From NCBI GenBank assembly GCA_965113315.1, contig OZ220369.1: a stretch of 64,000 bases of DNA, one strand, 5' to 3'. Under the pieces are notes generated by a model. That model worked only from the letters and a program-made list of their open reading frames with translations. It had not been told where the DNA came from and made no database searches. Positions 1-64,000 of this stretch are shown one piece after another. The stretch's first letter is position 1. Every line of letters begins with the position of its first letter. This DNA comes from Podarcis vaucheri. Lineage: Eukaryota. Made by a program: the position numbers and the translations under genes.

Positions 1-586
1 TGCAGCAGCAGAAGGGTCACTGGGGGGAGAAGGGGGGAGGGACAGAGGGGAGGAGGTTCCCCCTCCCGGGAGTCCTCAGCACCACCTGCCATATTAACTA
101 AGCACCCAACACCCAAGCTCCAGAGGAAGCTGGCTGTCAAACGCATCCCATGGGGCACCCCCCCCAAAGTGCTAAAGGGTCCTGCAATCCCACTCCTCTG
201 GCTTACACCAGCCATAATCCTTGTCCCAGCCCTTTCACCCCTGGACTGTATAAGCTCAGCTGATAAGGAAAGATGTCACCATGGGGTTAGGTGCCCAGGA
301 AAGACCTACAGAAAGGAGGCCCAAGATTTGATTTGATTTTTTGCAAGGCTGGGGATGTGAATGTGGAAGATGCAGCATTTGCTTGTGCAGCACAGTGTCT
401 GGCCAGCTTCAGAGCTAGCCAAGGTTGCTGGGATTCTGGGTTGGACTAGATGACCCTTGGGGTGCCCTTCCAACTCTATGATTCTGTGGAAGAGAAGGAG
501 AGGGTGGCAAAACGGAGGGAGCCAGAGTGACGGGAGCCCTCCCCAGGCTCTCACACCAGCTGGGCTTGCGGGAGGCGGATGCCTAC

Positions 587-3500
587 CCCAATGTCAAAGA
601 TGGCACTGACTGGCTTGTGGTCGCTGCCCCTCAAGGCCATGTGGCTCCGGTAGCTCAGCTGAGAGATATTCTTCCCTCTCCACAGGATCCGGTCACACCA
701 GGCTGGCGTGCGGCATTTCTCACTGCATGGGAGGCAAAGCAAGGAGAAGAACGGTCATTTCGGTCACCAGACTTGGCTCCGTCCATTCTGCTGTTGCTCT
801 GTCAGGAGGAGAGCACATGAAGACTGTGGAAACAGCAGACAGCGTCTGCAATACCCTGAGAGATGGGAGACCTCAGTCACTCCATACCCAAAATGAAAGG
901 AGTCCCTGCCAGAAGAAAACTAGCATATCAGACATGCTGGTTCCAGCTTAGTCCTCTCCTCAATACGCTATTTTTCTATGGAGTGGTGATCTATTGTGTG
1001 GAGGAACGTTTTGCTCTGGGTGTACCAGCTGTTTTCAACCCAAGAACAAAGCCTTGCCATCTTCTGAGATGTAGGAGTCACTGACAGCCCACAATTGAAG
1101 TCTGCAGGGACGGTTTCTAGAGATGTCCTAGGAATGGGGGTCCGCATTGCCCCATTAGCTTCCCCATACCCCACATGGATGTTGCTGTTCTATTAATTCT
1201 GCTGCTCTGGAAAGTGTGAGTGGACTGGCCCCAGGCTTAAGAGCCACATGGGATGAGCTTGGAAAGAGAACAGTGCACCCCACTGGAAACCTCCCAAAAG
1301 GGAATTATGTAACTGCCAAATAAAATTACAAGGCTGCTGTAAACTACATCAGGAGAGGTTAGCTTCCTAAGTCCAGGGACATTGTTGTTGTTGTTTAATT
1401 TATTACCCACCCTTCACTCCAAGATCTCAGTGCGGACTGCAACAATTTAAAATACAACATTAAAAACTTTTTTAAAAAAAACCAACTTAGTTTAAAAATG
1501 CAACCACAAAAAATAACATCTCATAAAAATAACAGTAACATGTAATAAAAAGTAACCAAAAGTTCATAGTTGCTTATTTTTAGATCTGCAGTCTTTCTGC
1601 ACTAGAAATCTCCAAGGCCTCTTTCTAAACAGAGATGACTTTTCCCATGTCGTGGGATACATCCAGTAAAATACACCCTTTCATGCCATTTTAAAGTCCA
1701 ACTACAGTGGTACCTTGCGTTAAGAACTTAATTCGTTCTGGAGGTCTGTTCTTAACCTGAAACTGTTCTTAACCTGAAGTACAACTTTAGCTAATGGGGC
1801 CTCCAGCTGCCGTCACACCGCCGGAGCGCGATTTCTGTTCTCATCCTGAAGCAAAGTTCTTAACCTGAGGTACTATTTCTGGGTTAGCGGAGTCTGTAAC
1901 CTGAAGCGTCTGTAACCCGAGGTACCACTGTACTGACCAAAAATGGCAGCTTTCAAAATGCTGGGAAGGGCTGCCACATCCCCTTGCCGGCCTTAAGCCA
2001 AGGGGAACATTTTGCTTTTGCTTCCCCCAGTTTGTAAGCCCTCTGAGGTGGGGCCATCACTAGCTTGTGTATTTCAGGGGGGTTTTCTCCAAAGCAGCAT
2101 TCTAAGAGCTATTAACTGGGTTAAAAAACAAAAAACAAAACAGAAGCTCACAGGTTAAAATGGCTTTGCATGCGTGTGGTTTTTTTGGTCTAGTCTTGTG
2201 CAGATGCTACAGAGAAGCATCTGCACAAGAGAAGCCTCTGGCTGTTCTGGACCATCACCACTTCCCTGTTAGAGTTGGCGACATGCAAAGAACAGAGCGC
2301 CCAAAATGGCTGTGGTGCTCCTGACAAGCCTACCTGGTGTCCCAGTCATCAGACCCAGTGTTGTATTTGTACGTTGGCTGGAAGGAAATCTCTCCCTCCA
2401 GGAAGCCTTCAAAGACCGCCTTGGCCTCCATCTGCTTTTTCAGCTGAGAAGGAAAGAGAGCGGAGAGGTGAAACTGAGCAGCAAAGCATCTTTTGAACCC
2501 AAGCCTCCCTCGGGATTGTCCACGCCTCCCTTCCTGCTTTCTTGCAGCAAATCCTGCCTCCTGATACAGGCCAACCACGTCCATTAGAACTCCTGACTTA
2601 GTAGAGCAAAATAGTTGATTGGTTATGCTACATTGTCTTAAGGCTCCTTTGGAACTCACCAGGACTGTTTTCAGTCTTGATGGAATAACAGTCCAGTTGT
2701 GTTTTGTTAAATTTGCTTACAAATTTCTCAAAAATTGAATGAAAACATTTATTCAAAGGAGAAGTAAAGGGACTCTTGTAGCTGAAAGATTCCCCAGCCA
2801 TTCCTAGCCACTTTCTGGAACCAGCTGCAGCAACAGAGCAGCATTCCCCAACACCTGCCCTGGCCCCATGAATGCCGCAAGAGCTCTGCACTCTCTCTTT
2901 GGAAGGTTGACCCTTGTTGGAAGGCAGATCTCGCCTGCCTACCGAAAGCTCCCTCACATACTTGGTCATGCTGATAAAGGGTGGCGAAATCGTGGGCCTC
3001 CACCAGCTTCTTCACCCGCTCCACGTCCTGCTCCTCCAGCCTGTAGTTCAAGTCTCCCAGCCACAAGACCACACTGCAAGGGAGGCGCTGGTGTAAGGAA
3101 ATGGCTCCAGCACCCTTGAGGCTCTTCATAGCTCCCATTCCCAGCCACGTAGCCCCAAGATGCACAGTGTCAACCCAGCAAATGAAGAGATGTTCCCAGC
3201 TCCTTGCCCACCCACAACCTTCCTAGTTCCTCCTACTAACTTGGAAGCAAATCAGTGACCACCAGAAGGTCTGGGAAATAGATGATCCTTCACACAAGTC
3301 CTAGACTTGAAGCCACCTCACATAGCTAGGAGGCGGAAGACAGGCAGCAGACTACAGTGCTGGCAAAGAGAGCTGCTTTGAGACTGGTGGTGATTTCCCC
3401 AAATAAATATGCAGTCCTCCAGTTGGATTCCAAATCCCAATAGTACAGCCAAGGCCAGGGATGATGAGAACTGTAGTCCAGAGGACTCCCATCACTGTCT

Positions 3501-6500
3501 TGGCTGATGAAATAAGCAGCACAACCAAACTATAGATTACACAGCAGATACATGCAATTGTCTCCTGGGAGAGGCTTTTTCCAAAAGCAAATGAAAAGCA
3601 ACTATAGAAGTCTATGAGCACAAGGAGGGAGAGCTGCTGTTGCTGAATTCCTTTCCTTCCAGCTGTTTCTCCATCCAAAATGCCCTCCTTCATGGGAGAA
3701 AGACACCATGGAAGATGGGGTGGGGTTGTACTTTGAAAGGGAAAACGCCAGGAAGGAATGGGGTTAAGCAGCCACTCCCCAAACTGCTTTTCATTTTTTA
3801 AAAAGAAAGAAATGGTAGGTAATAGAATCAAATTTACGTGAAGCCAAACAAATATTAAAAAATTAGGGAAATGGGGCGAGGTGGGGGGTGAAGAGAAACA
3901 AGGCCCTGAGGAGACATACCATAAGAAGACAACAAAAAACACAGTTCAGATGGGTGGGGTACAAATAATAAAATTATTATTATTATTCCCCAACCCATAA
4001 AGCCAAGTTTCCATATTTGCTCCACAAGGCTGGATCCTTTCCCACTTGCTTCCCTCCCCCTGCCCCCACTTACTCGTGCTTGCCAATGGTGAGGGGTGGG
4101 AGGCCGGGCTCTGGCGGGCAGAACTGCATGCGTCCACAGATATCACGGAAGTCCTGGTTCCGCCGCTCGTACTCCTCGGTGTGGGCTGCCAGGTGGGCGT
4201 TCACGAAGCAGACGGTGGTGTTGTGGAACCGGAAGCGGATGGCCACTCCCCCCTTGTTGCCCTTCATTCGCAGCAGAAGAGAAGCCGGGAGAGAGAGAGA
4301 GAAGGTGGCGACTCTATTCCCTGCCTGCTATGGAAGGAGCAGGCAGAAGAGACTCCAAAGCAACCAGCCAAGACCTCTCTGAAGCAAGCAGGAAGGTGCA
4401 AAGAGAGAGCCTACAAAGCAGGGGGTGGCTAACCTTTTGGGGGCCAAGGGGCTAAAAAAAAAAAAAACTATGTAGAAGTGGGCATGGCCAAGTATTAATT
4501 AAAGGAGAAATTTTGGTGACTGACAAAAACTTTTGGGGATCACAGAATCATTGCGGAGGACCCACAGGAGCAGATAGTGCAAAGTCAGAGTGGTTATAGT
4601 GTCAGACTAGGATCCGGGAGAAACCAGGGTTTGAATCCCCGCTCAGCCACGAATTCTACTGGACGACTTTGGGCCAGTCACTGCCTGGCAGCCTCACCTA
4701 CCTCACAGGGCTGTTGTGAAGATAAAATGCAAAGGAAAAGTGTGCGCACCACACTGAACTCTTTGCAAAAGAATGGTATATAAATGCAATAATAGTAACA
4801 GCCTTTAAAAAAAAGTTTTTTAAAAAAAAGTTTGGCAAATTGTGGGGGTGGGGTTGAGTTGGGACCCCTCAAAACCTTTTGAGGGTCCAGATGCAGCCCA
4901 CGTTCTGCAGGGGAGCCTGGTACCCAGGCCAAACAAAGCCCAGAGGCCCCCTCATGTCCCTCTCCTGCAAGAGTAGATGAGATAGATGAGGGGGCACCAC
5001 CCTACAAGGCTCTCACAGAGAGAGGTCTGGGTGGCCCCAGAATGGCAACAGCAGACCCTTCCCCTGATGAATACTCACCATCCTCCCCATGATGCCCGTG
5101 CCAACCGTCTCGGCCTCCACCTCAGAAACATGCACAGCGAGCTCAGTCCTGACGTAGAATAGCATCAGGATCCCAACAAGCCGGATAAGCTTTACCTGCA
5201 TGTTAACCAGGGAAGCAAAGACACAAAGGCTATAGAATAACAGGTCTGTAGAGAAATGACCTCTTGGGGCCATTTAGTTCACACCCCTGCAATGCAGGAA
5301 TCACAGCTCAGCAATCCCCAAACAGATGGCCATCCAACTTCTGCTTAAAAACCTCCAGTGAAGGAGACTCCACCACCTTACTATCAAAGTCCTTCCTAAT
5401 GTTTAGTCGAAACCTCCTTTGTTGTCATTTGAGTCCACTGGTTCGTGTCCTACCCCCTGGAGCAGCAGAAAACAAAGTTTTCTCCGTGTGACAGCCCTCC
5501 AGATATTTGAAGATGGCTCTTATATCACCTCCCAGTCTCCTCTTCTCCAGGTTAAACATCCTCAACTCCCTCAACTGTTCCTCATCAGGCTTGTTTCCCA
5601 TGCCCTTTATTGGTTGCCCTCTGCTAACGTTCCAGCTTGCCAATATGCCAGGTGTGACCTCACTGGCTGCTGCTCACATTGCCCTGGAAGGAAAATGGAA
5701 GTGCCCGCTCCCCCCCCCCCCGTCCTTGCAGAAGGCCCCTTTTTGCCTTCCCCATCACCTGTGGACTTGGAAAAGGCATGAGCCTCTTTTACAGTCCTTC
5801 ACAGGGAAGCACGTCCCCTTGTCCCCAACCCCTGCCATTAACCTCTTCTGCAGAACATCCCGCCCCCAAACACACACACAGAGGGCTGCATGAAGGGGCA
5901 GAAGAGCCTCAGGGAGAAAGAAGGGGTCACTGGGCCCTCTCAGCAGCTGAAGCCAGCTCACCTTGGCATACTTGGCCTCCGGGTGAAGGCTCTCGGTCAC
6001 AGCTTTGAACCATTCCTCTTCTTTTGGCGTGTCATTGAAGAAAAAGGCCTCTTTGCTCAGGTCAAGCTCCTGGAAGCTGCATTCAAGAGAGCAAACCATG
6101 AGCTAGGGGCATACCCTCCCTCCATGGAGAAGAACCCAAGAAGAACCTGCTGGATCAGCTCAATGGCCCATAGAGTCCAGCATCCTCTTTTCACAGTGGC
6201 CAACCAGATGCCCTCATGGAAAGTCCTCAAGCAAGAATAGAGGACAAGAACAACCCTCTCTCCTCCTGCGGTTTCCAGCAAATGGTATTCAGAAGTACTG
6301 CTGCGTCCGATTGTGGAGGCAGAGCCTAGCCATTCTAAGCTAATAGCCATCCATGAATTTGTCCAATCCTCTTTTAAAGCAGTCTAGGTTGGTGGCCAAC
6401 ACTGCCTCCTGTGGCCACGAGGCACTGCAGGAGCAAGAGACCTCCTCTACCTAGTGAAGCAGAAAGATGAAGGGTCAATTAAACCAGATGGCATCCAAGT

Positions 6501-9500
6501 GTTAAGTGCTCACACACGTGTATCCAAGTGGGCAATGCTCATCAAGTGGAGGAGGAGGAGGAGGAGGAGGAGGAGGAAGACGACTAGGGCAGGAGGGCAT
6601 GGCAGGTGCAAATCCCTCCCACCTAGCTCACCAGGTGACCTGAGAGTGAGTCACTGCCTTTCAGGCTCGCCTACCTCACATTGCTGATGTATAGACAGAA
6701 TGAGGAGGGGATGACCCATGCATGTTACTTTCGCTCCTGGAGGAGATAAAAGGTGGACGAGAAACATAACAATAAATGGATAAGAAAAACGTACCCCACA
6801 CAGTAAATGTCTGGGGGCTCAGCATCGTGGCTCAGCCAGGGCTGGAGAGTCTCCTTGGGCGACTGGCCGTTCACATTGTATGTGCCCACGAAAAACCTGT
6901 CAAGAAACACACAAAATCTTGCTCCAGATCTTGCCAACAACCTCTGCCCCACCATCACAGGAGGAGGAGGAACCCCACTGCCATTTCTACACCCAGGCCC
7001 AGCCGCCCTGGCACCCGAATGAGAGCCAGCGTAGTGCAATGATTAATGTGTTGGTCTAGGACCTGGGAAACCGGGGTTTGAATCCCCTCTCAGCTATGAA
7101 GCTGAGCCCTTGGGGGCCAGTCACTGCTTCTCAGCAAACCCTACCTCACAAGGTCGTTGTGGGGGTTAAATGAGGAAGGGGAGAAACACGCACCTATGCC
7201 ACCTTGAGCTCACTGGAGAAAAAGGTGGAATATGAATGCAATAAATAAATAAAATTAGTAGGCAAATAGCCAAGGGGCTTGTGCATTTGTGGTGGAAAAG
7301 GCTCAGGGTCATTCCCCCTGGGGGAAGCGTGAAGCTGCCTTTGCCACACACACACCCGGCATTGCTCTCTCAGAATCACCCTTACTTGAAGCCCTGGAGG
7401 TATGTGTACTCGTCCTCCTTCTGCAGGAGCTGAGACTTGATGATGGTGTCTCTCAGCCCAAAAGTCTGCATGGACAAGCCCCGCATCTCCTCTGACACCA
7501 GCACACTGGAGGACCGGACCATCTCGCTGGTGATGTCATTCTTGGGCTTGTTGGGCCTGGAAATGAGAGGAAAGGGCAGAGGGAGGGAGGAAGATTGGGA
7601 AGGGGGGCAGGGGTTGGTTTATTTCAGGTGTTGTTGCTATCGGCAGAAAGCAAAGCGGAGCCAGGAGCCCCACGCTGGCACAAGGAGGGCCAAGGTGGGG
7701 CTGCAACACCACCCCACATGCCTCCCCCTCACTGCCTTGAGTTAGTGCCAGGAGGAAAAACCCACTTTGTTCTACACTTACAAGTGTTGCATCCTCAGGA
7801 CCACTGCCTCCCTTACAGGTCTGCAAGAGGAAAGGTGAGGACTGCCCCCCCCCCTAGATACAGGGTCTTATCTGGCACTTTGGAGTGGCCCAGCTGTGGG
7901 CCCAATCCAATTTGGGAGCCTTGCACAAGCACACGGTAGGGGTTGTCCTTTGCTTCCAAATTGCTATAGTAGACGTCAGGCAGGTTACTCTTTAAAACAG
8001 TGGTTCCCAAAGTGGTGCCCTCTGAGGGGCTGTGGGATTCCCTGCGTAGGGGGTGCTAAGAGGCGGGGGGGTGAGTGCTGCAGGTGCAAATGACTATCAG
8101 ACTTAGAAAAGTTGGTAACGCTAGATAAAGTTCATTCATTTTGTTGAATTAAACCAATTAGTTCTACAGTGGTACCTCGGGTTAAGTACTTAATTCGTTC
8201 CGGAGGTCCGTTCTTAAACTGAAACTGTTCTTAACCTGAAGCACCACTTTAGCTAATGGGGCCTCCTGCTGCTGCTGCGCCGCCAGAGCACGATTTCTGT
8301 TCTCATCCTGAAGCAAAGTTCTTAACCCAAGGTAATATTTCTGGGTCAGCAGAGTCTGTAACTTGAAGCATATGTAACCCGAGGTACCACTGTAATTGGA
8401 TTATGAATAAATATGCAATTGTTACTGTGTGCTATTATTATGTTATTATCTTCCTTAGTGGGTCATGCAAACCACTATTCTGAATAATGCCTTTTATAGA
8501 ACCAAGGGCCCAGTGGCCAGACAAGGTTTGGGAACCACTGCTATAAAGGGAGAGGGAAGGGATAGTAAAAGAAATTTCAGGGAGGTTCTGCTCCTGTTAA
8601 CTTTTGGAAGTCTGCCTGAGAAAAAGACACCCTCTGAACCGCAATCCAAGCCTGTCAACCCCAGAAGCAAAAGGCACAGAGGCACTCTTGACCCCATTAT
8701 GTTACATGTTTCCAAGGCTGGCTGTGGCTGTCATGTTCAACTTACTTGGGAACGGCAGCAGCAGGACTGGCACCACTTGTGCTGCCCATCTGGTTCATAG
8801 CTGGTGGCTGTTTCCCTTTCTGCTTTGGGTCCTCATTCCCAGCAACTCCTAGAAGCAAAAGGAAGCCCATGAAAGCTGTCTGTCTCTGACCAGTGCCTGG
8901 GAAATCTCAGCCTGCCCAAGGCTGACTCTCAGAGAAGGAGGAGGCTCCTCCTTATCTCGGCTTCACCATTCCTTGGGGTGGGGGGAAGGGCAGGCTGCCA
9001 GAATGCTGCGCTCCTCACAGTTGGTCTCAGGGATGGCCAAGCGGAAAAAGATGAACATAGCAAGAGGGAGAACTTGGGAGGAAAGCGAGCAAGCTGCCTT
9101 TTAGCACAGATCAGAGCCACAGGCCACAATGAGAGCAGAAGAAGCGAGTCCTGTGGGCTAGGGAAGAGGATTCAGCATAGCCAATGGCAGCCTCCCAGAT
9201 CCAAATTCCCGCTCCTGCCTTCTCCAAGGGATTAATGTTCTGGTCCTACACAAACGCCACCTTTTCTCTGCCACCCCTTACTAATCTGAAAAGCAGGCAG
9301 CAGGACAATCACGTGCCCCAAAGAAACAGCAATGTCATCTGTGCTTCACGTTACTGGTTTTTTTAGACTACTTAATTACAAGTGGTCTTTGACTTCACCT
9401 GCAAAAGCACACCCCTCCATCAGCTCCTGAGACAGACAGATGCCAACGGTGTTATTAGCAGATTATCCGAATGCCAACGGTGTTATGAGCAGTTTTTCAC

Positions 9501-12500
9501 ATTACTGTATGTTTCTTCCAGGCCAGAAGTAGAGTATTAAAATCACGGGGTGCAGGCAAAGCTGCCCATTTTGCAACCCTCTCTGCACCAGATAAGCCTG
9601 CCTGAGCAAAGCCAGAAACATCTAAAGTGATTCAGCAGCATGGAGCGGGGGAGGTTGAGTCCACAAATAGCACACGGACACACCAATCACTCACAATCTC
9701 TTACATTCCTAGATACTGAGCTTTTGATGGTGCTGTATTTTTGTTTTAAGTCACATTTCAAAGCTCAAGGAACCAATGGATCCACATACTGGGGAGGGGG
9801 GGGGTCTTCCAGGGTACTGAAAAAGAAGTGCAACCACAGTCACAATTTAGCAAACCTTCAAACTTCAGAAGTTTGAATATTTGAAACTGAGTTCTGATTA
9901 ATGCTTTAGGAACCCTGGACATTTTTAAACAGCAGGTTAAGCTCCCTCCTAAAGCCCAACATCCCAGTGTTCAAAATGAGGAATACTGTCTGTAAAGAAT
10001 TTTCTTTCGGTAGACTACGGGTCAAGTGTTTGTGAGTAAGCTCCACTTTCAACATCTCTATATTCTTTTGGCTGAAACGGCAACATCCGCTCCTCTTGGT
10101 AATCCACTTTCTGCAGGATGACGAAAGGAAGAGGCACTGGGGTGGAGGGAGAGAAACCAGCCGAACTTCTCTGAGGCCAGAAGCAGCCCAACCGCTGCTG
10201 CCCTCGCAGACAAGCCCAGGCCAGGGAAGAGCATCGGATGGGGTGGGGGATTGCACCACCCCCACCCACCAGGAAAGCCTGAAGCCAGCCGTGCCTGGGA
10301 CTGGGGAAAAGAGCCTTGAAATTGCAACATTACAGAGCTTCCTGCCTCCACATGGAGCATCGCCAGGCAGCAGATGGGGGCTGCTTGGGCAGAGAAGGAA
10401 AGTGTTGGAGGGGGGATCCTTTAGCCCTGAAGCCCACCGCGCCCAGAGAGCATTTTCCCCGCAGGCAGAATGGGCTCCCAGCCAGGAACCAGCAGGTGCT
10501 GCTGCTGCTGCAGGAGCAACCAGGGACCCGAGACGAGCGGACGGCTGCCTGCCGCCAAAGGATTTCCTGCCGCCGGGCCAACGGATCTCTCCCGGCTCTC
10601 TCCATCCCTCCAGGCAGGGCAAAAGCCGCTTTGGGTGTGTGGAAAATGCAGCCAAAGTACAAGGGCGAAATCCTCCTCCTCCTCCTTCCTGCCTGCGCGG
10701 AAGAAGCGCCAGCCGAGGAAAAGGCGGGTAGCCCGGAGCAGCAGGAAGAGGGCGCGCCTCGGGGCTGCCCCCGCCCAGCCAGCACCTGCAAGGCTGGCCT
10801 AGGGCTGCAGCGCGCGTCGGGGAAGGGGCCCAGCATCTTCCTTCCCTTAACCGGGCTCTAGTATGGGCGGGACCTGCTGCCGCCTCTCCAGGCGATGCAA
10901 GTGGCGGCGGCCCTGCTTCCCTCACAACGGCCCTGCGAGGTAGGGCACATTCTGGAGAACCCCCCGCTCCACGGAGCTTCCCGCTAGTAGGCTAGCCAGC
11001 CGGCCGGCCGGGCACCACAGGCAACGGCGGGTCATCTTTTCCTCCCGAGTCGCGATCAAGCACCTAGTCCTCAGCGCGCGCCTCTTCCTACCTGCGCGCC
11101 GCCGCCAAGAAGCGCACATCGCCCGGTCTGAATCCCAGGAGCAGCTGCCCACCAGACCACACCCTTCGCTCGGCTCAACCAATCACAGTGGGGTTCGCCT
11201 CTAGAAACGCCCCCGCCCGAGGGTGGAGCGGATCCAGATCAGCCCAGCGGAGCTCAGCAGCGCCCCCACAGGAGGGATGGCAAGATGCGGACTCCCTCGC
11301 CGCGCGCCACCGCGGCTAAAAATACCTTGATTCATCGTTGATGGTCATGACCATCACAATGAGCATTTTCTCGCATTGCAGGCGGACCGGGCCCCTCATG
11401 CTCTGGGAAGCTCCGTGTGCGCTGACGACCCGCCATACATAATACTGGTCGTGCCAGCAGCTCTACTCCCGCGTCTATCCCGCTGGCGGAACATTAAGGG
11501 GCGAGGGGAGAAAGGCTAAAAGAGTCCGATCAAGTGCGCTTGAGCTTCACCGCAGTTGGGAGTGACAAGGCTAAGGTTTTTGGGAAAGTAGGGGTGGGGG
11601 AGAGAGATTGATGGATGTGGGAGAGGAAAGTGGCAGCCCCTTGGACTTCTGGGCAGGAAAGGGGGCAGTCACAAGTTCAAGGTTAAGTTCAATGGGTTAT
11701 TATTAGGATATAAGGCCCTTAACATATTGGGACCAGTTTACCTATGAGATTGCCTTACCTCCTGTTCACCCACTCAACCGCTCCAATCTGCAGAACTGGC
11801 ACTATTACAGATGCCTCATAATAATACCCATTCCACATTTGTAAGAATTCAACATTTTAGTGTGGCAGCACCTACACTCTGGAACTCGCTGCCTATTGAT
11901 ATCAGGCAGGCGCTTTCACCCTACTATTTTCAGCACCTGCTAAAAACATTTCTATTTAGACTAGCCTACCCAGATATTTATGAAGCTAATGTGAGTTTGA
12001 ATCTGTTTTTGTTTATAGTTATTTTTACTTCTATTAAGTCTTAAATTATTGTTAATGCTTCCTATTTATAATATTATCCTGGTTGTTGTTGTTTTTTGTA
12101 AACCGCTTTAAGGTTGTTTGCAATCAAGCAGTGTGTAAATTTTATGGAATTAATAAATTAGGTAGAAGGAGGACCCCATTAATGGAAGGAGGGGGTAGAA
12201 GGACCCACTGTGCTGCACTAGGATATATTTCGGAGGCTCTCTTTCTGGTTTGTCTTTCCACTCATCTACAACAGCACATAGGAAGAGTTGCTGTCTTGTT
12301 GCCATTCTGCCCTAGAGTGACACAGGAGAGGGGGCTTTTGAGTCTGGTGGAGGCCCCATTGCACTAGCTAGCAAGCACCGGATCTGTCCCACCATGACAA
12401 ATGTATCTTGCTCACTTGCTCTCTCCAGGTCATCCTCTCACAGGCAGAGGATTTAATTGTTTATTTTATATTCTGACATACTCCCAGTGCAGGACCCATG

Positions 12501-15489
12501 GCAGCTCACAGCATAAATTAAAACATATATGGTATAACTAAGCACAAACAATCAATACAGACATTAAAAACTAACCCTATTACAAACAGCACTGAAACCA
12601 CTTAAAACCATTTAAATCCGCACACGCACATACACACACACACCACCGCTCAGAAACCCTACCACAACAGCCAGTTAGTGGCCAAAGGCCTGTCAAAACA
12701 AACAAGTTTTTGACTGCTGGCTAAAGGAAAGCTAGCCTTTTTGTGGAAGGGAGTTCCACCATCTGGGAGCAACCATGAAGAAGGCCCTCTCTCATGTCCT
12801 CATCAAGCATGCCTGTGAAAGTCGTGAGACTGAGAGAAATGCCTTCCTAGGAGATCTCAAAGCCCAGGCAGGCTAATTTGGGGAGATTCAGTCCTTCAGA
12901 TAGCCTGGACCCAAGCCATATAGGGTTTTATGATCACAACCAGCATTTTGAACTGCAAACAACCAGGCAGCCTTGTAACAACAGTGGAGCTGTTGTAACA
13001 AGGAGGATCCAAGCTACGTCCTTGCCAGCATCAGGGACCAAGATACTTCTGTCTGTTCCTCAGTGGGTTGTTAGACTACTTGCACAACGTAGGCTCCTCT
13101 AACCTTGCCAAACTGTGACCAAGGGAAGCCCAGGGCTTGGAAGCCCAGACCACATTTCTTATCATGAAATGCTGCACTGAAACGCATCAGTGACAATCAA
13201 GTATATGGTGGTTTGAAGCCTTTTAAAGAATTGGTCACTGTGGCAAGCTCCCATACAAGCCTCAGGACTTCAACACTGACCCCCACTCCAGTCCTTTGCA
13301 AAATTAAATGTAGCCCAAACTTCGAGGCCTTCCCATGAGTAACAGAGTATCGTACCTGCTGGGCTGCAGCGCTTCCTGACCTCTGTCAAGAAAGTCTGTG
13401 TCTGGGAACCAAAAGGCAGCTGCACTAGCAAGTTGGCATCGCTTGAGATGATCTGGACAGTGACATCAGAGCCTATAGGAGAAGGAGAGAGGAGAGCAGC
13501 ATGAACAACTTTGTGGGCTGACCTTGGGAGAAACATTTCTGGAGAATAAGCTTCAGGAGCACTCCTATTGCTGCCCTACCATGCAGCAGCATGGACAAAC
13601 CTGGGCACAGCTAAAGCTACCCAGAAGCCAATGGCTGCATCATTCTCTTTCCCCATAAGCGACCATGGAAATATCTGTATTGAAGGGCACCATTCACACT
13701 TATAAAATGAACAATATACATATGGACGCAGCAGTGGGGATCAGTGGCAGCACCTTCAGGCAAAGCTCCACATGTGTGCCTAGTACACAAAAACAAGGCA
13801 AGTTTTAATCTTTCAAAAAGCAATATTTCAGCTTTGGCTTTGAAGTGTGTGGTTGGTGAAGTTTCAGAATTCAGAAAGAGTGGGGCTGGGCACCCAAGAT
13901 TTGCTCTGTGGGCTGCAGGAGCTGCTCTGGGAGGGTGGCAGGAGGCGGGAAGGGAGAGAGAAATTAAATAAGAAACAAAGACTTAGTGGAAGCAGAACGA
14001 AACAAGCAGAGGAGCTCATCTCAGTGGGAACTGGCTGGCTTGGCCTGTGTTTTGCCCAGTCAGTGAATGCTGTAGCATTTCCCAGGTACAACAGTTTGGT
14101 TATTTGTGTAGTGTGGAGAACAATCCATGGCCCCGTTGGTGCTGCTCACAGCTCTGCTTGCCAGGGAGGGAGTGAAGCAATCCAAGAAGTGAAGGGCAAG
14201 CACCATCACACTTCTGGGGAATCATTGTTTACAAGAACCACAGCAGAAGCTTACCTACAATGTGCAGGTCATTCTCCCCGGCAACTGTCAAAGGAGAAAT
14301 TATTTTTATTATTTTAGTTATTTATTTGTATCCTGCCTTCTTCCTAGCCCAGGACTCAAGGTGGCTTGCACAAATTAAAGCAACACAGATAAATACAGAA
14401 AGCTAAAAACATACAAACAATAGTTTAAAAGCTGCCTGGCTGGTGGCTGGTGCAAATGCCACCAAAGGGGTTACCCTAAGCTCTCCCTACCCACACCGAC
14501 CATGCTACAAAGGCCTGGTCAATGATCATTATCTGGGGGTGGGGGTGGCCAAGGGACAGAAACACGGGTGACAACGTTCCCCAAAGAGTACACCCACCCC
14601 CACCCCCACCACCTGATTCTTTTGGGGGTCATTTGTCTTGGATTCCTCCTACTCAAGTGGCTCAACGGGAATCATTTCAAGTGTCCCGAGTCGCGGGAGA
14701 GGAGAGGAGGCAGCAGAGCCTTTCCTGCAGAGGAATGTGGCAACGAAGTCAATAAGCCAGAAAGGAGAGCTAGCCCTCACCTTCTTCCACGGCAAAGCCT
14801 TCCTGCAGGAGCAGGACCTTGTCCAGGCGCACGTCCTCGGCGGTGATGGCCATGCGCCGGTGGCTGTACAGGCAGATCCTGCGGAGACAGAGCCGGGAGA
14901 CCCCGCGCCCTCCCCATCAGAGACCAGGATCGTGGCCCCAGCACCTCGCCCACCACGTCTCAGCACCCCGGAGATGCTGCTCTCCCAAGCCCGCTCCTCC
15001 CTCTGTGCTCTCCGCAGCCCACTTCCCCCGGCCCCCTTCTGGGATCCCCAGCGCCCCCTTCCGCTCGCTCCCGGGAACCTGCTCCTCTCCGGGGCCGCGC
15101 GAGACGGAGGAGCTGGGAAAGGAGGAGCAGCAGCCGCAGCCGCACGGAGGGGCGGGGAGGAAGGAGGAGACCCGCCTCCTCTATTCCACGGCCGGCTCCT
15201 GCCCTCACCTGTCTCACCTGTCCCACCTGCCGGGCGCGGCGGACTTACATGGCTTTGCCGTGGCTCTCCACCAGGCCCAGCAGCCGGCTCTCCCCACCAG
15301 CCAGGAGCCCCTGCACCGCCTGCAGCCGGAGGTCAAGGAAGGGGCCGGAAAGTGCCGGAGTGGCGAGCGACCCCCGCCCCACCCTGCCCGTTCTCCCGCT
15401 GGGTCCTTCCCGGGGCGGCCCCCAAAGGATACGACCAGGCAGGTCTCCCCCGCCGAGAGCGATTCCTGGATAGGAACCGACTGATCCAT
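587..15489 (-). CDS. INPP5B: Type II inositol 1,4,5-trisphosphate 5-phosphatase, 5' part (14 coding exons; gene continues beyond the left edge)
   Basis: Exons 15489-15433, 15319-15249, 14878-14781, 14284-14255, 13472-13356, 8848-8746, 7556-7386, 6896-6795, 6076-5962, 5195-5079, 4261-4074, 3073-2962, 2443-2334 and 722-587. All are GT-AG with compatible phases (1527 nt, 509 codons). Starts [12 protein letters not shown] and includes HRRMAIT and QLPFGSQT (PH region) and the 5-phosphatase motifs [41 protein letters not shown] and SDHKPV. A pyrimidine tract at 1-56 looks like the acceptor of the next exon. Confidence 0.96.
1705..1930. mobile_element. Tc1/mariner (Tigger/pogo-like) MITE, 226 bp
   Basis: TIRs CAGTGGTACCT...AGGTACCACTG flanked by TA; internal TTCTTAACCTGA repeats; near-identical copy at 8167. 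Confidence 0.88.
2194..2230. repeat. Perfect 15-bp inverted repeat with 7-nt loop
   Basis: TCTTGTGCAGATGCT-ACAGAGA-AGCATCTGCACAAGA. Confidence 0.9.
4575..4800 (+). mobile_element. tRNA-derived SINE (Squam3-like)
   Basis: B-box-like GGTTTGAATCCC, CCTACCTCACAGGG core, AT tail. Confidence 0.75.
5225..5595 (-). mobile_element. CR1 LINE 3' fragment
   Basis: Translates to [30 protein letters not shown], a typical CR1 ORF2 C-terminus. Confidence 0.85.
6130..6420 (-). mobile_element. CR1-type LINE 3' end
   Basis: Reverse complement of the tail seen at 49980-50325. Confidence 0.7.
6548..6577. repeat. (GGA)n microsatellite
   Basis: Directly visible. Confidence 0.9.
7021..7255 (+). mobile_element. 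tRNA-derived SINE (Squam3-like)
   Basis: GAGAGCCAG head, B-box, (AATA)n tail. Confidence 0.8.
7998..8540. mobile_element. Non-autonomous hAT (Charlie-like) element
   Basis: TIRs CAGTGGTTCCCAAA/TTTGGGAACCACTG; degenerate 8-bp TSD CTTTAAAA/CTATAAAG; the 3' half aligns with the element at 32155. Confidence 0.85.
8167..8392. mobile_element. Tc1/mariner MITE, second copy, nested in a hAT element
   Basis: TIRs CAGTGGTACCTCGG/CCGAGGTACCACTG, TA duplication, same 226 bp length. Confidence 0.9.
10720..11500 (-). promoter_or_regulatory. Intragenic CpG island / internal promoter of INPP5B
   Basis: Dense CpG in an otherwise CpG-poor intron; CCAAT at 11179-11183; GC box CCCCGCCC near 11211-11218. Confidence 0.65.
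11092..11119 (-). CDS. INPP5B: Candidate alternative first coding exon of INPP5B (MCASWRRRA+G, phase 1)
   Basis: ATG at 11119-11117 and donor CAG|GTAGGA. Phase 1 matches the acceptor at 8848. It lies in a CpG island with CCAAT and GC boxes just upstream. Confidence 0.55.
11690..12160 (+). mobile_element. L2-type LINE 3' fragment
   Basis: Translates to [18 protein letters not shown]...[14 protein letters not shown], followed by an AT-rich tail. Confidence 0.8.
12450..12960 (-). mobile_element. L2-type LINE 3' fragment
   Basis: Degenerate [13 protein letters not shown] and KTCLF-like coding on the minus strand, with an AT-rich tail. Confidence 0.6.
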
Positions 15490-16080
15490 CCTGCGCGGAC
15501 GGCGGAGCAGGCAGCACTCCCCGCTGCTGCTGCAGGAGAGAGAGGGTCACCCGGACCCGGCCGGCAGCCCGCGCCGCAACCGGGGAGCGTCAGGAACCGA
15601 GCCGAGGAGTAAGCGGCGGCGCTGGAGCCTGCAGGCCTCTTTCCTTGAGCACGGCGGGGCGGGGGGAGAAGACGGGTCCCGCCTCCGGCCTGGCCGCGGC
15701 TGCCTTGGCGGCTCCGGCCTCCCGGGCGGGTGCAGGAAGGCGAAAGGAGGAGGCCGCCGACGCATGGGCGCTCCCAGGCCCCGACGAGGCGCGGGAAGGG
15801 CGGCTCCGGGCTCCTGCCACCGGCCTTCCGCCCATGGAGCGGCTACTGCCCGGGCTGCAAACCCTTTCTTTTTCGACGGACTCGCCGAAGCTAGACACCC
15901 ACCCGCCCCGTCTGCTGCCAATTGACAGCTTGCCACTTCCCTAAAATGATGCTGCCAGTTCCTCCTGGAAGGTGCAGGGCCCCCCACCCCGCCCCTCAGT
16001 ACATAGTGTGGCGGCCTGAGAATGCTCAAGACGGCAGGCGAAATCCGAAAAGCAAGAAGGCGACCAGGGCCAGACCTCAT
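14880..16080 (-). promoter_or_regulatory. CpG island spanning the INPP5B main promoter and first exons
   Basis: Very GC- and CpG-rich, with several GGGCGG boxes, and overlaps the ATG exon. Confidence 0.8.
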
Positions 16081-16230
16081 TGATCAGCCGCTGATCTTGG
16101 CAGTTACCTGTTGCAGTGATTGCAAAACCTTGGGTGGTTTTTCTGCCTCTGTGGAGGAGACACGGTGCAGGCCCAGGGCAGAGACATGGACTTTAAACAC
16201 ACACACACACTGCTCATCTAGTTAAATAGA

Positions 16231-16236
16231 TTTATT
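16231..16236 (-). terminator. Polyadenylation signal of the LU-like gene
   Basis: AATAAA on the minus strand, followed about 20 nt downstream by a GT-rich tract (16197-16210). Confidence 0.6.
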
Positions 16237-17066
16237 TGCAATTTTTAGGCAAGAGAAACATTTCTGATACTAGGAGTGAGGCGGTGGGTGGAAAGGACAG
16301 GCAGCCCAGCGAGAAAGTGGGTCCCTCATTTAAGGCAGCAGCTAAGATCAGCCATGGCAGCAAGGACCTTTAGGGGGGATAAGCAAACTCCCCCCCTTCT
16401 AGCTTGGCCCATCACCCCTGCAGAGCCAGAAGGGGGTTCACAGAGCCAGCTAGCAGGAAGCCAGGAGAGAGCAGAGTCACTCTAGTTTAAAGAAGAAGGT
16501 GGGGGGGCTCTCTCCCTTTCCTTCACCCCCCCTACCCTGATTAGAGGCTTTCTGTATAGCCCTTGGGACTCTGTCAAATAACAGAAGGCAACCTTCAGCT
16601 TTCTGCAAACCTGGAACAGTCTCCAAACAGTTAAATAGCTGCTCCTGGATAAATAGGACACCCTCCCCTATTTAATCCAAAAGAGAATTCCTGTCTCTTC
16701 TGTCACTTGCCCCCAGGATCAGGCTTGTGACCTGCTGGCTCCAGCTCAGATCTCCTGCCATCGTTCAGACCAGGGCAGAGGGAAGGAAAGTGGCTCTTGA
16801 TTATGTAGGTCTGAGCTAAATTATTGTTATTATTTATTCAATTTATATATCACCCTTTATCACAAGCTCACATAGCCCAAAGGTTCATAAATCACTTGGC
16901 CCTGGAAGAAAAAGGAGGGAAGGGGGGAAGGCATTTGCTGGATGCCTCGTGAGAAAGGCCCAAACCAAGTGGATTCCCCAAGGCAGAGAGGGAGAGAGAG
17001 GCAGAGAAGGGAGAGTTGTTTTTTTGCCACCACCTAAGGACCCGAACAGCTTCAGTTGTGCCCAGC

Positions 17067-17318
17067 CTAGAACAGGAGAGCATAGTTCAGGCTGAGGACG
17101 GCTGCACACGCCAGCAGCTGGAGCAGGGGGGTGAGGGCTACCACTTGCTTGGCTCCATTGAAGTGCACTTTGCCATCCAGCTTCAGGCAGCTGGTCTTGG
17201 GCATCGCCGGGCAGCACTCCTGGTAGCAGGGCACCTTGGACCCTGCGGAGCAGGGCGGGCCAGCCGTTTTGCAGACTTTGCTGCATCCAGCCACAAAGTG
17301 GGGGCCGGTTTTCTTCAT
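17067..17318 (-). CDS. LU-like gene exon 8 (domain 2, Cys6-12, GPI-type tail, stop)
   Basis: Strong acceptor; encodes ...YQECCPAMPKTSCLKL...NGAKQ followed by a hydrophobic C-terminus and TAG. Confidence 0.88.
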   Translation of the reverse strand: MKKTGPHFVAGCSKVCKTAGPPCSAGSKVPCYQECCPAMPKTSCLKLDGKVHFNGAKQVVALTPLLQLLACAAVLSLNYALLF

Positions 17319-20300
17319 CTGGAAGGAGAGAAAGAAGGAGGCATTGGCCCACACAAGTAGCAGACACAGGAACCAGTTGGGCTGCTGTTTCAGGCACTGG
17401 TACTGTGGGGGGCCCCAGAATCAAGCAGGGTGCCTGCAGAGGGTAGCTGGCACTCAGGGCTGCTGATGGGGATTTGGTGGGCCTCCCACTTTCTTCCTCA
17501 GACTTCAGATCTCTCGTCCTAAAAAGCAGACTTCCATTGGATGCTCCAGCACCCATTTAGCTAACTATTCTCATTTCAGAATCCTCACGACAGCCATCAG
17601 GGTGGCCACTGCCCACCCCTTTCCACATTGCTCTCTTGAGGCACGCAGCTCCTGCTGGTTTGTAAGGAGCTTACAAGGCTCAAGCTGCATTCTAAGGCAC
17701 TGCAGCAACACTTCAGACCCCTTCCCTGTGGAAGGGCTTCATTCAGAGGGCAGAACAAGAGCGTGGGCGTTTGGAGGGGGTGTTAACATTACAGGAACGG
17801 TACCTCGCAAAAATTAAAGCCCACAATGCAGCTGGCTGCGTGCTTCTGTCCCTTGTAGCACCCTTCTCCGTGGCAGGTGAAGCTTGAGCACACTTTCCCC
17901 TACAGAGGGAGGAAAGAGAGGCAGGCCATTGAATTGTGGACACCAGGGCTGTGCACTGGATTCAGCCAAATCCCCAGACAAATCAGGGCTGTTCAGAAGG
18001 ACGCAGGCATTTGTCAAGTTGGGTTCAGACAGTCACACATCTCTGCAGGTTGGACTGGATGGCCCAGAGCCATCCATGGCTGTCAGGAAGGAAAGAGAGG
18101 CAGGCAAGGCAGACAAACCCCACAAAAAAGCCCAGACTCTTCTGGGAGGAAGTGGGCCCAACTTCTTTCCTGCCCCCAGGGATCTCCTCCTCTGCTCAAC
18201 AGCTCTTCAATTAAATGATTGATCCAATGTGGGGGGGTGCATCCCTGGTGTTGGGCAGGAGGGAGGACATAGGAAAAGAACCAGGATCCCATTTCCCACT
18301 CATCCACCCACCCACTCTGAGGATGCCACCTGCCCCGCCAGCAAACAAGCCATCCCTTCCAGAACATGAAGTGACACCTACATTTTTAGGGGGTGCTTTG
18401 GTGGTGGTAGTGGTGGGCGCCGGCGTGGTGGTGGGCGGCAGATCACCTAGAACAGACATGAGAGATGGAAGAGCTGGCTGAGGCCCCCATGACCTCTTGA
18501 CCGACGGGAGAAGCTGTCATGCCAGACTGGCAGGTCAGAGAGAGGCTGGCTGTGGGCTGAAATCATGCCCTTCAGCTGCTCCAGGGACTGAGTCCCGAGA
18601 GCCAAGAAAGGCCTCTGAGAAGGCAGCTCTGCCCAGATGCCCCATAGGTCAGCTCAGCCTCCCCAGGGAGAAGTAATCCTGCCAAGCCGAGCATCTTAAG
18701 AGGCCTCCCATTGGGGGAGCTTACCATAGGCTGTAGCGTTGAGGAGCAGGCAGTTTGGGGAGCTGCAGCACTCCATTGAACACAAGTTCATTCTGATGGT
18801 GCCATTCTGCATGCACATGTCGGTGCCGTTGATTCCCCCACACTCACTGCTGCACCGGGCTGTGTAGCTGGTAGTGTTGAGGCGGAAGAGCTGCAAGACC
18901 CACCAAAGGGTTAGCAGGGCAAGGCTGACAACTGACCATCGCTGCATTATGATCCATGCAGAGAAGCAGGAGTGGCTGGACCCCACCAGCCCCACCGTAG
19001 CTGACCCCCCCACACACACTTGTAAGAACACAGTCCAGGACAGAGGCCAAGGCCACCCACAGTCCTTTGCAGCCTCTTCGGGGTTGTTGTTGTTGTTGTT
19101 ACTATTAGTTTATATACTGTACCACTCTTCAAGATCTTATGGTGGTTCACAGGATAAAAATACAAGGTAAAAACAAAAGTCAATAGTGAAAACAAAAACA
19201 TCAGAAGAATACCTCCCAAACCCATTTTAAAAGGCTGTAGAGTATTAATCAACTTTATAAAACCAAAAAAATACAAATACAAAATACAGATTGACATATA
19301 ACACTTTAAAACTGTTTAAAACAACCCCACTCAAATAACACCTCCAGGCTCCCTACCTCACAGTGTGTTGCATTGTGGCAGGTCTCTGTGCTGTTCCCAT
19401 GAGCTTCGTCATGGTAGCATCGCTCCCCGGAACACTGGAAGCTCTGGCATGTGAGCTGCAGAGGGAGATGGAGCTGAACCTTCATGGCAAGAAAACTAGG
19501 CAGCTGCCCTGGCCTCCCCAGGCCAAGCATCCTCTACCCTAGTAGCACCTCTCACCTGCGACCTGGACCTGACCTGCCACCTCCACTTGGACCTCCCAAT
19601 TGAATCATTTCCTGGTTCATATCTCTCACATACAAACCTACCCGATGAATACTTCCATCTGCAGGACATTCCTTCTCACCAAAGGGCTGCAGCCAGCCAG
19701 GAGCAGACAGTCCATGTCTGCCCCACACCCAGACATTCCCATCCCATCACCTCCAACTGGGAAGTGCCCAACATGCCCCCCCCAACACACAGCAGCGCCA
19801 TACTGGGTCAGTTTCTTACGTTCATCATGCCTGTGCTGTTCGCTGAGCTGCTGGGGACGAGGGGTGCTCCTGAAATGGGCCCAGGCTCTGAAAGAGGAAG
19901 CAAGAGGTTAGTAAATACCTTGGGGTGTGAGCCAAGGAAGTCTCTGCTCCTGCTAATGGCAGGAAGTTCCAAGGATCCGCCTCTTCCTCCCCTTCCCAGC
20001 ACATAGCCAGCCAGCCCTCTCACCTGCCAGTATACAAGAGGTCCAAGTACTGAAGTGCAGAGCAACCCAGAGGAGAAAGATGCCTGCAGATGGAAAAAAG
20101 TAAGACCATGTTTGTTTCTTGAAAGGCAGAGAGAAAAGGCACCTCTATCACCCACAGCTCACTGCAGGGGACCATCAGACAATGTCACATCAAGGCATTG
20201 ATGGATCCCATTGCAGACCACTGTTCTTTAGGGCAGTGGCAGAGCTTCATGCTCTGGCACCAGGGGCAGAGAGCAGGCGGGGGCGTGGCTGGCGCGGGTC

Positions 20301-20673
20301 CCGGGGGTGTGGCGCATTGCTTGTGGGGGTGTGGCAGCCAGTGCAGGGGGGGACAGCCACAATGACACCCCACCAGGATCGTGGTGTCGGGGGTGGTGCA
20401 CTCCCCCTGCCCCCCTCTTCCTCTGTCAGCGCTTTAGGGTGGGGCTCTTGTTCTTTTACCAGATGGTTGGGCAAGCAGAAATCCAACAAACAGTAACTCC
20501 CCAATACTACCCCGGTTCCTCTGACTTGCTCAGGAGACACTCTATGTCTTCCATATATCACCTTCGCCAAGGAGCGAGTCACATGTCAGGCTGTCACCTC
20601 TGCCAGAAATTCCACCACAATGAAGCCTCTTACCCTGGGCTGGGAGAATCCGGTGGTTGTTGGGACTTGCCAT
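17067..20673 (-). CDS. Uncharacterised secreted/GPI-anchored protein with two 12-Cys Ly6/uPAR-like domains (281 aa, 8 coding exons)
   Basis: Exons 20673-20634, 20083-20024, 19887-19820, 19455-19357, 18890-18725, 18446-18382, 17899-17804 and 17318-17067, all GT-AG, 846 nt, open frame. Protein: MASPNNHRILPAQGIFLLWVALHFSTWTSCILAEPGPISGAPLVPSSSANSTGMMNLTCQSFQCSGERCYHDEAHGNSTETCHNATHCELFRLNTTSYTARCSSECGGINGTDMCMQNGTIRMNLCSMECCSSPNCLLLNATAYGDLPPTTTPAPTTTTTKAPPKNGKVCSSFTCHGEGCYKGQKHAASCIVGFNFCEMKKTGPHFVAGCSKVCKTAGPPCSAGSKVPCYQECCPAMPKTSCLKLDGKVHFNGAKQVVALTPLLQLLACAAVLSLNYALLF*. Confidence 0.88.
17804..17899 (-). CDS. LU-like gene exon 7 (domain 2, Cys1-5)
   Basis: Encodes GKVCSSFTCHGEGCY...NFCE; phase 0 to 0; this frame is not in the supplied ORF track. 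Confidence 0.85.
18382..18446 (-). CDS. LU-like gene exon 6 (mucin-like Pro/Thr linker 2)
   Basis: Encodes GDLPPTTTPAPTTTTTKAPPKN; phase 1 to 0. Confidence 0.85.
18725..18890 (-). CDS. LU-like gene exon 5 (domain 1, Cys6-12)
   Basis: Encodes LFRLN...ECCSSPNCLLLNATAY; donor G|GTAAGC; phase 0 to 1. Confidence 0.88.
19357..19455 (-). CDS. LU-like gene exon 4 (domain 1, Cys1-5)
   Basis: Encodes LTCQSFQCSGERCY...THCE; phase 0 to 0. Confidence 0.85.
19820..19887 (-). CDS. LU-like gene exon 3 (Pro/Ser linker 1)
   Basis: TACTAAC branch point plus pyrimidine tract, donor AAC|GTAAGA; phase 1 to 0. Confidence 0.8.
20024..20083 (-). CDS. LU-like gene exon 2 (hydrophobic signal peptide core)
   Basis: Acceptor TTTTTTCCATCTGCAG, donor CAG|GTGAGA; encodes GIFLLWVALHFSTWTSCILA. 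Confidence 0.8.
20634..20673 (-). CDS. LU-like gene coding exon 1 (MASPNNHRILPAQ)
   Basis: ATG in GAGATGG context; donor AGG|GTAAGA; phase 1 fits the next exon; acceptor candidates upstream near 20695 and 20705. Confidence 0.7.
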
Positions 20674-23600
20674 CTCTAGCCAAGGGGATCTAATCCTGTA
20701 GGACCCTGCAGAGTGGGCAACAGGGAAGAAACATATGTATGTATTTCTCAGATTTCTCAGCACGCACACCCCGAGCACAAGGAGGCGATGCAAGCAACCC
20801 CTAAACTCAAGACAAAGCTGTAGAAAGGATCTTAAACAGGGTCTTGGCAGGACCTATCTCAGTTCACTAGGAGCAATGGGTTGAATGAAGCAGGGCCCTT
20901 TGCACATTCCTGTGTTTTGGTCTTCTCATCCAGGTAATGAGGCTGTGCAGTCACTGGCTAGGAATCTGATCAGAGCATCAGGTGTGCCCACAATAGGACG
21001 GTGGGCCCTTGAAAAGTGGCTCACTCAAGGAGAAAAGGCAGAAGGAGATGCTTTGAACCATCAAGCCATTTCTCCACCTGGCCAGTATAGTTGGAGCCAC
21101 CTGAGCATCTGGATCTGGTCACAGTCTGCAAGGACAGAACTTGAGCTGCCACAAGTACTGTAACATCCACTGGAGGGAGTCAGAACAGAAGACATTACAC
21201 CTGCCTTCCTGGGGAAAGTCAGCTTGGTCTTTCTCTATGAGAGTGATTATGCACAGGCTGCTGTCCCCCGTCCCCCACAACAACTTCACTGCCTCAGGCT
21301 GTTGCTAGATCCCAGCCCTGCAGCACCTCCGGGAACAGATGCTGCCAATTTTGAGCCATGAAGTGCTAAACAAACCCAGCAAAAGGAGAAGACCTGCAGG
21401 GAAGACCATCCCCCTCCCCATTATTTCTGTGTGGTACCGCCTGTGTGCCTGATGCTTTTACAGGAGGGCAGCACCTTCCCTTGATGAGCTTCCAGTCTTA
21501 AATATGACCACAGAGAAAGAGGAGAGGAAGCAAGCAAGCAAGCAAGCAAGCTGGATGTGCCTCCATTTTGGCTGCATGGCCTTGGGCTTCATTGCAGAAA
21601 GCCAGGGAGGGGGTTTCGCAGGCAGGCATCCTGGGAGGCAGCTCCAGGCATGCAAGAGGAGCTGCTGGAGGGAGGAGACCTTGGGATGGCTGAAGGCTGT
21701 GGAAAGAAGGTCACAGGCAGAGAGAGGCCTTTAGGTATATGAGAGCAGCAAAGAGAGAAGACCAAGCCAAGCTCAACCTTAGGAGCTTTCTTGACAAAAG
21801 AAAGTGAGTGTCAATTTGGAGCATCAAGTTGTGCGCAGTGAGGTGCATTTTTAGTAACTGCCAAGCTTTCTTTGCTCAGAGACTCAGCAAAACCTAACAC
21901 TGAGCAAGTCTTAGAGAAAGTCTGGCTGCTTTTGATTGCGAATTGATGGATGGGGGTGGGGTGAGCTGCTGCAGCTCTGGATCACTTTATCTATTGCAGG
22001 GGGTTGGATTAGGTGACCCTTGAAGTCCTTCCAACCCTACAATTATATAGTTCTATGATAATATGATTCTCTTGTGTCTCCTACAATTAGCCTCATGCAT
22101 CTTATTCCATGTGAAACCTCTTCTGGATTCCTAGAGGACAGGAAGTGCCATTATGGGTAGTTGCTGGTTTAGCCTTTCCCTGCAGTGTTGGAAGTGCTTG
22201 GCAGGGGGTTGGACTCGATGGCCCTTGTGGTCTCTTCCAACTTTATGATTCTATGACACCCCCCCCCCAACCTCCTCTTTGGGAAATCTTGCAATGTCTT
22301 CTTAATTAAAGCAAGTCATTAAAACAGTTAATATATGCTCATCAGCTTTATAAACTACGCTAAACGGGGTAATGTTTATTGGTAACACTTTCATTAAAGG
22401 GTAATCATTTTATGTCTCTATTCAATACTTATTTTGTTTCGAAAACACATAGCATGACTATTCCCAGGGGGCTTAGCAACAAATACAAAGGATTTAACAA
22501 GTAAACCCCAAGTAAAATAGGGGGGGGGCAGCAGGACAGAATACATACTTAATGCAGGAACATAGAAAAATCTAACAAGCAGAGTCAGTAAGTCAAAGGC
22601 AGAATGAGAAAGTCTCTGACTGGTGCACAAAACACACCAGTCAGACATGGGCAAACCTCCTCCAGCGAGCACATTCCTGTAACCAGAAGTTGCCCCTGCC
22701 TCACCTCTGGGGCACCCCCATTATCCGTGCTGGGCATATTGGCAGGTTTGCGCAGGATAAATTCAAGGAGTCCATACCATCTGAAGTTTCGCTGGTCCAC
22801 TGTGGGACCTTGACTTGTGCCACCAAGAAGAATGACCACCAGTCAACATCCTGCTGAAGATTCCTACATTCCCGCATTGCAGGAGGTTGGATGAGATGAC
22901 CCTTGAGGTCCCTTCCAACTCTACAATTCTATGATTCTATTATCTGTTCCCACCAGCAACAACGGCTCTCGCACTGAGCATTTGGCTGCTCTGTGTCTCA
23001 TTCCCTGGTCAAATCTGCTTAGCCTTTAGCCTGATAACCCTCCAAGGCCTTGATCTCTTGTGGTGCTTCGTTAAGGCCATTAAAGCAGCTGCTGGTGAAG
23101 CGGTCAAAGGGGTAAGAGCACTTGCAGCAACAAGTACAAAGAGCTATGAAGGCTGTGGGCTGAGTTCCAGGAACCCCTGCAGGTCCCCAAGCAGTGGCTG
23201 CCATGGAGACTGGAAAATGACACACCCAAAGGCCCAGGGCTCCTCGCTAATGACATGTGCTGTTGGCCCAGCAACCCTGTGTTTGGTTGAGCCCCAGAGG
23301 AAAAATGGGAAAGCTGTAGACAGATATCAAGGACAGAAACCCTCAAGAACAGAAGCCTATATCCTACCAGCACCTCTGGCCAGCCAACCTACACTCAACA
23401 GTCAGCAAAAAACCTCATCATCTCAGCCCTGGGTCATCCCCACCACTCTTGACAACCACTTTGGAAGCTTGGGGGACCAGTTGAGCCATTAGTTTTAAAA
23501 GCAGGGCCTGGGCTCTTCCCTAAAGGCACTGCATATCTGAGAAAGATACCAGTTTGGATGATGAAGTGCAGCCCATTCACTTTCCCAAAACAGAGATCTG

Positions 23601-25474
23601 CCAGAAAGGAACTGAATACCAAAGCTCACGCCACGATGCTCTGTTCCTTTGCTTGGTTTCAACCCTCTTAGAACCTCAAGGAAGCGCTGCAAATTCAGAG
23701 GAGTCCTCAGGAACCAAAGCATTCAAGTTCTAATCCAGAAAAATGTATAATCCACAGACCATCCTTCTAGCTAAGGAGCTGGAGCTTGGTAGGGTTTGGG
23801 GAATGTCTTTTCTTTCAGAGGGCCTCCACCCCACCTGATTGTTCAGGATCCCATCGTACGTTAAGGATGCAAGTTGAGGAGCCAACTCTCCTTCATCCAG
23901 GGATGGATTGTCTCACTCAGAAGCCCAACTCAATACATTTAGAGGACCAGTCCCCTCTGTAGCAGGCAGGTCTCTCATACATACACACTATCAAACATGC
24001 ACCCCCCTCCCGCCTTCCTTAGCTAGTCCCCCAAAGGAACCCACCAGCTGCGCTCACTTACCTCGCCCTAGAAGCCTGTCTGAGCAATGTCTTCCTCCTG
24101 TGCTGGCAGAAGAGGTGCCCCTTGGGGAGCCCTCCTCCCCGCCCAGGTGGAGATGGCACCAACCAGCAGGTAGAGTGGAGTGGTGGGAGAAAGGAGGGGT
24201 TTGCTTCCATGATGCTCTGGGCAACCGAGGCTGCTCTCCCCACATGGGGCCCAGAACACATGGCAGGATGAGGCACAATCACCAAGGCTGGCTTCAGGGA
24301 GTCTTTGAGTAAAGGCATCAGAGCACTTAAGATAATCCTCATAAGATGGGGAAAGGAGTTCCATCCTTCCCCCCAACAAAGACTGTATGCTGTTTACAAT
24401 AAGGATCTGATGATTCAAGCTTTTCAGGCAGACCTCTGGTATCAGAAAGATCTGCATGTGCCGCTCAACAGCTGGAAGTTCCTCTCCACCTACGAAACAT
24501 CTTTCAATGGGACAAAAGGTTAGGCTGCTGTGGAGAGGGGCACTACTTGGGGGGCAGGTCCACAATACTGATTGCAATAGACTGCTGTAGGTGTACAGAG
24601 ATAAATTAAGGTGGGGGGTGGGGGGGTCTCACCAGTAATGCAACAAAACAAAAAGGATGGGGTGGAGTGAAGGGGCAGGAGACCTGGGGTACTTGGGACC
24701 ACCCCCCTCATACTACCCCTGGGGAGAGGGGGGTTACCCTTTCTTTTTTAAAAAATTCAGTCTTTAGAGTTGGCAAAGCTTGGAAGAGTAAATAGGAGGA
24801 TTTTATATTGTTCTGAGAGAAATGGCCAGGGAAGGAGTCTTCGGGATGGAAGCGGGGAGAGACTAACAGCTTTGAGGATGGAGCAGCTGCCTTGCTGAAA
24901 GCCACAGCTAGGAGGCAAAACCTACATCCCACCCTTTCCTAGAGACCTCCTCACCTGGGTGATGCATTGCAGAAACTTGGCAGCAACAAAGACCTTGCCA
25001 GACAAAGTGTAGTGGCCACTTTGGGGAGGATCGAGAGGGAGTTTCTCAAAGAAGAGAGTCTGGGTGTGTGGCTAAATGCTGCCAATACAGTTTATCAAGA
25101 AAGGGAGTCTGTGTGACTGTATATAAATGCTGCTGTTCCATTACAAGTCTAGGGTTGTTCCTCAAGTGAGATGGAATAGGTTCTGAACTTAGCCCCCCCC
25201 TCCCCATGGCAGAACACCCCAAATCTCCCCCAACCAGGGCACCCAAGAACACAGCTCAGCCAAATTGCCCTTCTCCCACTTCCAATCAGGCTGCAGCCAC
25301 CCCCAGGTGCCCATCAGGGCCTCGCCTTGCTCAGGCAATTACAGCAACAAATCCATCCCAATTAGGGTAATTAGCCACGCTCTCTGTTCCCAGCAGGTCT
25401 CTGGGGTCCTTGGGTAGCAGCAGAGAAATAACAAGAAAAAGAGGAACTAAACTCAGGGAGAAGAGAAACACAGA

Positions 25475-25665
25475 AAGCTGCCTTATACTGAATCAAGACC
25501 ATTAGTCCATCTAGCTCAGTACTGTCTGCACTGACTGGCAGCAGCTCTCCAGGATTTCAGGTGGGAGTCTCTCCCAACACAACCGGGAGATGCTGCAGGA
25601 AACTGAACCTGGGATCATCTGCTTGCAAGGGAGATGCTCTAGCACTGAGGTATGGTCCTTCCCCA
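25475..25665 (-). mobile_element. tRNA-derived SINE with CR1-like tail (Squam2-like)
   Basis: Matches the copies at 30115 and 43520. Confidence 0.7.
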
Positions 25666-26517
25666 AACAGAGACTTCACAAGACACAGATGTTACATGTG
25701 GTGGGTCATGTTATGGTATTCCCTTGTGGCTTGCCAGAGCAGCCGCCACCGCCACCACCACTGCAGCCACCTTGGATGGTTTTACCTCCTTTTCCAACTA
25801 GATTGCAACCCCCTTGTCGCATACGCATGTGAGGCCTGCAAGAGCATGCCTGTCCTTTCCACCCAGGAACTCCCTGCCTCAGAGCCACAATAGCTGTATT
25901 CCAGAGCAAATGGCCCTTAAGAGAAGCATTCTGCTCAGAGAGAAAGGTGCCTGTAGGCATTAGGACCCAGGAGCTGGAAGCAGTAGCAGGATATTTACCA
26001 GCAGCTGCTGAAGAAGCGGGTGGGTTTGGGGAAACCTAGTGAACACAATTGCCTGTCACAGCCAGGCCTTGAGTAGCTGCAAACAAAGGCACTTTCTTCT
26101 TTTCCTCTCCACTCAACTGAAACAGAAATGGGCCTAGTGAACTACAAGGAGGTACAAAGGAACAACCCTAAAATCATAGACCTGTGGAGTTGGAAGGGAC
26201 CCCAAAGGCTTGAGTTCAACCCCCGCAGTGCAGGAATCGCAGCTAAATAATCCCTGGCAGATGGCCATCCAATCTCTTCTTAAATATATCCAATGAAAGA
26301 GTCCACCAGCTTCTGAGGGAGTATTTTCTGTATCTTTGGGAAGTGAAAGTTCAACTCTGGCTTAGTTCTCAGTGAGGGACTGAATCTGTGCCTTGTGTCC
26401 CACTTCTAGTGAACAAGGATGCATTATGTGTGAAAGAAGCTGGAAGCCTGAACATGTCTATCAAATAAAGCTGAAGACCACACCAGGTGCCCATTCCTTC
26501 TGCCTTTAAAACTAAGG

Positions 26518-26523
26518 TTTATT
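26518..26523 (-). terminator. SF3A3 polyadenylation signal
   Basis: AATAAA about 150 nt after the stop codon. Confidence 0.7.
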
Positions 26524-26669
26524 TTTTATGAAAAAATTGTTACAGGAATCATCACCCTGTGAGCTGTAAGTGTCCTTGAAGCACCCGCTCCCATGGAGGA
26601 GGGAAGAACAGGCACACACGCTACATGGGAGGTCTGGGGTGGGGTGTGTCGGGCCAACGTCTCCTCTGA

Positions 26670-29600
26670 TCACAGCAGGCCTTGGCGCTTCAGATCTTCG
26701 TAGGTCTTCTTGTTGACCACGTTCCCACTGGAATCCTCGTATTCCTCCTAGGTTGACAGAGAATCCCAGGTGTGGGGAAAACCAGGAAAGCAGTACCAGG
26801 GCCCTAAGGCGAAGGTCTCCCCCACCATGGAGACAGCAAAGCGCTGAAACCCAGAAGCTGCTGCCACAGGCAACAGAAGCCTCTGCGGGCACCCTGCCAG
26901 CCCGGCCACTGGGGGAGAAGTGGAGCGGCATCCGCCTCAAGCGGCAAAATGGGATGCACTGCCTCTGCTGAGACTCTCTGAGGAGCCAATCTAGTCCAGC
27001 CTCCTTTGGCCAATCAGGTGCTTCTGGGAAGCCCTGAAGCAAGGCAGGAGAACAACAGAGAGCATTCCAGCACCCCTCTATGCTGCATCTGAATATGGAG
27101 GCTCCACTGAGCTGTCATGCCCTGTTTCTGACATTCAGCCCTGAGTGCTATTGCTTATGCGACCAAAACACCCTCACCAAAGCACAAAAGGGAAGAATCA
27201 GTAGCCCAAGGAGAAGCCAATGCACGGAAACATGTTTAGACCAATGAAACCCCGCAGCCAGTTAACTACATGCTGGGAGTGGGGCGGGGACACACAACAG
27301 ATGCTTGTGTAGGAGGGGAAATAGGGTGGACAGTTATGGAGGAAACAGCCAATGTGGACATGGGAGGAGCTCCTCTCCACCCTGGGACATTTCAGGGCAG
27401 GCTCCCCTGGTCACGTGACCGGTACCAACCAATAGTTCTTATCCCCCATGACTTCAGTGGGCATGGCTAGCCAGCGCCAGCCTTTGCATTCCCTTTGCTA
27501 AACATTGGGGACCTGGGTAGAATTTGCCATGGGGACCGGAGCTGAAGGCACACACACCACTAACCCCCGGCCTGGTCCTCCCAGTCCCATTCCCAACAGA
27601 CAACTGCAAGGGATGTCCCAACCCAGCTTACTTCTGTGTCCGGCTGCCACCTCTCCGAAGCCTTCTGTTGCTTCAGCTTTGCCCACACTGTAAACACACA
27701 TGCACAAACTGTCAGAGGTGACTGTCAACTGCTCGCTCCCAGTCACAATCCAAGATACCCAGGTGGAGGGATAGCTGCTACTCTGCTTGGGGAAGCACCA
27801 GAAGCCCTGCACCCCTGCCCAACCAGGGGTAAAGGATCAGGCTCCTGCCACACAAGTTGCCCCTCTGAGAAGCTCCACCCACCCAGTCACTCTGCTGATC
27901 CTGGCACATCAGCAAAGAGGTAAATAAATCACACAACAAGCCAGCAGCTGACAGAGGAGGCCCATCACTCTGACAGGATGGCCCCCACCCCCCACAATGT
28001 GAAACTGGCAGCCACAGGCAAGCCCAGGGCCAGGAAGGCAACTTGTGGCTACTTACATGAAACAGCATCTTCAATCTGCGTGACGTTGGCAAAGTGAGCT
28101 GTGTTGGGGATTCCCAGGCATCGCATTCCATGGGCGTGGCGCCATTCCTATGGAACACAGAGGAGCATCAAGGCTTGGCCATGATGGAGCCAAAGTGCTC
28201 CAGAGGGAGGGGGGAAGGAGGGCAGAGAAGAGGCTGGCCTGTGCCACTGCGCAGAACTGCCACACAACCTGGGTCTCGAAAAGAAGGCTAAGCTAAAAAG
28301 CAGCCTGCATGGGTGGGGGCTCTGCAAGTGTTAAGATTCAAGGACTACTGCCTAGCAAGAGCCCTGAACCTCATGCAAGCTGATAATTTGTTCAAACACC
28401 CCCCCCCCCAAATAAATATTTTGGCACTTTCCAGTGTCCTACCGCAAAGTGTCGTTGGAAAGCTTTGGGCCCACGGTAGGTGTAGTTCCCACAGATCTCA
28501 CAATTGTAGTTGATGTTCAGGCCGTGGAGCTTATACAGCCAATAAGGGATGGGCTGGAAGGCAAGGGGGGGAGGAAGAGAGAGTGAGCACACAAAGCAGT
28601 CACTTCCTCCCATCCCCTGGGGTGTGCTGTGAGCCCCACAATGAGCCGGGCTTACTTTGCCATCCCACCCAAGGGGCAGGTTCTTGGGGTTGTAGATGAT
28701 TTCGTTCTCTTCGTCTTCACTCTCACTCTCACTGATCTGTTCCTCCTCCTCCTCCTCGCGTTCCTCACCAGTCCGTGCCTGCTTGCGCTGCACATTTTCA
28801 TGAGTCAGCTGCCGCTGCTCCTACAAGGATTGGGAAACAGAGGCAGTGAGTACAGTAGGAGGCCTATTGAACCACAACAGAACCCCAATGGCTAGGGAGA
28901 AGAATGGGAGACAGAGCTTACCCCAAGAATCTCCACGTGCTCGTAGATCTGAGCCTCCAGGAAAGCCAAGTCCTTGTTCCTCTCAGTGTCCCTGTCAAGG
29001 AAACGGCTCGATGAAGGGATAAGGCTACACACACACACCACACCACTTGCAGCACCAGGAGGACCCACATGGGCTGCACAGCTCAGGTTGCTAGTCAAAG
29101 CTAAGGCCAAGGACAGCATCTCTCCCACCCAGCCACTGGCAGAGAAGCAAGGAAGCAAGGAACTGCCCCTCTGCCGGAAGGTGATCTGAGCAGGATATGT
29201 TCAACTTCACCCCAGCCATACCCCCATGGGCCTCACCGCTTGCTCCCCTTTGTCTTTGGGTTCTTGGCAAAGAGAGAAGGGTCAAGGGCCTCCAGAGACT
29301 TGCCCTTGGTGCTGAACAGCCTCTGAGCACGTTCCTCTAGCGTCCTGGAGAGGAGGAAGAGAAGAAACGCATTACGTGCTTGCATCTCCAGATCCGGATA
29401 AACCCAGAGCTCATCCAAACAACCAGACCTCTCATGTAAGAACATAAGAGCCTGCTGGGTCAGGCCTGTGGCCCATCAAGTTAAACATCCTGTTCTCACA
29501 GAGGTCAACCAGATGCCCCAGTATGAAGATCACAGGCAGGAATCGAGTACAAGAGCACTCTCTTTTCCTGTGGTTTCCAGCAAAGGGTACTCAGAAGCAT

Positions 29601-32600
29601 CACTACCTCCAACTGTGGAAACAGAGCATAGCCATCAGGGCTGGTAGCCATCAACAGTCCTCTCCTCCATGAATTTGTCTAACCCTATTTTAAAGCCACC
29701 TACGTTGGTGTCCATGACTGCCTCCTATGGGAGCAAGTTCCTTAGTTTAACTCTGTGCTGCATGAAGAAATATTTTCTTTTATCTGCATTCAGCTTCATT
29801 GGGTGTCATACACAGGGTCCAGCAGCAGCAGCAACAACAACCCACCCCCCACAACCAGCTCCAAACAAATCCTTTACTTACCCACCACATTTCAGACCCA
29901 AAGCCAGCAGTGCAGATTTCAGCCTGTCCAGTCCAAGGGAGGCCAATTCCTGTGGAAGAAGCACAAATGCACAGAGCTGACATGACTTGGCTGTAAGTTA
30001 ACCATCTCCTTTCCCTTGTTTGGCCGGGCAATGGGTAGCAAGAACCTAGCCGAAGTCCCTGCACACCACAGAAAACAAGGCGGCGGCGGCAGCAGCAACT
30101 GTTCTGGAAAGCTCGGAAGCTGCCTTATACAGAGGCAGATCACTGGTCCATCTAGCTCAGTATCGTCTACACTGACTAGCAGCAGTGGTTCCCCAGGGTT
30201 TGAGGCAGAGAGTATTTCCCAGCCCTAAACAGAGATGTCACTGGGGATCAAACTTGGCACCTTCTGCATGCAAAGCAGGTGTTCTGCCTCTGAGCTGCAT
30301 CCCTTCCCCTCCTGCTCCCTTCCCAGCACCAACAAGACAGGCAAACAAACCTCCCAGGAAGAAAAGGCTGACAGGTCCAGGTGGGCCCCAGCATGGGTGA
30401 GGGCGCTGCTGGTCTCTTTCTGCCAAGAGACAACAAGAGGGTTAGCGGCTCAAGATCCCCCCCAAAACACAGTCCAGAGCTTTGGTGGCCAAATACTTAG
30501 AGCTCCTAAGGTGGTTCAAGGAGCCTGTCAGCAGAGACCTGCTCCATGGGACCATGATCTTGCCAAACCTCCAGCTCCCACCCCATCCTGGGCACTGCTC
30601 ACCGGCCAACCAGGGAAAGTGCCGTTCTCCCACTTCTTCTCAAATTCCGCCTGGATTTTGCCAAACAGCTCGTTCTGGTCCAGCAATGGCTTCACTCGGT
30701 CTGTATAATCCTGCAGGTATTCCAGGAGCATCTCCAGGTACCTGTAACAATCACCAAGGGAAGAGAGGGAGGAGGTGACTGCCTCATAATCAAACAATGC
30801 TCCTCACCCCGTTGCGAGGAGCCAGCCAACAGAGATCCTACACAGAAAGATGCCAAACAAGGTTTATGGTTCTTTCGGCTTGTTACTAAGCCCACGTGGG
30901 TGACAGAGAAAATCTGGTCACAATGGATTTGGGGGGGCATAAAACAACTTGAATGGCTTTAAAACTTTTGGAGCAGAACACAAAAAATAGCCCAGACTGA
31001 TAAAGATACATTAGAGGCTTTGGAAGAGTTTAATGTCTGTTCTCTTCCTCCCCCCACCCAAAAGTTCTGAGCTCTCACCTCCTGTATTCAGCATTTTTCC
31101 TTTCCTTAGGAATGTCAAAAAGCTGGTCAAAAGTGGACAGGTATGTGATATAATCCAATTTCTGCAGAGGACAGGGAAAAAGAGATAATTAACTGTGACT
31201 TCATGCAAGATCCCAATGCAGGCACTGAATCGTTTCCTGGATAATCCCTACTCCCTGCTGCTCACCCCCTTAGCTCCATTCCATTAGGCGGAAAAGGGAG
31301 ACAGAAAGGCAAACTCTATTGGTTCAGCTGGGACCATCTGCCTCCATTTTGCTCTTCCCAGAACTGTCTCCCTGGTTATTAAATATTTCTGAAGCTATGA
31401 AGAATTAGTGCTTGAACACCTGTTGCTTGTTCCTTCTCCATTCCTTTTTCCTTCTGTTTGCACTCTAATGCATGCTATACTTGGTGAGCAGGGCCATTTG
31501 GGTATAGAACAGAGGACAAGAGATGCTTCCAAATCCTAGACAACCTGGTTGGAAATCTCACCTCTGAGGACTTGAGGTTAATGTACTTGAGATAACAGTC
31601 ATGCAGGTCCAAGTAGCGGCCGTATCCTTCTTCATCAGTGAACTCCACAAGGTCTGCAGAAAACAAATAGAGACAGACAACTCAGAACTGGCATAATGAG
31701 GAAGAGAACTGAATCCCCAGGCCAAGAACAAAGAGCATTTCCTCTAGCTTGGCTACAGTGCAGATGAAGACAAGCAAGAAGCAATCTTGCAGCAATAGGT
31801 CCTCTGCCCATTTGTTCCAACTATCTGGAATGTGTAATGGGCATCAGAATAGGAGGCCAAGTAAGGGGTTATGCCAGACAGGTTAGATTTAAAACTTACT
31901 CTGAGCCTCTTCACTGGGATTCTCCCGAGCCTTCAAGAGCTCCTCAAACTCCACCGACATCGGCACACAAATCTACAAGGGACAGATTACTACAGGTGTT
32001 TAGGATTAATAGGCTAGATAATGAGCAGGTAATAAATGCAGTGATACCTGATCCAAAATACATTAGACCTTATGCTAGTAGTTAGACAAGACACGAAGGA
32101 AAGAAATAAGTTTGCAAGAGACAACAGAAGACAAAGGGAACAGACACATTACAACAGTGGTTCCCTAAGTGGGTATTATCACCTCCTGGGGTGGAGTGGG
32201 GTTACTGCAGATGTGCTTCTACAAGCATGTTTTTCGCTTATTTATGATTGACCAGGATAGAGCCTAGAATGAAACACTTCCTTCACTTCTTACTGCTTAT
32301 TTCTTTTACTCTTATCACTTTTGAGGCAATTTCTGATTGATATCCTGCACTATTGACAATGGTTAAAAAAACTCCTTGTTGCATTTCCAACATCATATTT
32401 GGTGGAATGTGATTTTGGTGTAGTCATCCAACTTCTCTCCAAGCAAAGAAATAAACTCTTACAAAACATGGAGATTTAAGGCTCCTGCAAAGTGACTTTA
32501 AACCAGACATTGGGAAACAGATTTCACTTTATCAAGTCTGTCCATCACATTACAAATTTACTGAATAGTAAAGTAGTCACTAAATGTGGTAATTAATAAT

Positions 32601-34473
32601 CTTGCTAAATAACTATCAGACTTTGAAAAGCAAGTATTACTGGATCAAGTTCATCAATTCTGTTGAATTAATTAAGATAAATAGTTTTAATTGGATTTTG
32701 AATAAGCATGCAATTAATTGTTACTGTTTTGCATTTTATTGTGGTATTATCTTCTTTAGTGAGTTGTGCAAACCACTATTCTGAATAATGCTTTTTGTAG
32801 GGCAAGGAGGTACTGGAGGTGAATTTATGGAACCAAGGCGGAATTAGCATAAAAAAGTTTGGGAACCACTGCACTACCAAATTTTTGGAGGCAGACAAGG
32901 AGAGAAGTTGAACAACTGCCAAAAGGTTTTGGGAAGAAAAGCAGTGTGTATTTGGTGCATAAAAGGTCAGCATGAAAAGAGGTAGTGGAGATTGCTTCCT
33001 GTATGCATCTTTCCATACTAGAAGCAAAGTTCAAACTAGAAAATATAGAATATAGGCTACAGCACAGGCAGTCAAGTCACTTTCACAATACCAGAAGCAA
33101 CCATGAAATCCCAGGGTCTTTAGACCAAGTAGGGCAACTAGTCAGTGGTGCTACTTCTTGAGGATTCATTACACACACACACACAACCTCACCTCATTTG
33201 GGTGTTTCCGATGGAACTCTTTAATCTGCTTCAAACGATTGTAGAACTCAGCAAACTCATTGGGCCCTGAAATGGCACTGAGTTCTTCCTTCCGCAACCT
33301 ATAGAAAACAGGAGGAGGAAGCCTTTTCAGATTGGCTAGCAGGATTGCTTGCAGAAGGAGAAAGAAATAAGGGATCTGGCCTGATTGGTGCTGCACATGG
33401 AACAAGGATAACAGCAGTCTGTGCTTTCTGGATTTTAAGTGCTCCCCTCCCTTCCAGTACCCATTCAACTGGAGGCCCCCACCAGGTCTTGCCAGCTCAA
33501 AGTCTGCTGCCCCCTCCCCAAAGAAACTGCCAGGGAGGAAGACCCTTCTTACCCGTCTTTGTCGTCGTACAAGTCTCTCAAGTTGCCGCTCACCTCCATG
33601 TATCTCTGGAAGGAAAAGAAGGGCAAGGCCCAGGAGTCAGCCATAACAGCTCTGGTGGCAGCAGCAGCCTCCCCAAGCTAGAAAGGGCTGGGTTTCATGG
33701 TAAAACGGCAGCCTTGCACCATCAGCTGTCCCTTCTGCCTCTCTGGTTGTCTTGAGGCACTTGCTGCTCCTGCATCTTGTGTCACTGAATTATGCCTCCT
33801 ACTTGCTTTCCAAGTTTTCTTAGTGCCACCTATGCCAATGTAACATCATTTGCTACAGGGGAGAGTCTGCTGGAACCATCAAGAGGCACCAGCCTTGTCC
33901 CCTCCCAACCCCACCTGGAACCCTTATAAGGCAAAGATGATGACTTAAGCATTCTTATCTCTTCTTAACGTTTGTTTTAGGGAATGCTCTTTGCCTTTTT
34001 GGCAGGAGCGTGGATATGTTCAGTTTTCAATCCTGCTGGAATCCTTCAGATATGTTATCATTTGCATTTGCGTTATTTTGGACTTGCTTTCTTGCATTTG
34101 TATATACCCGTTTGTTCTGGGCAGCCGCCTTGGAAGCCTTCTTAGTTGAAAGGCGGCATATGAATAAACAGTAAGGTAACGCCCCCCCTCCACAAGACAA
34201 GGCCCGGCCTACTCACATCCTGCATGGCCCGCGTGCGGTGGTCCGAGTTGATCTGGTCTCGAAGCTGCTTAGAGGGAGAAAGAGAGAGAGACAAAGAGGG
34301 ATGAGGGGGTGCGGGTCAATCGCGGGTGTGGGGCGATGCGGGGCCGGCGCCACCAACCTCCCCTTCCCCCTCCTCACCGTGGACTTCCGCGTGAGCATCT
34401 CCTTGACCATGACGTCCATCAGCCGCTCGCGCTCCTCGTGGTAGCGGCGCTGCTGCTCCAGGATAGTCTCCAT
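26670..34473 (-). CDS. SF3A3: Splicing factor 3A subunit 3 (SF3a60/Prp9), complete, 17 exons, 501 aa
   Basis: Exons 34473-34378, 34264-34217, 33605-33553, 33298-33193, 31972-31900, 31653-31562, 31161-31079, 30741-30603, 30419-30351, 29949-29882, 29344-29237, 28991-28922, 28820-28656, 28553-28443, 28147-28057, 27687-27632 and 26747-26670 total 1506 nt. Runs [14 protein letters not shown] to [11 protein letters not shown], with the zinc finger CEICGN...RHFAEWRH and a perfect Kozak GCCGCCATGG. Confidence 0.98.
29435..29790 (-). mobile_element. CR1-type LINE 3' end
   Basis: Same family; carries the TTCTTATG-type tail on the minus strand. Confidence 0.75.
30115..30310 (-). mobile_element. tRNA-derived SINE (Squam2-like)
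   Basis: Minus-strand head GCTCAGAGGCAGAACACCTGCTTTGCATGCAGAAGG, resembling tRNA-Ala. Confidence 0.75.
32155..32871 (+). mobile_element. hAT-Charlie deletion derivative with a transposase C-terminal remnant
   Basis: TIRs CAGTGGTTCCC/GGGAACCACTG; TSD CATTACAA/CACTACCA; 32341-32553 translates, with frameshifts, to [15 protein letters not shown]...QRNKL / [15 protein letters not shown]...QVCPSH. Confidence 0.85.
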
Positions 34474-35350
34474 GGCGGCGGCGGCGGCAGCAGTAGCGGA
34501 GGAGGAGGCCGGTATTACGACTCGAGTCCCGCTCGGCGGGACCGGAAGTGGCGAACCCTCAAAACCGGAAGCCACGCTTCCAGCGGTCCCTCGCGGTTCC
34601 TTCCCCGGCGCAGGAGAGTTCCGGCGGAAACACTATGGCTATAGCTATGGGGGTCGGCGTGGGATGTGCAGAGGCGGATGGGGCTGCTCGGGGTTGGCGA
34701 GGGCGGGGGACGAACCGTCGCACAGCCCCTTCATCCGCGAGCGACATTAACCCTTGCAGAGCCGGGGGGTGAGGGGACGAGGATCGTGCCCAGTTTTGTG
34801 ACCATTCCGACACGCGAATGTCTCGTGAGAATGGAGCAAACTGTATCCCTGCGGGCGTGGGGCTGGAGGCTGAGAGTTGCCCATTGTTTTCATTTTTAAA
34901 GAGATGGCTGTTTCAGCTCCTGCTGGCCGCGGAAGAAGCCCCCGTTGGGCCAGACGAGATAGAGGAGACACGTGTGTGTGTGTGTGTTTTGGGGGCGCCT
35001 GATTAAGTGATGAGACAGGAAGCTCTTTGTGAGGGCAGCCCACTCCCCTACTTGCTGCGTTGCGATTGCTGGCGCCCAACGGGCCAGGAGCCTTTCAGGG
35101 CAACCCTGCCGGAGGACCTTCTCTTGCAGCCGGTGGGGATGGGGTGTGCCTCAAATCAAGCTGTGCCCCGTCCTGGGCTTGGTGGAACACAGAGGGAAGT
35201 AGCGTCTTGGATTCAGCTATTGCCTTCAGTGGGAGGTCCACGACTTTCCCCGTCCCCAGCAGTGGGGCGAAGCTGCCTTGTCCACCAGTATAGCAACCCC
35301 CGGCGGCGGAGGAGGACGGGGACGGGGATGCGCGCGACCAATACCAGTGA
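34200..35350 (-). promoter_or_regulatory. SF3A3 CpG-island promoter with ETS/GABP sites
   Basis: CpG-rich; ACCGGAAGTG at 34541-34550 and CCGGAAG near 34565, typical of housekeeping promoters. Confidence 0.75.
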
Positions 35351-35438
35351 TCGCCCAAAGTTGTCCCCCAACTTTGTCCCACAGTAGCAGTGCCTTTTCT
35401 TCCTGATAACTTGTAAATGTCAGATATTTGCCTTATAG

Positions 35439-35696
35439 CAGGCACGTCCAACAGGTAGATCGTGATCTAGTGGTAGATCACTAGACGTCTGTGGTAGATC
35501 ACTGGCTCCCCCCAAAGAAGCTCAACAACTTTGTCTCCCCTAAAAAAAGCTCAACATTACTGCCTTGCACCCCCAAAAAGGGTGCTTTCCTCTTCCCTAA
35601 AAAAACTTTTACCTGAACCCCCCAAAAGGGGGTAGATCACTGCAAGTTTTTAACTCTGTGAGTAGATCGCAGTCTCTTGGGAATTGGCCACCCCTG
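35439..35696. mobile_element. hAT MITE with perfect 8-bp TSD
   Basis: TSD CCTTATAG on both sides; imperfect TIRs CAGGCACGTCCAA/TTGGCCACCCCTG; subterminal GTAGATC repeats. Confidence 0.85.
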
Positions 35697-38599
35697 CCTT
35701 ATAGCAAGGAACATTATTTTATTTTATTTTTAGTCTGAGAGCTGCATATAAGTGCCCCATTCCTGGGCACTTATTGCTCACCCATATTTCTTCAATGAGT
35801 GTGAAAGCAGCAGGGGGCATTTTGACTGTGAAGCTGAACTGGCTCATTCCCTGTACCCGACAAAATGGCAAATTGGTCCCTTCCCCCACCTGGTAATGTT
35901 CTGACTAGGTTGCTTTTCTGACAAAAAGGGGCTGCAGGGGTGTTTATAGAGAGGGGGCTCAAGGGAGCCAGGGCACATCCCACACTTGTTTGTCCTGGAA
36001 GTAATAAATAGGATCGACACATAAATTGTGTCCCATAAATAGGGACACAAAAGCTTGGGGGGGGGGACAAAGTTGTTGAGTGAGGGCAGGCTGTAAATTT
36101 GTACAATATTAATTATTAAATTCAAAAGGGATCCAAACCCTACAAAATAAACTTTCTGAACATTTCATTATTATGGTGGGGGAATAGCTGGAAGATCACC
36201 GTTGAGGGCTCAGAGGCTCCTGGACTCTTCACCGGAACTCTCTTTGCATAAGCTCTCTTCTCTTCGAAATGAAGGCCAAACCACCCATCACTATAATGAT
36301 AAAAAGCACAGTCACTCCCAATCGTAACTCTCACCAACTTCCTGCTGAAACAAGGTGCCGTCTGCAGCAAAGCAACAACCTACTCTTGTCCCCTCCCTTT
36401 GCTACATATGAGTAACAGTGTTAGAAACTGAGATAAGAAAGCTAGGAGCTGAATGGCACCTTAAACCTAGGTTATGGACACACTTTTTTAAATAACAAGA
36501 ATACAAAGCTGAAAATGAATAATGCAGTTAAAATATTATGTTCATTTTTCACATGGTGTGGTCCTTCCCTTGCCCACCCCCCTAATATTCTTAAGAGGGT
36601 CTCTCCTCCAGTCTTCAGGATGAGTGACTGGCCAAACACACCTTTCAAGGATCACTCCCCCACCCTGTAAGTTGCAAGAGGACAGGGTGTGTGGGTACAC
36701 ACACAGTCACTGCCGTCTCCCCTCCCCTCCTAACTTGGGGCGGGAGTGGGAGAGGCTAAGTCATGAGCACAGCATTGTACCCAGGTGGCACAATCTCCCT
36801 TCTCTCCCACTTTACACACATTTAACAGTATGCTGGCTCAGGAACTGTGTGCTCCGGTTGCAATTCCTCCCTTCTGTGTGTCCAGCAGGGAGGTTCACCC
36901 CATTACCTGCAGAAGTGGCTGAGATGCTCCTGCATGGGGTTTACCTCTTTGCTCTGTCTTTGGCAAGCCCCATGACAGTTAAAGCAACATGTTAAGGCAT
37001 TCCTAGTATTGTTTGTAGTGGGAACACATTAATCCACTGCCCCAGGCTCAGATGCTCTCCTGGGATTCCTGATTGGGGCTCAGCAGCTTCATTCCTGTGT
37101 CTTTGCTGCTCAGAATCACCTCCATCCTGGATGCTGCTAAATAAGGGCTGTGAACTTGCATATTTGTTGATAGGGCATGATAGAGAGGGATTGGAGTCTG
37201 AAGGGCTCAGGCACTGTTAGGGGGCAGACGAACACCCCACCCCATCTCTTGACCTATTCCCCTCTTTTAAAAACTTCATTTAAAAAACCCAAGTTTTCTT
37301 CCAGGGTGGCTGGGTGAATTGCAAAACACAATGCAGGTGAAACCACAACCATCCACCTTAATTTGCCCAGAGGTTGTGGCTGCAGAGACCGATGTGGGAG
37401 AGACATGTTTTGTTGCAGCTGGGGCAGATGAAGGTGTCCAGTTGTGCTGCTGCAGATGCACCATGGTGATATTCAAAGATGTGGGTGTAATGGGTCTGTA
37501 CCCCAGTCCTTTAAATACTATGGGTTACTTCCTGCTCTCCCCTCTCAGGTTCCCTGCAGGCTTCTCAAATCACTTGTGGGAAGCAATGAAGAGTCATGCT
37601 GAGATGCTGCCCAGCAGGGCTGGCCAATAGGACGGAAGAGAAAATGGTCACGGGGTGAGGGGAGAGTGGTGGGCCAAATATAGGAGCCAGAAGGTTGGTC
37701 TATACAGTGCTCCCCTGATGTGCTTAGGTACGTATGAATGAAGGGTGGGTGTCCTGGTGTGGGGTCATATCCTGCATGGGAACCTGTGACCCCTGCATGG
37801 CAAACACGAGCTCTTCTACCTCTCCAGGGTGCCAGCCCTTCATAATCAGGAGTTAAGGCAATGGGGCAAGGGGTGGAGTAGCAAAAGCCTCCTTCAGTGC
37901 CTGACTCCTGTGTGCTGCTGTGGCTGTTAGGAACCTGCCCTGTGGAGCTGCTGGTATTGTGGCCTTGATCTTTCTCTTTTGCCCCTGACTCGAGATCCCC
38001 CCCCCCAAGATATGCCAAAAGTGAGTAGGGGGCAGAAGCTCCATCTCCATCCCCAGCTCCCCAGACAAGTGCCCAACAGGAGGCATGCTACAGCTGCTGT
38101 TGTAGGGTCTCCTGTCTTCCCATTGGCTCCTTGTCAAAAGACTTTCCTTCCCTGGGTGGGTCTTGAGCCCTTGGCCCAGAAGGACTGTGGGATCCCTGTC
38201 CCTTGTCCCCTGTTCCCCCTATGTGTGGAGACAGACAGTAGCAGGGTATCAGCTGCAAGGTGGGTCTCTCTGGCAGGTGTATGTGTTCCCTATTGTGGTA
38301 AGTTCATGTTTGTGTGTTGGCGTCATCATCAGGACCATCCCAGGTTGCCATGCTTTGTTTCTAGGGATGCTGTGAAGATTCTTGTCATTTTGTATTGAAA
38401 AGAGGACGAGCCCTTTTGGAAAAATGGAAGCGGAGTTGCAGCGATTCTAGTTCCAACTTGAATCGGAGCAACGAGGATTGGGGGTTGGTAAATCTTTCAC
38501 GGTTTTTGTTTGTTTGTTTTGTAAAGCAGGAAAGCCCGGCTCGAGGGAATTCAACCCAGAGCAACAAGGAGGGAGGCAGCAGAGGTCTGATGCGACTTA

Positions 38600-40220
38600 T
38601 CAGGCTAAGCCCGGGAAGAGCCCGCATTCAGGGTTGACCCAGCAGCATCGGAGCGGGGAATGCTTCTATTTATGTTAGAGTCCACTGGAGTCGTCCCACT
38701 GGATCGGGCGGCCTCAAACGGGACACGGCTGTCCTAAATGGAACTTTACTTTTAGTATAATCTGTATAACCACGAGCAATATAAGATCAAAGCCGCAATC
38801 CTGTGCATGCTTATTTGGACATGAGCCCCATTAAAATTCGAGGTATAGGGGGGCTCATTTCCAAAGAAACCCACAGCGGAAGCCTCTTGCGCCTTTGAAT
38901 TAGCGCACCGGGGCAGTGGAACTGCGGGCTCCGGGATCAGCGATGCCGCCACCGCCTTAGGGCTGCTGTACTCTATGCTGCGTTTGCTGCTGTTCCAGGT
39001 CGGGGCAGGCACCGTCGGGCCAGGGGAGCCGCCTTGATCCAGTCCCGGGGCAGGATCAAGAGGACGGACGCCCGGCGATGACTGCTGCTGTTGCCCCTCC
39101 GGCCGGCCGGCCGGGGGCAGCCTGCCCCGCGCCCAGGAAGAAGCCTGGCCAAGCCGCGGCGAGGAGGCCTCTGGGCCGGCGGCAGGGGGCTCCTGCTGGG
39201 CGGGCCCTTTGGCGGCGACGGCGGCCCCCTCCCCTCCCTAGTGGGCAGCGGCGGCGGCGGCTCCGGCTCCGCCCCGCGAGGGCAGGCCAGGGAAGCAGGC
39301 GCGGCCGCCGCCACTTCGACTCGGGCAGGCGGAAAGAGGGACAAGCCGAGCGCCTCTGGCGAAGCCGCGGCTGGACAGGGCGCAGCAGGTGGGCGCGGCG
39401 GCGGCTGGAGGGAGCGAGGCAGGGGGCGAGGGGGGGGTGGCACCGCCTCGGCTTTGTTTCCCGGCGCTCGCACCCTGGCCGGCTCCGCGTGGCGAGCGCC
39501 TGCCAGCGGGAGCAGCCGGAGTAGGACGCGGCGAACCGGCGCGCGACTCCTCGGCTGCCTGCGCGACGGAAGAAGGCGTCCTTTTTTTCGGGTGCGCGCG
39601 CGCGAAAAGAGCTCAGACCCGTTTCTACCTCCCCCACTCCGGGCGCGGGCTGAGACCCTTTTGACCCCCGGGCAAGCGGGTCCCCTCACCGGTCCCGGGA
39701 GGCAGCGAAAGTTTGCCCGCAGGGGAACGCGCCTTGGAACCCCCGACGGCAAAGGCGGAGCTGCCGCTGCGTCCGGACGCGGTTGCCGGGGGGCTTGAAA
39801 ACCGAGCTTGGCGGAGGGAGGCGTCCCCTCCCCGGCTTCGCGGTTAGAAGCGCGCTGTGCAGCCTCGCCCAGGTAGGGCAGAGGGGGTGGGGAGGACCTC
39901 CCCGTCCTGTGCAGCTTCCGACGCGCGGAGACAAAGCGCGCCGGCCCAGCAACGCCGGGGAGGGGGGCAACAAAACAGGCCCAGGGGTCTCCACGTCTCC
40001 GGAAGGCCCTTTCCCACCTCCACTCTTCACGTCGGAAGCAAATGTGTGAATGAGCGCCGTGTGGGTCAGAGGATGCGGGAGAAATCTCGTGGCAGGAGAA
40101 TTTGCGGAAAGTTGGAATAATACCTGGGGATTCTATGGCGCTTTGGCAGGAGGTGTCCCCCCGTTTAGTACCTGAGGCAGGAAGCCCAAATGGCGCTGAC
40201 TCGTCCCTGCCGATGGTTAT
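38600..40220 (+). promoter_or_regulatory. CpG island: FHL3 promoter and non-coding exon 1 (candidate donor CAG|GTGGGC at 39388)
   Basis: Extreme CpG density and GC boxes. The first FHL3 coding exon starts at a splice acceptor, so an upstream exon is required. Confidence 0.65.
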
Positions 40221-41935
40221 CACAGAAAACTCCGACGACCACTAAGAGTTTTGTGCTAAACAGCTAGCCTGGGGGTGCCCTGCAAAGGTTCCCCAAAATC
40301 TGCCGCTTGGGGCAGCCTGACCCTGTTTAACGGTAGGGTATGCCTGCCTTCAACATTCTCCAAGGTTTTGAGAGTAAGACCAAGTTATAAAGACAAGAAA
40401 TCCCTTGCCTTCCCGCAAGACCCCTTCCATTCTCATCTGTTTTCCACTCCGTGTCTTGTGAGTGACAAAGACCAGTTGAGAGCTGAGCTTGGGGGTCCGG
40501 GTTACACCCCCCCCCGCCAGCTGCTGCATGTGGCTGTGTCCATCTTCAACACCAGTCCCATGTTGTTTGGATGTGTTACAGGATTTGCAGGGTGGGGGGA
40601 GCTCATACCCTCAGGTTCAGGTTGCTGCTTTGTGTGTTATGAATCTCCTCCCCCAAGAGAGGATTTTCTTCATGTGAGTGCTGAACCCTCAACTGGGAGC
40701 TCTGGACGCTCGAAATTTTTTTTGGAGAGGGGGTTATATGGGGAAATGAGCACAGCCAGATGTCCCTTCAGTTTTGGATAGGCTGACAGTTTTGGTCAAT
40801 GAGACAGAATGATTCAGTCAGGTTCTCTTCCATCCCAGTGCAGACCCTGTCCCAAATGGGTGTGCCCTAAATATGACCATGCTCTAATTGGCAATCTTGG
40901 GAATGTAGGTGCTCCAGTTACAGGGTTCGGAGGAGACAGCACAGCGAATATGGCAAATACCTTTTGTGCAGGCAGGGGAGCCAGCGGTGGCCACAAGGGT
41001 CCCACAGTTGACTTGGCATAAGATATTGAGTTGAAGCATCAGGCTTCTTGATTGTAAATGTCCTAACTAACATTCCCACCCACCCACAACATTTGTAAAC
41101 AGATTCATTCCAGCTCCTTTGTTTTTATGGCTACTGGCTTAAATGAACTCCCTGTGAACAGATGCTTTGTGCATTGTTTTTTGAAAAAGTGTGCTGGGAA
41201 TCAAGTTTCCAGGACTTCCAGATTCATTCCACTGCCACCATGCTCTTTTACACTGCCTTCCATGTTTGCTTTTCCTGCGGAAAGGGGAAGCCTGCCCTCT
41301 CTTCCTGCTGCTGCTGCTGCGGGTGTCTCTGGGCTGTCCAGCTGTGGACAGTTCAGGGCTGGAGGAAAGGAAGGATGTGTTGTTGTTGTTCACAAGGAAA
41401 TCCACTTTTCTGAGTTTGTGTTGTGCCCCAAGGTGACTGGGCTCATCTCTGAAGCACATGGGGACACCTTTTCATCTTGAGTCAGCAGGGTGGCTGAGTA
41501 ATATATTTCCTACATGGTTTTCTTAAATTAAAATATTTCATCCAAATGGCTTCCAACGTAGTTTAGTGTGTGTGTGTGTAGGTATTCATACCAAATGCAA
41601 TGCAGTAAAAGCAACTGCCTTTGCACAAACAAGAAACTGATAGGAAATATGAAGCCTTGAGCCACCGGGCTGCCTCCTGACTTTAAATGTTCGGAGATTC
41701 AGACAAAAGGAAGTCCTTCCTTGCTCAGTGCATAGTTATATTATAGCATTCACTACCACAAGCTCTAGTGATGGTCACCAACTTGGATGGCTTTATAAGG
41801 TAATTAGATTAGTTCAGGGAGGATAAAGCTATGTTCTCCCTTTGCCTCTGAAGTTGTTGGGAATCGTAGGTGGGGAGAGTAGATGTTACACTCAAGTCCT
41901 GCTTGTAGGCTTCCTATAGGCATCTGGTTAGTTTG

Positions 41936-42070
41936 CAGTGTTTCTCAAACTTGGGTTTCCAGCTGTTGTTGGACTACAACTCCCATCATTCCTATCTAGC
42001 AGGACCAGTGATCAGGGATGATGGGAGTTGTAGTCCTACAACAGCTGGAGACCCAAGTTTGAGAAACACT
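41936..42070. mobile_element. Palindromic hAT-type MITE (about 135 bp foldback)
   Basis: AGTGTTTCTCAAACTTGGG...CCCAAGTTTGAGAAACACT, with internal arms GGACTACAACTCCCATCAT/ATGATGGGAGTTGTAGTCC. Confidence 0.8.
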
Positions 42071-42074
42071 TTGA

Positions 42075-42287
42075 ACCCCACCTTTCCTCCAAGGAGCTCA
42101 GGGTGCTGTAGTTCATACTACTCTTTCTCCCCATTTTGTCCTCACCACAATCTTGCAAAGTAGGTTTAGGCTGTGAGACCATGACCGGCTGGCCTAAGGT
42201 CAACCTGTGAGCTTCATGACCCAGTAGGGATTTGAACCCCTGTCTCCCAGGTCCTAGTCCAACACTTTGCACCACACTGGCTCTCTA
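42075..42287 (-). mobile_element. tRNA-derived SINE (Squam3-like)
   Basis: Reverse complement of the 7021 family. Confidence 0.75.
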
Positions 42288-43519
42288 GGTGGCTGCTATG
42301 AGAACAAGATGCTGGACTAGTTGGGCCTTCAGCCTGATCCAGCTTTAGGGTCTTTCTCACGAGAAGCCACTGCTTTTAGCTTCACACTTGCAAATGCTCC
42401 CTGGTGGACTGTGACCTCCTTCCATCGAGGGATGCTTTCTATGCCTTTCAGAATCTACTTGAGGATCTCATTCTTGCTCTGCAGCAAAACATGGCAGGAG
42501 AAGATCTACTTTAGTAAGGCAGGAAGTTTTCATTTGGGCTGCTTGGCCAAACTCCTCTTGTAGGGCTTCTGATAAGCTTCCAAAGAGCCCAATGTGATTT
42601 CACTCTGGTTCAACGCTTGGGTGGCAGGGGAATCTTCCTATGATGTGTGAATACTCTCATCTCTTGTTTGCTTAAAAGCAGCTGAAGCAAACTGTAAAGT
42701 GGGTGTGCATGCCACCTAAGTTGCCCTCCTCTTGGTCTAGAACTGGAGACCTTGCCCCAGACTCCTCTCTTGTTATGGCAGCACTGAGCATAGGGGACAG
42801 GTCTGTTTAGCTAAATGGGCGGCGTTTTAAGGAGCTGACAAACATGGGTGTTGCTGGCTCAAACCTGGCCTGCCCCCACAAGCTTGTGCAACCTGCTGGG
42901 TGCTGGGCCTGCAGCTGGAAGCCAACGTGGTCTCTTTGCATAGATGCCTCATCATAGCTAGATTTTGACTCTCCTCTTTCAGTTAGGGGAGGCCGGATGG
43001 GGCTGAACCCTTGGCCATACCCAGCCAGCCTGCGCTTTCTGCGCTGGAGGGCTCCTTGTCATTTTGGGCTAGGCTGGAGGCCGGGCTCCAAGGCTGCTGT
43101 TGCATCAGTGTTCTGGGGGCAGCCTTGCCTTATCACACCAAGAGATCCTCAGACAAAGGAATTCACTGCAGACGATAAACTGACTAATCTATTTGAGACG
43201 GTGCCAGCATCATATTGGAGATGCCAATCTGGCATCTCATCTGGTGACTCTTCCTCTGCTGCCAAGGCTGTGGTTGCCTTTCCTGGAAGGAGCATCTTTG
43301 AGCTTTGGGGCACTCAGAGCCTGCCTTGACCACAGGAGATCCAGCTTGTGATGGTGGTGGCAGTGGCATTTCATGCTCTCTCTTTTTTTTACTAGTATCA
43401 CTTATCCAAAGACATATAACTGTGAGTTAGATATTTGCACTCTGAAAGGAGAGGCATTTGGAAAAAGGTGAAGCTGCAGATACTGCTATCACCCTGATGC
43501 TTAGGGAAATGAGAGATAT

Positions 43520-43710
43520 GAACATACGAAGCGACCTGTTACCAGGTCAGACCATTGGTCCAGCTAGTTCAGTATTGTCTACACTGACTGGCAGCAGTGG
43601 CTCTCCAAGCTTTCAGGCAGGGGTCTCTCCCAACCTTCCCTGGAGATGACACTGGGGATTGAACCAGAGACCTTCTGCATGCAAAGCAGCTGATCAACGC
43701 CAAGCTCTTG
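43520..43710 (-). mobile_element. tRNA-derived SINE (Squam2-like)
   Basis: Same family; GGTTCAATCCC B-box. Confidence 0.75.
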
Positions 43711-44194
43711 AAACTGGTGACTCTCCAAGGCTGGGAGGCAAGAACTGCTGAGTTTAGGCACCTGGCTCCCAAAGGGGAACCTGATACACAGGGTTTCTGT
43801 GCTGAGATGCCCCTTCCCAAGGCAGGGTTTGGATTTTGGCGAGGGTAGCTCCTTCAGTGCTCAACCCTTCTTCATAGGGGGTTGAGTACCAGAACTCCTG
43901 GGGGCTTCACGGTTGTGCTTATGCCTCATAGGGACCTCGGGGGCAGGATCCTGGGACTTTCACACATGCTTGTGGGGCAGTCTGGTTGCTGGACAACTAC
44001 TGAAAGCACAGAAAGAGTAATGTATGTGCAAAAAGGAGGTGCTGTGTGGTATGGAGCACAGCTTAACTCTGGGGTTCTCCCAGAACGCCATGTAGGCTTG
44101 GTGGTGGGACTGGCACACATTTTGCTGTTTAGCTTTGGAGTGTCAGAATCTGGTGCCTCCAAATCCTATTGAAAACCATTTCTTAGCCGTGTGC

Positions 44195-44420
44195 TTCATT
44201 ATTATCACAGTTATGTCCCACCTTTGTTGCAAGGGTCCCAAGGTGGTGTACAAGGTTCTCCCCCTCCTCATGGTATTCCCACAACAACCCTGTGAAGTAG
44301 GCGAGGCTGAGAGGGAGTGGCTGGCCCAAGGTCACCTAGTGAGCTTCATGGCCAAATGGGGATCCAAACCCTGGTCTCACCCAGCTTGTAATCTGACACT
44401 CTCACCAATACACCATACAC
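44195..44420 (-). mobile_element. tRNA-derived SINE (Squam3-like); a further partial copy lies at 44525-44640
   Basis: Reverse complement of the same family. Confidence 0.7.
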
Positions 44421-44999
44421 TTGGCTGTAGGAACATCTCTTGGCTGTCTAAAGCACCACATTTGATTCCCTGCAGGAGACACTGGACCCTTTCAGTCCAG
44501 AATTCAAAAGATTCCTATAAATAGAGGCTGAGAGGCAGTGACTGACCCAAGGGTCACCCAATGACCTTCATTGCCAAGTGGGGATTTGAACTCTAGGCTC
44601 CCAGGGCCTAGTCTGACATTCTGACCACAACACCTTGTTTCACGGCATTGCTTAAGTGGGACACAGCGATTCTGCACAAGACGTGGAGAGGGCTGTCCAG
44701 TTGAGGGGCAGGGACATGCTTTAGGTGGTTTTGGGGTTCTGCATCCTGTTTCTCCCCACATGGGAAGCCCTCCGCAAGTCTGCTGGAATAAGGCAGTGGA
44801 TGTGGGGCTTCCTGTTGTGGGAAATGTGTGAGGCGGAAGAAGCAGAGTGCAGACCCAGCCTCTGTTGGCTTCCTCATTTTTACTAATATTTATTTGTTCA
44901 GCTCTTAAAGGGACTCATGCTCAGTGACTCATTACAGAGCAGGCTGGAGGTGACTGGGAGGAAGGTCCAAGCTCTGCTGGGCTGCTGCTGCTTGCAGGC

Positions 45000-45310
45000 A
45001 TTCAAAGAGCAGCAAAAGACCTCTTCACGTAGCGCACCAAGTTAAAGGATGCAATCCACTCCTACTTGTTGTGATGGACACCATTATGGATGGCTTTGGA
45101 AGAGGATTAGACAAAGGCTATTGATTCCCAGTTGCCACAATGGCTGTGCTCTGCCTCTGAATGCCAGTTGCTGGGAATCACAGGTCTCAGATCCTGCTTG
45201 TGGGCTTCCCATTGGGGCATCTGATTGGCTGCTGAGAGAACCTGCTGATCTGTTAGAGGGGCCTTTGTTATGATGCAGCTGCAGGGCTTTTTTGTGTTCT
45301 CATGTTAAAG
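45000..45310 (+). mobile_element. CR1-type LINE 3' end
   Basis: GGATGGCTTT...GAGGATTAGACAAA...GGCATCTGATTGGC motifs shared with the other copies. Confidence 0.65.
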
Positions 45311-45324
45311 ACAAATGAATGACT

Positions 45325-45565
45325 TGTTTTATTTATTCCTTTATTATTATTTTATTATTGCATTAATATCCCACCTTTTCCCCACTGAGCTTACCTGCTT
45401 CTCCTCCCTGTTCTTATTTAATCTCCACAACAGCCCTATGAGGTAGGCTAGGCTGAGAGCCTGTGACTGGTCCCCAAGGTCACCCAGCGACCTTCATGGC
45501 CAAGTGGGGATTCGAACCCTGGTGTCACCCGTCATAGGCCGGCAGCCTCACCACTGCATCACAGA
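45325..45565 (-). mobile_element. tRNA-derived SINE (Squam3-like)
   Basis: GGGATTCGAACCC B-box on the minus strand; TTA-rich tail. Confidence 0.75.
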
Positions 45566-46734
45566 CTTGACTTGGCTGTAGGAACATCTCTCAGCTGTTT
45601 ATCATCTTTGCAGGCACACTCCTTTTCTACTAAAATGCCATATTTGATTCCCTGCAGCAGGAGACACTGGACCCTTCCAGTCCAGAACTCAAAAAATTCT
45701 GGTCAGTGGTGTTTCTGCCCAGCAGCACTTGGGCCGGCCAGACAGACTTGCTTCTTCTCAGTGCCCAGTGTTTTCTGAAAACCAGAACCCAGCTTGCACT
45801 CAGTTTGCCACAAACAAGCTCTCCCGCCTGCCTGCCACCCTTCTATGGCAAGAGGGGAAATTGCTTGCTCAATCAGCCCCCCAGCAAGAGGATGTGGCAC
45901 AGGAAATGCAAGCAGCCTGGAATCCCAGCAGAGGGATCTGCAAAAACCTCCCCTCCCCACCCCAGCATCCTGGCCTCTCTCCCCATGGAGTGCCCTTCAT
46001 TGCCAAACTAGGGCCAAGCAGCTGCCTCTGATGACAGATTCAGTGGGGCTTCCATTGTTGCACAGCCAGGATTTTCCTCTCTCTTGGCTTTCATAGCTGC
46101 AAATATGTCCAGTTGCAGCAAAGAGGAACCAGTGAAGGTGGAGTGAGTGTTGATGCCTCATAGCTGGAAAGGATGGTAGTTCTCTCATTGCTAACCATCA
46201 CCCTGCCTGTCTTTACAAGGCCATCTGGCAGCGTGTCCCACCCCAGGAGCTTGGGATGACCATACTGCCCACTCTTTCCATGGGGCTCAGTCTCAGTGCC
46301 ATCTGTGTTCAGTGCCAGGGCCCAGCCTGCAAATGGGTGCTCCTGTGGGCATGCAGGACATCCTTTGTCTGGATCGCGCTCTATAACTTGTAGCGTGAAC
46401 AATCCCCACATAATCCAGATTTCCAATAGGTGGTGGAATTCCCAGACATAGGCAGGCTGGCTTGAGCCAACATCACTCCCCACCTCCTTTAAAACTTAAG
46501 CAGGACCTCTGGGAAGTGGGCACACTTCAGACTTGTCAGATCTCCTTGTTCTTTTTACTAGAACTCCAAGATCTGCCAACCAGAACCAGGTGCAAAGACA
46601 CCGAATTAACACACTGGATTCCTCGGAGAACATTCTGAGCCCAGGAATTTGCTTTCAGTCCTAGAACTAAATTGAGCTCATTGTCCTTTCTCGGGTCTGT
46701 CTCTCTCACATACATCCAGCCCTGCCTACTCTAG

Positions 46735-46915
46735 GTAGTCTTCTCTTCACCAGGCTAAACAGTCCCAACTCTCTCAACTGTTCGTCTTCAGGCTTTATTT
46801 CCAAACCCTTGATTATCTTGGTTGCCCTCCTCTGCAAACATTCCACCTTGTCAATATTCTTGTGGTGCCCAGAAGTGGACACAGGCCTCCAGGGGGTGGT
46901 CTGACTATGGCAGAA
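46735..46915 (-). mobile_element. CR1 LINE internal fragment
   Basis: ORF2-like coding on the minus strand similar to the 5225-5595 fragment ([15 protein letters not shown]). Confidence 0.6.
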
Positions 46916-49900
46916 AAGCAGCTCTTTCCTTCTTTATTGGCTGCTCCTGCCTTGGTGGGAAGAAGCTGCCTTCCTTGTGTAACTGATTGGGGAGACATCC
47001 GAAAGAGTTAAATGTTTCTGAGCACTAGGAAATCATTAACGAAGGTTGATCCAGGAGAGGAGGGGGGGGGTTTCCTCTCTGGAGCTACGTGTCTGGCTGG
47101 GCTCACCCTGCCTGCACCTGAGTGATGATGGAGCCATAGGAGTCTTGCTGAGGACAGGCTCTGTCTCTGCTTCTGGTGTGCTTCGGTAGAAGCTCTTCTG
47201 CTGAGAGCAGCTCCTTCTGGAGGAAAAAGGGCGTGTTGGGGCAGCTCAGGATTGTCCGGGTCTGCTGTGCTGCCCCAGCATACTGCTGTCTTTGGGGAAC
47301 GAGGCTCCGTAAGGTGACTGGGGCTGGATCTCCCCTGTGCTCACCTTTCAAAGTGATGGGCGGCTCTGCTGCAATCTGGAGGTCATGTAAGGGGCCATGC
47401 TGGCTGGTTTTTCTCTGCACCTGGGAAGGTCAAAGGTGCCTCCTGAAGGGCTGCCTGAATTTATGTTCAGGGTTGAACCAGCCACTTTGGGAAATGACTT
47501 CAGTGTTCCTATTTGGCCATTGAATTTCATATGGAGGGTTCACAGTGTCCCTAAGAGGAATAGTGGCCAGGATTTCTTGCAGGGCCTGAAAAGCTTGGAG
47601 CGTCTGTGACCCTGGACAGCTCCTCAAGCTGGCCCTAGCCTCAGGCCCATGGCCCTTGGGGAGCCCCTCCTGGCTTCACCCAGTGCATGCCAAGGCCCGC
47701 TCTGAGACCCCTAGGTTATCTTTGGCTGGCAATTATTCAGGCTAGTGAGGCAGCCACAACATCCACCCCTTTCTCCCCCCGCAGTTTGACTCAGCAGCCT
47801 GGAATGTTCCTTCTCCAGCTCTCCTCCAGGGAACCATCACTCCTCCTTCCTCCCAGGAGACATCCTGGGTTCACAGGGATGGGGCATCTTTCATCCAAAG
47901 AAAGTTCCTCGTTGGGAGGTCCCCATCTGGCCCCAGAGGGTTTCCTGGTACAGCAAGGCTGTTGCTGCTCTGTTTTTCTCCCGGAAACGGGGGGCTGCTT
48001 TGGGGTTTTTCCAGCCAAGCCAGGAGCTGCAAGCATTGCCCTCTGCCCTGTTTCTATAGGCCATTCCACCCATCCATCAGTTTTGGAAGCTCCTAAGCCC
48101 CTGAGAGAGCCCCTTCATGAGAGATTTGGCGGTGGAAGTCCAAATAGCTCTCTGGGCTGCTCCCAGCCTTTATTGCCTGGTCCCCTGATGGCAATTGGGG
48201 CTCAGCCCTGCCTGGGATTTGGACTTGTTCCTGGCATTTTCCATGCTGTGCAACAGAGGGGCCTGCTGGATGCCCTGGGTGAGGCGTGCTCTTTCTCTCT
48301 GCGTGTGACATCAGACACACCCTTTAGTGTTTGTGCGCACATGTCTGCAGAACAGAGTTGAATCTCATGAAAACCCTTTTTGACTCTCACAGCAGCCCCT
48401 GGGAATCATAGCTGTGTGAGGGTGCTGGGAATGTTTTTACTCAATCTCCAGCCTCTCTGCAGAACTGGGTATCCCCAGAAGGAAAGTTTTAAGAGGCTTC
48501 AAAGAGATCCAAATCTGTACTTCTGAAAAAGAGAGGAAAAACCTCTGTATAGCTTGGAAAACCTTCATGCTGCTCTTGACAAAGTGTTTCTGGATGTTTG
48601 GACTGAGAGGTTCAAGGGACCTTTTTCATTGCATTGGTCCCTTGGGCTCCTTCACCCAACCCAGCACCCCTGCCCGGATACCGTTTCGGACCTGTGTCTT
48701 CTGCACCCATTTCTCAGCATGTCATGGGAAGGTTTGCAGTGAGAAATGGAGGCTTCTCCACTGCACAGAGGGTGCCTCTATGCAGCTTGAGTGTAATGTG
48801 TCGGCAGCTGTTTTTTGGGGACTCCATCCTTCTAAAGCTGCCCAGGAAAGAAAGTTTTCTGGCCTCCCAACTGGGTGGCTTAACCTTCTGGGGCTGCAGC
48901 ACCTCCTGCAAGCTCCACATTTATCTGCGGCGACTGATCCATCTCAGCACCTTCGCAGCCTGGCAGGTGGGTGTTGGTGGCATTAGCCCCCCCAGGACAC
49001 CCTCCCTGCCACTCTGCTTTCTAGCTACAGCCTTGAGCCAAGAGCAGTTGCTGCCTCCAGGTCTCTAATCTCTCTCCACCACCCCCACCACACACACACA
49101 CACACACTTTCATTGAATGTTTGGCATCTCCCAGACTAAAAATACAACTCCAGAATAGAGGCAGCTCTTGAAGAGGGGTCCCCCTTGTGCCCCATCACGT
49201 GGCCGCACAAAATGTCAGAGGCAGCTGACCCCCTCTGTCTTGGTGCGTTCCCAATTTAAGAGCCTGCCCTTTCCCACCTGCTGCTTTCACCATCCTCGGG
49301 AGATGCCTCCCTATTCTTTTTTGAGCCTGGATCGTGCAGGGGCAAAAAATAGACTGGAGGATTTTCACATCTGCCTTCCTTGTCAACCTTCAGGCCCCTC
49401 CTGCCAGCCCCGAGGTCTCTGCATGGTGTCTGGAGACATGAGGGGCCAAACTCCAGGAGAAATGGGTGGTGTGTGTGGGGGAGACCATCTCTGTTTGGTC
49501 TGATGTAGGGCTCAGGCACAGTTAGAGAGGCAAGGGACCCCATTCTTTGGCCCCCAGCTTTGTTTGTGATGTGTCACCTGCACCCCTCAGGCGCTGCTTG
49601 CTCACCTGCTGAGCTGCTGACATTGTCCACCTGGATGACCATTCTCTGGCGCAGCAACCTCCCCCTTGACAAATGCATCAGGACCCTTTTTCATGGGTTT
49701 CTTACAGTGCCTTTTGTTTTCAGATGGCCTGAATCTCATCACTTACTGGATATGAATGCCGTCTGCAGCAAAGGGCACTTGGGCATATTTTTCAGCGCTT
49801 GGAAAGATACATGAGTGGGACTTGATGCTTCCCCCATTGCCTGCTGCATATAACTTAAAAGCAACAAACCGTGGAAAACAAACATGTTCACAATTGGGAC

Positions 49901-49979
49901 TGTGCGCACATGCAGACATGCAGACATGCACGCACACACACACACGCACACACACCCTAGCTTGGCTTCCAGGGCACAT

Positions 49980-50325
49980 AGAAGGAAGTCCTCCTTCAAG
50001 CAGGGCGTAGTTAAAATTATGGAACTTGCTCCTGCAGGAGGCAATGATGGCCACCAACTTGCAAGGCTTTAAAAGAGGATTCGGCTGGTTCATGGAGGAG
50101 AAGGCCATCCATGGCTACTAGCCACAATGGCTACTCTCCCTTCACAGTTGGAGGCAGCCATGCTTCCAAATACCATTTGCTGGAAACCAAAGGAGCCCTG
50201 TGAGTTCTTGTGCTTACATCCTGCTTGCTGGTTTCCCACTGGGGCATCTAGTTGGCTACTGTGAGAGGAGGATGCTGGACTAGATGGGCCATTGGTCTGA
50301 TCCAGCAGCAGACTCCTCTTATGTT
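49980..50325 (+). mobile_element. CR1-type LINE 3' end
   Basis: Degenerate ORF2 end (GGCTTTAAAAGAGGATT...TTCATGGAGGAGAAGGCCATC) followed by the GATGCTGGACTAGATGGGCC...CTTATG tail. Confidence 0.75.
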
Positions 50326-53300
50326 TAGGTGAGAAGGCATTCAGAACGTGCATTTGGAGAGGGTGGGCCATGTTCCTTGTCCCTCCTTGTCTCCCTCCCC
50401 CCAAAACAATGGGCTTTGCCTTGTTTGTGTGCCAAAGGGGAAATCCAGGCCCCAGGGAGTCCTCCTGCCCAGCTGCATGGAGAGGAGAGCTTCTGCTTCT
50501 TCTGCTTCTGCTTTGGGCTGCTGCCTGCCGCCTCTCGCCTGCTGTGCGTGTGTGTGTGTGTCTCACTAGCACCACCCAAACCTCCTGCAGCAATGCTCTT
50601 AAGCAATCCTAGCGGAGAGCAGGACCTGGCAGCTGGAGGATGCTTACCTCACCCGACAAAAATGCTCTGTTACTCAGAAAATGAAAACTGTCTGAACTTT
50701 CTGGGCTGGGAGGAATTGCTGGTGGTATCTGTTTGAACCGCACCACAGCAGAGGTTACAGAGCCTCCGCAAAGGGGTAATTTCGTAGCTTCTCGAGCGCC
50801 GCGGAGACTGTGAGCCAGCGACTCCTTGGCTGGGAGTCCGAAGGGACCTCGGCTCATGCTTCAGCCTTCTGCTCGGAGAGGTGCTAGAGGAAACCCAGAA
50901 AATGACTCACCAACTGTCAGGAGTCTGTGCTTGACTCGGGTTGCCTCCCAAATACGGGAGCTCCTTTCCAGTTGGAGAGAAGTTGCTTCTGATAGCTGCG
51001 TGGGCCAGAGGAACAGCGAAGGTCAAGGCCTTCCAGTGGAAAGCAGACACCGCTATTATGAGCTTGACTGCCATTTGGATGTTGCCTGTGTCTGGGGTGT
51101 CATTGAGTGCTCTTGAGAAAAGGAGGGTTGAGTTGCCCAGGGGAAATACCATCCCCACTGGCAATGGGCCCCAACAGGGAATGCCTCCTTCCACAGTGCC
51201 CTTGTGACAAGGGCATGTCGAGGGGCTTGTGTGTGCTGTGAAAAGAGCTGGTGCCAGTGCTGTGTCCTCTTAACACCTGGTGCAAAAAGTAGGGCATCCA
51301 CTAGGGAGGAAGCAAGGAAGCCCTCTTTGAAGCCAGCGGGCGACGTGTTCTTTTCAGTTATTTTCATTTTTACAGGGCCTTCTGATTTGCCTAACCTTGG
51401 CAGGCCAGAAAAAAGTGCTTGTGTGCGCAGCAAATGGAAATTGTGACCAAACAGCTTAGCATGTAGGAAGACAAACGTCTTCCTTCCAGTGTTGCAAGCT
51501 GTGCCTGTGTGGGTGGGTTGGAGATGCCACTGCTCTGAGTGTGTGTTTCCTCTCAATTGAGCAAACAGTTGCTGGCTTGTCTCTCTGCAGGTGGGTGAGG
51601 CAAAGCGACTCACCTCCAGCCTCTTCGACCCACCTGGCCTGTGAGGCCCCTGTGCAGAATGTAGGCCCTTTGGTTCATGGCACTGCAGGGTGGGGGGCCC
51701 CTTATAGGCTCTTGGATCATGCCCACCACACTCCTGTAGCTTTTCCTGTGGGTGTGTGGTGGAATTTTTACCTTACCTGCCTGTTGCTAGCAATTGTTTC
51801 CGCCACCCCTTTCACAGTATCTGCCTCCATCAGTTGCACACCCTACCCAAAATGTCACACATGGAGCTTGGGTGGAAGATTCTGTGTTGCATGTGTCAGC
51901 CTTCCTTTTCCACCAAGATTAACCTGCCTGTAAGCAAACGTTCCCTTTTCCAGTGGAAGAAGGCCTCCATGAGGTAGTGATGGCCACCTGCTGCTGACCT
52001 GGATGGCTTTAAAAGAGAATTGGACAAGTTCATGGAGGGTGATCAGGCTCACGATGGCTAGGGTCAGGGCCTGCCCGCCATCGCCACCACCAGAGAAGTG
52101 AGGAGAAGTGGTGGCGGCTTTCTGTAAGATCTTACAGAGATCATGTGGGATCTCGCCAGAAGCTGCCGCTACACGATCCCAGTAAGCAGGGCTTTGGTGG
52201 AAGGGTTGCACCTTCTTGTTTCCCCTCATGTGGGAAGATGGAACAGGTTGCTGCAGGCCATGGTCTTAACCTGCCCTGCCAGAGGTAGGAGGCCTTTGAG
52301 TACCATGGGCTGCTTGGACTAGCAGGTGGGGATAGCCCTGCCATTGACCTGCTTGGTGGCTTTCCAGAAGAGAGGCATCTGTCTGGCCCCTGTGAGAACA
52401 GAGTGCTGGACTAGACAGGCCCCCTTTGGCCTGATCCAGCAGCCAGGCTCTTTATGTGTTCAGTGGTCCTCAGTTCAAGAAACCCTTGCCCATTTTAGGG
52501 GCACAAGATCCCATCCGGCTCTGTAACTTGGCAGAAATCCTCACAGGGTTTTGAAAAAGCCAGGGAGGAAGCCGGGCCTGTTTGACTAATGCAGACGAGA
52601 AACCCCAAAGGGGGCCAAGCTGATAAGGTGGATGCTTTGGGGTGTCAGGTGTGCAAAAGTAGCTTTTCCCCTCTCGTGCCTCGGCTGGGGAAGGCAAACT
52701 CTGGATCATCTTTTTAAGGCAGTGAGGGCCAGCCACTGGGTGGCTTGTCTTTTCTGGAAGCCTTCCTCATGGAGGGATCTTGTCTTTTCTAGGCTATTTC
52801 CACCAGTTTCTGGACTTTCTGATCTCTCCTCCTAAAAAAGCAGAGGGAATTCCCTCAGCCTTGACCCTTCAGGCTGAGAAAAGCCAGACGTTTGCTCTCT
52901 GCAGTCTTGTCCAGTTGGTTTTGTGGGCAAGAGCCTGCTGTTTTCCACAGGCAGCAAATGGATGGACTCAAGGCGGCCAGGTGTCCCATAGCACCTCCAG
53001 ACATCTCCCAAGAGGATGGAATGTTTTGCTTCAAATTGGCATCTCGGAGCAAGCAACGGTTTGTTGTGGCACCAAAAAGTCGAAGTGCCTGTTGTTGAAA
53101 GAACACTCTGCTCCCAGCTCCAAGATCCCTTAATACCACCTGGTGCCCTGGCCAGCAGAGCCTGGAGCTGTGAGCCGCTTTCCTTCTACAGGCTGCTCAG
53201 AGGAAGGAGTTGGCAAGGAAGGAGCCCTGGTCCCCATGGGGAGATTTTGCAATGGCAGAGACGGATTTGCAGTTAGCTCCGGCTTGTGCTGGGACTGTAA

Positions 53301-54859
53301 TTGATACCAGATGATGTGTGCGCGCGCGCCCACTCTCACCAGGTCTGGAAAATCTCAGCTGTGCAGATGGAAATTCAATCCACCTCTGCTCTGATGGGGG
53401 AAGAGGAAAAGGTGCTCCGTGTTCCCCTCCTGCCTGCAGCGTCACCCGCCCCCCAAGTCACACTCTTGGAGACCCCTTTCCCATCCCCAAAGGGCTGCCA
53501 TTTGCATCCCTGCCCACGGCAGATGGCCTGGATTCCTATGCCTGCATGAGGGATGGTAAACTGAGTTACTTCCTGCTCATTAGGGTCTGGTGCTATTCCA
53601 GATTTTGAAGGGCTTGCCTGGGGGGGTGGGGGCAGGGGGAGGACTATGGTTGTCTAATAGCCTGGAAAACGGATCAGGATTGGTCTCGGCTGCACACTCT
53701 CTCCCCCTCCCTGCCATGGCTTCCCTTGAACTCTCACTGCTGCGATATCGGGCGCAAGAGGACAAATGTGGGAAAGCTGGCTGTGCTGCAGCCCAAGAGC
53801 TGCCACTGTGCCTTCACTTTTGGATACCTGATTTATGTCCCTCCCGCTGGAAATAACTCCCTCCTAAGCTGCAGCTCTCCAAACAAAGAGCCACAGCGAG
53901 AGGGACTGTTTTGACCAAATTTGGAGAAAACTTTCCTTGAGTCGTTGAGCAATATCAGCCTGTTGCCTCTGCCGGCCCCCCTCTTCTGCCACCAGGGAAA
54001 CTCTGCTGCTCCTACAGCAGCAGCAGCAGCAGCAGGACGCCGCCCTGTCCTGGGGGAGATCCTCAAAGATGGAAGCTCAGCAAGGGACAGTTGTGGCACT
54101 CAATTCCCCTTTGGGTGCTTAGTAAACGCAGCAGAGCCCTTGCTAGAGAGACCTGCCTACTGGGGGAGCACCCAACCGCTGGTGTCTCCCCCTTTGTGCA
54201 AGGCTGAGACAGGGTGGCTCTGTTTCCCTGGGAGGGCTCTGTTGCTTTGTGGGCAGAAGGCTTCAGAACCCTGAGAAGCCCCCGTTTCTGTGTTGTGCCT
54301 TCTGTAAAATGCCTTGCAGCCTGTCCTGTTCTCCCCCTTGTCCTGAAAGGCCACTTCCCACAATGCCTCTTGCTTCTTGGGTGGCCATACGCAAGTCCTG
54401 CAGGAATTCTGAACCCTGGAGCTCAGCTGACCTTCAGGGGTTTCCGAAGCAAAGGTGTCCAGCTGATACAAGCCGGAGTGTGGGCCTTGGTTGTGCAGAT
54501 CGCCTTGGGGTAGCACTGGCAACTCTCTTAGGTGAGCAAGAGGAGACAGACGGGGCTCTTCTAAAATCAGAAAGGAAGGTAGATCAGTGGTGTTGCCTGG
54601 GCTGGGCTTAATGTTGCCTTGGCAGTTACAGAGAGAGAGTTTCAGCTGGCAAAGGGACTGGCCGCCTCTGGCACAGAATTGCTCCTCCTGTATCCCGTAT
54701 CCAGGAAGTCAATTCTCTTCCTCCTCCCCATTCTTTGAAAATTGTGGCTGGCTTTGGGGCAGGGCCCCAGGGCAAGAAGCTTCCTAAAGCAGCATGTCAG
54801 AATTTGTGCTCTTTGGCTTTTATGTATGGCCAGGAGTGCATTTGTTTGAAAAAGAAAAG

Positions 54860-55400
54860 TTACTGTTTTTCATTTTTCATTTTCAGACAGATACCATAAA
54901 GACAGAAAGATAACCAATAACAGGAAAGCATACAAATCTCCCTGCAAAGGGGGTGGGGGTGGGGCTCGGATAAAGAGATATAAATGCATAGGTCTGACAA
55001 TTTCTCTAAAGGAAAGTTAGTGCAAAATCATATGCTATAAAAAAGCTATTTTGCATTAATTAATACATCTAATAAAAACACTTTAGTAAGCTTGTCTGAT
55101 TTTGAGAGGCCTTTTAGTACCCTGAGCTTTTGCATTAATTAATTTCTCGATCATTGCTGCTAGAGGCCCTTAATTACAATACCAATAATACTCCAGCGAT
55201 GATAATACACCCCTTTTGGTCTTCCCTGAGCTTTGCCAGAGCCAGGCGGCTGCCATCAGAAGACAGTTCATGAAAGCTTTGCTCAGATTTTGGTTTGTGA
55301 AGAGGTTCACGTGAGTCAATGGCAGGGTCCTGTTTGTGGGGAGGTGTGTAATTTTTCTCCAAAAAACAGGTTCCAAAACGGCCGAGGCTGCAGGCAGAAC
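54860..55400 (-). mobile_element. Degraded L1/Tx1-like LINE 3' fragment
   Basis: AT-rich; frameshifted AARLALAKLW-like ORF2 C-terminal motif. Confidence 0.4.
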
Positions 55401-56717
55401 CACCACCTAAAGCAGTAATTGCCAGGTTCTGTGCAGTCCTTCCGACATAAAGACGTTAGGGCAAATTTGAGACAACCTCCCAGGAGTCATGTCCCATCTA
55501 TGCACACAAGCTTCAGCGTGGCTTCTCTGACCTGGGTTGATACATGCCAGGTATTATTGCAGGAAGGGAATAGTCACCCAGCTTGCCGTGATCAAAGCCT
55601 TGCATTGTTCTCTTGCCCTGTTCTGGGCTGTTTCCACTCTAAGAAGGGAAGCATTTTACTTCTAAGAACATGCGCAGAATCTCTGGCTGGAACCTGCTTT
55701 TCCCACCACTGGTCTAGCCATGTCATGAAGAGCTTCACCTGGTGAATTTCTGCATGTCAGGCGGCCATTAAGAGGCGCAGCTAATAGAACCATTTTTTTT
55801 TGTAAACAGCTTTGAGGTTTTTCTAAAATCAAGTGGCAGAAGCGGTCTTGAGAAATTTGAGAGCCCAAAGTTCTTCACTGCAAGCAGTATATAATTTTTT
55901 TACCAAACAAATAGAATAAAACTGAAAGGAGAAGTTGAGGATCCAAGATTGCAGTCTACTTTTACTGGAGAGCAAGTCCTGCTGCATTCATGAGCGTGCA
56001 GCATTGGATTGGGCCAGATGTGGTCAAGTAACCCTTTCCCCGAAGATAATACTTGCTGGCTTCTCTACAAGAATGATAGACTGTCACTACATAGAATCAT
56101 CTGTTGCAAGTACTAACACAATCATGCGTATTTTACTCAAAAAGTAAACACCACTTACTCTCACATAGGATTGCACCACCAACCATTGTGTGCCCTGCCC
56201 TCTACCCCGTCCCACACCCCGAAGGGAGCTCAGGCAGGGACTCCCATTTCAAAGCAGCATTGCAGGGGGGCGGTGAGATTTGCCTCCTCCTCCTCCTCCC
56301 CTTTGTCTTTGGTTTGTTTCGAAAGGATTGAAATGTTGGAATTTCCTGGAGGCCAGGACTATGGCTCACCCTCCTCTGGTTCCAGGCCAGCTAGTCCAGG
56401 CATGCGGCAGGAGCTCCAATCTGGAGAGCAGCAGATGCCTGCCTTCCAAAGGTTCCTTGACCTCTTTGCTAGCACAGGGAACAAGCAGGAAGGGGCTGCA
56501 GGTTGCGGGGCTGGGGGAATGCAGTGATTCCTCGGAAGGGGACTTTGCTCCTCTTCGCCAGGAGGGTTAGCAGAGCCCCCCCCCCACTGCAAAAAGCTGG
56601 AGAGGCAACCTCGGTTCTCCTAAGCGCCTGATCTGCAGCGTATCAACCCAGGGCTCCTGGAACGTTTGCTGCTTCCAGAAAGGGGCAGCTATAAGCGAGC
56701 CCTAAATTACAGATTTT

Positions 56718-56742
56718 GGTGTGTGTGTGGGTGTGGGTGTGG

Positions 56743-56785
<43 letters not shown>
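56718..56785. repeat. Compound (GT)n/(GA)n microsatellite
   Basis: Directly visible. Confidence 0.95.
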
Positions 56786-56787
<2 letters not shown>

Positions 56788-57238
56788 GACTGGATCTGTG
56801 AAGCCAGAGTGGGACTTGGCACTCTCCTTTGCTACAGGGTTGAGTGGCTTCCCCATCCCTCCCCACCAGCTGAACACATGCTCAGGAACAGCCTTGGCTC
56901 AGCTTTCTGTCACTGCCAACTGGGACTTAACCCTTGTCAGGGTTAGGAGCTGCTGAGGGAGGTGTGTGGAGCTGCACTGGAAATTTGGGTGCATGCAATT
57001 CAGTACTTTTGGCATTGTCCTTTCTACCAGCACCCCAAAGCAACAAGGGTTTGGAAGAAACGAGTTGAGTCTCTCTCGGTCTTGCCTGCAAGCGTTTGGG
57101 TGACCTTGCTAGTCTGCCAGCCAGCAAGGCAACAGTCCTCTCCTACCCCCCCTCTTTTCTGCCTGGGCAAGGAGGCTAACAGCCGCTCTCTTCCCTCTTC
57201 CCCCAGGACCCTTGTGCAGAGTCCCAGCCCACAGCAGG

Positions 57239-60200
57239 ATGACTGAAGGCTTTGACTGCGCCAGCTGCAAGGAGTCCCTCTACGGGCGCAAATACATCCA
57301 GGTGGACGAGGGGCCCTTCTGCATCCCCTGCTATGATACCCACTTTGCCAACACCTGTGATGAGTGCAAGGAGCCCATCGGGCACGACTGCAGGGTAAGG
57401 GGGCAAGGCGGGGGGACCCTGGGGGGCGGTGGCTGCTCCTTGTCTTCCTAGTGCCTTTGGCCCAGGCATGAGCTGGGATCCTCCAAGCACAGGGGATTTT
57501 TGCAGTGCCCCTCCTGTATGTCAGGCACCTTTAGAAGTAACAACCAGTCCCATTGATGAAGCTGATCTTCCTCCCCTTTCCAAGCATGTGCTAAATGGAT
57601 CCAGCAGGCAGCACCCCTAAGGGGAATGGGGTGTGTGTCCCCTCTTGGTAGGACCTTCTGGCAACTAAAGCAAGTTCTCTAGCTCATGAGTAAGGGGGGG
57701 GAGGTGTCTGTGCAGCCTCCTGAAAGGGACCAGCTGTGATACAAGGAAAGGACAGGCTAGGAAAGGAGGACCTTTTGCTCGGTGGAAAATGAGATGACCT
57801 TCCACCCCCCCACCCCCGCTTGCTAGCCAGCAAGGTGAGCTGAACAAGACCTCCGTGGGGAAAGGAAATGGCTCTCTTTGACTGCCAGGCAGCATGGGAA
57901 AGGGGGGCCACTGCCTCTGCCCTGCTTAGGGCTTCCCATTGGGGCATCTTGAGAAGATGCTGCTGGGGCAGGTAGACCCACTTTGGCCTGACTGCACCCC
58001 CAAAATGGGAGGAAATGGGCCCACGCTTAGGGCTGCTTCTGTACTTGCTCACCGGTGACCTTTGGGGAATCATAGAATTGGGAGGGACCCCAGGGCGCAT
58101 CTAGTCCAGCCCCCTGTGATGCAGCAGCGCTTTGCTTCTTGGCCCCCTAGAGCCTCTTCCACAGAAAGATAGGTAAGAGTGGGCTCCAAATTCCTCCTCC
58201 TCAAAGGTGTGCGTTTGCCTCTTCCCTCCACCCCATGAGTATAGCATAAGGCCATTGTTTTCTCAGACAAGCCCCCACCCGCTGCCTCTCACTGCGACTG
58301 CCCCCTGACCTCTCCTCTCCTCCGTTCCAACTCCAGGAGCTCTACTACGAGGACCGGCATTACCACGAGGGCTGCTTCCGCTGCTTCCGGTGCGACCGCT
58401 CCCTAGCCGACGAGCCCTTCACCTGCCAGGGCCAGGAGCTGCTCTGCAACGACTGCTATTGCCGGGAGTTCTCCTCCCAGTGTGTGGCCTGCCAGCAGGT
58501 GGTCATGCCAGGTGGGCTGCTTTGCCCCTTCCCCCCATGGCCACGAGGGAGGGGGGCAAGGGGAGCCACCTCTGTAGCCAGGGTCACCACGGCTAGCATG
58601 GGTTCCCTAGAATCATAGTGCTGTTGATTTGGGGGTACCCCAGAGGTCATCCATTCCAACCCCCTGCGATGCCCCACCACAGGCTCCCGGAAGCTGGAGT
58701 ACAACGGCCAGACGTGGCACGAGCACTGCTTCCTCTGCAGCGGCTGCCAGCAGCCCATCGGGGCTCGCTCCTTCATCCCTGAGCAGAAGGACTACTACTG
58801 CGTCCCGTGCTACGAGAGCAAGTTCGCCCCCCGCTGCACCCACTGCAAGAAGGTGGGGCCCCGCCTGCTTTTTTAATTGGTGTGCGGGGGGAGGGGGACA
58901 GCTGGGCAGGGGGCATCTCAGACCCTGCAGGCTTGGGTTGGGTGGGTGGACAGGGGGCTCTGTGCATATTACTCCTGTTCTTTCGCCTGTGCAGTCAGAG
59001 GCAGCAATGCTTCTGGATATCAGTAGCTGGAAGAGAGAGTGCTGCTCTCAGGCTCGAATTCTGCTTGCCGGTTTCCCATTGGAGCAGGGGCAGATCTACT
59101 ATGAAACGAATTAAGCTGAAGCTTCACGGCCCCTAATACCAGAGGGACCCCAGAAGCAATTTAGTCCACATTGCTTAACAATTTTGGGTCTAGTAGACCC
59201 AACTGGAGTGGCACAATGCAAATTGGGGTGAGCTCCCGTTGCTTGGTCCCTGCTCCTGCCAACATAGCAGTTCGAAAGAACATCAAAGTGCAAGTAGATA
59301 AATAGGCACTGCTCAGGCGGGAAGGTAAACGGCATTTCCGTGTGCTGCTCTGGTTCGCCAGAAGCAGCTTAGTCATGCTGGCCACATGACCTGGAAGCAG
59401 TCTGTGGACAAAAGCTGGCTCCCTCGGCCAAGAAAGCAAGATGAGTGCCACAACCCCAGAATCAGTCATGACAGGACCTATTGGTCAGGGGTCCCTTTAC
59501 CTTTACCTATATTTCAACAATCCCAAAGTTTGACAATCAGCAGCACAGACATTGTAAAGGTGTTGGGTCAACCCTATTGAAGAAGCTAACAGTTGTGACC
59601 CAAACTTCATTACTGGTTGCATAGGAGCCCCCATGACAGTTCCAGCTTCAAAATGTAGTTGTTGTTTTCCTGCCATTGCACTGAAGGCATCCGACTGGCC
59701 AGTGTGAGGGCAAAATGCTAGACTGGAGGGGCAACCCTTGGCCCAATCCAGCACCCAGACTCTTCTTCTGTTCTCCTGCTCAGTCGCTGACCAAGGGAGG
59801 CGTGACCTACCGGGACGAGCCCTGGCACAAGGAGTGCTTCGTCTGCACGAGCTGCCAGACCCCCCTGGCCGGGCAGCAGTTCACCTCTCAGGAAGACCAG
59901 CCCTACTGTGTCAAGTGCTTTGGGAGCCTCTACGCCAAGAAGTGCAGTGCCTGCACCAAGCCCATCACAGGTGAGATTGGGAGGTGGGTGGAGACACGGA
60001 GGCCTTTTGCGGTCCCTGAGGATAGGGGCCAGGGAGGGGTGCCCTGTTGCAAGTCCCAGCTGTGCCCACATCCCACTCTCCATCCTCCTCTCTTTCTCCC
60101 CCCAGGCTTTGGAGGGGGCAAATATGTCTCCTTTGAGGACCGCCACTGGCACCACAACTGCTTCAGCTGCTCCCGCTGTGCCGCCTCCCTCGTGGGCAAG

Positions 60201-60257
60201 GGCTTCATCCCGGAGAACGAGGAGATCCTCTGCCGCGACTGCGCTAGCGACCTCTGA
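57239..60257 (+). CDS. FHL3: Four and a half LIM domains protein 3, complete, 5 coding exons, 279 aa
   Basis: Exons 57239-57394, 58337-58511, 58683-58852, 59784-59970 and 60106-60257 total 840 nt. Starts MTEGFDCASCKESLYGRKY (half LIM) and continues through four LIM domains to ILCRDCASDL*. Position next to SF3A3 and INPP5B supports FHL3 over its paralogues. Confidence 0.95.
59221..59508 (+). mobile_element. Sauria SINE (5'-truncated) in FHL3 intron
   Basis: GGGAAGGTAAACGGC...TGCTGGCCACATGACC core and (ACCTTT)n tail. Confidence 0.8.
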
Positions 60258-61294
60258 GGCCGGGCCTGGTGCCGGTTGTCCTCCAGGCTTCCTGCATCCT
60301 GAAGCAGCAGCAACAGTGGGGCAGAGAGGATTCTCCCTCCCTGCTTCCCTTTCCCTGCCTCTCTGTGGCTGGGCCTCGGGGGCTGGATCCACACGCCTCC
60401 ATAACTTTGTCCCCAGAGGTTGTGCTGCGAAGTGGGAGACCGCTCCCTCCCTCTGTCCCCTGTTTCCTGCTATTGCAGCCCAGCAAAGCCTGTCTATGCA
60501 AGGTCACCCCAGCATGGGATGCAGGGGGGATGTATGTCTGAACTGGTTGCAGCCTCTCCAACCTCCCACCAACCCCTGCCCTGAGCCTCCAGTTTCTGGG
60601 CCTAGCAGCTCCAAGCTCTCCCCCCCTGCCAAGAGTCCCCCCTCCTCCCTGCTTTTGAAGTGAGGGAGGTGGAAGCAGAGGCTGGAGGGAGGGCACCGCC
60701 CCATCCACCTCTTACGAGCCTCTGAGGGAGGGTGCTGCTCCTCCCTGCCCCCCAGGGGTCCTGCCCCCCATCTTTCTCCCCCCAAGTGTTGTCTGCAGTG
60801 GTAGGCAGGGAGGGTGAGTGGACCCAGGAGCAAACTTGTCAAAACAGGCAAGGCTTCAGCAGTGGGTCTCCCTTGCAGGGTGAGCGCTGAGGGTGCTCAC
60901 GACCCTTTGGGTGGGCCTTGGCACTCTCTCCACCCACAGTGACTTTGTGGCCTGCTCAGTGCCAGCTGCTCTGCCTAGCAGGATCTCCAGAACGATACCA
61001 AAGTGACCCCCCATCTTCTCCAGCTGCAGGAAGCCACTTCCGGCCCCTATTCTCTATATCCTAAACTTTCTTCCTGGCTCCTTCTCTCTCCCCTCTTCCA
61101 GGGAATATTTTGCCCCCATCCTGTTCATGTACTGTGTAGCCAGTTCCTTGGATATTTTGCAGTGGGGGAGTCAGTGTGTGTGTGTGTGTTTTTCTCTCTC
61201 TGCCTGTCGGAGGTGGTGGTGGGGGGGACTCCTCCTAGCCTTGCCCATATCTGGCCAGTGTCCGCCCCCCCGCCCCCGCTTTCTGGCTTTATAT

Positions 61295-61300
61295 AATAAA
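61295..61300 (+). terminator. FHL3 polyadenylation signal
   Basis: AATAAA about 1 kb after the stop, followed by a GT/T-rich tract. Confidence 0.65.
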
Positions 61301-63189
61301 CCATGTTACTGGACCATGGATGTCGTTCTTAGCAACTTGTGGGAGGGAGGGGGGGGGAAATATTGCATTTGTCCCATCAGGAATTTGCACTTGATTTTCT
61401 CAATGATTTTCTCACATTGGGGGGGGGGAGGGGAGGCGGCAGGGCAATCGGTGCCTGTCTCTCCTCCCCCCACCTCACCTCCCATTTGTGGCTTTCAGAG
61501 CAGGCTGAGAAGATGCAAAACTTTGCCCTGTGGCTGCTTGGAAGGAAAATTGGATAATTCCACCCCTTCTGTGTTTGTCAGAAGGACGGTCACACACACA
61601 TTTTGAGATCCAAATCTGTCTGCATACAGCCTTCTTTGCAGCAGGGTGGGGGCTCCTTGGACTCTTGTAAACAGAAGACAAAATATTCTTGAAATTGCAA
61701 CCCTGTCCCGCTCCCTGGACTTGCTGGGACATGGACCCAGGGCAGCTGATCTCTGGGCTGATGCAGTGGAACCGCTCCCACTCTTGCAAACTTGGGCAAT
61801 GAACTGTTGTGCATCTCTGGAACAGCCTTTTTTCTTCTGAAAGCAGCTTCCCCCATCCAGCCCTGAGCGCAGGGAGGGGGGGTGCTCAGCCCTCCCCCAC
61901 AGATCCAGCTACCAGGCTTTTGTTACCTCTGGGCCCCTGGGATCCCCCTCGGCCTGGCGTTCCTCTCCAAAAAAGGAAATGGCCCAGCTGCCTGTGGCCG
62001 GCAACATCTGGATCCCATCCCAACATGAATGGGTCACGACTTGCTTTGCCTGCCTGATTTATTTGTGGGGAGGGAGTGGGAGGGTGGTGAGGTAATGGGG
62101 CAAGGCTGGAAGGCGACGGTGGGGGTGGAAATGGCCTTGGATGCAGGAGGCTCCTCTGGCTGGGGAACCACAGGGAGGGAAACTGCTGGGCTGGGTGACA
62201 TGGGGGGGGCGCGTTGTGGCTCAGGCAGGGAAGGAGGGTTTGCAAGGAGGTCTGTGAGGCCTGAGACCTTTGCTTTGCTCTTAGATGTGCCTCTCCCCCA
62301 CCCCACCCATTCATTTTTAGGAGTTGCAGCACACTCCTCAATGCTGACTTCGACATTTCCTTCCCTGGAACCCCAGTGTGGGCCACTGAAGGGTTTAAGT
62401 TGCAAAGCAAAAATGCATGCTCAGCAGTTCTTAAAGCCTTGGAAAAAGTGCCTTGCTGGATCAGGCAAAGGCCTGTGCTGCCAAGCAGAAGCTGCCCCCT
62501 GTGGGCCATGCTGGGCTTGCTTCACTGGGCTGGTTAGTTCTAGATGCCCACCGCCTGTTCTGTCCAGGAAAGTCTTTCCAGGAGAGATGAGCTGGTCACT
62601 TGCTGGCTTGTTTGGACCTGTTTTCACCTGTGCATGCTGGGACGGGGGGGGGGGCGGGTAGCCACTCCTCCTTGGGCCCCTTCCTTTTGCCAGCTTCACA
62701 GTCTTGGAGTGAGAAAATGCTTTTGAACAGTGAAAGGGGGAGAATCTTACACATACCCATGTGCCTTTATCAGCCATGCAATTGCCTGCTCCCTCCCTCC
62801 CTCGGCACCTGGCCCTGTTTATCTAAGTCTGCATGCCTTTCCTTTCCAAAAATGCCCCTTTAGTGCTGTCCAGGGCAGAGACTCAAATCAGTTTCCACTG
62901 GCACTCTCCCATGTCACAACAGGAAGAGCAGTTTTCCTATGCTCCTGCCTCTGGTTCAGCCACTTGCACCCTGGGCAGGACTATGGCTTGAGGTCCTCAG
63001 TCCCCACCAGCAGCAGCCTGGTCTTCCCTGGGACAGTATCTAGTTTCAGAGGGAGGTGGGCTAGGACTCTCCCCAAGGGCTGCTTGCAAAACCCACCCCA
63101 CTGCCTTCTCCACGAGGGGAAAACTGTCATACTTCCAAGGAGCTCAGCTGGGCCCTGGGACTTATAATTTCTGCAGTGTTGGGAAAAGA

Positions 63190-63380
63190 GCTTCCTGGAT
63201 CAGGCCAGAGGGGGCCCATCTGCTCCAGCATTCTCACCATGGCTAACCATGTTCCTCTATTGGAAGTCCACAAGCAGGACTCGAGTGCAAATAGCAACTG
63301 CCTCCACCCAGGGGTGCCAGCCATGGTCCTGAGTGCCTCTGCAATTGCCTCCCACTGTGAGGAGGCTATTGATGTTGGGA
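63190..63380 (-). mobile_element. CR1-type LINE 3' end
   Basis: Reverse-complement match to the same tail. Confidence 0.6.
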
Positions 63381-64000
63381 AGGGGAAACATGGACAGCTT
63401 AAGGTTTGTGCCCCACAGGTGGCTCTGCTGAGACAGGAAGCATGGCAAGATTGTAGAGAGATGTGCAAATCAAGGTGTGCTGAGTTATGGAGACACGCAT
63501 CACATTCTGCCTGTCTGCTGGGAACCCCCAGCAAGAGGAACGAGGGCTTTGCTTCTTCCCAAAAGGGGCTCGGTTAGCCTGCCCAACCTGAAGATGAGTG
63601 CTGGCCTAAGGTATGTGGCCTAGGCACTGATGAGCTCATGGGTCGACCTGACCCAAGGCTGTGAGTTGAATTCTCTAATCCCTGGCATGCCACCTGGTGG
63701 ACTCAGCCATCCCCTCCCAACCACAACACGGCCTCAGCTCAAAGCCTCCAGGGGAAGGCTCTCTAGAACAGAGCCGGCCTCCCATCACCTTGCTCAAGGA
63801 GCTACAGGCAAGCGCTTGGGATATGGGCACGCAGGTGGTCAGCAACAGCAAGTCTGCACAAAGGAAGAGCCAGGGAAGGTGGAGCCTAAGTGGCAACTGT
63901 GGGGCTGTTGCGGAGACCACAGTGGTTTGGTTCACTAGTTCCAAGAGCAAAGATCCCCAGGCCCATGTTATTATTAATTTTATTTAGAGCATTTGGAAAG

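Follow-up and report, generated by a model that had tools for sequence, protein, structure and literature searches.

A gene between INPP5B and SF3A3

The window analysed here, a 64-kb stretch of Podarcis vaucheri DNA, carries a gene of eight exons on the minus strand between SF3A3 and INPP5B. Spliced from the window DNA, the exons total 846 nt and give an intact reading frame of 281 amino acids followed by a TAG stop. The features of the locus are as follows.

27623..34473, minus strand: SF3A3, upstream neighbour (matched exons 27623-34264; the ATG at ~34473 is presumably that of the first exon, as placed from the SF3A3 N-terminus)
20634..20673, minus strand: exon 1, ATG start with G at both -3 and +4; encodes the N-terminal 13 residues of a predicted signal peptide
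20024..20083, minus strand: exon 2, encodes the hydrophobic core of that predicted peptide; putative cleavage between A33 and E34 at the phase-1 intron, placed from hydropathy, intron phases, and orthologues
19820..19887, minus strand: exon 3, Ser/Pro-rich N-terminal spacer (aa 34-56)
19357..19455, minus strand: exon 4, N-terminal half of domain 1 with Cys 1-5, phase 0-0
18725..18890, minus strand: exon 5, C-terminal half of domain 1 with Cys 6-12 (end at 18747) and an N-glycosylation sequon
18382..18446, minus strand: exon 6, Pro/Thr-rich inter-domain linker, a probable O-glycosylated stalk, with low pLDDT
17804..17899, minus strand: exon 7, N-terminal half of domain 2 with Cys 1-5, phase 0-0
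17067..17318, minus strand: exon 8, C-terminal half of domain 2, ending at 17184, and hydrophobic tail
17159-17151, minus strand: candidate GPI attachment site N252-G-A, in exon 8
17069-17067, minus strand: TAG stop, end of exon 8
16833..16838, minus strand: candidate polyadenylation signal AATAAA, ~230 nt past the stop, within an AT-rich run and uncertain
578..15364, minus strand: INPP5B, downstream neighbour (matched exons; CpG-rich 5' region at ~15-16 kb)

All seven introns are GT-AG. The donors agree with the MAG/GTRAGT consensus at 5-8 of 9 positions, and six of the seven acceptors have at least 13 of 17 pyrimidines, as against 14 of the 239 AG dinucleotides in the gene body (a count that includes the true acceptors). 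Introns 1, 2, and 5 are in phase 1, and introns 3, 4, 6, and 7 in phase 0. The observed/expected CpG ratio is 0.09-0.24 at the start of the gene, which has no CpG island, compared with 0.73 at INPP5B; such a start would fit tissue-restricted expression. Besides the gene's own exons, the window contains no paralogue of it, and Rfam had no matches over the window.

The spliced product is identical at 271 of 281 residues, with no gap, to the RefSeq model 'uncharacterized LOC128418969' of Podarcis raffonei. Because that model is independent, the spliced reading frame is not a chance product; the gene is real, with the eight exons and 281 amino acids that the initial annotation had described. A chance splice or a pseudogene is vanishingly improbable, given also a Cys pattern unbroken from shark to platypus and variant models of guineafowl, gharial, chicken, and green turtle that break or skip at the same exon junctions. 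Several orthologues begin at the same Met as lizard exon 1. As the window has no upstream in-frame ATG, the extended N-terminus of the P. raffonei model was not adopted here.

The gene had been described as unrecognised, but RefSeq and GenBank annotate the same model as 'uncharacterized' in dozens of species, and a 'mucin-like' label is also used. It is thus already in databases yet unnamed, and its fold and job appear undescribed. No paper on it was found by six LOC identifiers in open-access main texts, such identifiers being usually given in supplementary tables; among the papers listed for the gene pair INPP5B and SF3A3 and for related concepts, none treats the gene, as judged by title and abstract.

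Relatives named in database searches come from lizards, snakes, turtles, gharial, birds, platypus, coelacanth, teleosts, and a shark, a span that does not fit a lineage-restricted gene. Nor does the proposed loss in mammals hold as worded, since platypus retains the gene (LOC103167129); platypus is the sole mammal named among the matches of the protein searches. The word-index search overlooked most of the fish-like and all of the amphibian-like relatives that were recovered by profile search. A turtle record and a fish-like record tie the gene's relatives to INPP5B. In a quick tree, the named rows show no large lineage-specific expansions. Snake orthologues fall within this tree and are conserved to the same degree as those of other reptiles. 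The gene is apparently single-copy, ancient, and of jawed-vertebrate age.

Two 12-cysteine domains and their predicted fold

Each domain has exactly 12 Cys and closes in C-L. The Cys spacings are 4, 4, 12, 5, 13, 3, 8, 10, 3, 0, and 4 in domain 1, and 4, 4, 9, 6, 12, 3, 6, 7, 3, 0, and 7 in domain 2; the protein's other two Cys belong to the predicted signal peptide (Cys 30) and the predicted GPI tail (Cys 269). Local alignment of the two domains gives a score of 80, equalled in none of 2000 shuffles, and profile-profile comparison gives a probability of 99.2 (E 1.6e-19). The two domains are related, through a tandem internal duplication. The Pro/Thr linker puts a median of 37 residues between its flanking Cys across relatives, and the N-terminal spacer is much longer in birds and fish, where it forms long Ser/Thr-rich extensions.

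The 24 domain Cys are near-invariant across 87 aligned relatives. Identity to the lizard protein in domain 2 is 53/81 for platypus, 46/81 for coelacanth, and 36/81 for tarpon, and in domain 1 is 38/84, 31/84, and 20/84, respectively. Horn shark is an exception, with domain 2 (32/81) not above domain 1 (34/84), and mean conservation of non-Cys columns in the 87-relative alignment is nearly equal (0.54 for domain 2 and 0.51 for domain 1).

AlphaFold models have block means of pLDDT of 79-93 in domain 1 and 76-96 in domain 2; the pTM is 0.44, and the relative placement of the two domains is not fixed by the model. In a structure search, three-finger proteins were the best 39 of the 41 chains with Z of at least 2, led by Lynx1 (Z 7.2, rmsd 2.9, 69 aligned), GPIHBP1 (Z 7.1, rmsd 3.2, 72 aligned), and uPAR (Z 7.1, rmsd 4.4, 82 aligned). 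The best non-three-finger chain had a Z of 2.8. No VIA Z reaches 8, and according to the tool such values may reflect a common arrangement; the matches show no closest family among three-finger proteins. For a model of grouper domain 2, three-finger proteins were likewise the best 38 of the 50 rows shown. Foldseek returned three-finger matches, with uPAR (E 2e-3) and C4.4A (E 3.7e-3) at the top, but none at E<=0.001 (the best for the grouper model was 2.2e-2). A three-finger, LU-like fold is thus supported by the models in both domains, in agreement with the divergent LU-like assignment made initially.

Canonical LU domains are described as having a non-glycosylated Asn right after the last Cys, and their genes as having generally phase-1 flanking introns and an internal intron mostly at the tip of loop 2, a typical rather than absolute pattern (PMC6600238). 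In the relatives of the lizard protein, Asn follows the last Cys in 0 of 85 rows for domain 1 (Leu in 78) and in 0 of 86 rows for domain 2 (Leu in 78, Met in 8), which bears out the replacement of CN by CL that had been noted. For domain 1, 77 of 85 rows do have an Asn at position +2 or +4, which in the lizard belongs to a sequon. As in LU genes, each domain is encoded by two exons (4 and 5, 7 and 8), and the signal-peptide exons end in a phase-1 intron. However, the introns before and inside both domains are in phase 0. Those inside the domains follow E89 and E198, one residue past Cys 5, and in the models fall within a predicted strand, 4-5 residues ahead of the hairpin turn.

None of the 87 alignment members matches UPAR_LY6, Toxin_TOLIP, or Activin_recp, the Pfam families pointed to initially, or DUF753 and related families at E<=1; across the 87 rows there are just scattered, unrelated Pfam matches beneath a useful level, and the lizard, turtle, bird, snake, platypus, coelacanth, and shark proteins are assigned no family. 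The 87-relative profile found no PDB chain by sequence at E<=10, though structures of Lypd6b and Lynx2 exist in the structure searches. A PDB zinc-finger sequence match (E 0.06) was taken as Cys-rich noise and was absent with the deeper profile. In the ESM Atlas, the best scores were 0.79 and 0.78, and LU-clan clusters lay at 0.75-0.78, under the 0.9 lead threshold. Sequence-database, Pfam, and PDB searches revealed no orthology to a named, characterised gene, as the initial annotation had anticipated. Our verdict is that this is an old, undescribed LU-like variant that departs from canonical LU proteins in its terminal residue, intron phase, and Pfam matches.

It is quite unlikely, in our judgement, that the domains have a three-finger fold but do not come from the canonical phase-1 LU exon module; they would then be a very old branch of the clan in its own right, or else a disulfide-rich β-sheet that arose by convergence. 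Such an origin would account for the phase-0 introns 3, 4, 6, and 7, the position of the intra-domain intron inside a strand, the final Cys never followed by Asn, and the lack of LU Pfam and PDB sequence matches. It is opposed by the phase-1 intron that closes the signal-peptide exons, the two exons per domain, the CC-xn-C end, and a Cys order that fits LU domains. As judged from order, the twelve Cys of each domain would permit the bonds 1-5, 2-3, 4-6, 7-8, and 9-10 of the ten ancestral LU Cys and one loop-III pair; Cys 8 and 9 of the twelve, again placed by sequence order, fall in the interval of the LYPD6-type loop-III bond. The language-model neighbours are also LU-clan clusters, although at 0.75-0.78 only, and the structural match spans the full domain, so that outright convergence seems unlikely. 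The question of separate origin concerns descent and is compatible with any functional reading.

Predicted surface anchoring and a proposed role

The core of the predicted lizard signal peptide is only moderately hydrophobic (peak 1.57), and orthologues have a small-residue motif ahead of E/D at the putative cleavage point. At the other end, N252-G253-A254 is followed by a hydrophobic tail with no charged cytoplasmic segment. The candidate omega region holds small residues across the alignment; 25-45 residues follow the final conserved Gly in 79 of 86 rows, and the tail's hydropathy, averaged over 15 residues, is 1.5 or more in 82 of 86. With a predicted signal peptide, candidate omega site, spacer, and hydrophobic end all recognisable by hydropathy and alignment, the protein probably has the GPI-type surface architecture first proposed for it, a reading made from sequence. 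Very improbably, the protein instead has no GPI anchor, and either keeps its tail in the membrane uncleaved or is for the most part secreted. Seven of the 86 models do have a tail outside the 25-45 residue range, either longer or missing, but these outliers look like alternative 3' gene models, and the alignment repeatedly shows small residues at the candidate omega site, then a short spacer and a hydrophobic end with no cytoplasmic tail.

The lizard protein has eight N-glycosylation sequons, all ahead of domain 2. The mean number of sequons in the 87-relative alignment is 5.5 for domain 1 and 0.6 for domain 2, and the count is higher in domain 1 in 78 of the 79 rows having both domains (the rows are non-independent, many being birds). 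Domain 2 is more basic than domain 1 in 71 of 79 rows; this basic character is mainly amniote, with many fish-like rows near neutral and a row grouping with the shark at -12. Neither the asymmetry in glycosylation nor the phase-0 introns appear in the initial annotation. Because domain 2 is bare and domain 1 glycan-rich, the sequence pattern suggests that domain 2 binds a partner. The loops and concave sheet of LU domains are described as generally mediating protein-protein contacts (PMC6600238).

We consider it highly likely that the product is a GPI-anchored protein with two three-finger domains. The signal peptide (exons 1-2) would direct the protein into the ER, a GPI anchor would replace the hydrophobic tail at ~N252, and the 24 remaining Cys would form six disulfides per domain (1-5, 2-3, 4-6, two C-terminal bonds, and the extra LYPD6-like loop-III bond). 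Since it has no cytoplasmic part, the protein would not signal on its own, and its most likely role would be that of a co-receptor or accessory factor confined to one tissue or a few; GPI-anchored Lypd6 is reported to act through Lrp6 (PMC6600238). Tentatively, and at a little under an even chance, we propose a division of labour between the domains. Domain 2, which is bare, better conserved, and closer to the membrane, would bind a partner, either a soluble ligand or a receptor or channel nearby. Domain 1, with its many N-glycans, and the Ser/Thr/Pro stalks would act as a spacer and shield and would help trafficking.

An unlikely alternative is a glycan-rich GPI protein, shed from mucosal or skin epithelium and repelling microbes, whose active part would be the mucin-like stalks together with the N-glycans on domain 1. 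The eight lizard sequons before domain 2, the mean of 5.5 in domain 1 of relatives, and the long Ser/Thr-rich N-terminal extensions of birds and fish are in its favour. So is the precedent of LYPD8, for which GPI anchoring and eight predicted glycosylation sites in human, shedding in mouse, and a functional importance of N-glycans are described (PMC5725809). Yet invariant residues concentrate in the unglycosylated domain 2, and similarity to LYPD8 is absent from all sequence searches. Many host-defence families show large lineage-specific expansions, unlike the named rows of the tree.

Less probable again is a protein of the gamete or egg surface like Bouncer, SPACA4, or two-domain TEX101, retained in egg-laying lineages. 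The named carriers all belong to egg-laying or ancestrally egg-laying groups, with platypus the only named mammal, and zebrafish oocytes carry Bouncer, an LU protein with a GPI anchor (PMC6600238). The structural neighbours include TEX101, but it matches no better than other LU proteins. Species-recognition proteins are expected to diverge faster than the 53/81 identity between lizard and platypus domain 2. The lack of named marsupials and placentals may reflect the reach of the word-index search, which overlooked most fish-like and all amphibian-like relatives as well.

A wider reading can be put forward, which we regard as doubtful. The gene would represent an undescribed branch of the three-finger clan, of jawed-vertebrate age or older, with a phase-0 module of its own and 12-Cys domains that lack the Asn. 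From shark to platypus it would have stayed next to INPP5B as a single gene, and toward humans it would have been lost or have decayed. Its bare domain 2 would bind a conserved receptor or ligand in a process, whether egg, mucosal, or sensory, that live-bearing mammals dropped or rewired. If true, this would mark vertebrate cell-surface signalling that is not visible via human or mouse genetics.

Human genes or Pfam models are the starting point of LU protein surveys, and the latter do not detect this family (0/87). It adds a second, independent kind of vertebrate multi-domain LU gene beyond the PLAUR cluster, and it shows that a family conserved from shark to platypus can do without the 'invariant' terminal Asn and without the phase-1 exon module. 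Being apparently single-copy and present in teleosts and chicken, the gene is amenable to direct knockout. If absent from humans, it would be a candidate for a surface pathway lost during mammalian evolution.

Comparison with known three-finger proteins

The gene is not a new kind of system: the three-finger fold, six disulfides, tandem domains, a GPI tail, and a mucin stalk are all precedented. Ectodomains of TGF-beta family receptors and snake three-finger toxins share the fold (Z 3.4-6.2), but the former have a transmembrane kinase part that is missing here, and the latter are short, secreted, and single-domain. A venom toxin was rejected, given the two domains, the anchor signal, and orthologues across all major reptile groups, birds, and fish. 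LYPD8 is similarly described as a GPI-anchored, heavily N-glycosylated LU-type protein; the protein studied here differs in having two domains, with glycans largely confined to the first, and the two share no similarity in any search.

An extra disulfide, initially proposed as a novelty, is already described in LYPD6, LYPD6B, and Lynx2/LYPD1, which have six disulfides with the extra one in loop III (PMC7582953). The likeness lies in the 12 Cys per domain, whose order here would also permit an extra loop-III bond, and in the GPI-type tail. Lypd6b (Z 6.2, rmsd 3.4, 74 aligned) and Lynx2 (Z 5.7, rmsd 3.2, 71 aligned) are among the structural matches. However, these proteins have one domain rather than two, and the published description gives them a long bond in loop I and a distance of three residues between the first two Cys (Cys3, Cys6-Cys15), in contrast to the C-x4-C-x4-C found here. 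They have no sequence-level match to the gene and are not named among the hits of the protein searches, and their structural fit is no better than that of 10-Cys LU proteins.

Tandem LU domains with a GPI anchor, here predicted, are shared with C4.4A/LYPD3, Haldisin/LYPD5, TEX101, PINLYP, uPAR, and CD177. In non-mammalian vertebrates, a zebrafish chromosome-21 cluster is reported to encode seven GPI proteins with two consecutive LU domains (PMC6600238); going by that description, those proteins are set apart by their clustering and 10-Cys signature, as compared with 12 and 12 Cys and no paralogue in the 64-kb window for the gene studied here. Human multi-LU genes are all placed in the 19q13 PLAUR cluster by the same source, which describes domain 1 of mammalian multi-LU proteins as being without the 7-8 bond (PMC6600238). 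In contrast to the PLAUR-cluster proteins, the gene described here sits between INPP5B and SF3A3 and encodes two domains that each keep 12 Cys, with a Pro/Thr linker between the domains.

Gene structure and annotation

The LU-like gene occupies 17067–20673 on the minus strand, and its eight exons splice into an intact 281-amino acid open reading frame with canonical introns and 12 cysteines in each of two domains, just as the initial annotation had described.

20673–20634, 20083–20024, 19887–19820, 19455–19357, minus strand: exons 1–4
18890–18725, 18446–18382, 17899–17804, 17318–17067, minus strand: exons 5–8
amino acids 1–33: predicted signal peptide, followed by a Ser/Pro spacer
amino acids 57–137: domain 1 (12 Cys), followed by a Pro/Thr linker
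amino acids 167–243: domain 2 (12 Cys), followed by N252-G-A and a hydrophobic tail

All seven introns (136–550 nt) are GT-AG, and the spliced coding sequence is 846 nt in length (281 codons plus stop). The donors match 5–8 of nine consensus positions, and six of the seven acceptors have at least 13 pyrimidines in 17, whereas just 14 of all 239 AG sites across the gene body attain that level. Two additional cysteines are located in segments predicted to be removed, leaving 24 in the protein. The poly(A) site is uncertain, as the nearest AATAAA (16838) lies inside a short AT-rich simple-repeat run in the 3' flank (16820–16860). A similar short run occurs in intron 4 (19083–19110), and no match to interspersed repeats was found elsewhere in the window. 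About 7 kb of CpG-poor sequence (20700–27600), with AATAAA at 26523 and 22380, extends from the last matched SF3A3 exon to the start of the gene.

A protein search with exon 8 alone matched 33 proteins, 32 of them named. The top match was RefSeq 'uncharacterized protein LOC128418969' of Podarcis raffonei, which shares 271 of 281 residues with the spliced protein in a gap-free alignment. At the level of sequence, the gene is real and already annotated, rather than unrecognised as first supposed. The P. raffonei model is longer by 26 N-terminal residues, for which no in-frame ATG was found in the window, and the start methionine of the window protein is the one used in other reptiles. Four variant database models point independently to the exon junctions of the window gene: a guineafowl isoform contains an insertion directly past the domain-2 Cys-Glu, a gharial model contains one where the linker meets domain 2, a chicken isoform differs from the end of the linker exon onwards, and in a green-turtle model exon 7 is skipped with the frame kept. 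In bird and fish relatives (e.g., records P0018, P0025, P0073, and P0160), the spacer encoded by exon 3 is enlarged by long repeats rich in Ser, Thr, and Ala, with up to about 260 residues ahead of domain 1. Such long Ser/Thr-rich N-terminal extensions account for the 'mucin-like' labels of many named carriers, including family members mislabelled mucin-2, mucin-5AC, or mucin-22-like.

Fold and relationship to the LU family

The P. raffonei protein was modelled with AlphaFold from an alignment of 87 relatives (48 named, 39 unnamed), selected from 158 homologue records after exclusion of fragmentary sequences, repeated isoforms, gene models that were fused or mis-spliced, some of the redundant bird records, and four mammalian-looking rows. 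Block pLDDT was 79–93 for domain 1 and 76–96 for domain 2; the linker was disordered and pTM was 0.44. Among 48,161 solved chains, 41 matched this model at Z≥2, and the top 39 were three-finger proteins, led by Lynx1 (Z 7.2, rmsd 2.9, 69 aligned), GPIHBP1 (Z 7.1, rmsd 3.2, 72 aligned), and uPAR (Z 7.1, rmsd 4.4, 82 aligned); the best unrelated chain had Z 2.8. The grouper protein, which consists of domain 2 only, gave a model of pLDDT 87 from 64 sequences, with three-finger proteins as the top 38 among the best 50 matches listed (best Z 7.2). No match to either model reached Z≥8, and Foldseek returned none at E≤0.001. No LU subfamily stands out structurally, which fits a distant branch. The predicted structures of both domains fit the three-finger fold proposed initially, and profile comparison of domain 1 with domain 2 (probability 99.2, E 1.6e-19) indicates that the two arose by duplication.

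Criteria for LU membership were taken from section 2 of a review that also lists the human LU genes there (PMC6600238). The initial LU assignment holds for the predicted topology and for the two exons per domain, but not for the terminal Asn or the intron pattern. Asn follows the last Cys in 0 of 85 rows for domain 1 and 0 of 86 for domain 2. Phase-0 introns occur before and within both domains, and the internal ones fall one residue past the fifth Cys, within a predicted strand, instead of at the loop-2 tip that is typical of LU genes. The suggested Pfam comparison was negative, with no LU-type model matching any of the 87 members, and the family profile found no PDB sequence. For these reasons we call the gene LU-like rather than canonical LU. 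Titles and abstracts contained no description of the gene or family, and six LOC identifiers were absent from the main texts of open-access papers, the literature covered; supplements and subscription journals may list it. The family is best classed as old, conserved, undescribed in the literature searched, missed by Pfam, and unusual in gene structure.

Taxonomic range, synteny, and mammals

A profile search gave 74 matches (70 named), a platypus-query search 26 (25 named), and a complete scan of 1.84 billion representatives with an HMM 100 at E≤0.001. Named carriers comprise lizards, snakes, turtles, gharial, and many birds, as well as platypus, which retains the gene as LOC103167129, coelacanth, tarpon, bonefish, grouper, and horn shark. 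In a quick tree, the 65 rows (the window gene, 26 named, and 38 unnamed) broadly track vertebrate phylogeny, with support of 100 for the amniote clade and many deep forks open. Adjoining the amniotes is a group of seven, probably amphibian from its position, and beyond it are coelacanth, shark, and ray-finned fish. Carrier range, tree, and synteny together mark the gene as old, not lineage-restricted as had been entertained. As both domains are found in shark, the duplication predates the shark–bony fish split. Record P0103, a complete two-domain relative, has a very long branch (1.56); an origin in a jawless vertebrate would make the family even older. Among P0132, P0151, P0152, and P0143, three divergent records have a domain-2-like unit only (two on long branches) and one has two domain-1 copies; they may represent paralogues in fish or errors in the gene models.

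Fused gene models support the INPP5B–SF3A3 synteny of these sequences. A green-turtle record (P0032) contains SF3A3, the LU-like gene, and INPP5B in the same order as the window, and in a fish-like record (P0127) the gene is fused with the PH domain of INPP5B (E 3e-50). The lizard order is reversed in a bonefish record (P0097), where a piece resembling INPP5B, whose PH match is weak (E 2.7e-4), comes ahead of the gene. Through fusion by gene predictors, LU-like domains are present in some database entries labelled 'INPP5B' or 'SF3A3'. Further along the window, visual inspection of 34200–39200 revealed no ORF resembling UTP11, and one other feature was noted:

59685–60254, plus strand: LIM-domain exons of an FHL2/3-type gene (LIM E 2.2e-22), on the strand opposite to SF3A3

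Human FHL3 and SF3A3 are on the same strand, a difference that would point to a local inversion.

The exon-8, profile, and platypus-query searches yielded no named record from a marsupial or a placental. This is weak evidence of therian absence, as amphibians were missing and fish scarce among the names from that word-index search, although the HMM scan found many such sequences. Four of the 100 HMM matches look mammalian and were left out of alignments, tree, and counts. The human INPP5B–SF3A3 interval is not known to contain an annotated protein-coding gene, and none of the human LU genes in the review's section 2 is known to lie there. In the 1p34.3 part of an OMIM list, which omits uncharacterised genes, INPP5B adjoins SF3A3 (PMC5053025). 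The suggested loss in mammals does not apply to platypus and would concern therians at most.

Possible function and comparison with known systems

The C-terminal tail looks like a GPI signal family-wide: it extends 25–45 residues past the last conserved Gly in 79 of 86 rows, has a strongly hydrophobic window in 82 of 86, and has small residues at the candidate omega site. Asymmetry between the domains, as read from the alignment, is the clearest functional clue. It was counted in the 79 rows having both domains, which are related and bird-heavy and overstate independence. N-glycosylation sequons average 5.5 in domain 1 and 0.6 in domain 2 (domain 1 higher in 78 of 79), and domain 2 is the more basic in 71 of 79, basic charge being chiefly an amniote trait. 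Domain 2 is better conserved than domain 1 towards platypus, coelacanth, and tarpon, but not towards shark. Record P0095, which groups with that of horn shark (P0160), has a strongly acidic domain 2 (net −12), as against the basic one of amniotes.

Our best reading, offered tentatively, is an anchored accessory factor, in which a bare, membrane-proximal domain 2 would bind a partner and domain 1 and the stalks would serve as glycan spacer and shield. A glycan barrier protein resembling LYPD8 (PMC5725809) appears unlikely, and a gamete or egg-surface role like that of Bouncer or TEX101 is more doubtful again. An anchor other than GPI is very improbable. The start of the gene has no CpG island, which suggests tissue-restricted expression.

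The 12-Cys domain is not without precedent. Twelve cysteines per domain, initially taken as novel, occur in Lypd6, Lypd6b, and Lynx2, whose six disulfides include additional ones in loops I and III (PMC7582953). The Cys order of the LU-like protein allows this scheme, with pairing predicted from that order. In contrast to the multi-domain proteins of the PLAUR cluster (PMC6337849), the LU-like gene is at another locus and its domain 1 would keep all of its bonds.
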